Below are positions 1-64,000 of a DNA stretch of 64,000 bases, one piece after another. The stretch lies in assembly GCA_964016885.1 (NCBI GenBank), contig OZ024740.1:181412001-181476000 (forward strand). Reading direction: 5' to 3'. Numbering within the stretch: position 1 is the stretch's first letter; each line of letters opens with the position of its first letter. Position numbers and translations under genes: made by a program. The notes under the pieces were generated by a model, which was not told the origin of the DNA, searched no databases, and worked only from the letters and a program-made list of their open reading frames with translations. This DNA comes from Eledone cirrhosa. Lineage: Eukaryota.

Positions 1-2169
1 TCCTACTCTTATGGCCATGCTGGCAGGATGAATGGGAGAGGAAAGGTTTACTTACCTTCCGGGGTCTTGTGAAGGTCGGGTGGTTCGACCTCCATGGTTT
101 GTGGGGTTTCTTTTGGGAACCCCTTTAATAGTCTTGACGTGGGTTTTACGTTCGGGGTTCCCACATCCCGAGGAAAGCTCTTTCGAATTTCTTTGTATGA
201 AGCGAGCGACATTCGCATCAGAAGCAAATTATCTGGTACGCGAAATGTGCTCGCTTCAAATGTTTCCCCGTCTTTTTCGATGTTTGTGCTTCGTGCTACA
301 TGGGCCATCAATTCCTTGTTGGCCCTTCTGGCAAGCACGAAGTTTTTAATGTTTTGTTGCTCGGGTTTTATTTGTTCGTGTGATTGTGGTGGTGATAGCT
401 TTGTTAGTGTTGTTTCTATTGTGTCTGCGTTTGTTGTGGGTGGGGTGTCTGTAGTTTCTGATGTTTGTGTGTCTATTTGTTCTTGTGTCTGTTTAGCTTG
501 TTTGCGTTTGGGGGATTTTGGTGGTTGTGTTGGTGATGCTGTGGGGAAAATGTTTGTGTGGGTGGTGTGTGTATTTTTTTTTGTGGGGGTGTTTGTGCTT
601 TGTGGATTTCTTTTTTTTTGTGTTTTGTTTTTTGTATTTTGGGGGACTTTGGTTTTCCCTCATCTTCACTGCTGGAGGATGAGGGGTCTGTGGCTGTGAG
701 CGTGTTTGTGTCTGAGTGAGTGTTTATGTTCTTGTTCGTGTGTGTATTTTTGGGGGGGAGGGGGAATGGGAGAGCTTTCCTCGTTTCCCCCCTGGGTGTG
801 CAATTTTGGTGGTTCCATTGTTGACGGTGTTGCTGGTGGTCCTTGTCCCGGCATCGCCAGCAGTGGAATCTTTCGACCCCTTGCGCTTTTCGGCAGTTGA
901 GGGCAGAAGGCTCGCAAGTGTGTCGTTTCCCCACAAAGGAAACAATGCGGCCTTTTGCCCTCAGTCATTATATGCATCACCCTCCCGTTTTGGAGGCGGA
1001 TGTGGTCCGGGATTGCTTTTACGTTTTCGGGTCTGATTTGGAGCAGTATCTCCAGATCAACCCCGGACCAGTCGTCCCTGGCAGTTCTCGTTGCCTCTAC
1101 CGGGACTGTATCCGTTCCTTCCACGATTACGCAACCCAGGAGCCACCACATATCAAGTCCTGGTGGAATCCTGGGAATGCGCACACGTGCTATTCGTTTT
1201 CCCATGTGGGAGGGGTACATTATAACCTTGCTGGTTTTGCAAGGGGTCATTGAATGCTTCACAGCGAGGGCTTCAGACTTGAACAGCACCGAAACGGTGC
1301 CGTATTGCCTGCCCCTCTCTATGAAGTCTGTGTCCTCTCTGATGTATTTCAGTGCGGCTTCTATATCAGCTTGGGCGATTATCGCTGCCCTCTTTGTCTC
1401 TACTGAGATGCATCTGAAATGCACCGTTCTTTTTTCCACTGCCTCAATGGCTTCTGCCGGGACAGTTAAGTTTGCCCAGGTCTGCTCTTGATTTATGATT
1501 TTCCAGGCCTGGGCCAACTTTTCCTCTCTGTTGGTTAAGTCGATGCTGTAGCATGGTCTCCTTTTAGCCGCTGCCACAGCAGCGAAGGTGTTCTTGTTGG
1601 TGTTGTCACTGTTGTTGTTCTTGTTGGTGTTGCTGCTGCTATTGCTGTTGTTGTTCTCCCCTGTGTCGTGGTTACCCTCTGTGCTGTTGGCCTTGTTGGT
1701 GCTGTTGCTGTCGCTACTATTACTCTCTGTGCTGTTCGTTTTGTTGGTGCTCTCGCTATTACCACCTTCTGCGCTGTTCGGCTTGTTGGTGTTGGTGTTG
1801 TCGCTGTTACCACCTTCCGCGCCGCTCGGCCCGTTGGTGCTGGCACTGTCGCTGCTCACATTCGTGCTGGTGGCGCTCCTCGCCTCACCTCTCCTCTCAA
1901 CGCTCAAGTCGCCGTTGCACGACAGCAGACCTGCCTCTAGGGGGCGTGGCTCCTCCATGTTTTTTTGAGAAAAAAATTATTATTTTTTTTCAAAATAAAG
2001 TTCAAATATTTGGGCCAAAAGGCCCAAATATTATGAGTTATTCCTTCACAGGATACAAATTAATGTCTTATAATGCTTCAGCGGTACAAAAAATAAACAA
2101 TTCTCTACAATTAATCCTCAAAAAATTGCTTACTCACGGAGCTTCAAAAAACGTACATCCACTTTCGTC
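1..2169 (-). mobile_element. Tx1/L1-clade non-LTR retrotransposon, family A copy 1 (5' UTR, ORF1 and first 6 codons of ORF2; rest runs off the window)
   Basis: Nearly identical to 5842-8015. ORF2 ATG at 18 (MAIRVG). The 5' end GACGAAAGTGG abuts (AAT)6 at 2170-2187. Confidence 0.93.
666..1958 (-). CDS. ORF1 gag-like nucleic-acid-binding protein, N-terminal 430 aa; true ORF1 probably continues through two homopolymer frameshifts to the stop at 48
   Basis: CCHC knuckle CFLCGETTHLRAFC, TFAAVAA motif, Asn/Ser-rich N-terminus. Position upstream of ORF2. Downstream frames 473-934 and 48-338 resemble the ORF1 C-termini of the other families. Confidence 0.85.
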   Translation of the reverse strand: MEEPRPLEAGLLSCNGDLSVERRGEARSATSTNVSSDSASTNGPSGAEGGNSDNTNTNKPNSAEGGNSESTNKTNSTESNSSDSNSTNKANSTEGNHDTGENNNSNSSSNTNKNNNSDNTNKNTFAAVAAAKRRPCYSIDLTNREEKLAQAWKIINQEQTWANLTVPAEAIEAVEKRTVHFRCISVETKRAAIIAQADIEAALKYIREDTDFIERGRQYGTVSVLFKSEALAVKHSMTPCKTSKVIMYPSHMGKRIARVRIPRIPPGLDMWWLLGCVIVEGTDTVPVEATRTARDDWSGVDLEILLQIRPENVKAIPDHIRLQNGRVMHIMTEGKRPHCFLCGETTHLRAFCPQLPKSARGRKIPLLAMPGQGPPATPSTMEPPKLHTQGGNEESSPIPPPPQKYTHEQEHKHSLRHKHAHSHRPLILQQ

Positions 2170-2187
2170 AATAATAATAATAATAAT
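2170..2187. repeat. (AAT)6 junction/target tract between elements A1 and A2
   Basis: Direct reading. Equivalent tracts at 8016-8042, 14147-14185, 14366-14374 and from 19505. Confidence 0.95.
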
Positions 2188-2439
2188 GATTTCATTTATT
2201 GGCCACAAGGGCCGACATATAGGGGACAACACAATAGACAGGGACAGTGGGGGTTTACATAGAGATCGAGTAAGTATAAATAACAAAAAACAAAATAACA
2301 ATAAAAATACAACAATGAAAGTTCCCCAATAAGAGGGATCACCACCCAGGGTTGACTCAAGCACCCCACCAGTCCTGAGCCACCCGACGCTCCTAGGGCA
2401 CCCGGGAAGGGCACCCCTCTCCTTCTCGAATTCACCAGC

Positions 2440-5400
2440 CTACAGGCGCATGATCAGAGTAGGCCCACTCACGCGGGCCATTCTCGCCACATTCACCCAC
2501 CTTTCAGTAAATGTACTGGGGGGCAGCACTTCTCTCTCCACCCTCACCTTCCTTTCCAAGTGAAACTTGAAGAAGTTGATGAGGGATTGGCCGAAGAGAA
2601 AAGTGTCTGTCTTCAGTCCTTTCAACCTGGTCCACCATGCAACCTCTTTCGCTACTGCCACCAGGCAGAGGAAAATTGCCTGCCCTTCCTGACCAAAAGA
2701 AGGCGGCGGGTCAATCTTCACTATGGACTCGGACGATAGCCGGATCCGTTCTACACGCGACAATAGCTGTTCGACATAACCCCACAAGTCAGCAATGCAC
2801 GGACACTGGACGAGTGCGTGCAGAACGGTTTCGTCGCTCTGCGCGCATCTCGGGCAGGTTCGTCTGACAGCACTTCCGTGCCTGTAGAGTTTATCCCGAA
2901 CCGGCAGCGCCCCCCGGTAGCACTGCCAAGCGAGGGATTTCTGGAAGTTATCCATCGTCCCCGGCTCGAAAGTCCTCCGGAACATACTGGTCAGTTCTAC
3001 TTCGTTGACGCCCAGAGCCTCTCCTAGTACGTCATCGCACTTGCCCTCCACTAATCCTCTATAGAAATCTTGAGTGGAAGTTCCACTGACCGCATTGCCC
3101 ACCTTGCAGAGTGCAGTGAGCGCCTGGCAACATTCCAGATGCCAGTCGCCCAGTCTCGGTCTCTTCTTGACCCAGGACTGCAGCTCAGTCAAAGAGATGA
3201 GCTGCGGAAAGGCCCGTCTAACAAACGGCGACCACACCTGTTCACCGTTTAGGCAAAATATCTGGAGATGTCGCAGCCTCAGCGCATGTCTGCGCATCAT
3301 TAGCCACGGCATGCCCAGCCCTCCACGAAGAGGGTGCTGGCAGCAGATGGACCGCCTCACCAACGGGACCCGTCCCCTCCACAAAAATTTGAAAAGGAGC
3401 CGTTCCAAATTGGCGAGGCGTGGACGGGGGCAAGGCATGACGGTCAGGCGGTAGTAGATGACGGACGCGATGTACGCGTTCGCCACCTCCGCCCGCCCTT
3501 TCAGTGATAGCTTTCTCTCAGCCCATTTCTGGGTGAGGTTGGCTATCCTGCTCGTCACCTCGTCCCAATTCTTATCCACCTGGAGGTCTGGTCCGAACCA
3601 AACCCCGAGCAACTTTACCGGTCCGTCTGTCCAGCGCCCAACGACGCTGTTGGACGGCATGGACTTGCCTCTCCAGGTGCCGAGCTGCAAGCCCACCGAC
3701 TTTTCCGGGTTAAGTTTTGCTCCCGTCAACCTTTCATATTCCTCCAAATGGGTGCGGATCACCTCGATTTCCGAGGTGTCCGACACCATCACGGTGATGT
3801 CGTCCGCATAAGCGGACGCAGCCTTTCTACGTCCCGGTTCGAGCGGGATGCCCTGCAACAACTCCAGCTTCCGCAGTAGAGGCTCAAGAGTCAATACGTA
3901 CAGAAGTGAGGAGAGAGGGCACCCTTGACGGACCGATCGAGAGATCTGAAACGGTTCCGAGAGGTGGCCATTAACTTTGACCACCGAGCAGATGCCGCTG
4001 TACATTGCAGCGATCCAGCTTCTGAAGACGGGGCCGAAGCCAGCCGCCTCGAGGACAGCCTCCAAGTACCGATGGTCGACCCTATCGAATGCTTTCGATT
4101 GATCTAAATTGATCAGAGCCCCACCGAAGCCAGGTTTGCACCCAACCCTCTCTATGATGTATCGCATGAGGTGGAGGTTGTCGTGTATGGACCTGGTCGG
4201 GATTGCGCAAGTTTGCGCCTCCCCAACCAAATCTTTGACGACAAGCGCCAACCTTTTCGCTAACACCTTGGCCAAAATCTTAAACTCTGTGTTGAGCAGG
4301 GTTATGGGCCTGAAATTATCTAGTGTGTCCCTCTTGTTCTCGTCTTTCCTTATCAGCGTCACTACGCCACGGCTCACAGAACTGGGAATGCTCCCGTTCT
4401 GCTGCCAGTTGCAGTAGAGCGCTTCGAGGAGATCGGAGAACAAGTCTGGCATATTTACGTAAAGCTCGTAGGGCAGACCATCCAAACCGGGTGACTTGCG
4501 ACTCGAGCAGCCGACAAGGGCGTCCTGAATTTCGACTGATGTTATCGGCTCTTCGCAGCGCTCAGCGTCGGCCGTCGAGAGGCGTGGCAAGCCGTCGAGG
4601 TAGGGACTGAAGTCCGCCGCCGTCTCCGACTCACCCATCCTCCCGAACAATCGAGCAAAGTGCTGGCGAAAGGCCTCACACATCTGCTTGGAATCGCTCA
4701 GTTCGTGTCCATCTCGATCCGTCAAAGACCGAATTGTGGTTTTGTTTCCACGCTGCGTCTCTGCAAAGCGAGCCCATCGGGCAGCTTTGGTTCCCTCGTT
4801 CCTCAGAGCACGCGCCTTAGCTCTGACAATGCAACCTTCGTGTTTCGCATTGAAGAAATGGTCTAGTGCCATTCTCGCCGCTAGCACGTCTGTTGCAATG
4901 CCACTACAAATAGCCTCGTCTAACTTAGCTATCAGCCCCTCCTCCTTTCTATTTTTCTCTATTGCTACTTCTTTGCTAAATCCTATCGAGGTTGCTCTAA
5001 TCTCTCTTTTGAGTGCCCCCCACCACCTGTTGTTGACAACCCCCCCTGTCAACTTTTGCTTAACTAAGTTGTTGACCCGGTCCCTGTAAGCTTTACGTGC
5101 CGGAAACGACATGTTTAGCTTCCAGTAGCTAGGTCCTAACCTACGTGTCTTATCTAGGTCGACCATACAGATCACAAGCTTGTGATCTGAATAGGCAACC
5201 GTTTTAAAATGTGGACATCCTACACTATTTCTATCTCTTTTCCTAATGAAAATCCTATCTATGTACGATCTAGATGACCCTATGCGATTGGTCCAGGTCC
5301 ATACTGGCGCATTAGGGAAATCTAGTCGGTACCTGTCAGACAGTTGAAACTGGCTGATCAGGTACTTGAGGCTTTTGCACCCCCCGCTCCTATCAGATAC

Positions 5401-5859
5401 TCCCACACAATCCCAGCGTGCTTCTAAGATGCCATTCCAATCCCCTATTAACAGTAAAGGGCGAGACGTAAGCAGAAAGTTTTCCAGGCGCCTAAAGAAG
5501 TCCGGCCGACCGGCCCCAGTAGGGGCGTAGACGGCCACCAGTCTAAAGGCACCACCTTCGCTATTGCTCACGTCCAGGACCACCAACTTTCCGTCAGGAT
5601 CCCGGAAGATTGACCTTACCTCGAGATCCAGACATTTCCTAAACAGCACAGCCACTCCACCTCCCATTCCCGGCCGACTAACAGATGCAAAGATCTGATA
5701 ATCGTCGAAAATCGGCGCCAGTGCGCGTGTGTCGGAAATTCTGGTCTCGCTGATGGCAATTACATCCATTCCTAGTGACCTGAGGTCGTTGAGCAAGTGA
5801 CCTTGCTTCCAGGGCGACCCCAGGCCACGAACATTTAAACTTCCTACTCTTATGGCCAT
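2440..5859 (-). CDS. ORF2 pol protein: AP-like endonuclease + reverse transcriptase + C-terminal CCHC finger (Tx1-like), intact 1139 aa
   Basis: APE motifs SLNVRGL, SETR, GDWN, YIDRIF, SDH. RT motifs KSPGLDG, FRPITLLN, LDQSKAFDRV, RQGCPLS, YADD. C-terminal CPRC..ETVLHALVQC. Confidence 0.97.
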   Translation of the reverse strand: MAIRVGSLNVRGLGSPWKQGHLLNDLRSLGMDVIAISETRISDTRALAPIFDDYQIFASVSRPGMGGGVAVLFRKCLDLEVRSIFRDPDGKLVVLDVSNSEGGAFRLVAVYAPTGAGRPDFFRRLENFLLTSRPLLLIGDWNGILEARWDCVGVSDRSGGCKSLKYLISQFQLSDRYRLDFPNAPVWTWTNRIGSSRSYIDRIFIRKRDRNSVGCPHFKTVAYSDHKLVICMVDLDKTRRLGPSYWKLNMSFPARKAYRDRVNNLVKQKLTGGVVNNRWWGALKREIRATSIGFSKEVAIEKNRKEEGLIAKLDEAICSGIATDVLAARMALDHFFNAKHEGCIVRAKARALRNEGTKAARWARFAETQRGNKTTIRSLTDRDGHELSDSKQMCEAFRQHFARLFGRMGESETAADFSPYLDGLPRLSTADAERCEEPITSVEIQDALVGCSSRKSPGLDGLPYELYVNMPDLFSDLLEALYCNWQQNGSIPSSVSRGVVTLIRKDENKRDTLDNFRPITLLNTEFKILAKVLAKRLALVVKDLVGEAQTCAIPTRSIHDNLHLMRYIIERVGCKPGFGGALINLDQSKAFDRVDHRYLEAVLEAAGFGPVFRSWIAAMYSGICSVVKVNGHLSEPFQISRSVRQGCPLSSLLYVLTLEPLLRKLELLQGIPLEPGRRKAASAYADDITVMVSDTSEIEVIRTHLEEYERLTGAKLNPEKSVGLQLGTWRGKSMPSNSVVGRWTDGPVKLLGVWFGPDLQVDKNWDEVTSRIANLTQKWAERKLSLKGRAEVANAYIASVIYYRLTVMPCPRPRLANLERLLFKFLWRGRVPLVRRSICCQHPLRGGLGMPWLMMRRHALRLRHLQIFCLNGEQVWSPFVRRAFPQLISLTELQSWVKKRPRLGDWHLECCQALTALCKVGNAVSGTSTQDFYRGLVEGKCDDVLGEALGVNEVELTSMFRRTFEPGTMDNFQKSLAWQCYRGALPVRDKLYRHGSAVRRTCPRCAQSDETVLHALVQCPCIADLWGYVEQLLSRVERIRLSSESIVKIDPPPSFGQEGQAIFLCLVAVAKEVAWWTRLKGLKTDTFLFGQSLINFFKFHLERKVRVEREVLPPSTFTERWVNVARMARVSGPTLIMRL

Positions 5860-5888
5860 GCTGGCAGGATGAATGGGAGAGGAAAGGT

Positions 5889-7804
5889 TTACTTACCTTC
5901 TGGGGTCTTGTGAAGGTCGGGTGGTTCGACCTCCATGGTTTGTGGGGTTTCTTTTGGGAACCCCTTTAATAGTCTTGAAGTGGGTTTTACGTTAGGGGTT
6001 CCCACATCCCGAGGAAAGCTCTTTCGAATTTCTATGTATGAAGCGAGCGACATTCGCATCAGAAGCAAATTATCTGGTACGCGAAATGTGCTCGCTTCAA
6101 ATGTTTCCCCCTCTTTTTCGATGTTTGTGCTTCGTGTTCCATGGGCCATCAATTCCTTGTTGGCCCTTCTGGCAAGCACGAAGTTTTTAATGTTTTGTTG
6201 CTCGGGTTTTATTTGTTCGTGTGATTGTGGTGGTGATAGCTTTGTTAGTGTTGTTTCTATTGTGTCTGCGTTTGTTGTGGGTGGGGTGTCTGTAGTTTCT
6301 GATGTTTGTGTGTCTATTTGTTCTTGTGTCTGTTTAGCTTGTTTGCGTTTGGGGGATTTTGGTGGTTGTGTTGGTGATGCTGTGGGGAAAATGTTTGTGT
6401 GGGTGGTGTGTGTATTTTTTTTTGTGGGGGTGTTTGTGCTTTGTGGATTTCTTTTTTTTTTTGTGTTTTGTTTTTTGTATTTTGGGGGACTTTGGTTTTC
6501 CCTCATCTTCACTGCTGGAGGATGAGGGGTCTGTGGCTGTGAGCGTGTTTGTGTCTGAGTGAGTGTTTATGTTCTTGCTCGTGTGTGTATTTTTTTTGGG
6601 GGGGAGGAGGAATGGGAGAGCTTTCCTCGTTTCCCCCCTGGGTGTGCAATTTTGATGGTTCCATTGTTGACGGTGTTGCTGGTGGTCCTTGTCCCAGCGT
6701 CGCCAGCAGTGGAATCTTTCGACCCCTTGCGCTTTTCGGCAGTTGAGGGCAGAAGGCTCGCAAGTGTGTCGTTTCCCCACAAAGGAAACAATGCGGCCTT
6801 TTGCCCTCAGTCATTATATGCAACACCCTCCCGTTTTGGAGGCGGATGTGGTCTGGGATTGCTTTTACGTTTTCGGGTTTGATTTGGAGAAGTATCTCCA
6901 GATCAACTCCGGACCAGTCGTCCCTGGCAGTTCTCGTTGCCTCTACCGGGACTGTATCCGTTCCTTCCACGATTACGCAACCCAGGAGCCACCACATATC
7001 AAGTCCTGGTGGAATCCTGGGAATGGGCACACGTGCTATTCGTTTTCCCATGTGGGAGGGGTACATTATGACCTTGCTGGTTTTGCAAGGGGTCATTGAA
7101 TGCTTCACAGCGAGGGCTTCAGACTTGAACAGCACCGAAACGGTGCCGTATTGCCAGCCCCTCTCTATGAAGTCTGTGTCCTCTCTGATGTATTTCAGTG
7201 CGGCTTCTATATCAGCTTGGGCGATTATCGCTGCCCTCTTTGTCTCTACTGAGATGCATCTGAAATGCACCGTTCTTTTTTCCACTGCCTCAATGGCTTC
7301 TGCCGGGACAGTTAAGTTTGCCCAGGTCTGCTCTTGATTTATGATTTTCCAGGCTTGGGCCAACTTTTCCTCTCTGTTGGTTAAGTCGATGCTCTAGCAT
7401 GGTCTCCTTTTAGCCGCTGCCACAGCAGCGAAGGTGTTCTTGTTGGTGTTGTCACTGTTGTTGTTCTTGTTGGTGTTGCTGCTGCTATTGCTGTTGTTGT
7501 TCTCCCCTGTGTCGTGGTTACCCTCTGTGCTGTTGGCCTTGTTGGTGCTGTTGCTGTCGCTACTATTACCCTCTGTGCTGTTCGTTTTGTTGGTGTTCTC
7601 GCTATTACCACCTTCTGCGCTGTTCGGCTTGTTGGTGTTGATGTTGTCGCTGTTACCACCTTCCGCACCGCTCGGCCCGTTGGTGCGGGCACTGTCGCTG
7701 CTCACACTCGTGCTGGTGGCGCTTCTCGCCCCACCTCTCCTCTCAACGCCCATGTCGCCGTCGCACGACAGCAGACCCGCCTCTAGGGGGCGTGGCTCCG
7801 CCAT
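5889..7804 (-). pseudogene. ORF1 of family A copy 2, disrupted
   Basis: TAC>TAG nonsense change at 7394-7396 relative to copy 1, plus frameshifts in homopolymers at ~6590 and ~6452-6462. CCHC knuckle retained. Confidence 0.88.
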
Positions 7805-8287
7805 GTTTTTTTGAGAAAAAAAATTATTATTTTTCCAAAATAAAGTTCAAATATTTGGGCCAAAAGGCCCAAATATTATGAGTTATTCCTTCACAGGATA
7901 CAAATGAATGTCTTATAATGCTTCAGCGGTACAAAAAAATAAACAATTCTCCACAATTAATCCTCAAAAAATTGCTTCCTCACGGAGCTTCAAAAAACGT
8001 ACATCCACTTTCGTCAATAATAATAATAATAATAATAATAATGTTTTCTTTATTAACCACAAGGGTTTACATAAAGTAGACATTAAGGACAGTACAGGAT
8101 AATACGGGACGGTACAAATGGGCATTTCTGCGTGTAAAAAAAACAGAGGAGGAAAATAAAATAACAAAGAAAAATTCCCCAATAGGGGGGAGACTTCCGA
8201 GGGACATTTGTGGAGAAAGCCCATTAAAAGACCACAGTGGCCCTGACCACCAGGGCAAGTGCCCTTTCCCAATTTTCCACCTTTAAT

Positions 8288-11200
8288 TTACAGACACATA
8301 CTCAGAGAAGGCCCATTCATTCGGGCCATACTTGTTTCTCTCACCCATCTTTCAACAAAATGCTGGGAAGAGAGCACTTCCCTCTCTACCCTGATTTTCC
8401 TTTTCACATGAAATTTGAAAAAGTTAATCAGGGTATCACCGAAGAGGTAAGTGCTCGTCTTCAGCCCTTTCAAACGTGTCCACCATACTATCTATTTCGC
8501 CATGGCCACCAGACAGATAAAAACTGCCTGCCCTTCCCGGCTAAAGGAAGAGTGCGGGACAATCCTCACGAAGGACTCAGCTGATAGCTGGATCCGTCCT
8601 ACACGTGACAGCAGGTGTTCGACATAAACCCACAAGTCAGCAATGCTTGGACACTGGACGAGTGCGTGCAGGACGGTTTCGTCGCCCTGTGCGCATCTCG
8701 GACATGCCCGGCTGACGGCACCTCCATGCCTGTAAAGTTTATCCCGAACTGGCAAAGCTCCTCGGTTTGCACTGCCAGGCCAGGGATTTCTGGAAGTTGT
8801 CCATAGGCCCTGGCCCGAAAGTCCTTCCGAAGAGATTGGCTAGTTGATTTTCGTCGACGCCTAGAGTTTCTCCAAGTACGTCGTCGCTCTTCCCCTCCAC
8901 TAATCCCCTATAGAACGCCAAGGTGGCGATTCCACCGATCACATTGCCCGATTGGTCGAGGGCTGTGAGCGCCTGAAGATATTCCAGTCTCCAAGCGCTC
9001 CCTCTCGGTCTTCGCTTGACCCAGGACTGCAGCTCCGTCAAGGAGACGAGCTGGGGAAAAACGTGTCTAGCAAACGGCGACCACACCTGATCACCGTCGA
9101 GGAAGAGGTGGAGATGTCGTAGCCTGAGCGCGTGTCTGCGCATCATCAGCCACGGCATGCCCAGCCCTCAACGTAGAGGGTGTTGACAGCAGATGGACCG
9201 CCTGACCATCGGAGCGCGTCCCTTCCACAAGAAGCGAAAGAGCAAACGCTCCAGCGCAGTCAGGCGAGGCTTAGGACAAGGTACGACAGTCAGGCGGTAG
9301 CAGATATACGGACGCGATGTACGCGTTAGCCACCTCCAATCGACCTTTCACGGATAGCTTCCTCTCGGCCCATTTCTGGGTGAGAGAAGCCACCCTGCTC
9401 GTCACCTCGTCCAAGTTTTTGTCCGTCTGGAGGTCTGGACCGAACCAGACCCCTAGCAATTTAACCGGTCCGTCCGTCCAGCGCCCGACGACGCTGTTGG
9501 ACGGCATGGACCTGCCTCTCCAGGTGCCGAGCTGCAGGCCCACTGACTTTTCCTGGTTGATCATTGCTCCTGTCACCGCTTCGTATTCTCTTAGTGTAGT
9601 GCCGATCGCCTCGATGTTTTTGGCGTTCGACACCACTACGGTGACATCGTCGGCATATGCTGACACGGATCTTCCGCATCCTAGTTCACGCGGGACCCCC
9701 CTCAACGTCTCCAGTTTGTGCAGTAATGGCTCGAAAGTCAATACGTACAATAGGGACGAGAGGGGACATCCTTGGCGGACCGAGCGCATGATGTTGAACG
9801 GTTCCGAAAGGTGACCGTTCACTCTCACTACAGAGCAGATGTTGCTGTGAATGGCAGCGATCCACCCTCTGAAGACGGGCCCAAAGCCAGCCGCCCTCAG
9901 GACTGCCGCTAGGTAACGATGGTCGACCCTATCGAAGGCTTTCGACTGATCTAAATTGATCAAAGACCCACCCGTGCCAGGTTCCCTAGCTACCCTCTCT
10001 ACGATGTATCGCATGAGGTGGAGGTTGTCGTGGATGGATCTGTCGGGAATGGCGCATGTCTGTGCCTCTCCCACCAGACCACCAACGACAAGCGCCAACC
10101 TCTTTGCTAGCACCTTGGCCAAAATCTTGAACTCTGTGTTTAGCAGAGTTATGGGCCTAAAATTATCTATGTTATCCCCCTTGTTCGGATCCTTTCTCAG
10201 CAGCGCCACCGCTCCTCGGTTCTCAGAGCTGGGAATTCTCGCGTTCTGTTGCCAGTTGCAGTAGACGTCCGCCAAGAGGCCTCCGAATAAGTTTGGCATT
10301 TGTAGGTAAAGTTCACAGGGCAGACCATCCAAACCAGGCGATTTACCCCTTGTGCAACTAGTCATTGCATCCCGTACTTCAGCGGTTGTTATCGGCTTTT
10401 CGCAACACTCCGCCTCAGTGGCCGAAAGCCGCGGCAGTCCGTCGAGGTGGACAATAAAGTCCATCCCTCGATCCGGCCCGCCACTGCCCCCGAACAGTTG
10501 AGCGAAGTGTCGCTGAAAAGCTTCACACATTTTCCCGGGATCGAGTAGCATGCGCCCGTCGTGGTCCACCAAAGACAGGATCGTGGCTTTGTTGCCACGA
10601 CGCGCCTCCGCCACTCGGGCCCATTGAACGGCTTTCGTCCCCTCGTGTCTGAGAGCACGCACCCTAGCTCTGACACCGCAGCCTTCGTGCTTTGCATTGA
10701 AGAATTGGTCAAGGGCCAATTTCGCCGCAAGTACGTCGGTCGCGATGCCTTTGCTAAGCGCCTCATCTAATTTTCTAACTAATTCTCCCTCTGCTCTATT
10801 TTTCTCTATTGCTAAAGCCTTACTAAACCTAACGGACTCTATTCTAATTGCTCTTTTCAGAGCAAACCACCACTTGTTGTTGACGATGGCCCCCGTCAAC
10901 GCCCGCTTAACTAGTTCGCTAATCCGGTCTCTGTAGGCCTTGCGCGCTGGTAAGGACGCGTTTAGCTTCCAGTAGCCGGGTCCTCGTCTATGAAGCCTAT
11001 CTAAGTCAAGCACACAGATCACGAATTTGTGGTCCGTGTAGCTGACTATCTTGAATTGTGGACAGCCTATGCTAGACCTATCTATTTCCCTACAAAATAC
11101 TCTATCTAGATATGATCTGGATGACCCTATACGATTTGTCCAAGTCCACATTGGTACATTCGGGAAATCCATTCGGTACCTGTCAGACAGTTCAAAACGT

Positions 11201-11709
11201 CTGAGCATGTTGGTGAGACTCTTGCACCCTCCTTCCCTATCCACTAATCCCACACAATCCCAGCGTGCATCTAAGATCCCGTTCCAGTCGCCCACTAACA
11301 CTAAAGAGCGGGACGTTCCAAGAAAGGTCTCCAGACGCCGGAAGAAATCAGGCCGCCCTGCTCCTGTCGGGGCATAGACGGCCACTAACCTGAAAGCTTG
11401 CCCGTCTCCGCTGGTTACGTCCAGCACCACCAACTTACCTTCTGGGTCCAGGAAGATGGCCCGTATGGCAAGATCCAAACCTCTCCGAAAAAGCACAGCA
11501 ACTCCTCCCCCCGATCCCGGACGGCTGGGAGATGCGTACACATCGTAGCCGCCGAAGATCGGTGCGAAAGCCTGTGCTTCGGAGATTCTGGTCTCGTTGA
11601 TGGCCACTACCTCTATGTTTAGTGACCTGAGGTCGTTGAGCAGGTGGCCCTGCTTCCATGACGACCCCAAGCCACGCGCATTTATGCTGCCTATTCTGAG
11701 TGAGGTCAT
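8288..11709 (-). pseudogene. ORF2 (APE-RT-CCHC) of family B; open for 812 aa, then frameshifted
   Basis: ORF 9271-11709 has GDWN, TDH, QGCPLS and YADD. Fragments 8739-9158, 8492-8755 and 8288-8473 match the C-terminus of the family A ORF2. Confidence 0.92.
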
Positions 11710-11744
11710 GTTTAAAATAGAGTGGAAAAGATGGGAAAGACCAC

Positions 11745-13938
11745 TTACCTTACTTCTCGTAGGGGATGGACGGTTTTTCCATCCTTTTCACTGCTTGTGG
11801 CCTCCTCAGGAAGGATGTCCTTATAAATCCTCCTGGAGAGTGCTTGTCGGAAGTCTCCGATGTGTTTGGGGAATTTTTTTTTTTAATTTTTTTTAGTGTC
11901 ACGTACGTATTCTGTGTGATGCGAGTGATTTGTATGTGTGGAGGTGGTGTGAATTTTGGGGTTGTTGTGTAGTCTTTTTCTGTGATGCTGGTGTTGTGTT
12001 GGATGTAGTGTAATAATTGCTTGTTGTTCAAATTTAATTGTTTCTACTTTAGGCATAAGGCCAGCAATTACCCAGTGCATTACTGGTACTTTATTTTATC
12101 GACCCCGTAAGGATGAAAGGCAAAGTCAACCTCGGCGGGATTTGAACTCAGATCATAAAGGGACGTAACTATGCTGGAAAGCATGGCGTCAAAACCTCTA
12201 CCGATACTGCCAATCCACCGCTTGTTGTTCAAATTTAATGCTGTGTAGTGTGTATCGTTTTGGTTGTTTTGTTTTGTTTGCGTTTGTTGTGGGTTTGTTT
12301 CTGTTTCGCATTTTGGTGACTTTTGTGGTGTAGGTGATGGTGGTGTTGGGGTTAATGATGGTGATGGTGTTGGTGTTTGGGTTGCTGGTGTGGATGGTGG
12401 CATATCTGTCCTAACTTTTTTGTTTCTTAGTTTATTTGTTTCCCTCTGTATTTTGTTTTTGGAGGGGGAAGGAAGAGAATTTTTTCTTTTTTGGTTTCTT
12501 TTTTTTTTCCGGATATCGTTTCCCACTCCTCGTCGTCACAATCTGTCTCCAGTTGTGATACGCCGGGGAGTGGAAAATCCTCCACAGGCGTTAGTTTTGG
12601 TTGTGGCGTGGTGGATGGTGTAGGCGCTGGTGCTAGTTCTGAAGCGTTGGGTGGTGGTGGTGTTGGTTTTGCTGGTGGTGGTGGTGGTGTTGGTTTTGCT
12701 ACTGTTGCTGGGGTTGTTGCTGTTATAGTTGTTTCTGTTGTTGCTGCTACAGTTGTTGCTGCCATCTCTGCTACTGGTGGTGTTGATGGTTGTGTCACTG
12801 GGGTGGGTAGGAGAGGTGGCCTCAACCTTTTAGCCTGAGGGCAGAAAGCCCTTAGGTGGTTTCCTTCACCACAAACGACACACCTAGGTCTTCTGCCCTC
12901 AACAATTACCGTGAGGTGGCTGCCGTCAGTGAGGTCTATTACCTCTGGGATCTCCTCAATGCTTTTTTGGTCCGCTTGGATCAGGAGCTCCATCCCAGAT
13001 CCGGACCAGTTCTCCTGCTTTTCTTTTGCTATTGCTATTAATTTTGTGTTGGCTTCGATGCCGGCGAGGACGGCCGCTATTAGCCAGGGAATTTCGATGG
13101 CCGGTGGAACGTGGGTCACCCTGATCTTTACGAGTCTCTGGCCACAATAGCTTGGGACGAGTGTGATGTCGTCACTTCTTAATGGGGCCATGGAGTGTTC
13201 TCTAGCCTCCTCTGGTGTTTCAAAGAACACGTCCACGGTTCCATACTTTTGCCCACGTCTGATGTTGGTTTTTCTTGCCCACACATGTCCCAAAGCTTTT
13301 TGGATTTGGGACTCGGATGCCCGTTTCACTCGGCGCGATTTTACATTTATTGTTCGATACGACACGGTGCATAGGCGCCGATGCTCCATTTTATTAGGTG
13401 TGGGGGGGGGGCTGACCCTGTACCCATCTTTCTTTACCATTTGTTTGGCATTCTCTAAATCCTCCTGAGTTACCGTAAATGCTTCGAACTGCTTTGCTAC
13501 TCTGGCGAAACTGAGGGTGGTTTTTATAATGTCACTGTTGTTGTTGTTGCTATCGTTATTTGTGTTAATATTAATTTTAGTTTCAGTTGTGGTGGTGGTG
13601 ACGTCAGTCGTCTTTGGTGGGGAAGAGTCCATTTTACTTGATTTCATTTCGACATCACGAGTTAATTTATTTTTTTCTTCTTTTGTTTCTGTTGTTGCGG
13701 TGGTGGTGGGGGTGGGGGTTGTCGCGGTCGTGGTGGTGGTGGTGGAGGCTTTAACACCTGCAGTCATTGGTAATGGCGGGAAATGAATGTCTGCCTGAGA
13801 CAAATTTAAAATATTGCTACTGCTTATATTTGTTGTAGTGTTGGCAAACGTAGTCACATTTACAATGGTGGTGTCGGTGTGAGGAGTTAATTTGTGAGGA
13901 AGGCTTTCAGTTGCTTGGTGCAGAGGTGAATTAGCCAT
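11745..13938 (-). pseudogene. ORF1 of family B (starts MANSPL), interrupted by a poly-A frameshift and a SINE
   Basis: CVVCGEGNHLRAFC knuckle, LSFARVA motif, GQKYGTVDV similar to GRQYGTVSV of family A. Confidence 0.87.
12039..12219 (-). mobile_element. tRNA-derived SINE (family S1) with 20-bp target-site duplication
   Basis: B-box-like GAGTTCAAATCC and central GCCTTTCATCCTTACGGGGTCGATAAAATAAAGTACCAG. TSD GCTTGTTGTTCAAATTTAAT at 12019-12038 and 12220-12239. At least 5 copies in the window. Confidence 0.9.
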
Positions 13939-14185
13939 TTTTTTCAAAGAAATTTTTTGATAATAATAAAAGTTTAAATTTTGGGCACAAGGCCCCAATC
14001 TTTTTGGGTGTCCTTTTCGGAAAACAATGTATGTGCGCTTATATATGGTTAACAATAAAAATTTTCCATAAATGGCAATTTTTAACAAACGGAAATAACA
14101 AACCTTTGCGGAGCTCACGATGATACGATTTACTACGTAGGTCGCCAATAATAATAATAATAATAATAATAATATTAATAATAAT

Positions 14186-14361
14186 TGTTTCTACTTTAGG
14201 CACAAGGCCAGCAAATATCCAGTAGATTACTGGTAATTTATTTTATCGACGCCGTAAGGATGAAAGGCAAAGTTAACCTCGACGGGATTTGAACTCAGAC
14301 TGTAAAGAGACGTAACTGTGCTAGAAAGCATGGCGTCCGACCCGCTACCGATACTGCCAAT
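14186..14361 (-). mobile_element. SINE S1 copy inside the AAT junction between elements B and C
   Basis: Colinear with 12039-12219. AAT tracts on both sides. Confidence 0.88.
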
Positions 14362-14616
14362 TGCGAATAATAATACTTTCTTTATTAACCACAAGGGTTT
14401 ACATAAAGTAGACATTAAGGACAGTACAGGACAATACAGGACGTTACAAATAGGCATTTCAGCGTGTAAAAAACAAAAACAGAGGGTGTAATAGAAATAA
14501 CAATGAAAAATTCGCCAATAGGGGAGACTTCCGAGGGACATTTGTGGAGAGAGGCCATTAAAAGGCCACAGTGACCCTGACCACCAGAGCAAGTGCCCTC
14601 TCCCAGTTTTCCACCT

Positions 14617-17169
14617 TTAATTTACAGACACACTCAGATTAGGCCCATTCACTCGGGCCATTCTTGCTTCTCTCACCCATCTTTCAACAAAATGCTGGGA
14701 AGAGAGCACTTCCCTCTCTACCCTGATTTTCCTTTTCAAATGAAATTTGAAAAAGTTAATCAGGGCATCACCGATGAGGTAAGTGCTCGTCTTCAGCCCT
14801 TTCAAACGTGTCCACCATACTATCTCTATCGCCATGGCCACCAGACAGATAACAACTGCCTGCCCTTCCCGGCTAAAGGAAGAGGGCGGGAAAATCCTCA
14901 CGAAGGACTCAACTGATATCCGGATCCATCCTACACGCGACAGCAGGTGTTCGACATAAACACACAAGTCAGCAATTCTCGGACACTGGACGAGTGCGTG
15001 CAGGACGGCTTCGTCACCCTGCGAGCATCTCGGACATGCCCGGGTAACGGCACCTCCATGCCTGTAGAGTTTATCCCGAACTGGAAGTTGTCCATAGGCC
15101 TCAGCCCGAAAGTTCTTCCGAAGAGATTGGCTAGTTGATTTTCGTCGAGGCTTAGAGCTTCCTCAAGTACGTCGTCGCTCTTCCCCTCCACTAATCCTCT
15201 ATAGAACAACGAGGTGGAGCTTCCACCGATCACATTGCCCGATTGGTCGAGTGCTGTGAGCGCCTGAAGTCATTCCAATCTCCAAGCGCTCCCTCTCGGT
15301 CTTCGCTTGACCCAGGACTGCAGCTGCGTCAAGAAAACGAGCTGGGGAAAGACGCATCTAGCAAACGGCGACCACATGTGATCACCGTCGAGGAAGAGGT
15401 GGAGATGTAGCCTGAGCGTGTGTCTGCGCATCATCAGCCACGGCATTCCCAGCCCTCCACGTAGCGGGTGTTGACAACAGATGGACCGCATGACCATCGG
15501 AGCGCATCCCTTCCACAAAAAGCGAAAGAGCAAACGCTCCAGCGCAGTCAGGCGGGGCTTAGGACAAGGTACGACGGACAGAGGGTAGCAGATGACGGAC
15601 GTGATGTACGCGTTAGCAACCCCCGCTCGACCCTCAGGGATAGTATCCTCTCAGCCCATTTCTGGGTGAGAGAAGCCACCCGGCTCGTCACCTCGTCCCA
15701 GTTTTTGTCCGTCTGGAGGTCCGGACCGAAACAGATCCCTAGCAATTTAACCGGTCCGTCCGTCCAGCGTCCGACAACGCTATTGGACGGCATGGACCTG
15801 CCTCCCCAGGTGCCGAGCTGCAGGCCCACTGACTTTTCCTGGTTGATCATTGCTCCTGTCACCGCTTCGTATTCTCTTAGTGTAGTGCCGATCGCCTCGG
15901 TGTGTTTGGCGTTCGACACCACTACGGTGACAACGTCCGCATATGCTGACACGGATCTTCCGCATCCTAGTTCGCGCGGGACGCCCCTCAGCGTCTCCAG
16001 TTTGTGCAGTAATGTCTCGAGAGTCAATACGTACAAGAGGGACGAGAGGGGACATCCATGGCGGACCGAGCGCATAATGTTGAACGGTTGCGAAAGGTGA
16101 ACGTTCACTCTCACCACAGAGCAGATGTCGCTGTGCATGGCAGCGATCCAGCCTCTGAAGACGCGCCCAAAGCCAGCCGCCCTCAGGACTGGCGCTAGGT
16201 AACGAAGGTAGACCCTATCGAAAGCTTTCAACTAATCTAAATTGCTCATGGACTCACCGGTACCAGGTTCCCTTGCTACCCTCTCTACGATGTATCGCAT
16301 GAGGTGGAGGTTGTCGTTGATGGATCTGTCGGGAATGACGCATGTCTGCGCCTCTCCCACCAGACCACCAACGACAAGCGCCAACCTCTTTGGTAGCACC
16401 TTGGCCAAAATCTTGAACTCTGTGTTTAGCAGGGTTATGGGCCTGAAATTATCTATGTTATTCCCCTTGTTCGGATCCTTTCGATGCAGCGCCACCGCTT
16501 CTCGAATAACATAGCTGGGAATTCTCCAATTCTGTTGCCAGTTGCAGTAGACGTCCGCCAAGAGGCCTCCGAACAAGTCTGGTATTTGTACGTAAAGTTC
16601 ATAAGGCAGGCCATACAAACCAGGCGATATATCCCTTGTGCGCCAATCATTGCCTCCCGTACTTCAGCGACTGTTATCGGCTTTTCGCAACACTCCGCCT
16701 CAATGGCCGAGAGCCGCGGCACTCCGTCGATGTAGATACTAAAGTTCATCCCTCGATCCGGCCCACCGATGCCCCCGAACAGCTGTGCATATTGTCGCTG
16801 AAAAGCTTCACACACTTGCCCGGGATCGAGTAGCATGCGCCCGTCGTGGTCCACCAAAACCAGATCGTGGCCTTGTTGCCACGACGCGCCCACGCCACTT
16901 GGGCCCATTGAACGGCTTCGTCCACTCGTGTCTGAGAGCATGCACCCTAGCTCTGACATTGCAGCCTTCGTGCTTTGCATTGAAGAATATGTCAAGGGCC
17001 AGTTTCGCCGCAAGTACGTCGGTCGCGATGCCTTTGCTAAGGAGATTCTGGTCTCGCTGATGGCCACTACGTCTATGTTTAGTGACTTGAGGTTGTTGAG
17101 CAGGTGGCTCTGCTTCCATGACGACCCCAAGCCACGCGCAGTTATGCTGCCCATTCTGAATGGGGTCAT
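14617..17169 (-). pseudogene. ORF2 of family C, multiple lesions and a ~0.82-kb internal deletion of most of the endonuclease
   Basis: RT fragments FRPITLLNTEFKILAK and HGCPLSSLLY. Junction at 17040/17041 joins sequences that lie at ~10757 and ~11581 in family B. Confidence 0.9.
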
Positions 17170-17203
17170 GTTGAAATGGAGGGGAAAAGATGGGAAAGAC
17201 CAC

Positions 17204-19283
17204 TTACCTTACTTTTTGTAGAGGAAGGATGGTTTCTCCATCACTTTTCACTTGATCGTCTGGTGAATGGACCGTTGAATCTTCCCTTCGGCTGGTCGTC
17301 GGCTCTTCTATGAGTATATCCGAATATACTCTCCGGTTGAGAGTCGCTCCTAGATCTCTGAAATCACCAACTGTGTTGGGGAATTTCGTTTTAACGTTTA
17401 TGTATTGTTTCTGTGCTATTCTTACTAGTCTTATGTTCGTTGGTGTTTTGATTGGTGCTGGTATTATGTAGTCGTGCTGTGAAATGTCTGGGTGTTCAAT
17501 TATGTAAGTCATTAGTTTCTTGTTGTGTGTATTTATTGCCATGCATTTGTTTTTCTGGGGCTGGGGTGTGGTTCTGGTATTTTATCTTCGTTGTTGCTGG
17601 GTGTGTGTGTTTTGTTGTTGTGTTTCCGATGTTAGTACTTGTGGTGGTGGTGGTGTTGAAGGTGTTGTTGTTGTTGGCCGTGGGGTTGTCGCTGGTGGTG
17701 ATGGTGGTGCTAGTGTGGGTTGTGATGTTGTTGGTGGTGTTGCTGCTGTAAGGGTCTTTGCAGTAGCCTTTACCCTTTTTTCATTTCTTTCCTCCCTTTT
17801 CGAAGGCGACGATGCGGTGCTTCTGCGTTTGTGCCTTCTTACGACCTTTTGCCATCCCTCTCCCACCTCACACTCCATGTCTGATTCTGTGATGTCGGGG
17901 AGGGGTACCAGCTCCACTCTTTCACTTGTTGTTGGTGATGTTTGTAATGGAGTCTCTGTTGCAGCTGCAGTTGGTATTACTGATGTTGTTGTTAATACTT
18001 CCACTACTGCTGCTGTTCTTGATTTCCGTGGCGTGGGTATGGGTTCCACGGACCTATCGTTCCTGGTTGCCGCTTGTCCTGTTGCTGGTAGCAGTGGAGC
18101 CGGTTTCGGAACGATGGGGGTTTTCTCCTTTCTCAGGGTCTTCTCATTGCTGAAGACCCTGAGGTGAGTCTTCGATCCACAGCGAAAGCATTTCGGGCGT
18201 TTGCCCTCAACACTTATGGGCAGTTGAGTGCCGTCATCGAAGTCTATCACATCCGGGATAGCTTCGATGCACTCCCGGTTGCCTTGGATTAACATCTTAA
18301 TGGAGGTGCCGACCCAATCTTCTCTTGCTTTTTTCTGTACTTGCAGTACACGTGGGTCAGTTTGACCATCACAATTTTTTGCCCGCAGTAGGAGGGCACC
18401 AACACCATTTCCTCGCTCCTTAGGGTCACTAAGGATTGATCCTTTGCCTCCTAGGGTGTGGCAAAAAGCACGTCTATGGTGACATATTTCTTGCCTCGGG
18501 TGATATGCGTTTTTCGCTGCCACACAGAACCTAAGGCATTTTGTATTTGAGCCTCTGTGGCTCCTTCAGCCCTACGGGATTTTGTGCTTACTGTACGGTA
18601 CGTGACCGTATAGTGCTGTTGGGTTTCGAAAAATGTTTCGGCTGCCTTGCTCGGTGTCCGGTTTTCGTCACCATCTTCTTTGCTTCCTGTAATTCCTCAT
18701 TTGTTATAAGGATGGTTTCCAGGTTCTTTGCGATACCTGCAAACGAGATTGGTTTTTCTTTCTTGTTGTTGTTGTTGTTGTTGTTGTCGTCAGAGCTGCT
18801 GTTACTTTTGTTGTTGCTGCTGGTACTACGACTGCCGCCACCGCTGTTGCTGTGGTTGTTGTCGTTGTTGCTGCAGCTGCCGTTGTTGTTGCCGCTGCTG
18901 CTGGTGGTGTTGTTTATGCTGCTGCTGATGCTGTTGCGGCTGCTACTATTATTTTCCTTGTCACTGTTGATGCTGTTATTACGGCTGCTACTGCTATTAT
19001 TCATGACGTCAGACGAATGAAATGGCTTTCCGTATTTACCGCACACATTATTCGTCGTTGTCGTCGTCGGGGGGAAATGTTCCACAGTATGCACGTTCTA
19101 TTGGTGAAAGCTACCAGAAACTATTTTTTTCTTTTTCTTTAATGGCGTCGCTTGCGAAAGACGCGACACCACATTTAGAGAAGGGAGGGAGAGAGACAAT
19201 CTTCTCTCTGATGTAATGACGATTGAGGAAGAAGAAGACGGAAAGAGCGGGAGTGACTTATGAAAATTCTTTTTTGTAGCCAT
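17204..19283 (-). pseudogene. ORF1 of family C, disrupted
   Basis: EGKRPKCFRCGSKTHLR knuckle remnant and ISFAGIA motif. In-frame stop at 17582-17584 precedes the C-terminal domain 17204-17542. Confidence 0.85.
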
Positions 19284-19639
19284 GTTTTTTTTTTTGACGG
19301 TTTAAAATGTATATTGGGCACAACACCCCCAATAAGCGGTTATTTAACACCGACGGGCCAAATAACCTGCAGAAAGACCCCTCTCACGAGGAGGAGGGTG
19401 TCATTATCTACAATTTGGTTCAAGTTTTAAACAATTTACGATTGTTATAGCGGTTACAAATTACTATACCTTACAGAGCCGAGCCTCCGTCAACCATGGC
19501 ATTCAATAATAATAACAATAATAATAATAATACTGATACTACTATTACTACTACATGTGCTGTTTCTGGTGCCGCTGCTGTTGCTACTACTGCTGCTGCT
19601 GTTGCAGTTATTCTGCTACTATTACAACTAATAATAATG

Positions 19640-20075
19640 TCAACAATTTGCGAGGACTCAAAAGGGCCTATACAGAGCTTTGCTGACCAATATTCTACAC
19701 AAAACGCAGACGCCTATTGTCGAATAAACTGTTCTTGTTGCATGACAATGCACGCCCACACATAGCTGGCTAGACCGTTGAAACCATTAACCAATTGCGT
19801 TTTGAGCTGCTGGGACACCCTGCCTAGAACCCATTTCTTGCATCTTCCAACATCATCTCTTTCGTCCACTCAAAGATGCTTCACTATGTCGTTGATTCCC
19901 TACAGATGTTGAAGTGCAGGAAGCGCTGCATAAATGATTGAGCATTCATCTGAAAACCTTCTTGGGGGGAATACTCAAACCTTCTGGATCGTTGAACCAA
20001 GTATATGAACAGGAAGGAGATAATGAAGAAAAATTACGTACATGTTTAAGCCCCGCTTTTGTGTAAATAAATTGA
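19640..20075 (+). pseudogene. Mariner/Tc1 transposase C-terminal fragment
   Basis: Manual translation LLHDNARPHIAG*TVETINQLRFELLGHPA*NPFLASS...FPTDVEVQEALHK matches the mariner HDNARPH / HPPYSPDLAPSD region. Confidence 0.78.
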
Positions 20076-20136
20076 AAAAACAAGAGTTCTGATAATGTTT
20101 TACTATCTCTCATATATTTGTTTTGTAAGATTACTT

Positions 20137-20478
20137 ATCTGAAAACCCGTGTTGAAACAGTAATTGTTACACTCTAGGAGGGTCGTGCTGCCAATAAAAA
20201 CACGCACCGGTTAGTTTTCACATCAATTTATCATACATTTCTAGCTGGTTGCTTGGTTCGGTAATCGGATGGTTGTTTATATATTGTCAAAGCTCTTTCG
20301 TTACACATTTTGTGACCTCCTCAGTGACTGGGTTTTTATTTTGTCACCCTTCTTTGTTCTGTCCTACACCAACTCCTTGTATGTAGAATAGAACAAAGGA
20401 GAGACACAAAATAAGAACCCAGTCACTGAGGTCACATAATGTGTGGCAAAAGAGGTTTAACAATATATAAACAACCCA
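20137..20478. mobile_element. Penelope-like pseudo-LTR fragment with inverted duplication and a degenerate hammerhead (20286-20328, -)
   Basis: 20270-20348 is inverted at ~20403-20477. Similar to 23757-24112. Motif GTCA CTGAGGA ..stem.. GAAAGAGCTT TGAC. Confidence 0.65.
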
Positions 20479-21654
20479 CCAGTGTAATTTGGTTAGGGAA
20501 TTCGCTGGATAAATGAAAGGCAAAGAAAAAATTGTTAGGGTTTGAAGGAGAACATAATGTAACCCAGCTAAATACATTTTATCCGACCTTTAACCGATTC
20601 TGAAACTGCATCATACACCTCCATGAAACTATAGAGTATTTTTTCTTACTTTGGCGCAAGAGAATAAGTTAACTTTGAAGACAATTGACCCAACTAGTGA
20701 GTGACATTTATTATATGAAGCACCTTTCCCTGAGAGATGCGTAAATCAATACCAGTTGGGTTTTGAATTCAGAACCAAAACGGATGTAATTAAATACAAA
20801 AATATTTTTGTTTGGTGCTGGGGCCTTGTTGATTCTGCCACCTCCCCATGCATTCCCCCTCTGTAAATATATTGAATATTATTTAGTTACATTATTTCAG
20901 GTATCTAATAATATTTAATTTTTTTGTTATTTTGAATTTATTATTTTTTTTAGTTTTACTATTGATTTATATCTTCTTATAAACAAATTGAATGTCAAAT
21001 TAATTGATTTTCTATTTAAAATTTTCCTCTATTTCATTTCATTTTTATTTCTACCATTATTTCAATATCTATTCAGCAATCTTACCTGTTTCTAAAAACC
21101 TTACTTCATGCTACCAAATTGTAGGAATAACAGGCTTTTGTATATTCAGCAATTATTCATCGTTTGAGGCATGGAAATTAAAATCATTTTTTAATGGGAT
21201 AATAGATTAAAATAAAAATGTAAATAATCCTATTAAGATATAACGATGTATATTATGCTTTGCATTAACTATAAGCATTCTGATGTTTCCCTGTGTTTTG
21301 AGTGTTTTAAAGTTTTTTTAGGAGAACGCTGAACGTGAGGTTAATGAATGATACAGCATTTTATAATTACCACAAGATGGGAAAAAACATTTCTCTGAAG
21401 TGTGCATTCTGTAGAATTTATGTTTTTAGCTGATTTGGCAATTACTGGAATAATTTAGTGAATAATCTTTATCATTTCGGAACCGAAGTGAGTGAAGCAA
21501 GAATTAAAATTGATTTTTCAATTAGATTAAGCAAATACAATGCATTTAAATTTGAAAATCTTTTATTGAAGTGACAGCATGACCAAGCAGCCTTGCAGTA
21601 AATTATATTTTGATATTTCACATTCTTTCTAATACAGAAAGAAACATACATATA

Positions 21655-21750
<96 letters not shown>

Positions 21751-22669
21751 ATCTCTCTCTCTCCCTCTCTTCTTCTTCTTCACTGTGTTTCACTCTGTGC
21801 CTCACTCGCAGTAATTTTAACTCCTAATTTTTATCCACCAGTTATTTTAATTCGTTAAAGCTGTTTGTGTTATTTAATTTCGTCAGTTGATTTTCTATAT
21901 TTTTATATCTTTTTTGCCTCACCTTATTATATTTACAAAATTCTTCTGTCAATTGGTTATTCATTTATTATTGTTATTGTTTTCGTTGTTTTTCATTTCC
22001 TTCATTATAGCAAAAATGACAATTCTTTGATGATAGCAACCAGCAACAGAAAAACAAAACAAAATGCCATTAATGAAATAATATAAACTAAAACATATAT
22101 TGGCAGAGAAATCAGCTTGTTAAATGGCTTACAATTAATTTTTCACTAAGCCTATATTAGTGCTGCAATATCACCAAATATACAGCCGAACTAAAATTTA
22201 GTATTACATTTGCCAAGAAAATCGGATAATCAATGTGACATAAGAACCTCTTGTTCATAAAAGCTGATGTCGTATTTCAACACTTAGTAAAAACAATTAC
22301 AATGAGTTGCACAGCAAACTCATTCATTGCTAAGTTTCTCTATATCTTTGTCTCTATAATATTTCCTCGCTTTACATTTTTTGTAAACTGATATCCGTTG
22401 GTGTCTGTGGTATATTTTTCACTTGTTTTATGAACAGAACTGCATTCACATTGAACTATAATCTCAGTAGCTAAATATTCCTCAAACAGTTCTACAGTAA
22501 ACGTAATTTTCTGAATCAAAGTAACTCACTGTCGGATAAGACTGGGCGTTTGAATTACATTTACTATTACATTGATAGCATGCTAGAGATTCAAACCAAC
22601 AAATATCGCTGTCATTTGATATCCTAATCCGAGTCTGTCTATATTCTCTATGCATATATATATATACAT

Positions 22670-23619
<950 letters not shown>

Positions 23620-23756
23620 CGAAGGACGTGTGGTAAGGAAACAGATGGACCATAAGGCACCAGAGTACTCAATGCTTAGGGTAGTAGAGTGGGTAATAGG
23701 AAAATGTATGTATATATATATATTTCGTTTCTGAATTTGTTTAGCAAGATTCTTTA

Positions 23757-24112
23757 TCTGAAAACGTGTGTTGAAACCGATATTGCTATATTTTGGGAGG
23801 GTCATGTTGCCAATAAGAAACACATTCTCCCACTGCGTTCACTCCAATTTATTATGAATTAAATTATAAATTTAAAAAAAATTATAAATTTCCGGTTGGT
23901 TGGTTGAAAAGAATCCCCGGTCAGTCACTGATGAGGTCACATAATGTGTGACGAAAGAACGTTGACAATATATGAACAACCGTCCGGTTGTGGAACCAAC
24001 CAACCAACCGGAAATTTATAAATGTTTTTATATTTATAAGTTAATTTATAATAAATTGGAGTGAAACTCTGGTGCGTGTGGCAACATGACCCTCCCAAAG
24101 TATAACAATATA
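23757..24112 (+). mobile_element. Penelope-like pseudo-LTR fragment with inverted ends and a degenerate hammerhead (23924-23966)
   Basis: GGGAGGGTCATGTTGCC is inverted as GGCAACATGACCCTCCC. Motif CTGATGA GGTCACATAATGTGTGAC GAAA. Confidence 0.7.
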
Positions 24113-24116
24113 TATA

Positions 24117-25281
24117 TACAGGAGCAAATCATGGAATAGCTTAGATAGGGCTAGACATAAGATAGGGAAGGCCACATCATGGTACGACAACCAGAGATAT
24201 CAGAGTGTCATGTTTGTGGACGCCACCCCTGGAGGGAAATTAGCTAACCAGTGTAGAAAGGCCCTGAGAAAGACCCACTTAAAAATAAAGGTGGTAGAAA
24301 AGCCAGGAACCACCATAAAATCCCTGATCAGCAAAACCTACCCTTTTAAGAAAACCCACTGTACCAATAGGAAATGTATCATATGTAAGGTGAACCCCCG
24401 GATAAACTGTAAAACTAGAAACGTAGTCTATAGCATAAGATGTACAGAGGGTATTTGCAGAAACATGACAACAACATACATAGGTGAGACAGCTCGTAGC
24501 ATAGGTGAAAGGATAGACCAACACTGGGGGGAACTAAAAGGACGAAAAAACGGGTCAGTACTATACGATCATGCTAGACAACAACATGACGGTAACATAG
24601 ACAACATAGAAATTAGAATAATATCTAAACATAGGAATGACCCAGCAGATAGGCAAATCAGAGAGGCCAGTGAAATAGAAATAGAAAAGCTAAACAGAAA
24701 GAATGAGTGGAACAACAACAACACCCAAACAAACAACACTGACCTAAGAGAAGTATAATTAAGTAAATAAAATAAAATAAAATAAGATAAATAAATACAT
24801 ACACAAGCACAATAACAACAAGCACATAAACACACACTAGTCACCCAGCAGACACAACACTATACACACTAGTCACACAGCACACAAAACACTATACACA
24901 CACGCAAACGCATGCGCAAAGAAGACAAAATAAAATAAGATAAACAAACAAGCAAATAAATAAATAAATATATAGACAGACTGAATAAAAAATGGCGTAG
25001 ACATACAACACAACAGGAGGAACAAAGAATATAACACCACTGACGATGTTGCAGATGTGCAACGAAAGATTTATGTAAATTATGTAAACTATATATATGT
25101 GTTTGTGTCTATATTGTATCTGTATTATTTTTGACCGTCGGTCAGTCAATGGCAACATTGAGGACCGAGTAAGTTAGATCGCAGATATAAAAGACAGTGA
25201 GAAGCGAAAACCAACCAAACAGTGAGTGTGTTCTGTTATTAATTCTGGCAATATTACGCAAATATGACCCTCCCCAAGTAT

Positions 25282-25290
<9 letters not shown>
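24117..25290 (+). mobile_element. Penelope-like element, 5'-truncated (GIY-YIG end + pseudo-LTR with hammerhead motif at 25036-25076)
   Basis: GIY-YIG ORF. CTGACGA T GTTGCA GATG TGCAAC GAAA. Second copy at 35560-36680. Confidence 0.85.
24210..24758 (+). CDS. Penelope-like C-terminal fragment: Cys-rich linker + GIY-YIG endonuclease
   Basis: C..KCIIC...C, NVVYSIRC, YIGETARSIGERIDQH, RQIREA. Confidence 0.85.
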   Translation: MFVDATPGGKLANQCRKALRKTHLKIKVVEKPGTTIKSLISKTYPFKKTHCTNRKCIICKVNPRINCKTRNVVYSIRCTEGICRNMTTTYIGETARSIGERIDQHWGELKGRKNGSVLYDHARQQHDGNIDNIEIRIISKHRNDPADRQIREASEIEIEKLNRKNEWNNNNTQTNNTDLREV

Positions 25291-25356
<66 letters not shown>

Positions 25357-25364
25357 TTTATATA

Positions 25365-25424
<60 letters not shown>

Positions 25425-25639
25425 CCAAGAGAGAGAAAGCCTCTGTCTAACATGGACGGTAGACTCTTTCATTGAAATAATACATCAACTAGGTAAATAC
25501 GTATGTCTGTATGTGTGTAGGTATGGATGTAATTGTGTGTGTGAATGTGCATGTTTTGAGTTATATGTATAAACGTGCTTATATTTCTCTGTCGATACAT
25601 GTGTAATGTAGTTATTATATACAGAATTTCTTAAATGTT

Positions 25640-26700
25640 TTACATACATTTACAGTTCCATTAATGTAGCGCAATTCCTACCCAGCTGTGCTCATTCTGG
25701 TTCTGTGAAGTCAAGATTTTCAGGCTTTGTACTGAGGCCGTTAGTAATGTATCCAAGAGCCCCAATGATCACAGTTATAAATCTACTGGTTTAGTCAGTG
25801 TAGCATTGTATTGACAACTGCTGGGCAGCTGACTTCCACTATTCTGCATGCCTTCTATTTTCTGTCCCATATTAATATGTCTGGGGACTTTGACAGGAAC
25901 ATCCGTCAGTATTATTTAATATTATGTATATTATTTTATATTATAGGGCGGTGGATAGGCAGTATCGGTAGAGGGTCGGACGCCATGCTTTGACGCATAG
26001 AGCTACGGCCTATTCCATTCTGAGTTCAAATCGCGCCGAGATTAAGTTTGCCTTTCATCCTTACGGGAGTCGATAAAATAAAGTACCAGTAATGCACTGG
26101 TATAATTGTGGTGCCAAAAGTAGAAATAATTATTTTATATTATCAATGTATTTCTTCTCCGCATTGCTGAACATTTCAAATATGTATTGTTGAAGCTACC
26201 GTGCCTACGGATTGCATTGTATAGAGTATTGGCCACTACATCATGTCAGATGTGTAGATTTTGCCGTACTGACAGCTTCGATAGCCCAGCTGCTTATTGT
26301 ATGGAGTAACAGAGTTTGCATGTATCGTCATATCTCGTGTTTTTTGCCTGCATCACTATCTCTTTTGTGAATCAGGTATGTTGTAGTTATTTCCTATTGC
26401 CAAAGCATATCCTTCAAAGTGAGAGACGATATAGGGACTTATTTATATTCCTCTCATTTTGAAGCTTCCTGTCACCATAAATATGCATGATATTTTGCTG
26501 ATAAGCCTGCCGTTTTTCACCCATTAAGTTTTGAGGTGCAATTTACTTGGGTGCACATTTTTCGGTATAATGTCGGCTTTAGTTCTCAAGGAGCCCCTCC
26601 CCAGGTCTCTTGGTGTTATCTGTCTCATGTAGATAGAATTGCTCATCGGAACGTAGATGTTGTTGGAGGGATATGATATGACACTCAAATGTTGTACGGA
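25640..26700 (-). mobile_element. Decayed RLE-type (R4/Dong-like) non-LTR retrotransposon 3' fragment, interrupted by a SINE
   Basis: Manual minus-strand translation gives SHFEGYALAI, CKLC, HDVVANTLYNAIR and FITVIIG, resembling the CCHC/RLE C-terminus. Confidence 0.55.
25945..26128 (+). mobile_element. SINE S1 with 15-bp TSD
   Basis: TSD ATTATTTTATATTAT at 25930-25944 and 26129-26143. Confidence 0.88.
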
Positions 26701-26993
26701 CTTATGTTAGGCCTCTCACTCTCACTTTATGTTTTAGATTGAGGCAGTCTGTTTCCTTGTGTGTTTGGTATGGGAGTGTATAGCTGAGTGTGTGTGAGTG
26801 CGTGTCTCTGTATATCTCTGATAGGAAAAACTGTACTTGCACATTCTCTTAACTGTGTCCATTCGCCGACGACTTAATATTCAACTGTTCAGTAGAGAAA
26901 TACCCTTAATGAATATAAATAAAACTTGTATGTATGTTTATATTTATGTTTGTATTTATGTATGTATATATATAATATCATATATATGTATGC

Positions 26994-27072
<79 letters not shown>

Positions 27073-28939
27073 TAATATATATTAGGGGTGACTGTATGAG
27101 AAGAGAAGGAGAGAATTTAGGAGAATATTTATGCATATTCTCTCACACCAAAACACACATATCGATATATATATATGCTTATGTCTTTATCTGCATGTGT
27201 TTGAAATAATGGTCTTGATTTGCTGCGAGGCATTGATGAAATCAATGACACTATTAAATAGACAACTGAATAATATATTATTGATAAAATGAGAGATTTT
27301 CAAAAGTGTAACTTCTGAATAAATGCAAAACCTCTCTCCTAATTCTCTGTTTGTGTATATTGATCGGTTCCTCCTCAAGGGTGGAAGATCTGCCTTTATT
27401 GTCTTGTCATTCCGAGATATTTCCCAGAATTACTGTAGCAACTGTAGCATCTCTCAAGACTACACGCAATATCTTCGCAACACTTCTCATAAAGCAGCCT
27501 TTAGGAATGTGTCATTATCTAACTATTCTATCTTCCACAGGTCGTTTTCAGCAAACAAATATTAAACACGTTCCTATGTTCTTCTCTATAATTTCGCAAG
27601 TAGATACATTGTACTTTATAAAGATTTCATACTTTTATTAAACACTTTCAGAATTCCTCAACCGAAGGCAAACGCAAGCCTAGTTGTTGAAATTAAACTG
27701 TTAATCATATTTTCAAAAGTTTATTGCTAATAATTATTAGTCTATGAACTTTATATTTTAAATGATATTATGATTGTTGTTGGTATATCATCGCTAGTCA
27801 GTGTTGATCGAAAATATATTTGATTAAACGCATTCTAACCAAAACCAAAGTGCTTTTCTTGTTCAGATATGATATATATAAAGTAAGAGAGGTCTACAAT
27901 ATACAGTTAATCATTCGTTCATTGAGCCAGTACGATTTTGCTGTGGGCGTTTCAATTGCGATTTGTGTATATCGTCAGTTGATTAATCAAAGATCCACTC
28001 TTTGGCTCAAATAGAGATGTCTAGTAATATGTGTCTTGTAACTGGGATTGGATAGGAATTAAAGCTTATACTCCACTACACTACACTTTCTGGGAGTACA
28101 GATGGCTTATGGAAAACGTAGCAAGTAGTCTTCTGTATTGAGTTCATATTCAATAATATGTGGCCAGGTCAAGTGGCCTTCAATAGCAATGTTCACTTAG
28201 TAGGCACATCTCCAAGGTCCTCTTTGGTCAGAACTGAATATGTAACTATGTAACTATATCTTAAAATTTTATTTCAGGATGAAGATTTGGGTGATCTATT
28301 TCCCTGGATGACATGTAGTTACTCATTCAGACGGTCTCGCTTGGCATCAGTGTCGTCTCAGGTAATCTCAGAAAGTACATCGTGGAGGAGATTCAACAGG
28401 ATATATTTCCAATCCTAATAATTCTGCCAACCAACCGTCTTCATCAGATACTTTATTTTCTTGACATCATAAGAATAAATGTTAAATCTGACCGTGGTTG
28501 AACTTGAATTTACAACATAAAGAACTGCATATATATAGCATAGCATTTTATTAAGCACACCTGTGGCTGTGCCAATCTTGCGAATTGATAGAATATTAAT
28601 AAAACTCTCTGAGGTAATCCGTAGAATGCTATGGAATTCCTAATTTATATCATGGCTCTATATAGAAGTTACGTTCCTCAACGTTCTAACACTTTGGGAA
28701 TCGGAGATTAGCACATGTTTCATTGATGACTGTGATTTAGAAATGCTAAATGATTACCATTCCTGTCACCTCATTACCAATAAATAAATTCATAGTAATT
28801 CAATATGTTCAAGCTAATCAAGAAGATGAATAGGTCTATTGAATATTACCAGTTGTTCATTGAATAAAATAGGAAATAAATCTTGCCATGTATAACATAC
28901 TGCTCTATCAAATATATTTTACTCTATAGGAATTATATG

Positions 28940-29001
<62 letters not shown>

Positions 29002-29043
29002 ATGATATTAAGTAAATGGAAATTATATTTATAAAACCATATT

Positions 29044-29107
29044 TATTCTATTATATATATTTCAAGGGTACCAAAAAAACTTTGGTATGCTTTCATCAGA
29101 TAAAATA
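29044..29107 (-). ncRNA. Minimal type I hammerhead ribozyme
   Basis: TATTTTAT CTGATGA stem II GAAA TATATA TA|ATAGAATA. Stem I has 8 bp including one G-U. Palindromic stem III. Confidence 0.75.
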
Positions 29108-31983
29108 CAAAGAGTGTTTTATAAATTTTGTCATAGCCAAGGAACTCATACCTTATCAGTAGAATTTTCTTGGGTAGTGAGGTTAAAGGACGGATATTTC
29201 AAACTTATGCAAATGAATATGTAAATAAGGTTGAGTTATATTATTGAAAAACCTTTATTTTAAACGCTATGGAAATTTTAGATATATAATAATAAGAGAG
29301 AAAGAAAGAAAGAAGAGAGAAACATATGAAGAAGGAAAAGGAAAAGGAAAAGGAAGACCACTTATAACGTTAATTTTGGGGAAATATATTCAAACATTTG
29401 TCTATATTATGTATACATTTCTATGGAGAATTATGTTTGTAAGTATTTATCTTATTATAATAATATATACATATCTATATATTTTAATAATAGCATATGT
29501 ATTTTTATTAACAGGATAATTTGTTTATAATATGAGTTACGAGGGAGTTGATTTTGTGTTTATAAATATATAAATAAAAGGTAGTTCAAGTTATAGGTGG
29601 TTGATCGTAATATGATTTACTACGGTTGTTGATTGTGCATTCTATGTAAATAAATAGGTAGTTAAAATTGATGATGGTTTAAATTAAATTAAATTAACGG
29701 AGATATGTATAAAAAGTTTGTTATGATTGAAAAAAAGGAAAGATAACTCCGATTTTTTTGTTCATCGTTAGTGTTGGATTATTTAGTCTAAAGAAATATG
29801 AATTTTTAAACATCGTCTTGAATAGGATACATTTTGCTAAAAACAGTTAATGGTTATTAATCTACATTTAAAAGAGGGTGTCATTGGAAAAATAAAGAAT
29901 TAAGAAATAAAAAAAATTAAAAATTAAAAAATTAAGAAATGTAAAATTAAAATTAAAATTAAAATTAAAATTAAAATTAGAATTATATAGAGGTACATAA
30001 ATATATATATAAACATATAAACATATATATTACAAGAAATTTTAGAGATATTAGGATTTAGAGATATTAATATATTAAAAGTATTAAACATATAAATTGT
30101 TAAAGCAGATAGGATGATTTTGGAGATTAATAGGAATATTATAAGTATATTATAAGTTACATATAGTTCTGAATGTAGAATTTTGGCGATGTCTGCAAGA
30201 ACTAAATATCTCTTTTCTGAGATTAATAGAGTTTTTACAATTAATTATATAAAAAAATGTCTTCAAAACACAATTTACAGAATCTTGATAAAGCCGTGGT
30301 TCAGTACGCAGGTGCTTTCGGAATCGTTTTCCAAACGTTTGAATAGTGTATATTCTTGCTTTTTAAGTTCATTATAAGATGTGAAAGGGAAGTAAAAGAT
30401 TTTTTATCTGATCTTTTAAAAGAGTGATTGTGGTTATTCCATTTTGTAGAAGTGGCACCGACATAGTTAAATATATTATCACTAGTTATAACTATGCATT
30501 TATAAAATATGTTTTTATCTAAACACTTATTTTGTAAAGGGCAGTTTGATTTGATTCTACAGTTACATTTTACGGAGTTGTTGTAGCTGGGAACGGTAGT
30601 ATTAGGTTGGATATTGCTAGAAATATTATTATTGTTATTATGGTTATTTTGGTTAGAATTTAAATTTAAGTTTCTATTATTAATTCTATTTATATGTTGT
30701 GCTATGTTCATAGTAGTAGAGTAGGATACTTTTATAGTATGCCTGTTAAAGATTGAGTGGTATCTGTGGGCTTTAGGAAAACATTTGTCTAGTGCTTTAA
30801 AGAATAGCTTTGCTAAAGGTGTTTTAACGCTTAATGAGAATGGGGGTCAGTACCAAATAATATTTCTAGTTCTAGTTCTTTGTTTGTTTTAGAGTTTAAG
30901 TTAAATTGTTTATTCTTATTATAATTAATAGTAGGGTGATTTGCCATGTTATTGTTGTCAATGTATTTAATGTATTCGAATACCCTGCTCTATTTAAAGC
31001 TTCATTATAATATTCAGCCTTATCATCAAAAATATTTTGTATTAGCAGAGATGCGTGAAATACGTTGCTGGACATTATTGATAATAGTGTTCTTAATAGA
31101 TCTAGGATGATTAGAGATAAAACTTACGTAATTTAGATTCTCATTAATTTTATGGAATGGATATTAGAGCCGTGTGCTAAGGTTTAATGTTGCGTCTAAA
31201 AAGTTTACGATTTTATAGTTATTCTCTATTTCTAACTTAAGGCTATAATTATTGAAAAATTGTATTATGGATTTTCTTTTCCTATTAATTTCACAATTAC
31301 TATGGTTTTTAATTAAAAGTAGCATATCATCACGATATAAACCACCGGTCATCTCTGGCATTTTTCTATGCAGTGTATTATTAATAAATAAGCCCACAAG
31401 ATCCGTTATTTGCACCAAGTCAGAAGATCCCATAGTGATATCAAACATATTGTTCTATCGGCTCTTGTCCAGAGAGGATTGTTGAATTCAATTAAAGTTT
31501 CCGTCCAGTTAGAATTATATGCATTTCATCACTAGATAAGTATGTATGTTTAGCTGCATAGATAAGAGCCCTAATAAGTAAAGTAGTAGTAATAGAAGAG
31601 TAGTAATTTACAATATCCATTTGAATGAATTTGTTGTTATGTTTAAATTCTATGTTGTTGACCCAATCTATAACTTCATTAGTACCGTTCCATAGTTTCA
31701 GGTGTGATTTTTCTTTAAGTTGCGGTATGATTCTATCTAATGTATGTTTACTAATTATGCCTAAGTCTGATTTAGATGGTGCTATAAATCTGACTGGTTG
31801 TTCTATTTCAAAGTTTCTTTTGTGGTATTTCAGGTTAATTTTCGATCTCCTAGGTATGAATTATTTCTGAAGCTTCTCTATTTAACGTTGAAAGATCTTC
31901 ATTAGTTGTTATTTTGTAGTTTTTTCTAACTCCTTTCAATATAAGGTTCCTTGGCTATGTCAAAATTTATAAAACAATATTTG

Positions 31984-32047
31984 TATTTTATCTGATGAAA
32001 GCGTACTAAAGTTGTTTTGGTACCCTTGAAATATATATAATCGAATA
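31984..32047 (+). ncRNA. Hammerhead ribozyme, inverted copy of 29044-29107
   Basis: CTGATGA 31992-31998 and GAAA 32028-32031. One mismatch in stem I. Confidence 0.65.
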
Positions 32048-32182
32048 AATATGGTTTTATAAATATAGTTTCCATTTATTTACTATCATTGAATATTTAC
32101 TCCAGAAAGCTCTCGAGTGCTCTGAAACAGTTATACACATTTATATTTGTTGTATTTCCAACAAATTAAATATCCCTTCTAT

Positions 32183-32226
<44 letters not shown>

Positions 32227-32317
32227 TGTGTGTGTGTATGTGTGTGTGTGTGCGTGCGTACGAATGTTTGTGTGTGCGTGCATACGAATGTGTCTGTGTG
32301 CGTGCATACGAATGTGT

Positions 32318-32360
<43 letters not shown>

Positions 32361-32636
32361 TGTGTTTGTGTGTGTGTGTAATTGGCGGTAGCATTATGAC
32401 AGAATTTAAACATAAATGAGGTGTAAATGCCACTACAAATTTGAGTGATTGTCACTGATAAAAGATTAACTTATTTTGAAAAAGTACTGTATGACATTTT
32501 CAAAACGTACTGGAAATTTTGTAATATATTCATAAAGGAAAATAAAACAAAATTTCTCTTTACGATAAACTTTTCTTCTTCAGCATGATCCTTATATGTT
32601 CATGGTATATAAAAGTATAATATATATTTTGTATTC

Positions 32637-32730
<94 letters not shown>

Positions 32731-32776
32731 ATATATATATGTATATATATATATGTATATGTATATGTGTACATAT

Positions 32777-33140
32777 ATATGTATATATATATATGTCAGG
32801 TCACCAGTTAGTGCTACTGGTAACATGTATCCCAGTACAACCTGTCTCATGGTCGGGTAGTTGGCGACTAAACTGGCAACCCCACCAAGGTTTCTTGGTG
32901 AGGAGGGTGACTTTGGACATCCTGCAGGACTAAAAACAAAACCTGTCAAAGGGCAAAGGAGCTCTTAAGAGTCAATGGCCATCCAAAATCACTGGGAGAG
33001 ATGAACCCTTAGCCTTTGTCAAGGCAGAATTCTAGGAGAAGGAAAACTCTGATATAACACCTGCAACCCTGATGGTATCCAATGATGTTGACTTGTTCTT
33101 CTTTTTGGTAAATATCATCTTGGTTAAGAGAGTGGGACTG
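32777..33140 (+). mobile_element. Interspersed repeat, probably the 5' part of an RTE-related non-autonomous element
   Basis: 32777-32988 matches 59057-59246 on the opposite strand and a fragment at ~34618-34640. The RTE assignment is tentative. Confidence 0.5.
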
Positions 33141-33604
33141 GCTTTGTGCAGTGCCTTTGCTCACTATAAAAGCTTCACGGCACAGGCATTGCTTTGTATC
33201 TGGAGATCTCTCTGCACTTGTCGTCACATGGTACCATGGACTTAGTACTATGTGTCAATAATTGTCACAGGTGTAGTGTTTGTACCAGAGTTTTCAAGTC
33301 GCTGGCTGGACTAAAGTTACATTCGTTCAGCGCATCGGTAGGAGTTCTCCTACATGGATATAAAGTAGTGGCCGTACTCGAAAACGAGTTGGCAGCCACC
33401 ATATATATATATGTATATATATATATATGTATATATATATATGAATTCGGACTCTACTACTCCAACCATCGACTACTCTGGTTAGTAATGGTCCAACTGT
33501 TTTTTCTCGCCTCCATAGTAAAATCTCTCAAACATTTCACTATATGTATGTATTAAAGCCTGTTAGTATACTACAGATATATAGATAGATTGATATATAT
33601 ATTC

Positions 33605-33636
<32 letters not shown>

Positions 33637-34139
33637 CTGTGTGTCTGTGTGTGTGTATGTGTGTGTGTGTGTGTATGTGTGTGTGTGTGTGTGTGCGTGT
33701 GCGTTTGCGTGTGTGTGTGTGTGATTATGTCAGCATGTGTGTATGATTTCATAATATTTAACATTAAAGAATGTTGACAGAAAGAAAGAGTCTGTATAAT
33801 TTCGACGAATTAACTCAACACAACATGCGAAATGGCGCTTTGTACCCCTATCCATGTATACAATAATCAATGATACTATCTATGACGCCTTCTGAATATG
33901 GCTAATGTTATGTAAATGTCCAATCATGATGTCCTACAGCCAGCCTCAGCGACAACATTACTTTGTATAGTGGCCTCTCACTCTGAAACAGATTCCCAAG
34001 TCCTCGTGGAACTCATCGACCGTTTGATGACTTTAGGAGAGTTGTTCATCATGCCATGGATATTAGATTAAAGCTTCCAGATATAACCCTAAAGTCTACC
34101 TCACAACAGGATTCGAATATGTCAGCACTCAACTGCACT

Positions 34140-34432
34140 GACTTGGAGAATTTTATTAAAAAAATACTGGTAAACACACGCACATACATATTTACATACA
34201 TATATATAAATATATATGTATATATATGTATATGTATATATATGTATATGTGTGTATGTGTGTGTATGTGTGTATACACACACACATATACATATATATA
34301 TATATACATATATATATACACATATATTAATATATATGTATGTATGTAGCTATGTATGTATGATGTATGTATGTAAATATATGTGTGTGCGTGTGTATAT
34401 ATACCAGTATTTTTTTTATAAAATTCTCCAAG
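34140..34432. repeat. ~65-bp inverted repeat around a TA/CA microsatellite
   Basis: ACTTGGAGAATTTTATTAAAAAAATACTGGT.. versus ..ACCAGTATTTTTTTTATAAAATTCTCCAAGT. Confidence 0.8.
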
Positions 34433-35283
34433 TAAGTACATACAGACAGACATTCACACATACATACATATATTGATGGATGCCCACTAATTATCGAGTA
34501 GGAACATTGCACTATATAATATTATTAATAATTATCAATCTCAGTGGTTTAACCGCGCATATATACACATACGTATATATACATGTACATATGTATATAA
34601 TACATATTTACATACTTTTGGATGGCCGTTGACTCATCAGTTCTTTTTTCGTTTGATACATATACATACATATATACACAAACGTATGCAAGCATAATTA
34701 TCACTTCTTTCTACAACTTCGTCAATGAGGACATTTTTCACGCAGAGATAATATATCCTGGAACACTGTCAGGATGGCTTGCTTGAAAACAAGTTCTTTA
34801 TATCTCTACTTCCTGCCTGCCATTCAAATATCGTGAACCAACAATATGTCTATTTATGTTTTCATTTTCCTTTACGTTTGCTCCTGTATTGATGAACCAC
34901 TATTATCAGAAACCTAGATTTACTTCCCTTATATGTTTTACAGAGTTGATTTTATAAACGTAATTCGCTTGTTTATCTTTATTTTTCTTTGTCTTTAGTA
35001 TCGTGTGATTCGTAAAATATAAATACCTGGCTAGAAATTAGAAAGGCAAATTATTATCAGAAAAAAATTAGACTATGATAAAATATGAGAAATTTGTCAG
35101 CATGGAATTATTATACAATAATATTATCTAACACTTTACTCTCAAATCAATAGGAGTATGATATATATACAATCTCATAGTAGTAAAATAAAAACATGAA
35201 TATATTACACTGGAATGTTGCGCTATAACACCAAGATGCCATTCATTATGTAGCCATTGCTTTAGAAGTCGATTGCTCTGTCT

Positions 35284-35356
<73 letters not shown>

Positions 35357-35359
<3 letters not shown>

Positions 35360-36680
35360 GGAGGGTCATATTGTTGTAATAATATTGCCAGAAATAATAA
35401 CAGAACAAACTCACTGTTTGGTTGGTTTTCGGTTCCGTATCTTTTACATCAGTTAATTTAATTTATTCGGTCCTTATTGTTTACCATTGACTGAACAATG
35501 GTAAAAAATACAGATATAATATAGACCCTCATAGAACAGGACATGAAATGAATTTGCCCATGATACAGGAGCAAATCATGGAATAGCTTAGATAGGACTA
35601 GACATAAGATAGGGAAAGCCACCTCATGGTACGACAACCAGAGATAGCAGGGTGTCATGTTCATGGACGCTACCCCTGGAGGGAAATTAGCTAACCAGTG
35701 TAGAAACGCCCTGAGAAAGACCCACTTAAAGATTAAGGTGGTAGAAACGCCAGAAACCACCATAAAATCCCTGATCAGCAAAACATACCCTTTTAAGAAA
35801 ACCCACTGTACTAATAGGAAATGTATTATATGTAAAGTAAACCCGCGGATAAACTGTAAAACTAGAAACGTAGTCTATAGCAGATGTACAGAGGGTACTT
35901 GCAGAAACATGACATAGGCGAGACAGCTCGTAGTATAGGTGAAGAGATAGATCAACACTGGGGGGAATTAAAAGGACGAAAAAACGGGTCTGTACTATAC
36001 AAACACGCCAGACAACACGACGGTAACATAGACAACATAGACATTAAAATAATATTTAAACATAGAAATGACCCAGCAGATAGGCAAATCAGCGAGGCCA
36101 GTGAAATAGAACTTAGAAAGCCAAGACTAAACCGAAAAAATGATTGGAATAACCGAAACAAACAATACTGACCTAAGAGAAATATAAATAAATAAATAAA
36201 TAAATACATACACAAGCACAATAACAACAAACACATATAAACACACACTAGTAAACTAAGATAGAATGCAGTAACCAAAACACAGTCACCCAAACACGAA
36301 CACACATCAAACACTATACACACACGAAAACGCATGCGCAGAGAAGACAAAATTAAATAAATAAATAAATAAATAAACAGATTAAATAAAGATGGCGTAG
36401 ACATACAATACAACAGGAGGAAACATAATAGCACCACTGACGATGTTGCAGATATGCAACGAAAGAACTTTGTTAGACTATATATATGTGTTTGTGTCTA
36501 TATTATATCTGTATTTTTGACAGTTGGTCAGACAATGGTAAACATTAAGGACTGAATAAATTAAATTAACTGATATAAATGATACAGAAACGAAAACCAA
36601 CCAAACAGTGAGTGTGTTCTGTTATTAATTCTGGCAATACTATTACACAAATATGACCCTCCCCAAGTATAACAATATTT
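35357..36680 (+). mobile_element. Penelope-like element, second copy of the 24117-25290 family, with inverted pseudo-LTR at its 5' end
   Basis: Frameshifted GIY-YIG (35657-36171). 35357-35525 is inverted at ~36495-36665. Hammerhead motif CTGACGA 36437-36443 and GAAA 36461-36464. Confidence 0.87.
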
Positions 36681-36799
36681 GTTTCGACACACGATTTCAT
36701 ATCAAAAACCTCGCAAAACTAATATATATATATATTCATATATATGTAACAGAATAACAGATATAAATATATAAATCTAAGAAAGTAGATTTGATATGT

Positions 36800-37765
36800 G
36801 GCCGATGCTCAAGTGCTATAAGTAGCAAGTGCCCACAGGATATTAGCTCCTTATATTGCCTAGATGGTTCTATAGAAATAATGGACATTTTCCGTTACCT
36901 GGGTGACAAAATCAGCAGTGGTGGAGGGTGCTTTTAAAGTACAGTAGCCAGAGTCAGAAAGGCATAGAAGAAGTACAGAGAGCTTATACCGCTTTTGGCC
37001 AGAAAAGGTTTCTTTCTAAAAATGAAAGGCAGATTGTATGATGCCTGTATACGAACAGCAATGCTACATGGCAGTGAGACATAAACATTGCGTGCAGATG
37101 ACCTGCGCAGACGGGAAAAGAACGAAGCATGCATGCTCCGTTCGATGTGTAATGGACATATACTTGAACGGCAAAGCGTAAATGAACTAAGTGAGAAATT
37201 AGGAATAAGAGATATCAGATGCTGTTTACTTGAGAGAAGACTACGTTGATATGGTCACGTGATGCGCAGGAAAAAGACAGATGTATAAAAAAGTGCAGGG
37301 CGATCAAAATTGATGGAAGTTACGGAGTAGGTAGACCCAGAAAATCCTGGGACGATTCGATAAATTACGACCTTACACACTTGCACCTCTCTAAGACAAT
37401 GTCAGTGGACCGAGACCTTTGGCGCTACGCAGTAATACAGAAAACGCACCTTGCCTAAGTACAAAGCAAAACCGACAATCAGTAGGCACCTCTTAACCAA
37501 ATATACACCCCAATCCACTTCTCCTACCCTATCCTCACACTCTCACCAACACCACACTCTCTCTGTAAACATACTGTGGCTGTGAAGGTAACACGGTAAA
37601 CAATTCCCAGTACCACACTGTAAATGTGGTTGGTTTTAGTAAGGGCATCTAGCCGTAGAAAACCTGCCAGATATTCCCGACCAACCTTGCCTCAAGTGAG
37701 ACAACTCCCGTCTAACCCATGCTAGCGTGGAAGATTGACGTTAAACGAAGATGATGTTGATGATG
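36800..37765 (+). mobile_element. RTE-clade LINE 3' fragment with (GAT)n-type tail
   Basis: Manual translation FRYLGDKISSGGG..ARVRKA..KGRLYDACIRTAMLHGSET, then GRPRKSW. Ends GACGTTAAACGAAGATGATGTTGATGATG. Confidence 0.82.
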
Positions 37766-37874
37766 AAATATATAAACATATATATGTATATATGCCAGGT
37801 GGTGCTATTAAGTTAGACATGGCCTGGGCCAATTCTGGCCGAAACCTATCAAAGTTATCAAAGTTAAATATATA

Positions 37875-37973
<99 letters not shown>

Positions 37974-39096
37974 TCACAGCGAATGGTCTTCAAAATGTTT
38001 TTAAATAAACATACAATATATTGCCAAATATACTATACATGCATTCATGTATACATCGCTATTTCAGAGCACCAATACAAATACCTAATTTTGGTTGGAC
38101 TGGCAATCGCTGAGTTTAATCAGCTCCTGATTATTACTGGAATTCTATAAGAGTCCATCTTCCACAATCCTCCGCAAAGGCAACTGTGTGTGTGTGGTCT
38201 TAATAAACGCTCACAAGCGAGGGACAGACTGTTTGGCGGCCGCTCTCTGTTGTTGTTGCGAGAAAAAGTAAGTGAGATAGTCACTACTTTAAAACACAGA
38301 GCGAATGATCTTCTAAATGTATATATATATATATAACGAAGGAGTGAAAAACAACACGGATAAGCTATACAGTATGGTTTATTGCAAGTATTAACATTTA
38401 TTTCATTGGTTAGATATGTCTACAAATCGCTATTTGCAGTCTTGATGTGACATTCGAATTTAGATACTGTTTACACCAGCCAGATTATCAATACACTGTT
38501 TCGGCACTGGCGATACATCGCATTTATACTAAGGCGTACAGACAATAACATGAACAATAACACGAAACATAAGATGAAAAAAGAGTGTGAAATGAGAAAT
38601 AATTAGATAAATAGAATGAAAATAAAAATAGAAAAATTTAAATAATAAAAAGGTAAAAAAAATTAAATAAAAATATGAATATAGCATTACAGACGTTAGG
38701 ATGAGAAAAATAATAGGAGGCGAAACAAAGGTATATCACCCATCAGACATATAAATTCTTGCATTTATGTCTTACAGAATGATGTTTTTGTAATCGTTTA
38801 ATTACTTTACACATGTTTCTTCAATACATTATAGTTAGGAAGAATGGAAACTGAATATAAGAGTGTAGATATGCAAAGATCCAGCCGAGGCTGTATCTCT
38901 TTCCTGTTTTCAAACTAACATAGAGGAAACCCCAAGCAAACTTAGGTAGAAGCAGAATTTTTTTTTTGATTTCTTTTTTCTTCATTAGTTTCACACTCTA
39001 ATTACACATAGGTGGATCTTTGCATATCTACACTATTATATTCAATTGGTGAGTATAATATATATATATATATAATATATACATATATATATATAT

Positions 39097-39201
<105 letters not shown>

Positions 39202-39227
39202 ATGTGTATATGGGGGGGGGGGTCTTT

Positions 39228-40140
39228 ATCCAAGGTTCAATCGGGGGTAACCACAGTAAGTAATGAACAGTTCTAATCCTGAAGAAGACATTTCTATATT
39301 GTATACATATATGCATATATATGGAAGGATCCCTCGATCAGTTTTGATTCGTAGAATTGGTGTCGTCAAATTAAAGAGAATTAAATTGTTTATAGTGGTA
39401 GGGAGAGAGAGACAGATGGGGATATAGAGAGGGGGGGATATAGAAAGATAAATATATATATAAAAAAGGAGGAAGAGAGAAAAGAAGAAAAGAAAAGAGA
39501 ACGAAAAAAGGGAGAGAAGAAAAGAAGAAAATGAAAAAAGGAAAAAGGCATGACGGAGGAGAGAGGGACATAACTATTGGTTACAGTGAGTAACTAAAGG
39601 GGTTAGATTCAATAAGAGGGTAAAGTCTAAGTATATGCAGTTTGTCATGTGGTAGTAGGATGTTAAAAGTTCGATTTGCCCTTGTAGTGCGAACATTTTT
39701 CTTTAAGTCTATGGTTGCAATAAATTGATCTTTCGATTTTATTGTTGAGTAACTTATACTTCGAACTCAAAATGTTGAATAGTTCAAAGTCACATAACCG
39801 ACAGCTTCTCATACCTCTTCGATATGCAGGCGCGTTCGATAATTTCTTCCACTTCAGGGTGTATTGATGGTTACTTTCGCTCAGTTGCCAGGTCTTATTC
39901 GCAAGGGTAGTTACATAACGTTGCTGGGAATGTTTCATTGCGTAACGATGTGTATACCAGCGAGCTTTTAATGTATTCCCAGTCGCTCCGATGTAATACC
40001 ACTTCTGGTTATCTGATTTGACCGTGCATTGGTAAACCAGGTTACACTGCATACATTTATTATGCAATGTACAGGTTTCAGGTAGGTGGCTATTACAATT
40101 CTTGTCATGGGCAACTTCGGCATTATTGGTTGGAAACCCT
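39228..40140 (-). mobile_element. Penelope-like 3' fragment (GIY-YIG region in ORF 39663-40235)
   Basis: CNS..CTL..KC..LVYQC..YYIGAT..KARWYTH..CRLCDFE. Its terminus 39228-39265 matches 50478-50516. Confidence 0.82.
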
Positions 40141-40194
40141 CCAAGAAATTGGATTACAATAAGCAATTTTCTGCTTTCCAAACTATATATATAT

Positions 40195-40502
40195 ATATAT
40201 GCATCGAGTTGAAACTTTGGAAATCCCTCTAACAAATTTTAATATTGTGTTCGTTGTTACACTGGTTGCTCACGATGTGCCACTATTAACAAGTTTTTTC
40301 ATCTGTAACGCTGGGTTCAGCAATACCCACTAAAGGACATTTGTTAGAGGGATTTCCAAAGTTCCAACTCGATGCATATATATATATGCATCGAGTTGGA
40401 ACTTTGGAAATCACGCTAACATATTTCCTTTAGAGGGTATTGCTGAACCCAGCGTTACAGAGTGAATAGTGGCACATCGTGTAACAACGGAAACAATATT
40501 AA
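40195..40502. repeat. Nested inverted repeats (palindrome centred ~40383)
   Basis: 40240-40382 mirrors 40384-40502, and 40195-40237 repeats the centre-proximal arm. Confidence 0.8.
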
Positions 40503-41002
40503 CGTAGACTGGCATATTAGTTGCTAATATGTAATGTAAATGTATAAAATTGAATTAATTGTTGTCAGAAGAATAATTATAAAATGTCAGACAATGTAAT
40601 TGATATTCTAAAACAATATTACGAAAAGTAATTATGGAAGAATTAGATATATTTTGTTTTAAATTCAGTTATATTGAAAATGAGATAAAATATAACAAAG
40701 AACAATGTTTACTCAAAATGTAAGTATATTTCTTGCAATACGAACAAAGACAGCACAGTCACGAATGGAAGGAATTCTATTAAAGATTAGTACAATCCAG
40801 ACTGACACTTGGAAAAACCATATAAATATCAACAGCCCTACCATACGAAGCATGACGAAATTAATATGAATAATACTCTATCTCTAACTCCCCCTTCTCT
40901 CTCTCTCTAACGCTCTCTCTCTATATATATATCTACCTATCTATCAATCGCTATCTCTCTCTCCCATTCTTTCTCTATTTATCTTCCTCTCACACCATCT
41001 CG

Positions 41003-41049
<47 letters not shown>

Positions 41050-41094
41050 CACACACAGGCATATATATATATATATATATACATATATGTATCT

Positions 41095-41146
<52 letters not shown>

Positions 41147-41199
41147 GCGAAGCGTGCGTGCTTTTCAACGATATAATTCATTGGAAGCACAGTCAAAAT

Positions 41200-43690
41200 T
41201 AATACAAATAGTGAAAACAATGCAATTAAACAAAATACGGGTAATTCATAGTAAAACTCATTATTTTACCATCATTTCTGGTGCTGTGGGAAAACACTTC
41301 CCAAGTTATCAATTGGTTCACCGACATCAACAATAAGCCCTCTGCTTCATTTCTACAATTCGAGATCGATGCATATTATTCATCAATATCCCCCAATACT
41401 ACTGAACAAAACATTAATTTTCGCCAAAAATAGATCGGACATACCCATGAAGGACATTAACATCATCACACATGCCAGGCAAACACTACTGGACTTCCAA
41501 GACGAGTATTGGACTAGAAACAAATATAGTGATTTATACGATATCACTATCGGGTCGATGGATTCTGCCCAAGTTACAGACCGTGTGGGCATCTTTCTCC
41601 TATATAATTTAAATTCCTCTTTTCTCCACCTCAAAAGTGGTCTATATCGCGATGACAGTCTTCTTCTATCTAACAATCTTAGTCTCTCAACAATCGAGAC
41701 AAATAAAAAACAAATTAGGAAATTCCTCAAAGATTACTATAATCTTACCATTACTTTTGAAAATAGCACTAAAGTGGTCAATTTCCTCGATATCACTTTA
41801 GATCTATCAATAAGCTTTTACCAACCCTACCATAAACCAAACCAAAACCTGCATTATATATACTCACAATATAACCACCCTGGTTCCATACTAAAAAATC
41901 TAGTGTACAATATCTCACTCAGATTATCTATATTAACATCTAACGAAGAAATATTCTATAAAAATGGACTTTATTATAATGAGGCTTTAACTAGAAGTGG
42001 CTACTAGGATAGAATATTTTACATACCTAACACCATAAATACCTCCAACATACAACCAAACATAAACAACAAACACCATAAGAAACACCAGCAATAAAGC
42101 ACCGAAAAACCTAGATCCTACCATTACACCTAGTACCCACATTAATACGAATGGCACAAACTCTCTAAAAATCATCAATCCTAACGCTTCTGAATATTTC
42201 TATAACCTACCTAATAATATTACTACAAACCATACGAAAACACCTAACTCCACTAATCTTAAAAAATAGTTAACAATAACATCTTATATCTTAATTCTCA
42301 CAATAGACCTAATGATATATTACCTATTACATAGAACCTTCAACCTAATCAAATCACATCTTTACAATCCAATAAACCAGAGAAACATACCCGAACTACT
42401 ATAAATAACAAGAATAATACCAAAATACCAGGTCCAATCAATAAGGCTCCATTAATAAAACTCTCAATATCATCTATAAATCAAACAAAAGACTACATCT
42501 AAAACTAATACGATTCAAAAATCTACTAAACAATTTGTTCACACCCTAATAACAATCACAATATTATAGTATGATCTGATAACAAAATCTACCCTCAAAC
42601 TTCTATACATACCCAATATATCAATAGCAAACCAATTAGAAACCATAAAAGAAACGTAACATGGTATAATGCTCCATTTAACTTGCAAACTATGGGCCTA
42701 ATCCCTAAAAAAATGTTTGCAATTCTCGATAAACATTTCCCACCTAACCACAAATACAATCAAATCTTAAACAGATATACAGTAACATTTTCTTACTCCA
42801 CATCGAGCAATATACAACAAAAAATAAGTGCATATAACAGCTATAAATGTAAAACATCTCCATGCATACCTCTAGCACACCACACACAAACTAACTATAC
42901 TAATACTACAACACATAACTAGAATATTATTACCCATCCACCAGTTACATCCACTCACTACCCTCACCAACACAATGCATCAGCCTACAACCAACTACAA
43001 TCTTCCTCATCCTTAATAGGAACTAAAAATTACATACCCAAGCTGATCCATAACTTCCAAAACAACCATGATTCTATAAACACTATATCCCCTATAATTT
43101 CACAAACTAACAACCCTTCGAGCCATGACCACCCAACCGCAAACCCTTCTCTCTCATATAAAAATATAAATACAAATACTAGCACTATTATTGGGAATAT
43201 AGCAAGCACATCTGAAACCCTATGTACAAACGGTTGTAATTGTAGAGGAAAAAGTTATTTTCCCTTAAATGGAAATTGCTTAATTAATAATATAGTGAAT
43301 AAATGTATAATTACCACTAAGGACTCTAATCAATCCTGTATTGGATCCACATCTAATCCGTTTAAATCGAGATTTTATGCACACACCCACAGTTTTCGAA
43401 ACACAAGAATAGGTAATACCATTTCTTTAGCAGAAGTTAATAATTGTAAATAGAAGAAAATTAATTATAACCTAACTTGGAAGTTTCTCAAAAGTGCCAT
43501 TTATTATTAGGACAATAGAAAGGGGTTTGGACTATGTTCCCATGAATTTTTTGAAATTACTAAATCGAGAGACACTCTATTAAATAAAAGATGGGATTAA
43601 TTATCGCATGTAAGTATAGAATTAGAAAGACATTCAAGTATTATAAATACAACTAAACAAATAAAGAAAAAATGTAAAAGAAAATGTATG

Positions 43691-43737
<47 letters not shown>

Positions 43738-43758
43738 ATGTGTGTGTGTGTGTGTATG

Positions 43759-43835
<77 letters not shown>

Positions 43836-44712
43836 ATTTAATTTTTATATATATATATATATTTTTTTTTTTGCTATTAGAATTAATCGATAGACTCAAT
43901 CCTATATCTCATCCCGATAACTGTTTTAAATAATTAACTATTAATGAGCACTATATATTACATTATATTCAACACTATAACAAAACATTAACAGACATGC
44001 ATTTAAACCTATTAAGAAAATCAGATTAATAATGAGATTTCTTATTCGAAAATAAAATTCCCTACAGGTAAACTTCATTCTGAGCACTCTAACAGCAGGA
44101 ATGAAGGGTACTTACACAAATTTTACTATTTTCTTACCTATATATTTTTTTTATCTAAATTTTACTTGTTCTATTTTTAGAACAAATTATTCCTCTTGAA
44201 CAAAGAAAAAACAAATATTTAGGATTGTTCTATACTATTCTACTAGATATAACATACATCTGCACCCCTTTTCCTCCAACTTTATTCTTCCTTAACCGTC
44301 CACACTTTTCTATATAAATTCCTTTACACTCGCATCTTTCTTTTCTTTTCTTAAAGGTCATTCCATACATCATCCCCTAACTGCTAATTTATTCATCTAC
44401 TACTACCAGCTTAATGATCTATATTTCCCCTTCCTGTTTTTACTATTGGTCAATCTCAAACTTGTTATTAAAAGGTTACTTATTCATACATGTGTTTATG
44501 TTCTTCAATAAACAAAACTCATTATTTGTGAAGACGGCGGGTAAGGAAGACGTATGTATAGTTTCTTACTTTGTTAATTTATGATATATTTTACATATAT
44601 CACTAATAGAATGAACATACGGAGAACTGCCCCCCAGAAACGATCGTAAAATAATGAGTTTTACTATGAATTACCCGTATTTTGTTTAATTTCATTGTTT
44701 TCACTATTTGTG
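41200..44712 (+). mobile_element. Penelope-like element, decayed (RT ORF 41369-42007; GIY-YIG remnant ~43230-43640), inverted termini
   Basis: YDITIGSMDSAQVTDRVG, GLYRDD, NFLDITLDL, YHKPN, NHP. 41203-41281 is inverted at 44634-44712. Confidence 0.88.
44514..44662 (+). ncRNA. Hammerhead ribozyme motif with ~100-nt stem II insert (core C mutated)
   Basis: 14-bp stem I AAAACTCATTATTT/AAATAATGAGTTTT. GTGAAGA 44528-44534. GAAACGATCGTA| 44637-44648. Confidence 0.65.
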
Positions 44713-44774
44713 TTATATATACATATATATACATATATATACATATATATATACATATATATATATATATTTTT

Positions 44775-45110
44775 CTAGGGAGGGTAAAATTCCCGAGATC
44801 CATGGACGAGTTCCTTCCAGCGGTCTCTGTCCCTCATTATCGCTGCCATGTCCTGCGTCTCCAACAGACCAGTGTCTGTCATTAGGGCATCAACATGCGT
44901 TAAACTTGGTCTTCCTCTTCCAGTGTGTCCATGTTGGGGCTTCCACAGGAGCACTGAGTGTAATGTCAACTCTGGATGTCGGTGAGCATGTCCAGCTAAC
45001 CCCAGTCTCCTCTGTGTCACTTTTGAGCTGAATTTTGGGAGGCTCCCATACAGCTCTGAGTTTTTCATCCTCAGTGTATACAGATTAATGTTCAGAGCCA
45101 TCCTCTGCAT
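44775..45110 (-). mobile_element. RTE-clade LINE extreme 3' coding fragment
   Basis: RRLGLAGHAHRH..LLWKPQHG..GRGRP..DRDRWK is typical of RTE ORF C-termini. Confidence 0.8.
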
Positions 45111-45505
45111 TACCTGTCGTTGTCGTTGTTGGGTTCTCTTATAATAACAATATTACTAGAAGTCTATTTGTTCTTGCATGTAGCACTATTCTTATTTTAT
45201 CTTCTTCCTTTTCTTTTCTTTTCATGTCTTCTTTTTTAACTTCTTTATTTGACCTACTTCTTTCGCCCCATTTCTTATAATCTATCCACTCATACTTTCC
45301 TACTAATTCCATTTTCGAAACCAGTTATAACTATATATGTTAATAGTTGGTTGCGAATTAACTTTGATTAAAATAATGAAATAACATAAAAAATAGCGTT
45401 TCAAGATATGTGATATATATGATGAAACACGTGTAATTGTTAAGCAATATCTGCTATCCCACTGATCTGGCTTATGGTGTTTTTAATAATATTTTTTTAA
45501 TTATC

Positions 45506-45594
<89 letters not shown>

Positions 45595-45706
45595 CAATCT
45601 CTCTCTCTATATATATATATGTGTGTCTGATGGTAGCTATGATGTTTCCATAGGCGTTATGCCGGTTGATCACTCTATGTTCTTACAGAGCAGAGTGTGA
45701 TATAAT

Positions 45707-45927
45707 ATAAAACGAAAAATCAGTGATGCATCTGAACTCAATTTATTGTGTGTTACAATTGTTTCGCCGGCAGACAGCCCGAGACACGATCATTGTGTGG
45801 ATTTGTCTGATTCTGGATCTAAGAATCAGACAGATCCACACAATGATTGTGTCTCGAGCTGTCTGCCGGCCGAAACAATTGTAACACACAATAAATTGAT
45901 TTCAGACGCATCACTGATTTTTCGTTT

Positions 45928-45930
<3 letters not shown>
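45707..45930. repeat. Hairpin with ~105-bp arms containing a hammerhead 3' half (GAAACAATTGTA)
   Basis: Direct reverse-complement match around a short loop at ~45813-45820. Confidence 0.9.
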
Positions 45931-46006
<76 letters not shown>

Positions 46007-46239
46007 TAGTGTGTGTGTGTGTGCATACATATATATTACAACAAACAACATCATGAAATGAAATAGTTACCGATTTCTTCTGTGGTGCGAACTGGACCTT
46101 TCTATTAGGATCGTCTTGTTTCCTGAAACCTTTGGTAATGGAATAATTATATTGTGTTTATTATGTAATTAAATAGCTCTGTATTATACATAGAGCACTC
46201 TTCATTACTTTAACTTTTCTACGGAAATACTTAACATGT

Positions 46240-46870
46240 ATAGTTCTGTTCACATGCCAACCCAAGAGCAGGAATGAAGGGTTCATTAAACTGACATGGC
46301 TATAAAATTGAGGCTTGTTTGTACAATTGCAAACGAATCGAATATTATTATTAATAATCAAAAATCTCAGATTACATTTATTGTATTCAGCCATGGAGTG
46401 CGAACATTTTCTTTTTTATTTGAATTTGCAAAACCGGCCATTTATCGCTCGTATACAGGAAACTGACTGGCCAGTCTGGTGATATACAAATCTGGATGAT
46501 CAGTGAATCTGCTAATATGAAGATATGACTGATCAGCCGGTCTGCTAATATGCGAATCAGGCCGATCAGTGACTGTGTATTTTTGAAAATAGCATATATT
46601 TTCACTAGCTCTGAAAGTTTGACTGGTGAACCGTGAGCTGTACTGATGAAGAGTGATCCCCCAAAACATTAGTGTCTGCAGTTCTGTTCACATGCCAACA
46701 TAAGAGCAAGAATGAACCGTTTGTTCTACTGACATGACTATAACATTGAGGATTGTTTGTATAATTGCAAACGAATCGAATATTATTATTAATATTCGAA
46801 AAACTTAGATTACCTTTATTGTATTCAGCCATGTAGAGCGAAAACATTTTATTTATACATATATATGTAT
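46240..46870 (+). mobile_element. Diverged direct repeats (46240-46410 and 46680-46855) with a degenerate hammerhead (46639-46680); inverted fragment at 48300-48370
   Basis: TGTA CTGATGA .. AAAA CATTAGTG TC|TGCA. Penelope pseudo-LTR-like tandem arrangement. Confidence 0.6.
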
Positions 46871-48003
46871 ATATATATATATACATACATATATATATAT
46901 ATAAACTAGAAATGGATTGACATATATATAAAATAAACATATGGAACAATCACAGGGAATAATTTGAAAGTATGTAAGCACACATAGCTAGGTAGGTAAC
47001 CAACTAAAGTTTAACTAGAACTTCAAATCTAGATACCTTTTAAAATGATTAATCTCCTTTGTGTATATTTCTTTAAATAAATATATTTCACCAATTAATC
47101 AGTAAATCACAGTAGTCATATCCTGGATGGTCACCAAAGGAAAATATATAACTATCTGCGTTTACAAAGCAAATGTAAATCTGTGAATGATTCGAACCAC
47201 GTGTTGCATATTTAAAAAATACACACATCGCACAACGTCATCCCAATGGTGTGAATAGGATTATCGACAGCTAGAAATAGCAGCCGAGTCCATTCAACTG
47301 AGTTAGCTCTACAATTAAGGGGCCGTATATATATCCAAAATTAAATTAAGGGTTGTCGTGTCTGAGAGACATGCGCCATATCCACTGCAGAATAAGCTCA
47401 AAGATTCCGATGAATATATCCGAACATTTCATATCAACTAGAAATAGATTGAAACATATATATATATATACATATAGGGCACACAAATTTAATGAAAATT
47501 TGCTCACGTGACAGCCATAATTTCATTTATAACCGACCCCAAAAAAAGCCTTCGTGAGCCTCCTTTTTTCAAGTAAAATGAAATTCAAACGCTCATATAT
47601 GAAAAAACAACCTGCGACAACCCCCCCCCCCCTTTATTTGAAGAACTATTGTAACGCGAACTGGCGCGAAATTTATTATAATTATTGACAAACCAATCAA
47701 ATTACTTCTCGAAAAACCTGGCATTTCGAACCACTTTTTCCATATAAAACAAGTAACATTCAGAGACCAACCAGATGTGAGAAAAACCACAGACCCTCCA
47801 TCTCAACTCACCTTTTGAAAAGCAGAAAAACTGCGAAACCGGTAAAGGAACCAAATAAATATATATATTTTAAAAAAAAATAAGACTCCAGTTGCATTTT
47901 CGATTTCATCTCTTTTTCTTTATACTTTCACTCGTGTAGGACACCTCGGTTATTTTTCATTTTGTAAAAAGAAACTCACTTTCTAATATATATATATATA
48001 TAT

Positions 48004-48178
48004 ATATGAAGAAGAAGTTTATGAAACGGAAATGCGGGTATAAAGAATTTATTAGGTAACAATTGTTTCTATAGTGTATGGGTTACCTATACCTCGCTAT
48101 TTGTATAATATAGAAACAATTGTTAGCTAATAAATTCTTTATACCCGCATTTCCGTTTCATAAACTTCTTCTTCATAT
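48004..48178. repeat. Hairpin with ~68-bp arms containing a hammerhead-like 3' half (GAAACAATTGTT)
   Basis: Direct reverse-complement match. Confidence 0.88.
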
Positions 48179-48394
48179 TTTCTCCGGATTTTAAAACACA
48201 CTTTATTATACGTCGGTTGACTCCATCCAATGCGACTACTTAGTAACATTGGAAGACAGATTTATTAATTCTTATATATATATATATATATATGTGTGTA
48301 TAAATAAAATGTTTTCGCTCAACATGGCTGAATACAATAAAGGTAATCTAAGTTTTTCGAATATTAATACTATATATATATATATATATATAAA

Positions 48395-48600
48395 CGATCG
48401 ACTTTCGTCAAATCGGACCGAGGGAACAATGTTTCCGTTGGTCTTTCCAATTGCTAATACTATCTATCGGTCGCAACTCCAGGTAGAAGGAGCAACGTGA
48501 AATAAAGTGTCTTGCTCAAGGACATAACGCAGCGCCTGGTCCAGGGATCGAACTGACAGCCTTACGATTGCGAATCCAATTCTCTAACCACTCATTCACA
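48395..48600 (-). mobile_element. tRNA-derived SINE family S2
   Basis: On -: GAGTGGTTAGAG A-box, GTTCGATCCC B-box, GTCCTTGAGCAAGACACTT. Second copy at 60660-60870. Confidence 0.75.
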
Positions 48601-48605
48601 CGCCT

Positions 48606-48680
<75 letters not shown>

Positions 48681-48693
48681 TTATATATATATA

Positions 48694-48803
<110 letters not shown>

Positions 48804-48943
48804 GAGTTATGTTGGTTGTATACCAACACCTCAGTATACAGGCTGGAGCACTCGACGGAGTGCGCAGGTTGGTTTGGTTACTCCGGAGTAGTGTAATATA
48901 AAGTTAAATAAAAGTCAAATGATTAAAATTTAGCTCGTTTATT

Positions 48944-48998
48944 ACTGCTATATATATTTCAGTGACAGCCATCTTTGGCTGTGACCTCTTCAGGCAGT
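48944..48998 (-). ncRNA. Minimal hammerhead ribozyme
   Basis: Exact inverse of 50313-50367. Confidence 0.8.
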
Positions 48999-50312
48999 TT
49001 GAATTAGTATGGTATAGACAAGTACATATGTTGTTTAGGTGTATGATATTGTCAATACTCTGATATGCCCAGTTCCTTGTTGGGTTGTTAATTCACTGGG
49101 GAACTGGAGTCATATGAATTCAAACAAACGAATTTTCGTGTCACAGGTCCCCTTCTCCTCTCATTGGTCAGTTATTAGAACATTCTTCATTCTAAGTGTT
49201 GTTATTGTTGGAGTTAGCTTAAAAATTGATAAAATGGTAGAAGGGACAAGGTGTTGAAGGAACAAAATATCAAAAAATGTGTCAAACTTCCCATTGTTCA
49301 GTTCTGAGAGCATTCCTCAGTCAGAATTCTATAGAATTCTTTCTGGGGTGAGGCTCCCTGTAGTGTTTTTGCCTGCTATTGTTCAGTACATTTGACCTCC
49401 ACCATTATTTTGGTACTGTTGTTGTTGTAGTGGTCAGCTTATATCTTGCTGCTGCTAACAATTTAGAAGTATCCAGTTTGTGTTTTCTCTTCATCCCACC
49501 CGCCACCATCGTAGTGGTGGTGGTGGTGGTGGGGGGGGGGTTCTTTCATGTATATGAAGAAATATAAGGCAGTAAATGAAGAAAACAAAATAAATAAATA
49601 ATATAATAAAATAAAATAATTAATATAATTTGTGTAATTTGAAAATAAATAAATAAATAGAGAATAAAGAATAAAGAGTAAATGAGAGATTGGTGAAAAA
49701 GTAATGATAATGTATATGGAGAAGTGAGAAATAATGTAGGATAAAGTGTGTGTGTGTGTGCTATAACCAATCTCAAGGTCAGAATATGTTGGATAGATTG
49801 GTATGATACAAGATGTTAAGATGAGATATTCAATGTGTTTGTGTTATAATCTATCTCAACTTAAAATAAATATAAGGTGATACAGTGAAGAGGGCAGAAA
49901 ACAAATAACAAATTAATAAAGAGAAATCAAAATTTAAGATTGGAACTTTAAAGTCAGAAATCTGGTAAATTAAAAGTGTTTGTGTTATAGATGCTGGCCA
50001 GATTATTATGGCTGTGTCCGATTCTATCTCTAGGCTATCATGGTGTCTTCTCCGCCTGGATTGTTCCCTATGGCTTGAGGGGAGTTCACAACCTAGGGTG
50101 TTGTACTTGCCCATATAGCTTGAGGGAGGTCTGGCCGAGAGGTGTTTTCATGTTCTGTAGAAGTCCCTATAGCTTGAGGGGAGTTGTTTGAATTCATATG
50201 ACTCCAGTTCCCCAGTGAATTAACAACCCAACAAGGAACTGGGCATATCAGAGTATTGACAATATCATACACCTAAACAACATATGTACTTGTCTATACC
50301 ATACTAATTCAA

Positions 50313-50367
50313 ACTGCCTGAAGAGGTCACAGCCAAAGATGGCTGTCACTGAAATATATATAGCAGT
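50313..50367 (+). ncRNA. Minimal hammerhead ribozyme
   Basis: ACTGC CTGAAGA GGTCACAGCC..GGCTGTCACT GAAA TATATA TA|GCAGT. Confidence 0.82.
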
Positions 50368-50411
50368 AATAAACGAAGCTAAATTTTAATCATTTGACTT
50401 TTATTTAACTT

Positions 50412-50477
<66 letters not shown>

Positions 50478-50544
50478 GTTATTCCGGGTTGAATCGGAGG
50501 TAACCACAGTAAGTAAGGTACTCAATACATAGCAGAGTATAAAA

Positions 50545-52087
<1,543 letters not shown>

Positions 52088-52402
52088 TAAACGGAATAGA
52101 AAATGCTGACAAATTGTTCACAGTTGAAAAATGGTTTAATTAGGAATAAAAGAGTATTAGTGATTGTATGGGTTAGTATTCAGTTGTGGTTTATATACTT
52201 TCCTTATGAAAATTAACGGCTGAGCAGCCTAATTTGCATATTGAGTGAGTTAAATCGGTCAGGCATACCGAAAACGATAAGTTGAAAAAAATGAGAAAAA
52301 AAAAAATGTTGACAAACAAACGAACAAAGCAGGCGTTATAATAAACGTCGGCTAAACTGATGCGTGCATATATGTATGTGTACCTGTATGCATATGTGTA
52401 TA

Positions 52403-52442
<40 letters not shown>

Positions 52443-52678
52443 TGCTACTGTACGTGTGTATACATATATGTATGTACGTATACATACATACTTACATTTA
52501 AGTAAGTGCCATACTAAGAGTGAGAAATGAAATTTCGTTTTCATTTTTTTCAACTTATCGTTTTCGGTATGCTTGACCGATTTAACTCACTCAATATGCA
52601 AATTAGGCTGCTCAGCCGTTAATTTTCATACGGAAAGTATATACTTTCGAACGTTCAACTATCTGGCAGATGGGTAAA

Positions 52679-52719
52679 CGGTGCTGATGATAGCTAACAA
52701 GCTTGAAACTAGTACATCG
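52679..52719 (+). ncRNA. Minimal hammerhead ribozyme
   Basis: CGGTG CTGATGA TAGCTAACAAGCTT GAAA CTAG TA|CATCG. Confidence 0.85.
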
Positions 52720-53154
52720 TTCCTGTGTCAGTGTTGAACAAAAAGGTGACGTGGTTGCCTTAACACCGTATGGCATAAATTCAGGCTGTTCAATTTGTTG
52801 ACAAACAAACGAACAAAGCAGGCGTTATAATAAACGTCGGCTAAACTGATGCGTGCATATATGTATGTGTACCTGTATGCATATGTGTATATATATGTAT
52901 ATATATATATATATATGCATGCTACTGTACGTCTGTATACATATATGCATGTACCTATACATACATACTTACATTTAAGTAAGTGCCATACTAAGAGTGA
53001 GAAATGAAATTTCGTTTTCATTTTTTCAACTTATCGTTTTCGGTATGCCTGACCGATTTAACTCACTCAATATGCAAATTAGGCTGCTCAGCCTTTAATT
53101 TTCATAAGGAAAGTATATACTTTCGAACGTTCAACTATCTGGCAGATGGGTAAA

Positions 53155-53195
53155 CGGTGCTGATGATAGCTAACAAGCTTGAAACTAGTACATCG
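53155..53195 (+). ncRNA. Minimal hammerhead ribozyme (identical to 52679-52719)
   Basis: Same motif 476 bp downstream. Confidence 0.85.
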
Positions 53196-53367
53196 TTCCT
53201 GTGTCAGTGTTGAACAAAAAGGTGACATGGTTGCCTTAACACCGTATGGCATAAATTCAGGCTGTTCGATTTGTTGACAAACAAACGAACAAAGCAGGCG
53301 TTATAATAAACGTCGGCTAAACTGATGCGTGCATATATGTATGTGCACCTGTATGCATATGTGTATA

Positions 53368-53463
<96 letters not shown>

Positions 53464-53605
53464 TGCTACTGTACGTCTGTATACATATATGTATGTACGT
53501 ATACATACATACTTACATTTAAGTAAGTGCCATACTAAGAGTGAGAAATGAAATTTCGTTTCCATTTTTTTTCACCTTATATATATATATATATATATAT
53601 ATACA

Positions 53606-53665
<60 letters not shown>

Positions 53666-53776
53666 TACATACATATATATATATGTATGTATGTATATAT
53701 GTATATATATATATATATATAGATGTAAATATGTGTTGAAACAGTGAGCAGGTTTGAAATTAGAAAATAGAATAGC

Positions 53777-53959
53777 TTTCACCGTATTTTTTTACTAAAC
53801 AAGTTTAGACTGATAATGGGGTTTAAAACCCTCAGATAAATGGAAAAAGATGAGTATTGATGTACATTTACATTGAAACTCATTTTTGTCCATTTATCTG
53901 AGGGTTCTAAACCCCATTATCAGACTAAAAATTATTTAGTAAAAAAATACGGTGAAAGG
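53777..53959. repeat. Hairpin with ~80-bp arms
   Basis: CTTTCACCGTATTTTTTTACTAAA.. versus ..TTTAGTAAAAAAATACGGTGAAAG. Confidence 0.85.
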
Positions 53960-54089
53960 TATTATATATATATACGTATATATATATATATATATTAAAA
54001 TAACAGATTAAAGTTTAAGCAAAGAATATATATTTATCCTTATCGAGCCCTCTTTGGATTTTAGTCTTCAAATTGATTATTATTATTAC

Positions 54090-54205
54090 AGTCTGAGTTC
54101 AAATCCCGCCGAGCGTAACTTTGCCTTGCATACTTACGGGGTCGATATAATAAAGTACCAGTAATGTACTGGGTAATTGCTGGCTTTGTGCCTAAAGTAG
54201 AAACA
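54090..54205 (+). mobile_element. SINE S1, 5'-truncated, in an (ATT)n context
   Basis: B-box through GTAGAAACAATT. ATTATTAC is duplicated on both sides. Confidence 0.82.
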
Positions 54206-54210
54206 ATTAT

Positions 54211-54244
<34 letters not shown>

Positions 54245-55434
54245 GTGGTAACAGATTATTGTTATAGGTAGTCCACTTAAGTGTAGTCCAGTTGTGGTAC
54301 TCCGTGTAGTGGATGATATCGACGCTTGGCTAAGTTTGACTCAACAAGGCGTTTCCTAGTGATGTTGCGAGTACGCTGTAATTCCTATGTTGTAAACACT
54401 TGGAGTAATGATAAATCAGGAAAAAAGAGTGACACGGTTTGCTATACAAAAAAGGTTTTTAATCTCATTGCTTACAATTGTTTCTCTGAACTGGTAGGTC
54501 TAGAGATCGCTACCCGCTTATTTTCACGTTATTCGATCACCAATACAAAGTTATAAACAGTCAATTCATCGGATCTTTTGAGAATGAAAAGAATATACAG
54601 GCATGGCTACTATATATTGTAGTAATGGCATTCAATCAGAACAATAACAATAATACTAACAATGCTAGCAATAAATTATTTGAAATAATCACAACATCAA
54701 TCTAGGTGGGAAGTATAGTATATCTACGATTTTAGCGTGTAAAACTAGCTGACATGAGGCAGATGTATAAAATTGACATGTAAAAGCTGTCATGGGGTGT
54801 ATTATATCTAGTGTAAAGATAAGCCGGTGGCTTTAAACAATGTAGGTCTGGTGGTCGTAAGTATCATTTATTATCTGACAGATGAAGAAGTTATCACTGT
54901 AGTGAGGATAGTAATATTTGTGTGGTCTATATTAGATGAAAGGCTTGTCTAGCTTTCTCATCATCAATAACATACATGTATAAGACAACATTAACAGAGT
55001 AGCAATACAATGGGCAAGTTAATACAGAGGTTAAGGAAGCAATATATATATATATATATATATATACATACATACACACAAACATATATATATACATACA
55101 CACATATACATACATATAAAGAGAAAACATGCTGGCTATAATTATAACAGGAGGAAGGTAAAGTTCTGTTGTAGTAGTATTTTGAAATGTTCTTGGATTT
55201 AATTATAACCGATTATAACCGATTATAACCGATAAATAATTATAACCGATTTTCTATGGTTGCGCTATCTCTTGAACGATGGATTTTAAGCAGATTCGCA
55301 GAGCACATCACTTGCTAAACAAGTGCAATGCCTAATTATATAACTATGCACGCACACACACACGCACATACGCACACACATATATAATCATGCATGCACA
55401 CACACACGCACACACATATACACACACACACGCA

Positions 55435-55479
<45 letters not shown>

Positions 55480-55489
55480 TCACACACAT

Positions 55490-55523
<34 letters not shown>

Positions 55524-56492
55524 TGAAAATTAAATTTACGGGCAAAAGATGGCAATATCCACCTTCAATTGTCTGCTAGGAATCATAGGTATTTCTCCGC
55601 GTTATAGACAAGATACGTCAGCCTAGGGCGAACAATAACTAAAATAAGTTATTTGGATAAAAAAAGTGTGGAGAGAGAGAAAAAATGTGAACAGACACGA
55701 AGGGTGAAGCAACGAAAAGAGGAAAAATCAAGTCAACAACTCATTTCGAACGTAAGTTCTGGCGGGTTTGACGAGGAAAAAAAGAAACGTCATCATTGTA
55801 GCGGTGTGAGCAAGAGAAGAGACTGCTTACAGTGGCGGACGAGGGAGAAGTGAGCTAGCGGAGAATATATATATATACAAACATACATATATATAGACGT
55901 GTGTATGTGTGTGAGTGTGTGTGTATGTATGTGTGTGTGTGTGTATGTGTGTGTCTGTGCGTGTGTGTGTGCTCTTGTGTGTACTGTTCGTTAGATAATA
56001 GCAGCAAACAAAATGTTCAAAATGTTGATATATATATGCGATGTTTCCTTCATTATGAATTTGATTGGTGAATTCAATTATTTTTTTCTTTCTTTATTTC
56101 TTTCTTCCTTATTGCATTCATTTTTCTCTCTATAAATATCTGTGTATAGTACATGTTTATACTGTAAAAAAGGCGACACGATTCTTGAAAACAAAACGAA
56201 AATCACTCAACAGAAACATAATTTAAGCATGTTGTGAATTTAATGTTAGATAACATTTATAAACGTCATTGTTAATTTACATACTGTTACGTATACATTT
56301 TGTAATCCAAGAAAAATTCAAAATGACTAATTTTAAAATAAACTAACAACGCTCTGTTATTCTCTCTTTCTCATTCACTCATCTGCATTCATTTCCACAC
56401 TTACACACACACACACAGTCTCTGTATATATTGTAACAAGCATAGGCTTTAGCTTATATACAAATATATGTGGGTATATATATATATATATA

Positions 56493-56632
<140 letters not shown>

Positions 56633-56821
56633 GGTTTGTTGGTTTACCACTGGATAGAACTGGTCATTCCGTATTGTCAATCGTGATGCAATATTTGGAA
56701 AAGCACTCGATGTTATGCAACTCATCCATCATCGTTTATGGTGATTCTTGTTGCTGGTCTGAGAACGGAGTTAATTATTGTTGAATAAAATGACAGGAGG
56801 CTGGACTGCTGAGATGCCTTC

Positions 56822-56884
56822 AAACACTATGCACATTTCAGTGACAAGGTTCCGTAGGATCCTGGTGACATCATCAGCTGTTTA
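56822..56884 (-). ncRNA. Hammerhead ribozyme motif in a Penelope-like inverted repeat (partner arm ~58194-58250)
   Basis: AAACAG CTGATGA stem II GAAA TGTGCA TA|GTGTTT. 56871-56926 is inverted at 58194-58250. Confidence 0.65.
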
Positions 56885-57249
56885 TTGTATAACAGTTATA
56901 TAATAAAGGAATAATGGTAAACACAATCCGATACGATGCTGCCACCCACTGTTATATGGAGACATGCTAGTCGTAAAGGAGATCAGGTTACATAGATCAA
57001 ATAATCATTTGTTATATGTTGGATGATCGGCTGGCTGTGGCGGCCTTCCTGCTTTCACCCGCAGCGCCTGAATCTGTCCACCTTCCTGGATTGTTTGGAA
57101 ACATAACTTTCCCTCGCTTTCTGAAGATGAAAATACTCGGAACGGTTGGTACGCCCTTCAAGTTAGTTTTATTCTATTTTATTTTTTTTTTCGTTTTGTT
57201 TACACTATTCTATATTTAGAATCATTAACATAACTAGCATTTATAATTA

Positions 57250-57433
57250 ATTGTTTCTACTTTTGGCACAAGGCCAGCAATTACCCCAGTGCATTGCTGG
57301 TATTTTATTTTATCGACCTTGTAAGGGTGAAAGGCAAAATGAACCTCGACGGGATTTTAACTGAGAGTATAAAGGGGCGTAACTCTATGCTGCAATGGAT
57401 GGCGTTCGACCTTCTACCGATACTGCCAATCCA
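57250..57433 (-). mobile_element. SINE S1
   Basis: Colinear with 12039-12219. Confidence 0.87.
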
Positions 57434-59056
57434 TAATAACTGACTGTCATACGTTGCTTTACCAGCCAACTGCACTGACTCTTCAAGCCACGTGGGGTAG
57501 GAGCCCGTGAGCGTTTCCTGGTGTGCTTGAATATAATGCAAATTTCCCTTTTTCCCGATATGAGGTTTTACTCGGAGGTGTTCTTGGATTCATTGACCCG
57601 CGGTGAATGTGAAGCTATTATTTCACTGGTCAACGAAAGACTAGCAACACTTATTCTTCTCCACCATAATCACACAGTCATAGAACGTAACTATCAGAGA
57701 TATATTTAATTTTTGCACAAATGCTTCCTTCCCTAATTCTTTAATTAAATTTAAAACTTAAATTTTACATTTTTAATCTTTAGTCTTAACTTAAAACTTC
57801 ATTATGACTATCAAAGATATATTTAATTCCTTGGTTAAATCTTTCAATTTTAAACCTACATTTTACATTTTTAATCTTTAATCTTATTTTCAATTATACC
57901 TTAAATATATAAAATTGAAATTTAAATTCCACATTTTTAATCTTTAATCGTAATTTCAAATTCTACCTTAAAACCTTTTGGCATCTAGTTCTGACTGTAC
58001 ATCCGTCCATTATATTTTTTAGATCAAACACTACCGGCAGGGTACTATGGACAATAAGCATAGGGCCTCCTGACCAAACGACAATATGAAATTAAGTAGA
58101 TTCCTCTCTTGGATGCCGTCATCCAGACTAGCAACAGCTGGCCGTGACCGCCTTCAAGTCCTAAACATTTCTCACCACTTTTTAGCCTCTTGTATTGTGT
58201 TTACCATTATTCCTTTATTATATAACGTTTATGCAATAGATTCCTGATGACTGGCTTGGCATCCTTAGGTCGGAATGCTTTCTCATCCCTTCCTCTTTGT
58301 TTTTCAGGCATTTATAGAAGCCCGCCGCTATGAAGGAATTTAACTATGTACACAACCTCCCAGATCATTGACCACTCCCCGCGACATACAAGAAAACAAC
58401 AAAGTTTTATTCTTTTTTGTCCAGATATGTTTGCTTTTATTGCATTGATTGCATGCCCATATATGGACTGAACCCCTTGATAAGTTAAGCAAGATTCCCG
58501 CCGTTCTTATACTGGTGGCTCAGTTCGGATGTAACTGTCGAAACGGCCGGAGCTCAGCCGTCGGGGTCTTGATTCTTTTCCTATATATATATATATCCCA
58601 AATTTCGAAATTATCTAGCACGACGTATTAGAAAGCAGTAATGCGAGACACGGTCTTACAATGATGTAACATTTCATTCGTAATTTGTATGTATTCGAAT
58701 ATTAGTATTTCAAATGTATATATTCATACATACAGAGGCGTAACTAGGATATGAAAGCACATTAAGTGCCATGGGCGCCACTTGTCTAGGAGCCATTTGT
58801 ATTAAAGTCAGAGAGAGGGATTGTCCTCATGCATTGCCAAGTACATGCCTGTGCTTGAAGCTTTCTTAAGTGAGGAAAGACTTTGCGCGGGGCCAATATC
58901 ACTCTCTGAACATCGAATGCATTTCTCGAAAGCGAAGAATTGGTAACATTGATGGATGAAAACGGAGCCTCAGGTTTTGTATGAGAGTGACTTTCTCCTA
59001 GAGAAATGTTTAATGAGGACTAGAAGTCTCTCGCTCCACAAAAATAGAAACTTTAT

Positions 59057-59246
59057 TGGATGACCGTTGACTCTCAGGACTTCCGCCGCCCTTTAACGGG
59101 TTTTATTTTTCAACCAGCAAGGTTTCCAAATTCACTCTTCTCACCAAGCAAACTTACTGGGTTTGCCGGTTTAATCACCGACGACCCGACCATGAACAGG
59201 TTGTACTAGGTTACATGTTACAAGTAGCGCCGAAGAGCGACCTGAC
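59057..59246 (-). repeat. Copy of the 32777-32988 interspersed repeat
   Basis: Shared GTCAGGTC..GTAACATGTA..AGTACAACCTGT..CATGGTCGGGT..GAGTCAA.GG.CATCCAA. Confidence 0.7.
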
Positions 59247-59920
59247 ATACATACAAACATCATACATATATACATACATATATAGATACACACATCCATA
59301 CATATTTCCATACATATGCATGGCCACTGTCTAATGCTTACAGATAACACTTCACATATGTTCCCCATTACTAAGGTAATAACCCTTTTATATAACTAAC
59401 AGTGCTCTTTCAGTATATACATGATTTTGAAGTTGTTTTCGTTGCAGTTATTGTGTCGACAATGAGTGTGTGTGTTTATGTATGAATAAATACATTTATA
59501 CGAATAGGTATGTAAAATGTATATCTATATATGTGTCCGAATATGTGTACGTGTGTTCGTCTGTGTATAAGTGTGTGTATATGTATACATCACTGTTAAG
59601 CCATTTTTACGTAGGTATTTAATTGTACATTTGGGGTTCTTTCATGATATATATTTTTTTCTATATTTAAACGCTTTCTATTTCTGAAGTAATTCTTGTT
59701 GCTTTTGCTTTTATTTTTCGCATTCTTACTTCATATATTTATGCCAATTTGCACTGACAGAACATTTTTTCATTCTGACAATATGATTGCTCAAATGTTA
59801 TCATACGTTATTATTGTCAAATGAAATCTTTATTCATTTGCTTACACACTCACACACACACATACATATATACACACACTGACACAACCTCACATGCACA
59901 GACACACATACACACACACG

Positions 59921-59953
<33 letters not shown>

Positions 59954-59986
59954 TTATATATATATTTATAAATATATATATGTATG

Positions 59987-60089
<103 letters not shown>

Positions 60090-60659
60090 AAATGAGAGGA
60101 ATCTAACCGCATAAAAAGACTATAATAACAGTCGATCAATATTGATATTAGCTGAGAAAATCGGATAAAATACATCTAGAGACACCAAAGTCAGCCAGGG
60201 CTATCCAACCCGAAATTACTTACATGCCGTGGGATGCGTTACTTTTCAGTTAAGGGGTACCTTACCCTTCTTTCCACCTCTTTTAATATGCATTATATAG
60301 TTTGTGCCAAGAGTATAGCTGAGATATAAAGAAAGTTTGTATACTACTGAAACACTGAGATTTGAAATTTGAAAAGGTGAGTATCGTAAATGCAGTGTAC
60401 TACCTGTAATAACATTTAAGCACTCTTTCACTCTCTATTTCTCTCTATAATCTCTCTCTCTCTCTTTCTCTTTTTCGCCCACCTCTTTCCAGCATAACAT
60501 ATGATTTACACATGTACAAGTGTTTGATATAATAGACATAAAATGTGTTGTTATTAATATTGCAAATGTTTCATAGCTTCAGTATCTAAGTGTGAAAGAT
60601 AACATCTTTATGTGATTTCTAGGGAAGAGGTAGAAAATGTATTGTTATGTTCCCAGACC

Positions 60660-60870
60660 TCATTCGCTTACCGAGCCAATTGGAACTCGTCATCGGATTG
60701 AGGAACCAATATTTCCAATGGTCTGTCCATCTACCGGTCGCAACTCTTGGTAGAAAGTGTAACGTGAAATAAAGTGGCTTGCTCAAAGATATAACACTTC
60801 GCTCGATCCGGGAATCGAACTCGCAACCTCAAAATTGTGATTCCAATGCTTTAATTTATTTAGCCATGGG
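60660..60870 (-). mobile_element. SINE S2, diverged
   Basis: Matches 48395-48600 (TCGGTCGCAACTC..GTGAAATAAAGTG.CTTGCTCAA..GATCGAACT). Confidence 0.7.
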
Positions 60871-61199
60871 TCTTCATGTGATCTTCATGTAAATAATTGT
60901 TAAGTCTGCTAGAAATAGAAGCCAATTGTTTCCTGAAAACCTCAAGATGAGATAGGAAAGATGTATTTTGAAATAAAATTCTAGTTGTACATTCCCTCGG
61001 AAAAAAGCCGAATGATCCGGAATGGAGCACATTTCCTCACATGTCTTACCGTGCAGTGATAAACCACAGAATTATCTACTGCGATATGCCATGTGGAAGG
61101 CAACTAATAGAACTATTCTCTTTCTGTATGTCTCTTTCTGCCTGACAGTCTCTCTTATCCCCCCCCCATCTCTCTCCCTCTCTCTCCCCCCCCTCTCTC

Positions 61200-61257
<58 letters not shown>

Positions 61258-62335
61258 TCCCTGCTCTTTCTTTCACCGCCAAGGATATTGTATATAGTTA
61301 GTAGTTGTACATCGAATGTACATGTAATATCACAGTCAGAAATCTAACATTAATTGAAAACACTGCACCCTCAGTTTACAACCGACTTTTATACTGTAGC
61401 GTTCCTGTAATTTACAGATCACCTAGTCAATCTAAATTTTTACTACACAAGAATAAAGATAATATATGTAAAAATTAACAAAACAAAGAAAGTATTCCTA
61501 TATCAATGAAAGAAATCGCCAGATTTAGTAATTAATGAAATAATCATCTCAGGTTTTAATTAGACAAGTTCTCTCATAATGAACGAACAAGGATTCATCG
61601 TCTATTGTAGTACAATTGAAGAGAAACTCCCGACATGTCATTATCAGAAACAAGTATACAGATAAAATAGAGTTTAATTTCTGTGTTCATTAGATGTTAA
61701 ATTAGTGACTGAGGCTGATAGATTTTTATGGCACATTAACTAACTCACCTGATTGTTGCAGAATTAAAAGTCTCAGTAAAATATATATGTACACATACAT
61801 GTATGTGTCTCTTTTTGTATGGATATATGTATGTATGTTTGTATGTAAGTATGCATACCTGTAAATATCAATCTATATATGTATATATGCGTTTTGTCTT
61901 CCTTTTTTCCTTTGTTTCATTCGTGAGACTCTCGTTTGTAGGTGTTGGTGAGGCATGTCTGTGTGCATGTGAATCTATGCACTGGAGCCGGGGATAGATA
62001 TCGACCTTAAAGCAAAGAAACCACGAGAATCTCCAGCAGTTGACTGTTGAGGTGGGACTCTCATATTCTTCGTCTGTTTTATCCGTTGTATACACCCACC
62101 TCTTTTGATTCATTTTCTGTCAGCTTAGACACAAGGACACTTTTTTAAAATTGATATGTATTCAAAATTCGCACCACCTGCGTTGTCTGTCCTCTACTCT
62201 TTTTCAGTTTCTCACTTACATTCTCTATTCGTTGTGTCTGTCCATACAGAACTTAGTCCAAAAGATAAATTCACCATTCGCTTATGTTCTCTATTCTCTC
62301 CTTTCCTTTTCTCAAATAATCTATCAGTCTCTGTT

Positions 62336-62384
<49 letters not shown>

Positions 62385-62850
62385 CTCTATATCTATCTAC
62401 TCCTATGTTATGTCTGTTTATATACGCCTTACATCTAAACGATCATATTTCATGTTAAGGTTTGTATACTCTATGTCTCTTCTACGTTCTCTGTTCTCTC
62501 CTCTGATCTTCCCCCTCACTTTCTCTTCCCCGCTCTCTCTCGCATTCTCTCTCTATCTTTCTCTCTCTCTCTCAGTTCCTTCCGTGTTGTGTCTATCTAT
62601 GTCGAGCTTACTTACGTAGAATCATTTTTTTTATTGCTTGGTCTTCTGTGCATAATTTCTCTTCTTGGCTAATAAATCGGGCTTTATTTCTATCCCTTCT
62701 TTCCAGTTGCATCACAATGGTATACCGAAACCATGAGGGACTTCAGCGATTGACTGACATATAAGCCTGTCTTGCTTTTCATCCGTTTTTCCGTTGTCTT
62801 CTTCCAACATTTTTATTCATTTAGTACTGTCCTAGCCACATTGGATACAA

Positions 62851-62921
62851 TCTGGCCATTTCCGCAGTAATGCCTTTGCCATATTCTCCGTAGAGCGTGA
62901 CCTGGATACCACTCAGACTGG
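62851..62921. repeat. ~70-bp direct repeat, second copy at 63929-63999
   Basis: TCTGGCCATTTCCGCAGTAATGCCTTTGCCATATTC..GTAGAGCGTG..GGATACCACTCAGAC. Confidence 0.85.
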
Positions 62922-62953
62922 GGGTGTAATGTCTGTCCCTCCCTATCTCCCTT

Positions 62954-63008
<55 letters not shown>

Positions 63009-63101
63009 GCATGTAAGTATGTATATAGTTATGTATGTATGTATGTATTGAATATCACTCTATTGATTTGTTGAACATTAGTTCAAAGAAATTCCATTAT
63101 C

Positions 63102-63142
<41 letters not shown>

Positions 63143-64000
63143 AGGTCTTTATCTGCGTGCCGTTCTATTAAGAAGTCATTGCAGTACTGTATGAGTATTC
63201 GTATTAGTATAGCAAACGTCTGAACTAACCAAGTAGAAAACAAACAGGCAATTAATTCCATTTATAACAGTCTTCTCGTATTCATTGTTTTAAATTCAGA
63301 TATGGCAGTAAAAATGATAGATCACTGGAAACATTAACAACAATATAGTCGAATGAATATTAACAGACAATTAAATTTAGGCTAAATTACAGATTGCGCT
63401 ATTCATTTGTTTAAAAACATAACTAAACGAAGGTTTTTTATAGATTTTATGTGAATTTACACATGTTTTATTTTGTTTTGTTTCGTGATGGTCATTGTTT
63501 TTTTTTGTTTTTTCTTGTTTTTTATATTTTTTTCTTTTCGTCTGGAAACGTAAAATTGATGATAATCTATTTTGTCATCAATAATACATGGTGTTTTAAT
63601 TCTTTACAGAACATAAATAAATATATATGTTATAAGTGGCAATAGATACAAGATCGAGACGTAAGAACTTGTACACTTTATTTTCAGATTTTCCACAACT
63701 CACAAGAACACAAAGAAACAAATAAACCACATTTACAACAAAAAGGACATTGGAAAATATTCGTTCTAAATACGAGAGCCTGACCGACAGCTTCCTCTTC
63801 GTAACGGTCTCCATCAAGACGTCTGGCATCTATGGTCCCCACACTGCTGATTTCGGAAAGACGAAAAGACGGTGGCCCGCTTGAAGATGGAGCCCAGTGA
63901 GGTGGGGAGGCAGTTGCAGCGGGTATCTCTGGCCATTTCCGCAGTAATGCCTTTGCCATATTCACTGTAGAGCGTGGCCGGGATACCACTCAGACAGGGA

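Follow-up and report, generated by a model that had tools for sequence, protein, structure and literature searches.

A 64,000-nucleotide stretch of the Eledone cirrhosa genome (the window) contained a stack of four LINEs of the L1/Tx1 group, all on the minus strand, together with a SINE, and the elements were joined to one another through (ATT)n runs. The data supported assignment of the copies, which adjoin ATT runs, to an APE-RT LINE lineage of the L1/Tx1 group, and the stack most probably arose when four LINEs and one SINE were inserted separately by a lineage that prefers (ATT)n. Such an ATT-preferring, Tx1-like lineage is likely a variant of Kibi/Koshi-type targeting.

Composition of the stack and its ATT joints

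Read on the minus strand, the LINEs followed in the order C (19504-14375), B (14146-8043), A2 (8015-2188), and A1 (2169 to beyond base 1). The oldest LINE, C, was preceded by (ATT)5 GTT (ATT)3 at 19505..19531, a run fading into a degenerate trinucleotide stretch that ended at ~19640, and was followed by an (ATT)3 tail at 14366..14374. Next came a 180-bp tRNA-type SINE at 14186..14365, with ATTATTATT at both sides, and then (ATT)3 AAT (ATT)9 at 14147..14185, in which the SINE tail met the 5' end of B. B was a full-length LINE (8043..14146), joined by (ATT)9 (8016..8042) at its 3' end to the 5' end of A2, a full-length LINE of 5,828 bp (2188..8015). A2 was joined in turn by (ATT)6 (2170..2187) to A1, the youngest copy (1..2169), which comprised a 5' UTR, ORF1, and the initial ORF2 codons before running off the left edge. 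A second tRNA-type SINE, also on the minus strand, lay within B (12039..12220) at a nonmicrosatellite site, with a 20-bp target duplication starting with ATT. None of the four LINEs was nested within another, and 120 homologue queries detected no RT-like remains in the other 44 kb of the window.

All three visible 3' ends had the form CCCTTGTGG-NN-AATAAA, followed by a spacer (TGAAATC, GAAAAC, and GAAAGT; 7, 6, and 6 nt) and by (ATT)6, (ATT)9, and (ATT)3, respectively, and poly(A) was absent from each. ATT runs adjoined the 5' ends of all four LINEs, and that of the SINE between C and B, to the base; the 5' end of C was placed from its 5' UTR layout, C being a single copy with no second one to confirm the position. 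Outside the array, the 44,360 bases searched on either strand contained no run of (ATT)5 or longer and four of (ATT)3 or longer. These results agree with a sequence-only reading of the same DNA, which had described four elements in one orientation without poly(A), 3' ends of AATAAA plus 6 to 7 nt plus (ATT)n, and 5' ends directly after (ATT)n. That reading had also joined all elements through (ATT)n, as found here, but it overlooked the SINE between C and B; B adjoins the SINE tail and not the tail of C.

The same reading had called the lineage ATT specific. Its copies do adjoin ATT runs, but strict specificity has one independent flank behind it: the 5' flank of C is the sole one that is not the tail of another element, those of B, A2, and A1 being tails of upstream elements. 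Three of the four LINE 5' flanks are thus not independent of a model in which the elements merely carry ATT tails, and this counts against the preferred reading. By comparison, a Tx1 family has been termed target specific when the target occurs in >20% of all-copy flanks (PMC4494074); the ATT target was present in four of the four LINE 5' flanks in the window, one of them independent. It is very improbable that tail-only elements accumulated by random insertion where the genome tolerates them, or that repeats were misassembled. No long read or contig among those listed spanned the stretch, and ATT tails are spread by the abundant SINE irrespective of ATT runs, but the five base-precise joints in a single orientation, the lack of nested LINEs and of RT remains in the adjacent 44 kb, and the mutations private to each copy all argue against such a pileup or misassembly. 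The read evidence concerned sequence outside the ATT joints and came from four runs spanning all 30 bins, runs with a word share of <0.2 being left out. Two contigs (run X2, record 19, and run X1, record 8) extended 31 to 32 letters past their aligned part at the 5' ends of A and B, as would fit long AAT runs; these contigs were not counted.

Element classification and the 3' hairpin shared with SINEs

ORF2 matched the Pfam domains Exo_endo_phos (1.6e-14), RVT_1 (1.3e-29), and zf-RVT (1.1e-8), and its layout of an N-terminal APE, an RT, and a C-terminal zinc finger is that of the L1/Tx1 group. Among solved structures, where the only full proteins matched were those of L1 and R2, human L1 ORF2p scored 1e-56 and R2 proteins scored 3e-22 or weaker; ESM Atlas matches consisted of unnamed RT clusters only. 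ORF1 had no Pfam match above the cutoff, and its CX2CX4HX4C knuckle, a feature of the Tx1 clade, was complete in A1, A2, and B and lacked the last Cys in the broken C. In a quick tree, the window families, those of a sister clade in genome G001, and a cuttlefish protein formed one branch (SH-aLRT 99), within 52 rows that were not bootstrapped and included no named Tx1 reference (Tx1L, Keno, Kibi, or Koshi). The APE catalytic motifs aligned with those of human L1, and the endonuclease hairpin loop, TNRIGSSRS, was identical in A2 and B despite 72% ORF2 identity; this loop has the length of the human L1 loop and is 2 residues shorter than that of Tx1L (PMC1950540), which is uninformative on the target. 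Membership of Kibi or Koshi by target, (TC)n or (TTC)n, was rejected, every joint being (ATT)n, as was membership of Dong (R4 clade), given the APE domain with its catalytic motifs. No Rfam match near the gathering score for a ribozyme or snRNA was found at 5' ends or joints in window positions 1-21000, and three G001 loci gave none at E values up to 1.

The window LINEs, the G001 sister LINEs, and the SINE had in common a hairpin near the 3' end whose loop read CT(T/C/A)GT. Preceding AATAAA, it read GGCC-CTTGT-GGCC in A2 and AACC-CTTGT-GGTT in B, and the tail of the SINE between C and B contained GGC-CTTGT-GCC. The predicted folds contained the hairpin in A2, B, C, and L010 and not in the two folded SINE 3' ends; z-scores for whole 3' ends were weak, except for L010 (-2.6). 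Support for the hairpin comes from the changes found on both stem sides among the elements and not from folding energy. The stretch shared by SINE and LINEs amounted to about 11 to 13 nt plus a similar spacer and an ATT end.

Despite sharing this hairpin and an ATT tail with the LINEs, the SINE is not ATT-run specific. Two of the five SINE copies in the window adjoined (ATT)3 or more, and in run X23 the loose ends at the 5' side of the SINE (11,903 reads) had an agreement of 0.46 and no AAT period; 700 and 913 read contigs had AAT-rich loose ends. Contigs lacking the SINE inside B, joining about 12018 to 12220, were present in runs X1, X2, and X15. If these LINEs mobilize the SINE, then the LINE nick would be looser than strict microsatellite targeting. 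MetaSINEs carry a 66-bp Meta domain behind a tRNA-derived head; motifs resembling A and B boxes were visible in the SINEs, and the core of the two SINEs in the stack may be Meta-like. Run X23 also had 24,216 loose ends accumulated at position 10706, which were set aside as a likely restriction-library artifact, the read starts piling up at GCATGC sites and positions 10703-10706 reading AATT.

In the mechanism that we propose, the RNA would be cut about 15 to 20 nt past AAUAAA, so that it would end in a few AUU units; ORF2 would bind the 3' hairpin; and the APE domain would nick the AAT strand. The AUU end could then pair with the nicked DNA and prime copying. With priming on the ATT run, poly(A) would not be copied, and every copy would end in a fresh ATT run.

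Age order and the arrays of a sister clade

The four copies differed in coding state. A1 ORF1 began at ATG 1958 and had 430 open codons with the knuckle, and A2 ORF1 started at 7804; in neither A1 nor A2 was the stop beside ORF2 reached without interruption. A2 ORF2 (5859-2440) was open and encoded 1,139 amino acids with the APE, RT, and C-terminal zinc finger; the earlier description of A2 as intact thus applies to ORF2 but not to ORF1, which has a TAG at 7394. B had an open ORF1 of about 504 amino acids with the knuckle and an ORF2 damaged by two one-base insertions and two stops, and C had deletions of 813, 41, and 10 bp and an ORF2 with five one-base gaps and two stops. B and C, previously treated as separate families, differ mainly in the 5' UTR and ORF1 but are 91% identical in ORF2; the 72% identity of A2 and B held for ORF2 overall.

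Substitution counts and read alleles supported the decay order C > B > A2 > A1, as the sequence-only reading had proposed. With A2 as the outgroup, 138 own substitutions were assigned to C and 62 to B across 2,539 columns (binomial P = 8e-8), and C's own changes were spread 53/44/41 over codon positions, as expected from decay after insertion. Private changes numbered 9 of 180 in the SINE between C and B and 5 of 180 in the SINE inside B. The open ORF2 of A2 suggests that part of its divergence was inherited and does not reflect decay, which blurs the order of B and A2.

A1 and A2 began at the same base and, as had been claimed, were nearly identical (39 of 2,167 aligned sites differing, or 1.8%; 98.2% identity). 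A1 carried the read-majority allele at 8 of the 12 listed sites, with A2 alone differing there, and both differed from some or all reads at the other 4. High-depth contigs of run X15 had 22 differences from A2 where A1 had 24, so most of the A1/A2 differences likely belong to A2. A1 and A2, perhaps with more copies leftward, might instead form a tandem duplication or derive from a dimer transcript, with C, the SINE, B, and one A as separate insertions. The 98.2% identity, the shared start base, the four sites at which both depart from reads, and the frequency of near-identical arrays in the sister clade favor such a duplication; we nevertheless consider it improbable, given the eight sites at which only A2 departs from the read majority, the TAG confined to A2, and the unequal ATT joints of nine and six units.

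Because an ATT run lies on both sides after every insertion, target regeneration alone does not force an age order. One-way growth of the stack is plausible: if each insertion left the longer and purer portion of the ATT run on its 3' side, that portion would be the favored next target and would produce the order seen, a bias drawn from one array. The idea that new copies land 3' of older ones has a measured age gradient in its favor, but this order arose by chance in 4.2% of simulations (random choice among junctions, one array), and the sister clade tends toward the opposite polarity.

This clade, with 41 to 42% ORF2 identity to the window LINEs, is stacked head to tail in G001, in arrays holding as many as about 13 copies. 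Among 16 rebuilt contigs, 66 3' ends were found, up to 12 in one contig and in one orientation per contig, and none of the 66 was followed by (ATT)3; the microsatellite is thus not needed for stacking. The most diverged copy was the 3'-most in three of the four arrays whose 3' flank of host DNA could be seen. Most of the copies were ≥99% identical, and unequal crossing-over may have lengthened the arrays. Head types were interleaved in contigs 6, 14, and 18, and in contig 17 the first copy had a 16-bp duplication starting directly after AATAAA, with another family (76 to 80% identical) directly behind it. Scans for close relatives with flanks yielded three distantly related loci among 42 metagenome candidates and 0 of 81 viral ones, and the shared 3'-end pattern had no matches in the genomic and viral contig collections.

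New copies throughout the clade could therefore be drawn to a resident 3' end, either the hairpin-AATAAA or the adjoining duplicated target, with ATT serving here merely as a tail or short priming match. The ATT-free, uniformly oriented G001 contigs, the contig 17 arrangement, the interleaved head types, and the single branch in the quick tree are consistent with such attraction, as is the position of three of the four window LINEs and the SINE behind a hairpin-bearing 3' end. We regard it as unlikely all the same, because C sits within an ATT run (19505..19531) with no CTTGT hairpin or AATAAA element end upstream and because unequal crossing-over may account for the length of the near-identical G001 arrays. 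The preferred reading remains separate insertion by an (ATT)n-preferring lineage. A broader proposal, tentative and on balance doubtful, is that a cephalopod Tx1-like clade recognizes its RNA by the CT(T/C/A)GT hairpin, dispenses with poly(A), and starts copying at DNA that matches the final 10 to 20 bases of its own sequence, and hence reinserts beside its own ends. It would form (ATT)n-linked, one-way, age-ordered multifamily stacks here and, in the sister lineage, arrays of a dozen intact copies free of microsatellites, and it would also be the partner of an abundant Meta-type SINE that seeds ATT targets genome-wide.

Relation to known systems and significance

Neither microsatellite targeting nor tandem insertion is new in itself. 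Dong elements have a restriction-like endonuclease, no APE, and one ORF; Drosophila HeT-A/TART/TAHRE arrays are age ordered, and Zepp of Chlorella inserts into itself. In the Tx1 clade, Kibi targets (TC)n and Koshi (TTC)n, and crocodilian families occur in (TTCC)n/(TTTC)n (PMC4494074, PMC3812793). Like the window LINEs, these are L1/Tx1-group APE-RT LINEs with a microsatellite on both sides; compared with Kibi and Koshi, the window repeat is ATT and not pyrimidine rich, and several families and a SINE share one site. Dong (R4 clade) is TAA specific and is placed among APE types in a review (PMC3812793), and Dong-R4 elements are numerous in Octopus vulgaris (PMC13282606). Dong resembles the window LINEs in its TAA/ATT repeat class and its occurrence in molluscs, but the window LINEs combine two ORFs with an APE at the N terminus, so that a shared target would reflect convergence.

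Tandem SINEU-3 insertions, mobilized by Tx1-Mar, sandwich a target duplication (PMC4494074) and likewise represent sequential insertion at a regenerated site giving head-to-tail copies, but those insertions are into a Mariner element, and each unit is a short poly(A)-bearing SINE. The telomere arrays of HeT-A/TART/TAHRE and Zepp (PMC10088271) are head-to-tail multifamily LINE arrays like the window stack, but with poly(A) tails toward the centromere where the window has ATT joints without poly(A). A HeT-A/TART-type telomeric array, in which the 3' ends point toward the anchoring host DNA and new copies are added at the distal 5' end, was rejected, the stack being anchored by host DNA at its 5' side with the oldest copy 5'-most. 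Stringent-type SINE/LINE pairs, including those of monocot and Chlamydomonas L1 (PMC3747384), resemble the window pair in that SINE and LINE have a 3' stem-loop in common, conserved in its loop and variable in its stem; the available portions of PMC3747384 and PMC4824008 described no animal Tx1-like partner, and the latter stated in 2016 that MetaSINE partners were unknown. In the portions of the literature available, no ATT-targeting Tx1 element or cephalopod LINE array was found; Repbase, Kojima and Fujiwara 2004, or the figure and supplements of PMC4494074 may already record an ATT family.

If the preferred reading is true, (ATT)n joins the targets of APE-type Tx1-like LINEs, convergently with the TAA-specific Dong, and the open ORF2 of A2 allows a direct test of nicking and priming. 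If growth was one-way, the stack would chronicle, with dates, how families succeeded one another at a single locus. Through the shared 3' hairpin, the LINEs become candidate partners of a very abundant SINE, and the G001 sister arrays illustrate how a LINE can turn into a 6- to 7-kb satellite of intact copies.

Layout and identity of the array

Read on the minus strand, the array opens on the host side with a degenerate trinucleotide stretch and (ATT)5 GTT (ATT)3, followed by LINE C (19504-14375), (ATT)3, a 180-bp SINE (14365-14186), (ATT)3 AAT (ATT)9, LINE B (14146-8043), (ATT)9, LINE A2 (8015-2188), (ATT)6, and LINE A1, which extends from 2169 to past base 1, off the window's left edge. The 3' ends of the three visible LINEs read CCCTTGTGG-NN-AATAAA, then 6-7 nt, then ATT repeats, and none carries poly(A). 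The sequence-only reading had described this head-to-tail array with ATT joints correctly but overlooked two SINEs, one separating C from B and the other lying within B (12039-12220). The other 44,360 bases of the window contained four (ATT) runs of at least three units, none of at least five on either strand, and no RT-like remains when 120 homologues were used as queries. Adjoining the array, a short frame at 19687-19773 contains LLHDNARPH, which we take to be a mariner transposase motif, and is likely a decayed DNA transposon; a long imperfect inverted repeat at 20271-20476, matched by several miRNA models below their cut-offs, probably represents a MITE-like element, partial copies of which occur near 23735-24019.

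The ORF2 of A2 is a 1139-aa open frame with APE, RT, and zf-RVT domains; its best relative of solved structure is human L1 ORF2p (1e-56), to which its APE catalytic motifs align, with R2 far behind (3e-22). A CX2CX4HX4C knuckle, typical of Tx1-like elements, is present in ORF1 of A and B. The ORF2s of B and C are 91% identical, but their 5' halves differ, and A is about 76% identical to each; the only named close match was the cuttlefish protein P0217 (53% identity across the RT region), so a cephalopod host is likely, and the SINE makes an octopus probable. The LINEs are likely Tx1-like and are candidate members of the Tx1 clade in the strict sense. In each of A, B, and C (5889-5897, 11746-11754, and the region of 17202-17210, respectively), a perfect splice-donor match, AAGGTAAGT, overlaps the stop immediately preceding the ORF2 start; the match also occurs at 7980-7995 of the homologous locus L010. 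It stood at the corresponding stop in eight of the nine loci printed from G001, a metagenome bin with sister-clade LINEs, being missing in L035, and may bear on ORF2 expression.

Relative ages of the copies

With A2 as the outgroup over 2539 columns, 138 changes were private to C and 62 to B (p 8e-8), spread evenly over codon positions in C (53/44/41) and less evenly in B (19/13/30). C has three larger deletions, and its ORF2 has five one-base gaps and two stops; in the ORF2 of B, two single-base insertions occur along with two stops. That of A2 has neither stops nor frame breaks, as previously read, though its ORF1 bears a TAG. The near identity of A1 to A2 was likewise confirmed (39 differing sites in 2167). 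Thirteen of the 39 differences are packed into about 230 bp at the ORF1 start (7570-7800), and at seven of these sites the coding strand has A in A1 where A2 has G. A duplication of A producing A1 and A2 is improbable.

At 12 sites in the part shared by A1 and A2, taken from the 40 read variants listed of 2645, A1 carried the read-majority allele at 8 and matched A2 at 4; reads were aligned on A2, so A1-private sites could not appear among these variants. Five high-depth contigs from the public run X15 showed 22 differences from A2 where A1 shows 24, which suggests that A1 is close to the population type. Private changes in 180 positions numbered nine for the SINE between C and B and five for that inside B. 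On the basis of private changes, ORF damage, read alleles, and SINE divergence, the order from old to young is roughly C, SINE, B, A2, A1. The proposed monotonic decay from C to A1 therefore holds as an overall gradient, with B versus A2 its weakest step. Random junction choice in simulation yielded the four-LINE order in 4.2% of runs (8.4% counting both directions), a figure to be read for one array, picked out for this pattern, whose left end lies outside the window.

ATT runs as target or tail

Target-primed insertion into ATT runs is the most likely account and probably the correct one. LINE RNA ending in AUU units would pair with the nicked strand, so that every copy would be flanked by ATT runs on both sides; one-way growth would require a further bias, such as retention of the longer run 3'. 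The earlier claim of ATT-specific insertion finds support at C, which alone sits in an ATT run without a preceding element end, an arrangement unlikely by chance given the background, though a single event; at the other three LINEs, the 5' flank is formed by the tail of the preceding element. Nine units lie immediately upstream of three of the four LINEs, which hints weakly that the nick falls at a fixed position. Four public runs aligned on 2140-14420 gave depth in 30 of 30 bins each, covering sequence outside the ATT joints, and three included contigs without the SINE in B. Passive pile-up or mis-assembly is very improbable.

In public read runs, SINE 3' loose ends were AAT-rich in 700 and 913 contigs, and no AAT period was seen in SINE 5' loose ends. 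Only two of five SINE copies in the window adjoin (ATT)3 or more; another has a 20-bp duplication merely starting with ATT. ATT tails by themselves are thus no proof of targeting.

New copies might instead be drawn to the resident element's 3' end, ATT being merely a tail or priming match. A prokaryote-genome scan returned 45 loci, 41 of them from G001 (titled uncultured Arenicella), whose array contigs, bordered by AT-rich and microsatellite-rich sequence, are likely animal DNA. At the G001 loci (L004-L042, L045, L046, and L049-L060), many contigs consist of intact 6.4-6.9 kb Tx1-like LINEs arrayed head to tail in one orientation, with up to about 13 copies and at least eight families; full-length copies are 40-42% identical to A2 ORF2, and a quick tree unites these LINEs on one branch with P0217 and the families of the window (SH-aLRT 99). 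Across 16 rebuilt contigs, 66 3' ends were counted, at most 12 on any one contig, and none was followed by (ATT)3; poly(A) was absent at these ends and microsatellite at the joints, and the short sequence that follows AATAAA is particular to each family. Stacking in the sister clade needs no microsatellite, which favors self-stacking; the position of C, with no element end upstream, speaks against it, and for the window we consider it unlikely, though less so than duplication or mis-assembly.

Most neighboring G001 copies are >99% identical. Among the 58 of 66 3' ends aligned, the 3'-most copy was the most diverged in three of four arrays with visible 3' host flank; this is the reverse of the window's polarity, though edge copies evading homogenization would give the same picture. 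In contig 17 (L059), the first copy, behind which a member of a different family sits, has a 16-bp duplication starting directly after AATAAA; the start of the duplication falls in a motif resembling a reversed tRNA B box. In element sense, the first copy's 5' region holds a piece resembling its family's post-AATAAA sequence, similar to the 5' tags carried by HeT-A. A distant relative at L043 (28% identity) is flanked by two U1 snRNA matches (3036-3199 and 9961-10137), its 5' end immediately following the first, and is possibly a U1-cluster-targeting or U1-headed Tx1.

Shared 3' hairpin and published targets

A CT(T/C/A)GT loop closed by 3-5 pairs immediately precedes the 3' ends of A2, B, C, the SINE, and every G001 family. 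The stems GGCC/GGCC, AACC/GGTT, and AAGGC/GCCTT differ, so positions 2-4 vary on both sides. The window contains 132 CTTGT words; only five have four or more standard pairs, and each of these belongs to an element: three lie at LINE ends, one in a SINE tail, and one in the B 5' UTR. Compared with window LINE and G001 ends, the SINE tail is of the G001 type across 11 nt, with a spacer and ATT end resembling window LINEs. These features suggest that 3' recognition is stringent and that the SINE's partner belongs to this clade. A hairpin like the 3' one also occurs in the 5' UTR of each family (2005-2032 in A, 13983-13999 in B, and 19319-19341 in C), that of B trailed by a spacer and degenerate ATT resembling the SINE tail, and that of A lying in a region with a fold z of -5.5.

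In Octopus vulgaris, recently active L1-Tx1 families have been reported, with no mention of their insertion targets in the main text (PMC13282606); the parts consulted of PMC8967140 and PMC4758252 held nothing further on targets. The literature consulted yielded neither ATT-targeting Tx1 nor cephalopod LINE arrays, although an ATT-targeting family may already be on record in Repbase or among the Tx1 targets listed with PMC4494074. PMC4494074 and PMC3812793 already describe Tx1 families targeting TC, TTC, TTCC, and TTTC microsatellites, Dong elements that target TAA, and tandem insertion where a target has been duplicated; ATT would be an addition to the targets of Tx1-like elements.

Follow-up and report, generated by a model that had tools for sequence, protein, structure and literature searches.

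Much ORF1 protein and little ORF2 protein come from one LINE RNA; how this is brought about is a long-standing question, the usual answer being weak reinitiation, and splicing is viewed as harmful to L1. The window analysed here is a stretch of 64,000 nucleotides of Eledone cirrhosa DNA. Each of the LINE copies found in it bears at the end of ORF1 the sequence AG/GTAAGT (the slash marks the putative exon-intron boundary), which is the U1-binding consensus of a splice donor. What this donor-like motif does on the RNA of a retrotransposon was addressed by comparing it between families, by following its variation among copies, and by considering the RNA structure in which it may lie.

Bases 1-19,500 of the window are taken up by four LINE copies on the minus strand, arranged head to tail and named A1, A2, B and C (features in Table 1); A1 runs beyond the end of the window. 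A1 and A2 are 97.8% identical. B and C have a common junction, ORF2 and 3′ UTR (89-92% identity; 93 of the 112 columns of the junction alignment are identical), and different ORF1s. The proteins specified by the latter are about 50% identical or less (window 11790-13940 versus 17250-19300), the point of exchange lying near 11788-11800, just upstream of the helix arm described below. In A1 and A2, the frame of ORF1 is lost through shifts at homopolymer runs (590-760 and 6430-6600); these differ between the two copies and are either assembly errors or real slippage. The domains of ORF2 correspond to PF03372, PF00078 and PF13966; its reverse transcriptase is nearer to human L1 ORF2p (E value 1e-56) than to R2 (3e-22), and human L1 ORF2p is also the nearest solved structure to the A2 ORF2. 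A separate upstream ORF1 bears a zinc knuckle (C-x2-C-x4-H-x4-C) that is invariant in all four aligned ORF1s, and PF00098 was matched on the ORF1 of relatives. An (ATT)n tract adjoins all four LINE 5′ ends and all three visible 3′ ends, a microsatellite target preference of the Tx1 type as seen at this one locus. Judged by these sequence features, the elements are L1-group non-LTR retrotransposons of Tx1-like habits; the tree of reverse transcriptases contained unnamed relatives and no named Tx1 reference element.

Table 1. Coordinates, within the window, of the LINE features discussed in the text
Feature	Position	Strand	Remarks
Donor of A1	50..57	-	same motif as A2
Donor of A2	5891..5898	-	GT at 5896-5895; ORF1 stop TAA at 5891-5889
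Donor of B	11743..11750	-	ORF1 stop at putative intron +2..+4; -2 either A or C among family members
Donor of C	17202..17209	-	junction lineage shared with B, ORF1 different
Inter-ORF spacer of A2	5860..5888	-	pyrimidine-rich; TCCCAT at 5878-5873; within predicted 5′ helix arm
ORF2 of A2	2440..5859	-	intact, 1139 aa; AP endonuclease, reverse transcriptase, zf-RVT; putative intron
Candidate acceptor of A, TAG/G	2440..2442	-	putative; coincides with the ORF2 stop
Second candidate acceptor of A, TAG/G	2393..2395	-	putative; 16 nt beyond the pairing partner of donor -1
Candidate acceptor of B, CAG/G	8243..8245	-	putative; 45 nt past the stop; in C at 14579-14577; weak pyrimidine tract
ACGCAG of B	8128..8133	-	acceptor proposed in the first-pass annotation; CTG in C
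A2 helix, 5′ arm	5842..5906	-	predicted; ORF1 end, donor, spacer, ORF2 start
A2 helix, 3′ arm	2399..2464	-	predicted; ORF2 end, stop, first 41 nt of 3′ UTR; best of 235 windows
B helix, 5′ arm	11695..11749	-	predicted; donor -1..+7 paired
B helix, 3′ arm	8254..8306	-	predicted; around ORF2 stop (8290-8288); best of 235 windows
B outer helix, 5′ arm	11847..11894	-	predicted; A-rich ORF1 sequence
B outer helix, 3′ arm	8153..8200	-	predicted; 3′ UTR; overlaps the U-rich stretch taken for a polypyrimidine tract
C helix, 5′ arm	17140..17208	-	predicted
C helix, 3′ arm	14588..14653	-	predicted; around ORF2 stop (14624-14622)
AATAAA of A2	2195..2200	-	3′ end; a few bases ahead of the (ATT)n tract
AATAAA of B	8054-8049	-	3′ end
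(ATT)n target tracts	2170-2187, 8016-8042, 14147-14173, 19517-19531	.	separate the copies; the first lies between A1 and A2

On the minus strand, AGGTAAGT is present at the ORF1 end of the four LINE copies (4/4), at exactly the four places reported by the first-pass annotation. It has seven matches in the window against 2.4 expected; seven matches were reached in 2 of 100 shuffles. The annotation assigned the motif to three families, and it does occur in A, B and C; given the near-identity of A1 and A2 and the common junction, ORF2 and 3′ UTR of B and C, however, the window holds only two independent junction lineages (A and B/C). The reading frames are as described, GAA G/GT AAG TAA in A and GTA AG/G TAA in B/C, those of B and C being homologous. 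The description of the consensus as perfect holds for G/GTAAGT, which is invariant, but not for the A at -2, which is frequently C among B/C-type copies. Similarly, the distance from GT to the ORF2 ATG, thought to be fixed, is 37, 37, 39 and 38 nt in A1, A2, B and C but 13 nt in the related family D (see below), and the TCCCAT found in the spacer of the window copies is absent from D. By a crude score of U1 pairing, not to be taken for a splice model, the donor came first in A, third in B, second in C and fourth in D. The match to the U1 consensus, together with its conservation, is what a real intron would be expected to show.

Relatives were sought in other collections. In prokaryote assemblies 47 loci were found, 41 of which were tandem arrays of eukaryote-type LINEs in a single bin labelled as bacterial; these arrays are probably animal host DNA. 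These arrays (L002-L040, L043 and L044 of G001) hold ∼70 near-intact LINEs, head to tail with a period of 6.4-6.9 kb, on some 18 contigs; intact LINEs seldom occur as pure tandem arrays, an arrangement that recalls telomeres or satellites. The metagenome scan yielded a single unrelated and broken LINE (L001, 26%), and the viral contigs searched gave no match. In the main family of the arrays, D, ORF2 is 41% identical to that of A and the junction reads GAG TAA G/GTAAGT, followed by seven further bases and the ATG, so that the motif is wholly non-coding. The 8-mer AG/GTAAGT was present in all 56 distinct D ORF1 ends, with +7 and +8 varying beside it, and the exact junction pattern had 63 matches in its assembly compared with 0 for the reversed control. 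Such retention at 41% ORF2 identity indicates that the motif is under selection, and the earlier proposal that the constraint acts on the RNA rather than on the protein is supported by its persistence in D where it encodes nothing. In addition, the ORF1 stop codon occupies three registers about the motif (+6..+8 in A, +2..+4 in B/C and -4..-2 in D), and the motif is therefore no by-product of the stop codon; from the same positions it follows that ORF1 would remain whole, or almost whole, if splicing took place. Conservation did not extend to all relatives: while D has the motif, family E (L033; 40% identical to A and 48% to D) has CT/GTAATG in its place, and the more distant L041, L051 and L053 likewise lack a junction donor. 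A quick tree placed A/B and D on opposite sides of the deepest split of the clade and E on the side of D; to judge from this, the donor was either ancestral and lost in E, or gained twice. D-type ORF1s have near-identical C-termini and divergent N-termini, which parallels the difference between the ORF1s of B and C; the ORF1 C-termini looked at for 120 of 370 matches were D-like and uninformative. On the strength of these comparisons the donor is regarded as a real, selected RNA signal, its function as a splice site being putative.

Variation among B/C-type copies was followed in 519 contig records aligned on the B junction (11670-11810), taken from four of six public sequencing runs whose library type is unrecorded. 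No variant reached 3% at any position from -1 to +6 of the donor. At -2, in contrast, C made up 22% of the summed depth in run X1 and 73% in run X4, a synonymous change in an Arg codon. Since +2..+4 is the stop codon in B/C, invariance there proves little, and the arm at 11720-11749 was about as invariant as the donor itself. Runs X5 and X6 (depth 2-10, near-identical pieces) were uninformative on other species. No joint was present among the 519 records, and no spliced joint among the 15 joints listed of about 3180 in the public-run contigs. A single X4 contig bridges the A donor, and is unspliced. Another X4 contig, over the ORF1 end of A (5911-6461), ends 14 nt before the donor; this stop was not used as evidence because contig depth is no guide to the ranking of the parts of a gene. 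Record 16 of X4 (469 nt, depth 3.1) departs from B exactly at 11749, the last exon base; it is a low-depth record, one contig of 12, with its remaining 382 letters unseen, and serves as a lead only. Loose ends at 11712-11716 come from other subfamilies with the ORF2 start of B and different pyrimidine-rich spacers; in the 14 of 52 loose ends listed, the 30 letters shown contain no TCCCAT.

The pyrimidine-rich spacer is predicted to form one arm of a long-range helix with the region of the ORF2 stop. In B, the inverted arms are 11713-11749 and 8254-8290, and in E they lie around the start and end of ORF2; TCCCAT is paired within the predicted helix, and TGCC stands on the partner strand in each of A, B, C and D. 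When duplex energies in a fixed window were compared with 200 shuffles, z-scores of -3.7 (A), -6.5 (B), -3.5 (C) and -4.6 (E) were obtained. Families D and F were not significant in this assay (D ranging from -0.7 to +1.9 in five subfamilies), in the case of D because the window clipped the arm, which a sliding scan locates at stop-77. When the 5′ arm was slid along 177-265 windows, the best-pairing window fell on the ORF2 stop in families A, B, C, D (at stop-77) and E; in the same kind of scan the ORF2-stop region of the outgroup F was not the best partner. The 5′ arms of A, B/C and D each pair best with their own 3′ arm, while in the fixed-window matrix that of E pairs equally well with the 3′ arm of C. 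Two two-sided changes were found among 58 pairs in nine rows of D (one of the ten rows was left out for an indel).

The predicted helix accounts for part of the donor. Changes at -1, +1 and +5, which are G-C paired in most families, mostly cost 3-7 kcal/mol, whereas transitions at +2, +3 and +4 left the predicted duplex unchanged or shifted it by -3.0 to +0.9 kcal/mol. None of the latter transitions was seen in D, where these positions are non-coding, nor at ≥3% in the B/C-type contigs, and +2 of the A donor is a synonymous position. As modelled, the helix leaves the T, A and A at +2..+4 of the donor unexplained. The cost of opening the donor went from 4.6 to 5.5 kcal/mol in A, from 6.2 to 9.8 in B, from 7.5 to 8.1 in C and from 8.6 to 5.7 in D; the modelled helix does not clearly hide the donor any more than local folding does, and on these energies a restraining role of the helix is the weakest step of the reading that follows.

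The reading tentatively favoured, at somewhat under an even chance, is that the donor is bound by U1 and used at low frequency to splice out ORF2, the helix keeping this in check. What is directly observed is a conserved motif that keeps to the ORF1 stop, and two arms that are complementary; to this the reading adds that U1 would bind AG/GTAAGT at the ORF1 end as a 5′ splice site, that the whole of ORF2 (3.4 kb) would be removed at a low rate to give a message for the ORF1 protein alone, that the acceptor would lie at or beyond the ORF2 stop and differ from family to family, and that the junction-to-stop helix, if it folds in cells, would hold splicing down so that full-length RNA survives. 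This reading is supported by the occurrence of the same 8-mer in A, B/C and D across 41% ORF2 identity, by the retention of +2..+4 although the helix is indifferent to them, and by the helix z-scores, the position of the best window, the pairing of each arm with its own partner and the two-sided changes in D. It is weakened by the lack of a conserved acceptor and of any spliced retrocopy found, by family E, which has the helix without a junction donor, and by the invariance of the B/C arm, which is about that of the donor while the unpaired -2 base varies. A further weakness is that ORF1, as in L1, precedes ORF2 on the RNA and is closed by a stop of its own, so that its production does not depend on splicing as that of Copia Gag does.

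Candidates for a branch point, a pyrimidine tract and a YAG acceptor differ between families and none is common to all; across A, B/C and D, neither the place nor the sequence of an acceptor is kept. The acceptor proposed earlier for B does end in ACGCAG at 8128, and C does have CTG there, but much of the U-rich tract before it is predicted to be paired with ORF1 (8153-8200 with 11847-11894). For A, said to show none, it is correct that no AG follows its U-rich tract, but YAG/G candidates are present at 2440 and 2393; splicing to the first would end ORF1 as E-G-W-stop with the same number of codons. The TAG/G of A is TAA in B/C, and the TAG stop of D is TCG in 5 of 46 copies. In the 3′ region of D nearly all AGs are invariant, so invariance picks out no acceptor there. 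Spliced retrocopies were sought among 56 D copies and none was found (0/56).

An alternative, fairly unlikely in itself though not far behind the favoured reading, is that U1 binds without splicing, either sustaining transcription or suppressing poly(A) signals in the A-rich ORF1 end or at the 3′ end, the helix releasing U1 once the 3′ end has been made. This would account for a conserved donor without a conserved acceptor or spliced copies. Sequences of the type A[AT]TAAA do lie in ORF1 upstream of the donor (A, -354, -332 and -111; B, -178; C, -368; D, -411 and farther), and in every family a donor stands ∼200-430 nt before the terminal AATAAA, whether via the helix or in line. In HIV-1, an upstream poly(A) site is suppressed by a downstream donor. 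In the Arabidopsis element EVD, U1 plays such a second role, according to the excerpted text of PMC5580714 (published systems are here described from excerpts of the papers cited). The protection from premature polyadenylation suggested by the first-pass annotation nevertheless finds nothing to protect in ORF2, where canonical hexamers are absent from all five families A to E (with ∼0.7-1.9 to be expected in A, D and E, not a significant depletion); E has an ORF1 hexamer at -150 but no junction donor; and the opening energies provide no clear off-switch. Escape from HUSH, also considered as a role for the donor, was rejected since that escape is independent of a 5′ splice site in the portion of PMC8770142 available.

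That the motif is instead part of the helix, or a protein site at its base governing ORF2 translation or RNP assembly, with a likeness to a donor that is inherited rather than functional, is judged distinctly unlikely. The G-C pairing of -1, +1 and +5 in most families, where changes cost up to 7 kcal/mol, would fit such a role, as would the TGCC on the partner strand in A, B, C and D, the ORF2 AUG lying within the predicted helix, and a run of 14 bases common to B and D (AGTAAGGTAAGTGG), which exceeds the need of a splice site. SART1, moreover, requires structure near the ORF2 start (PMC5972666, in part). However, the helix fails to account for +2..+4, E has the helix without the motif, the spacing to the AUG is 13 nt in one family and 37-39 nt in the others, and TCCCAT is the sense of 18S helix 26 rather than its complement UGGGA, while the TGGGA of D varies among copies. 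The grounds for a role in ORF2 reinitiation, another suggestion of the annotation, are removed by the same lack of conservation of the ATG spacing and TCCCAT. SART1, L1 and the calicivirus TURBS resemble the window LINEs in having a bicistronic RNA, a short spacer and structure near the ORF2 start, and TURBS needs UGGGA (excerpts of PMC5972666); the window LINEs differ from TURBS in having no overlapping stop and start, no conserved UGGGA upstream and a pairing partner 3.4 kb away. Reinitiation of the TURBS type was rejected, TCCCAT being of the opposite sense, the TGGGA of D variable, and none present near the B/C stop.

Chance or neutral inheritance is very improbable. A stray AG/GTAAGT, itself judged to be a chance match, does occur inside the ORF2 of B (11433-11440), and just three junction lineages have the motif while one close sister lacks it; but the exact 8-mer is kept at 41% protein identity amid different spacers and stop registers, and base composition alone would place G/GTAAGT no more than 45 nt from the ATG with a probability of 0.002-0.004 in each family. 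Removal of an intron of 52-53 nt in the spacer, fusing ORF1 to ORF2 through the in-frame YAGs at +53 (A and B) or +52 (C), is scarcely credible and was rejected, since the D ORF1 stop precedes the donor and makes fusion impossible and no short joint was present among the 519 records, added to which the nearest CAG of A (+36) is out of frame, the in-frame product of A would probably lose the hydrophobic start of the first strand of the endonuclease, and the ORF2 ATG is kept.

The favoured reading, the low-level removal of ORF2 from a U1-bound donor, takes on a wider aspect from a second donor after the ORF2 stop. In all 46 copies of D examined, GT(A/G)AGT lies 15 nt past the stop, or over it in five of them (L008:9483-9488), alternating between the two U1-compatible forms. 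In E, CAG/GTAAGT lies 41 nt past the stop and is followed by a long pyrimidine tract and, ∼145 nt on, by TAG/G (L033:5503-5646); this donor and textbook acceptor constitute a candidate 3′ UTR intron in a LINE. The second donors of D and E suggest that the clade keeps intron-like signals, and U1-type sites appear, from these sequences, to recur at the base of the ORF2 loop. It is possible, if on the unlikely side, that the whole clade has a switch composed of a donor after each stop (that of ORF1 and, in some families, that of ORF2) and an end-to-end RNA zipper. If true, such a switch would decide between an ORF1-only RNA, an RNA with a spliced 3′ UTR and an unspliced genomic RNA, the reverse transcriptase gene being a looped-out intron. 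A donor that survives at 41% protein identity, keeps to the ORF1 stop and lies within a predicted end-to-end helix would point to a LINE clade that relies on U1 or the spliceosome. The open-licence PMC and bioRxiv literature, as far as its excerpted text goes, contained no account of such a junction donor in a LINE.

By analogy, the junction donor and helix would work like two known systems while belonging to neither. In Copia elements, including EVD, a conserved U1 site splices a Gag-only RNA and blocks early termination, unspliced RNA being dominant in EVD (PMC5580714, in part). The shGAG of EVD thus shares with the window LINEs a U1-type donor that is conserved and lies close to where the structural gene ends. 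EVD, however, is an LTR element with one fused frame, in which a short intron makes the Gag stop and triggers early termination (same excerpt), while the window LINEs have their own ORF1 stop, a putative intron consisting of all of ORF2 (3.4 kb), a retained 3′ end and a predicted helix; a structural-gene stop made by splicing is not found in them, the ORF1 stop of D preceding the donor. In the pregenomic RNA of DHBV, sequences near the donor and the acceptor pair and limit splicing; here, as in the LINEs, complementary sequences on a reverse-transcribed RNA would guard against excess splicing, but DHBV is a virus in which the pairing was shown by experiment, whereas in the LINEs the pairing is predicted and the acceptor a candidate (PMC3356268, in part). 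Human L1 RNA, also of the L1 group, has donors that function, and its spliced RNAs are rarely copied back (PMC2896524, in part). Those donors, which give rise to SpORF2 and SpIREs, lie in the 5′ UTR and remove the promoter or ORF1, producing harmful dead ends, while the window LINEs have theirs at the ORF1 stop and retain it from one family to another (excerpts of PMC2896524 and PMC5860796). The introns of TART lie in antisense RNA (PMC1636488, in part). Kibi, Koshi and crocodilian Tx1 (PMC4494074) and the L1-Tx1 elements of Octopus vulgaris (PMC13282606) resemble the window LINEs in their two ORFs, AP endonuclease, reverse transcriptase, C-terminal zinc motif and insertion into simple repeats, but (ATT)n differs from the targets given for them. 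The available passages of these two accounts describe no junction donor or end-to-end pairing, and 'splic' occurs 0 times in PMC13282606.

Other features of the window include an abundant SINE, with one copy inside the ORF1 of B (12035-12221, flanked on both sides by a direct repeat), another between B and C (14175-14361) and further copies at 25950, 54090 and 57240; the SINE-to-LINE depth ratio was far higher in X4 than in X1. The AT-rich part contains long fold-back elements, probably MITEs, at 20271-20476, 22665-23565, 40298-40466, 45700-45938, 48004-48178 and 53767-53967, and a tandem duplication of ∼490-600 bases with 96% identity is present at 52307-53580.
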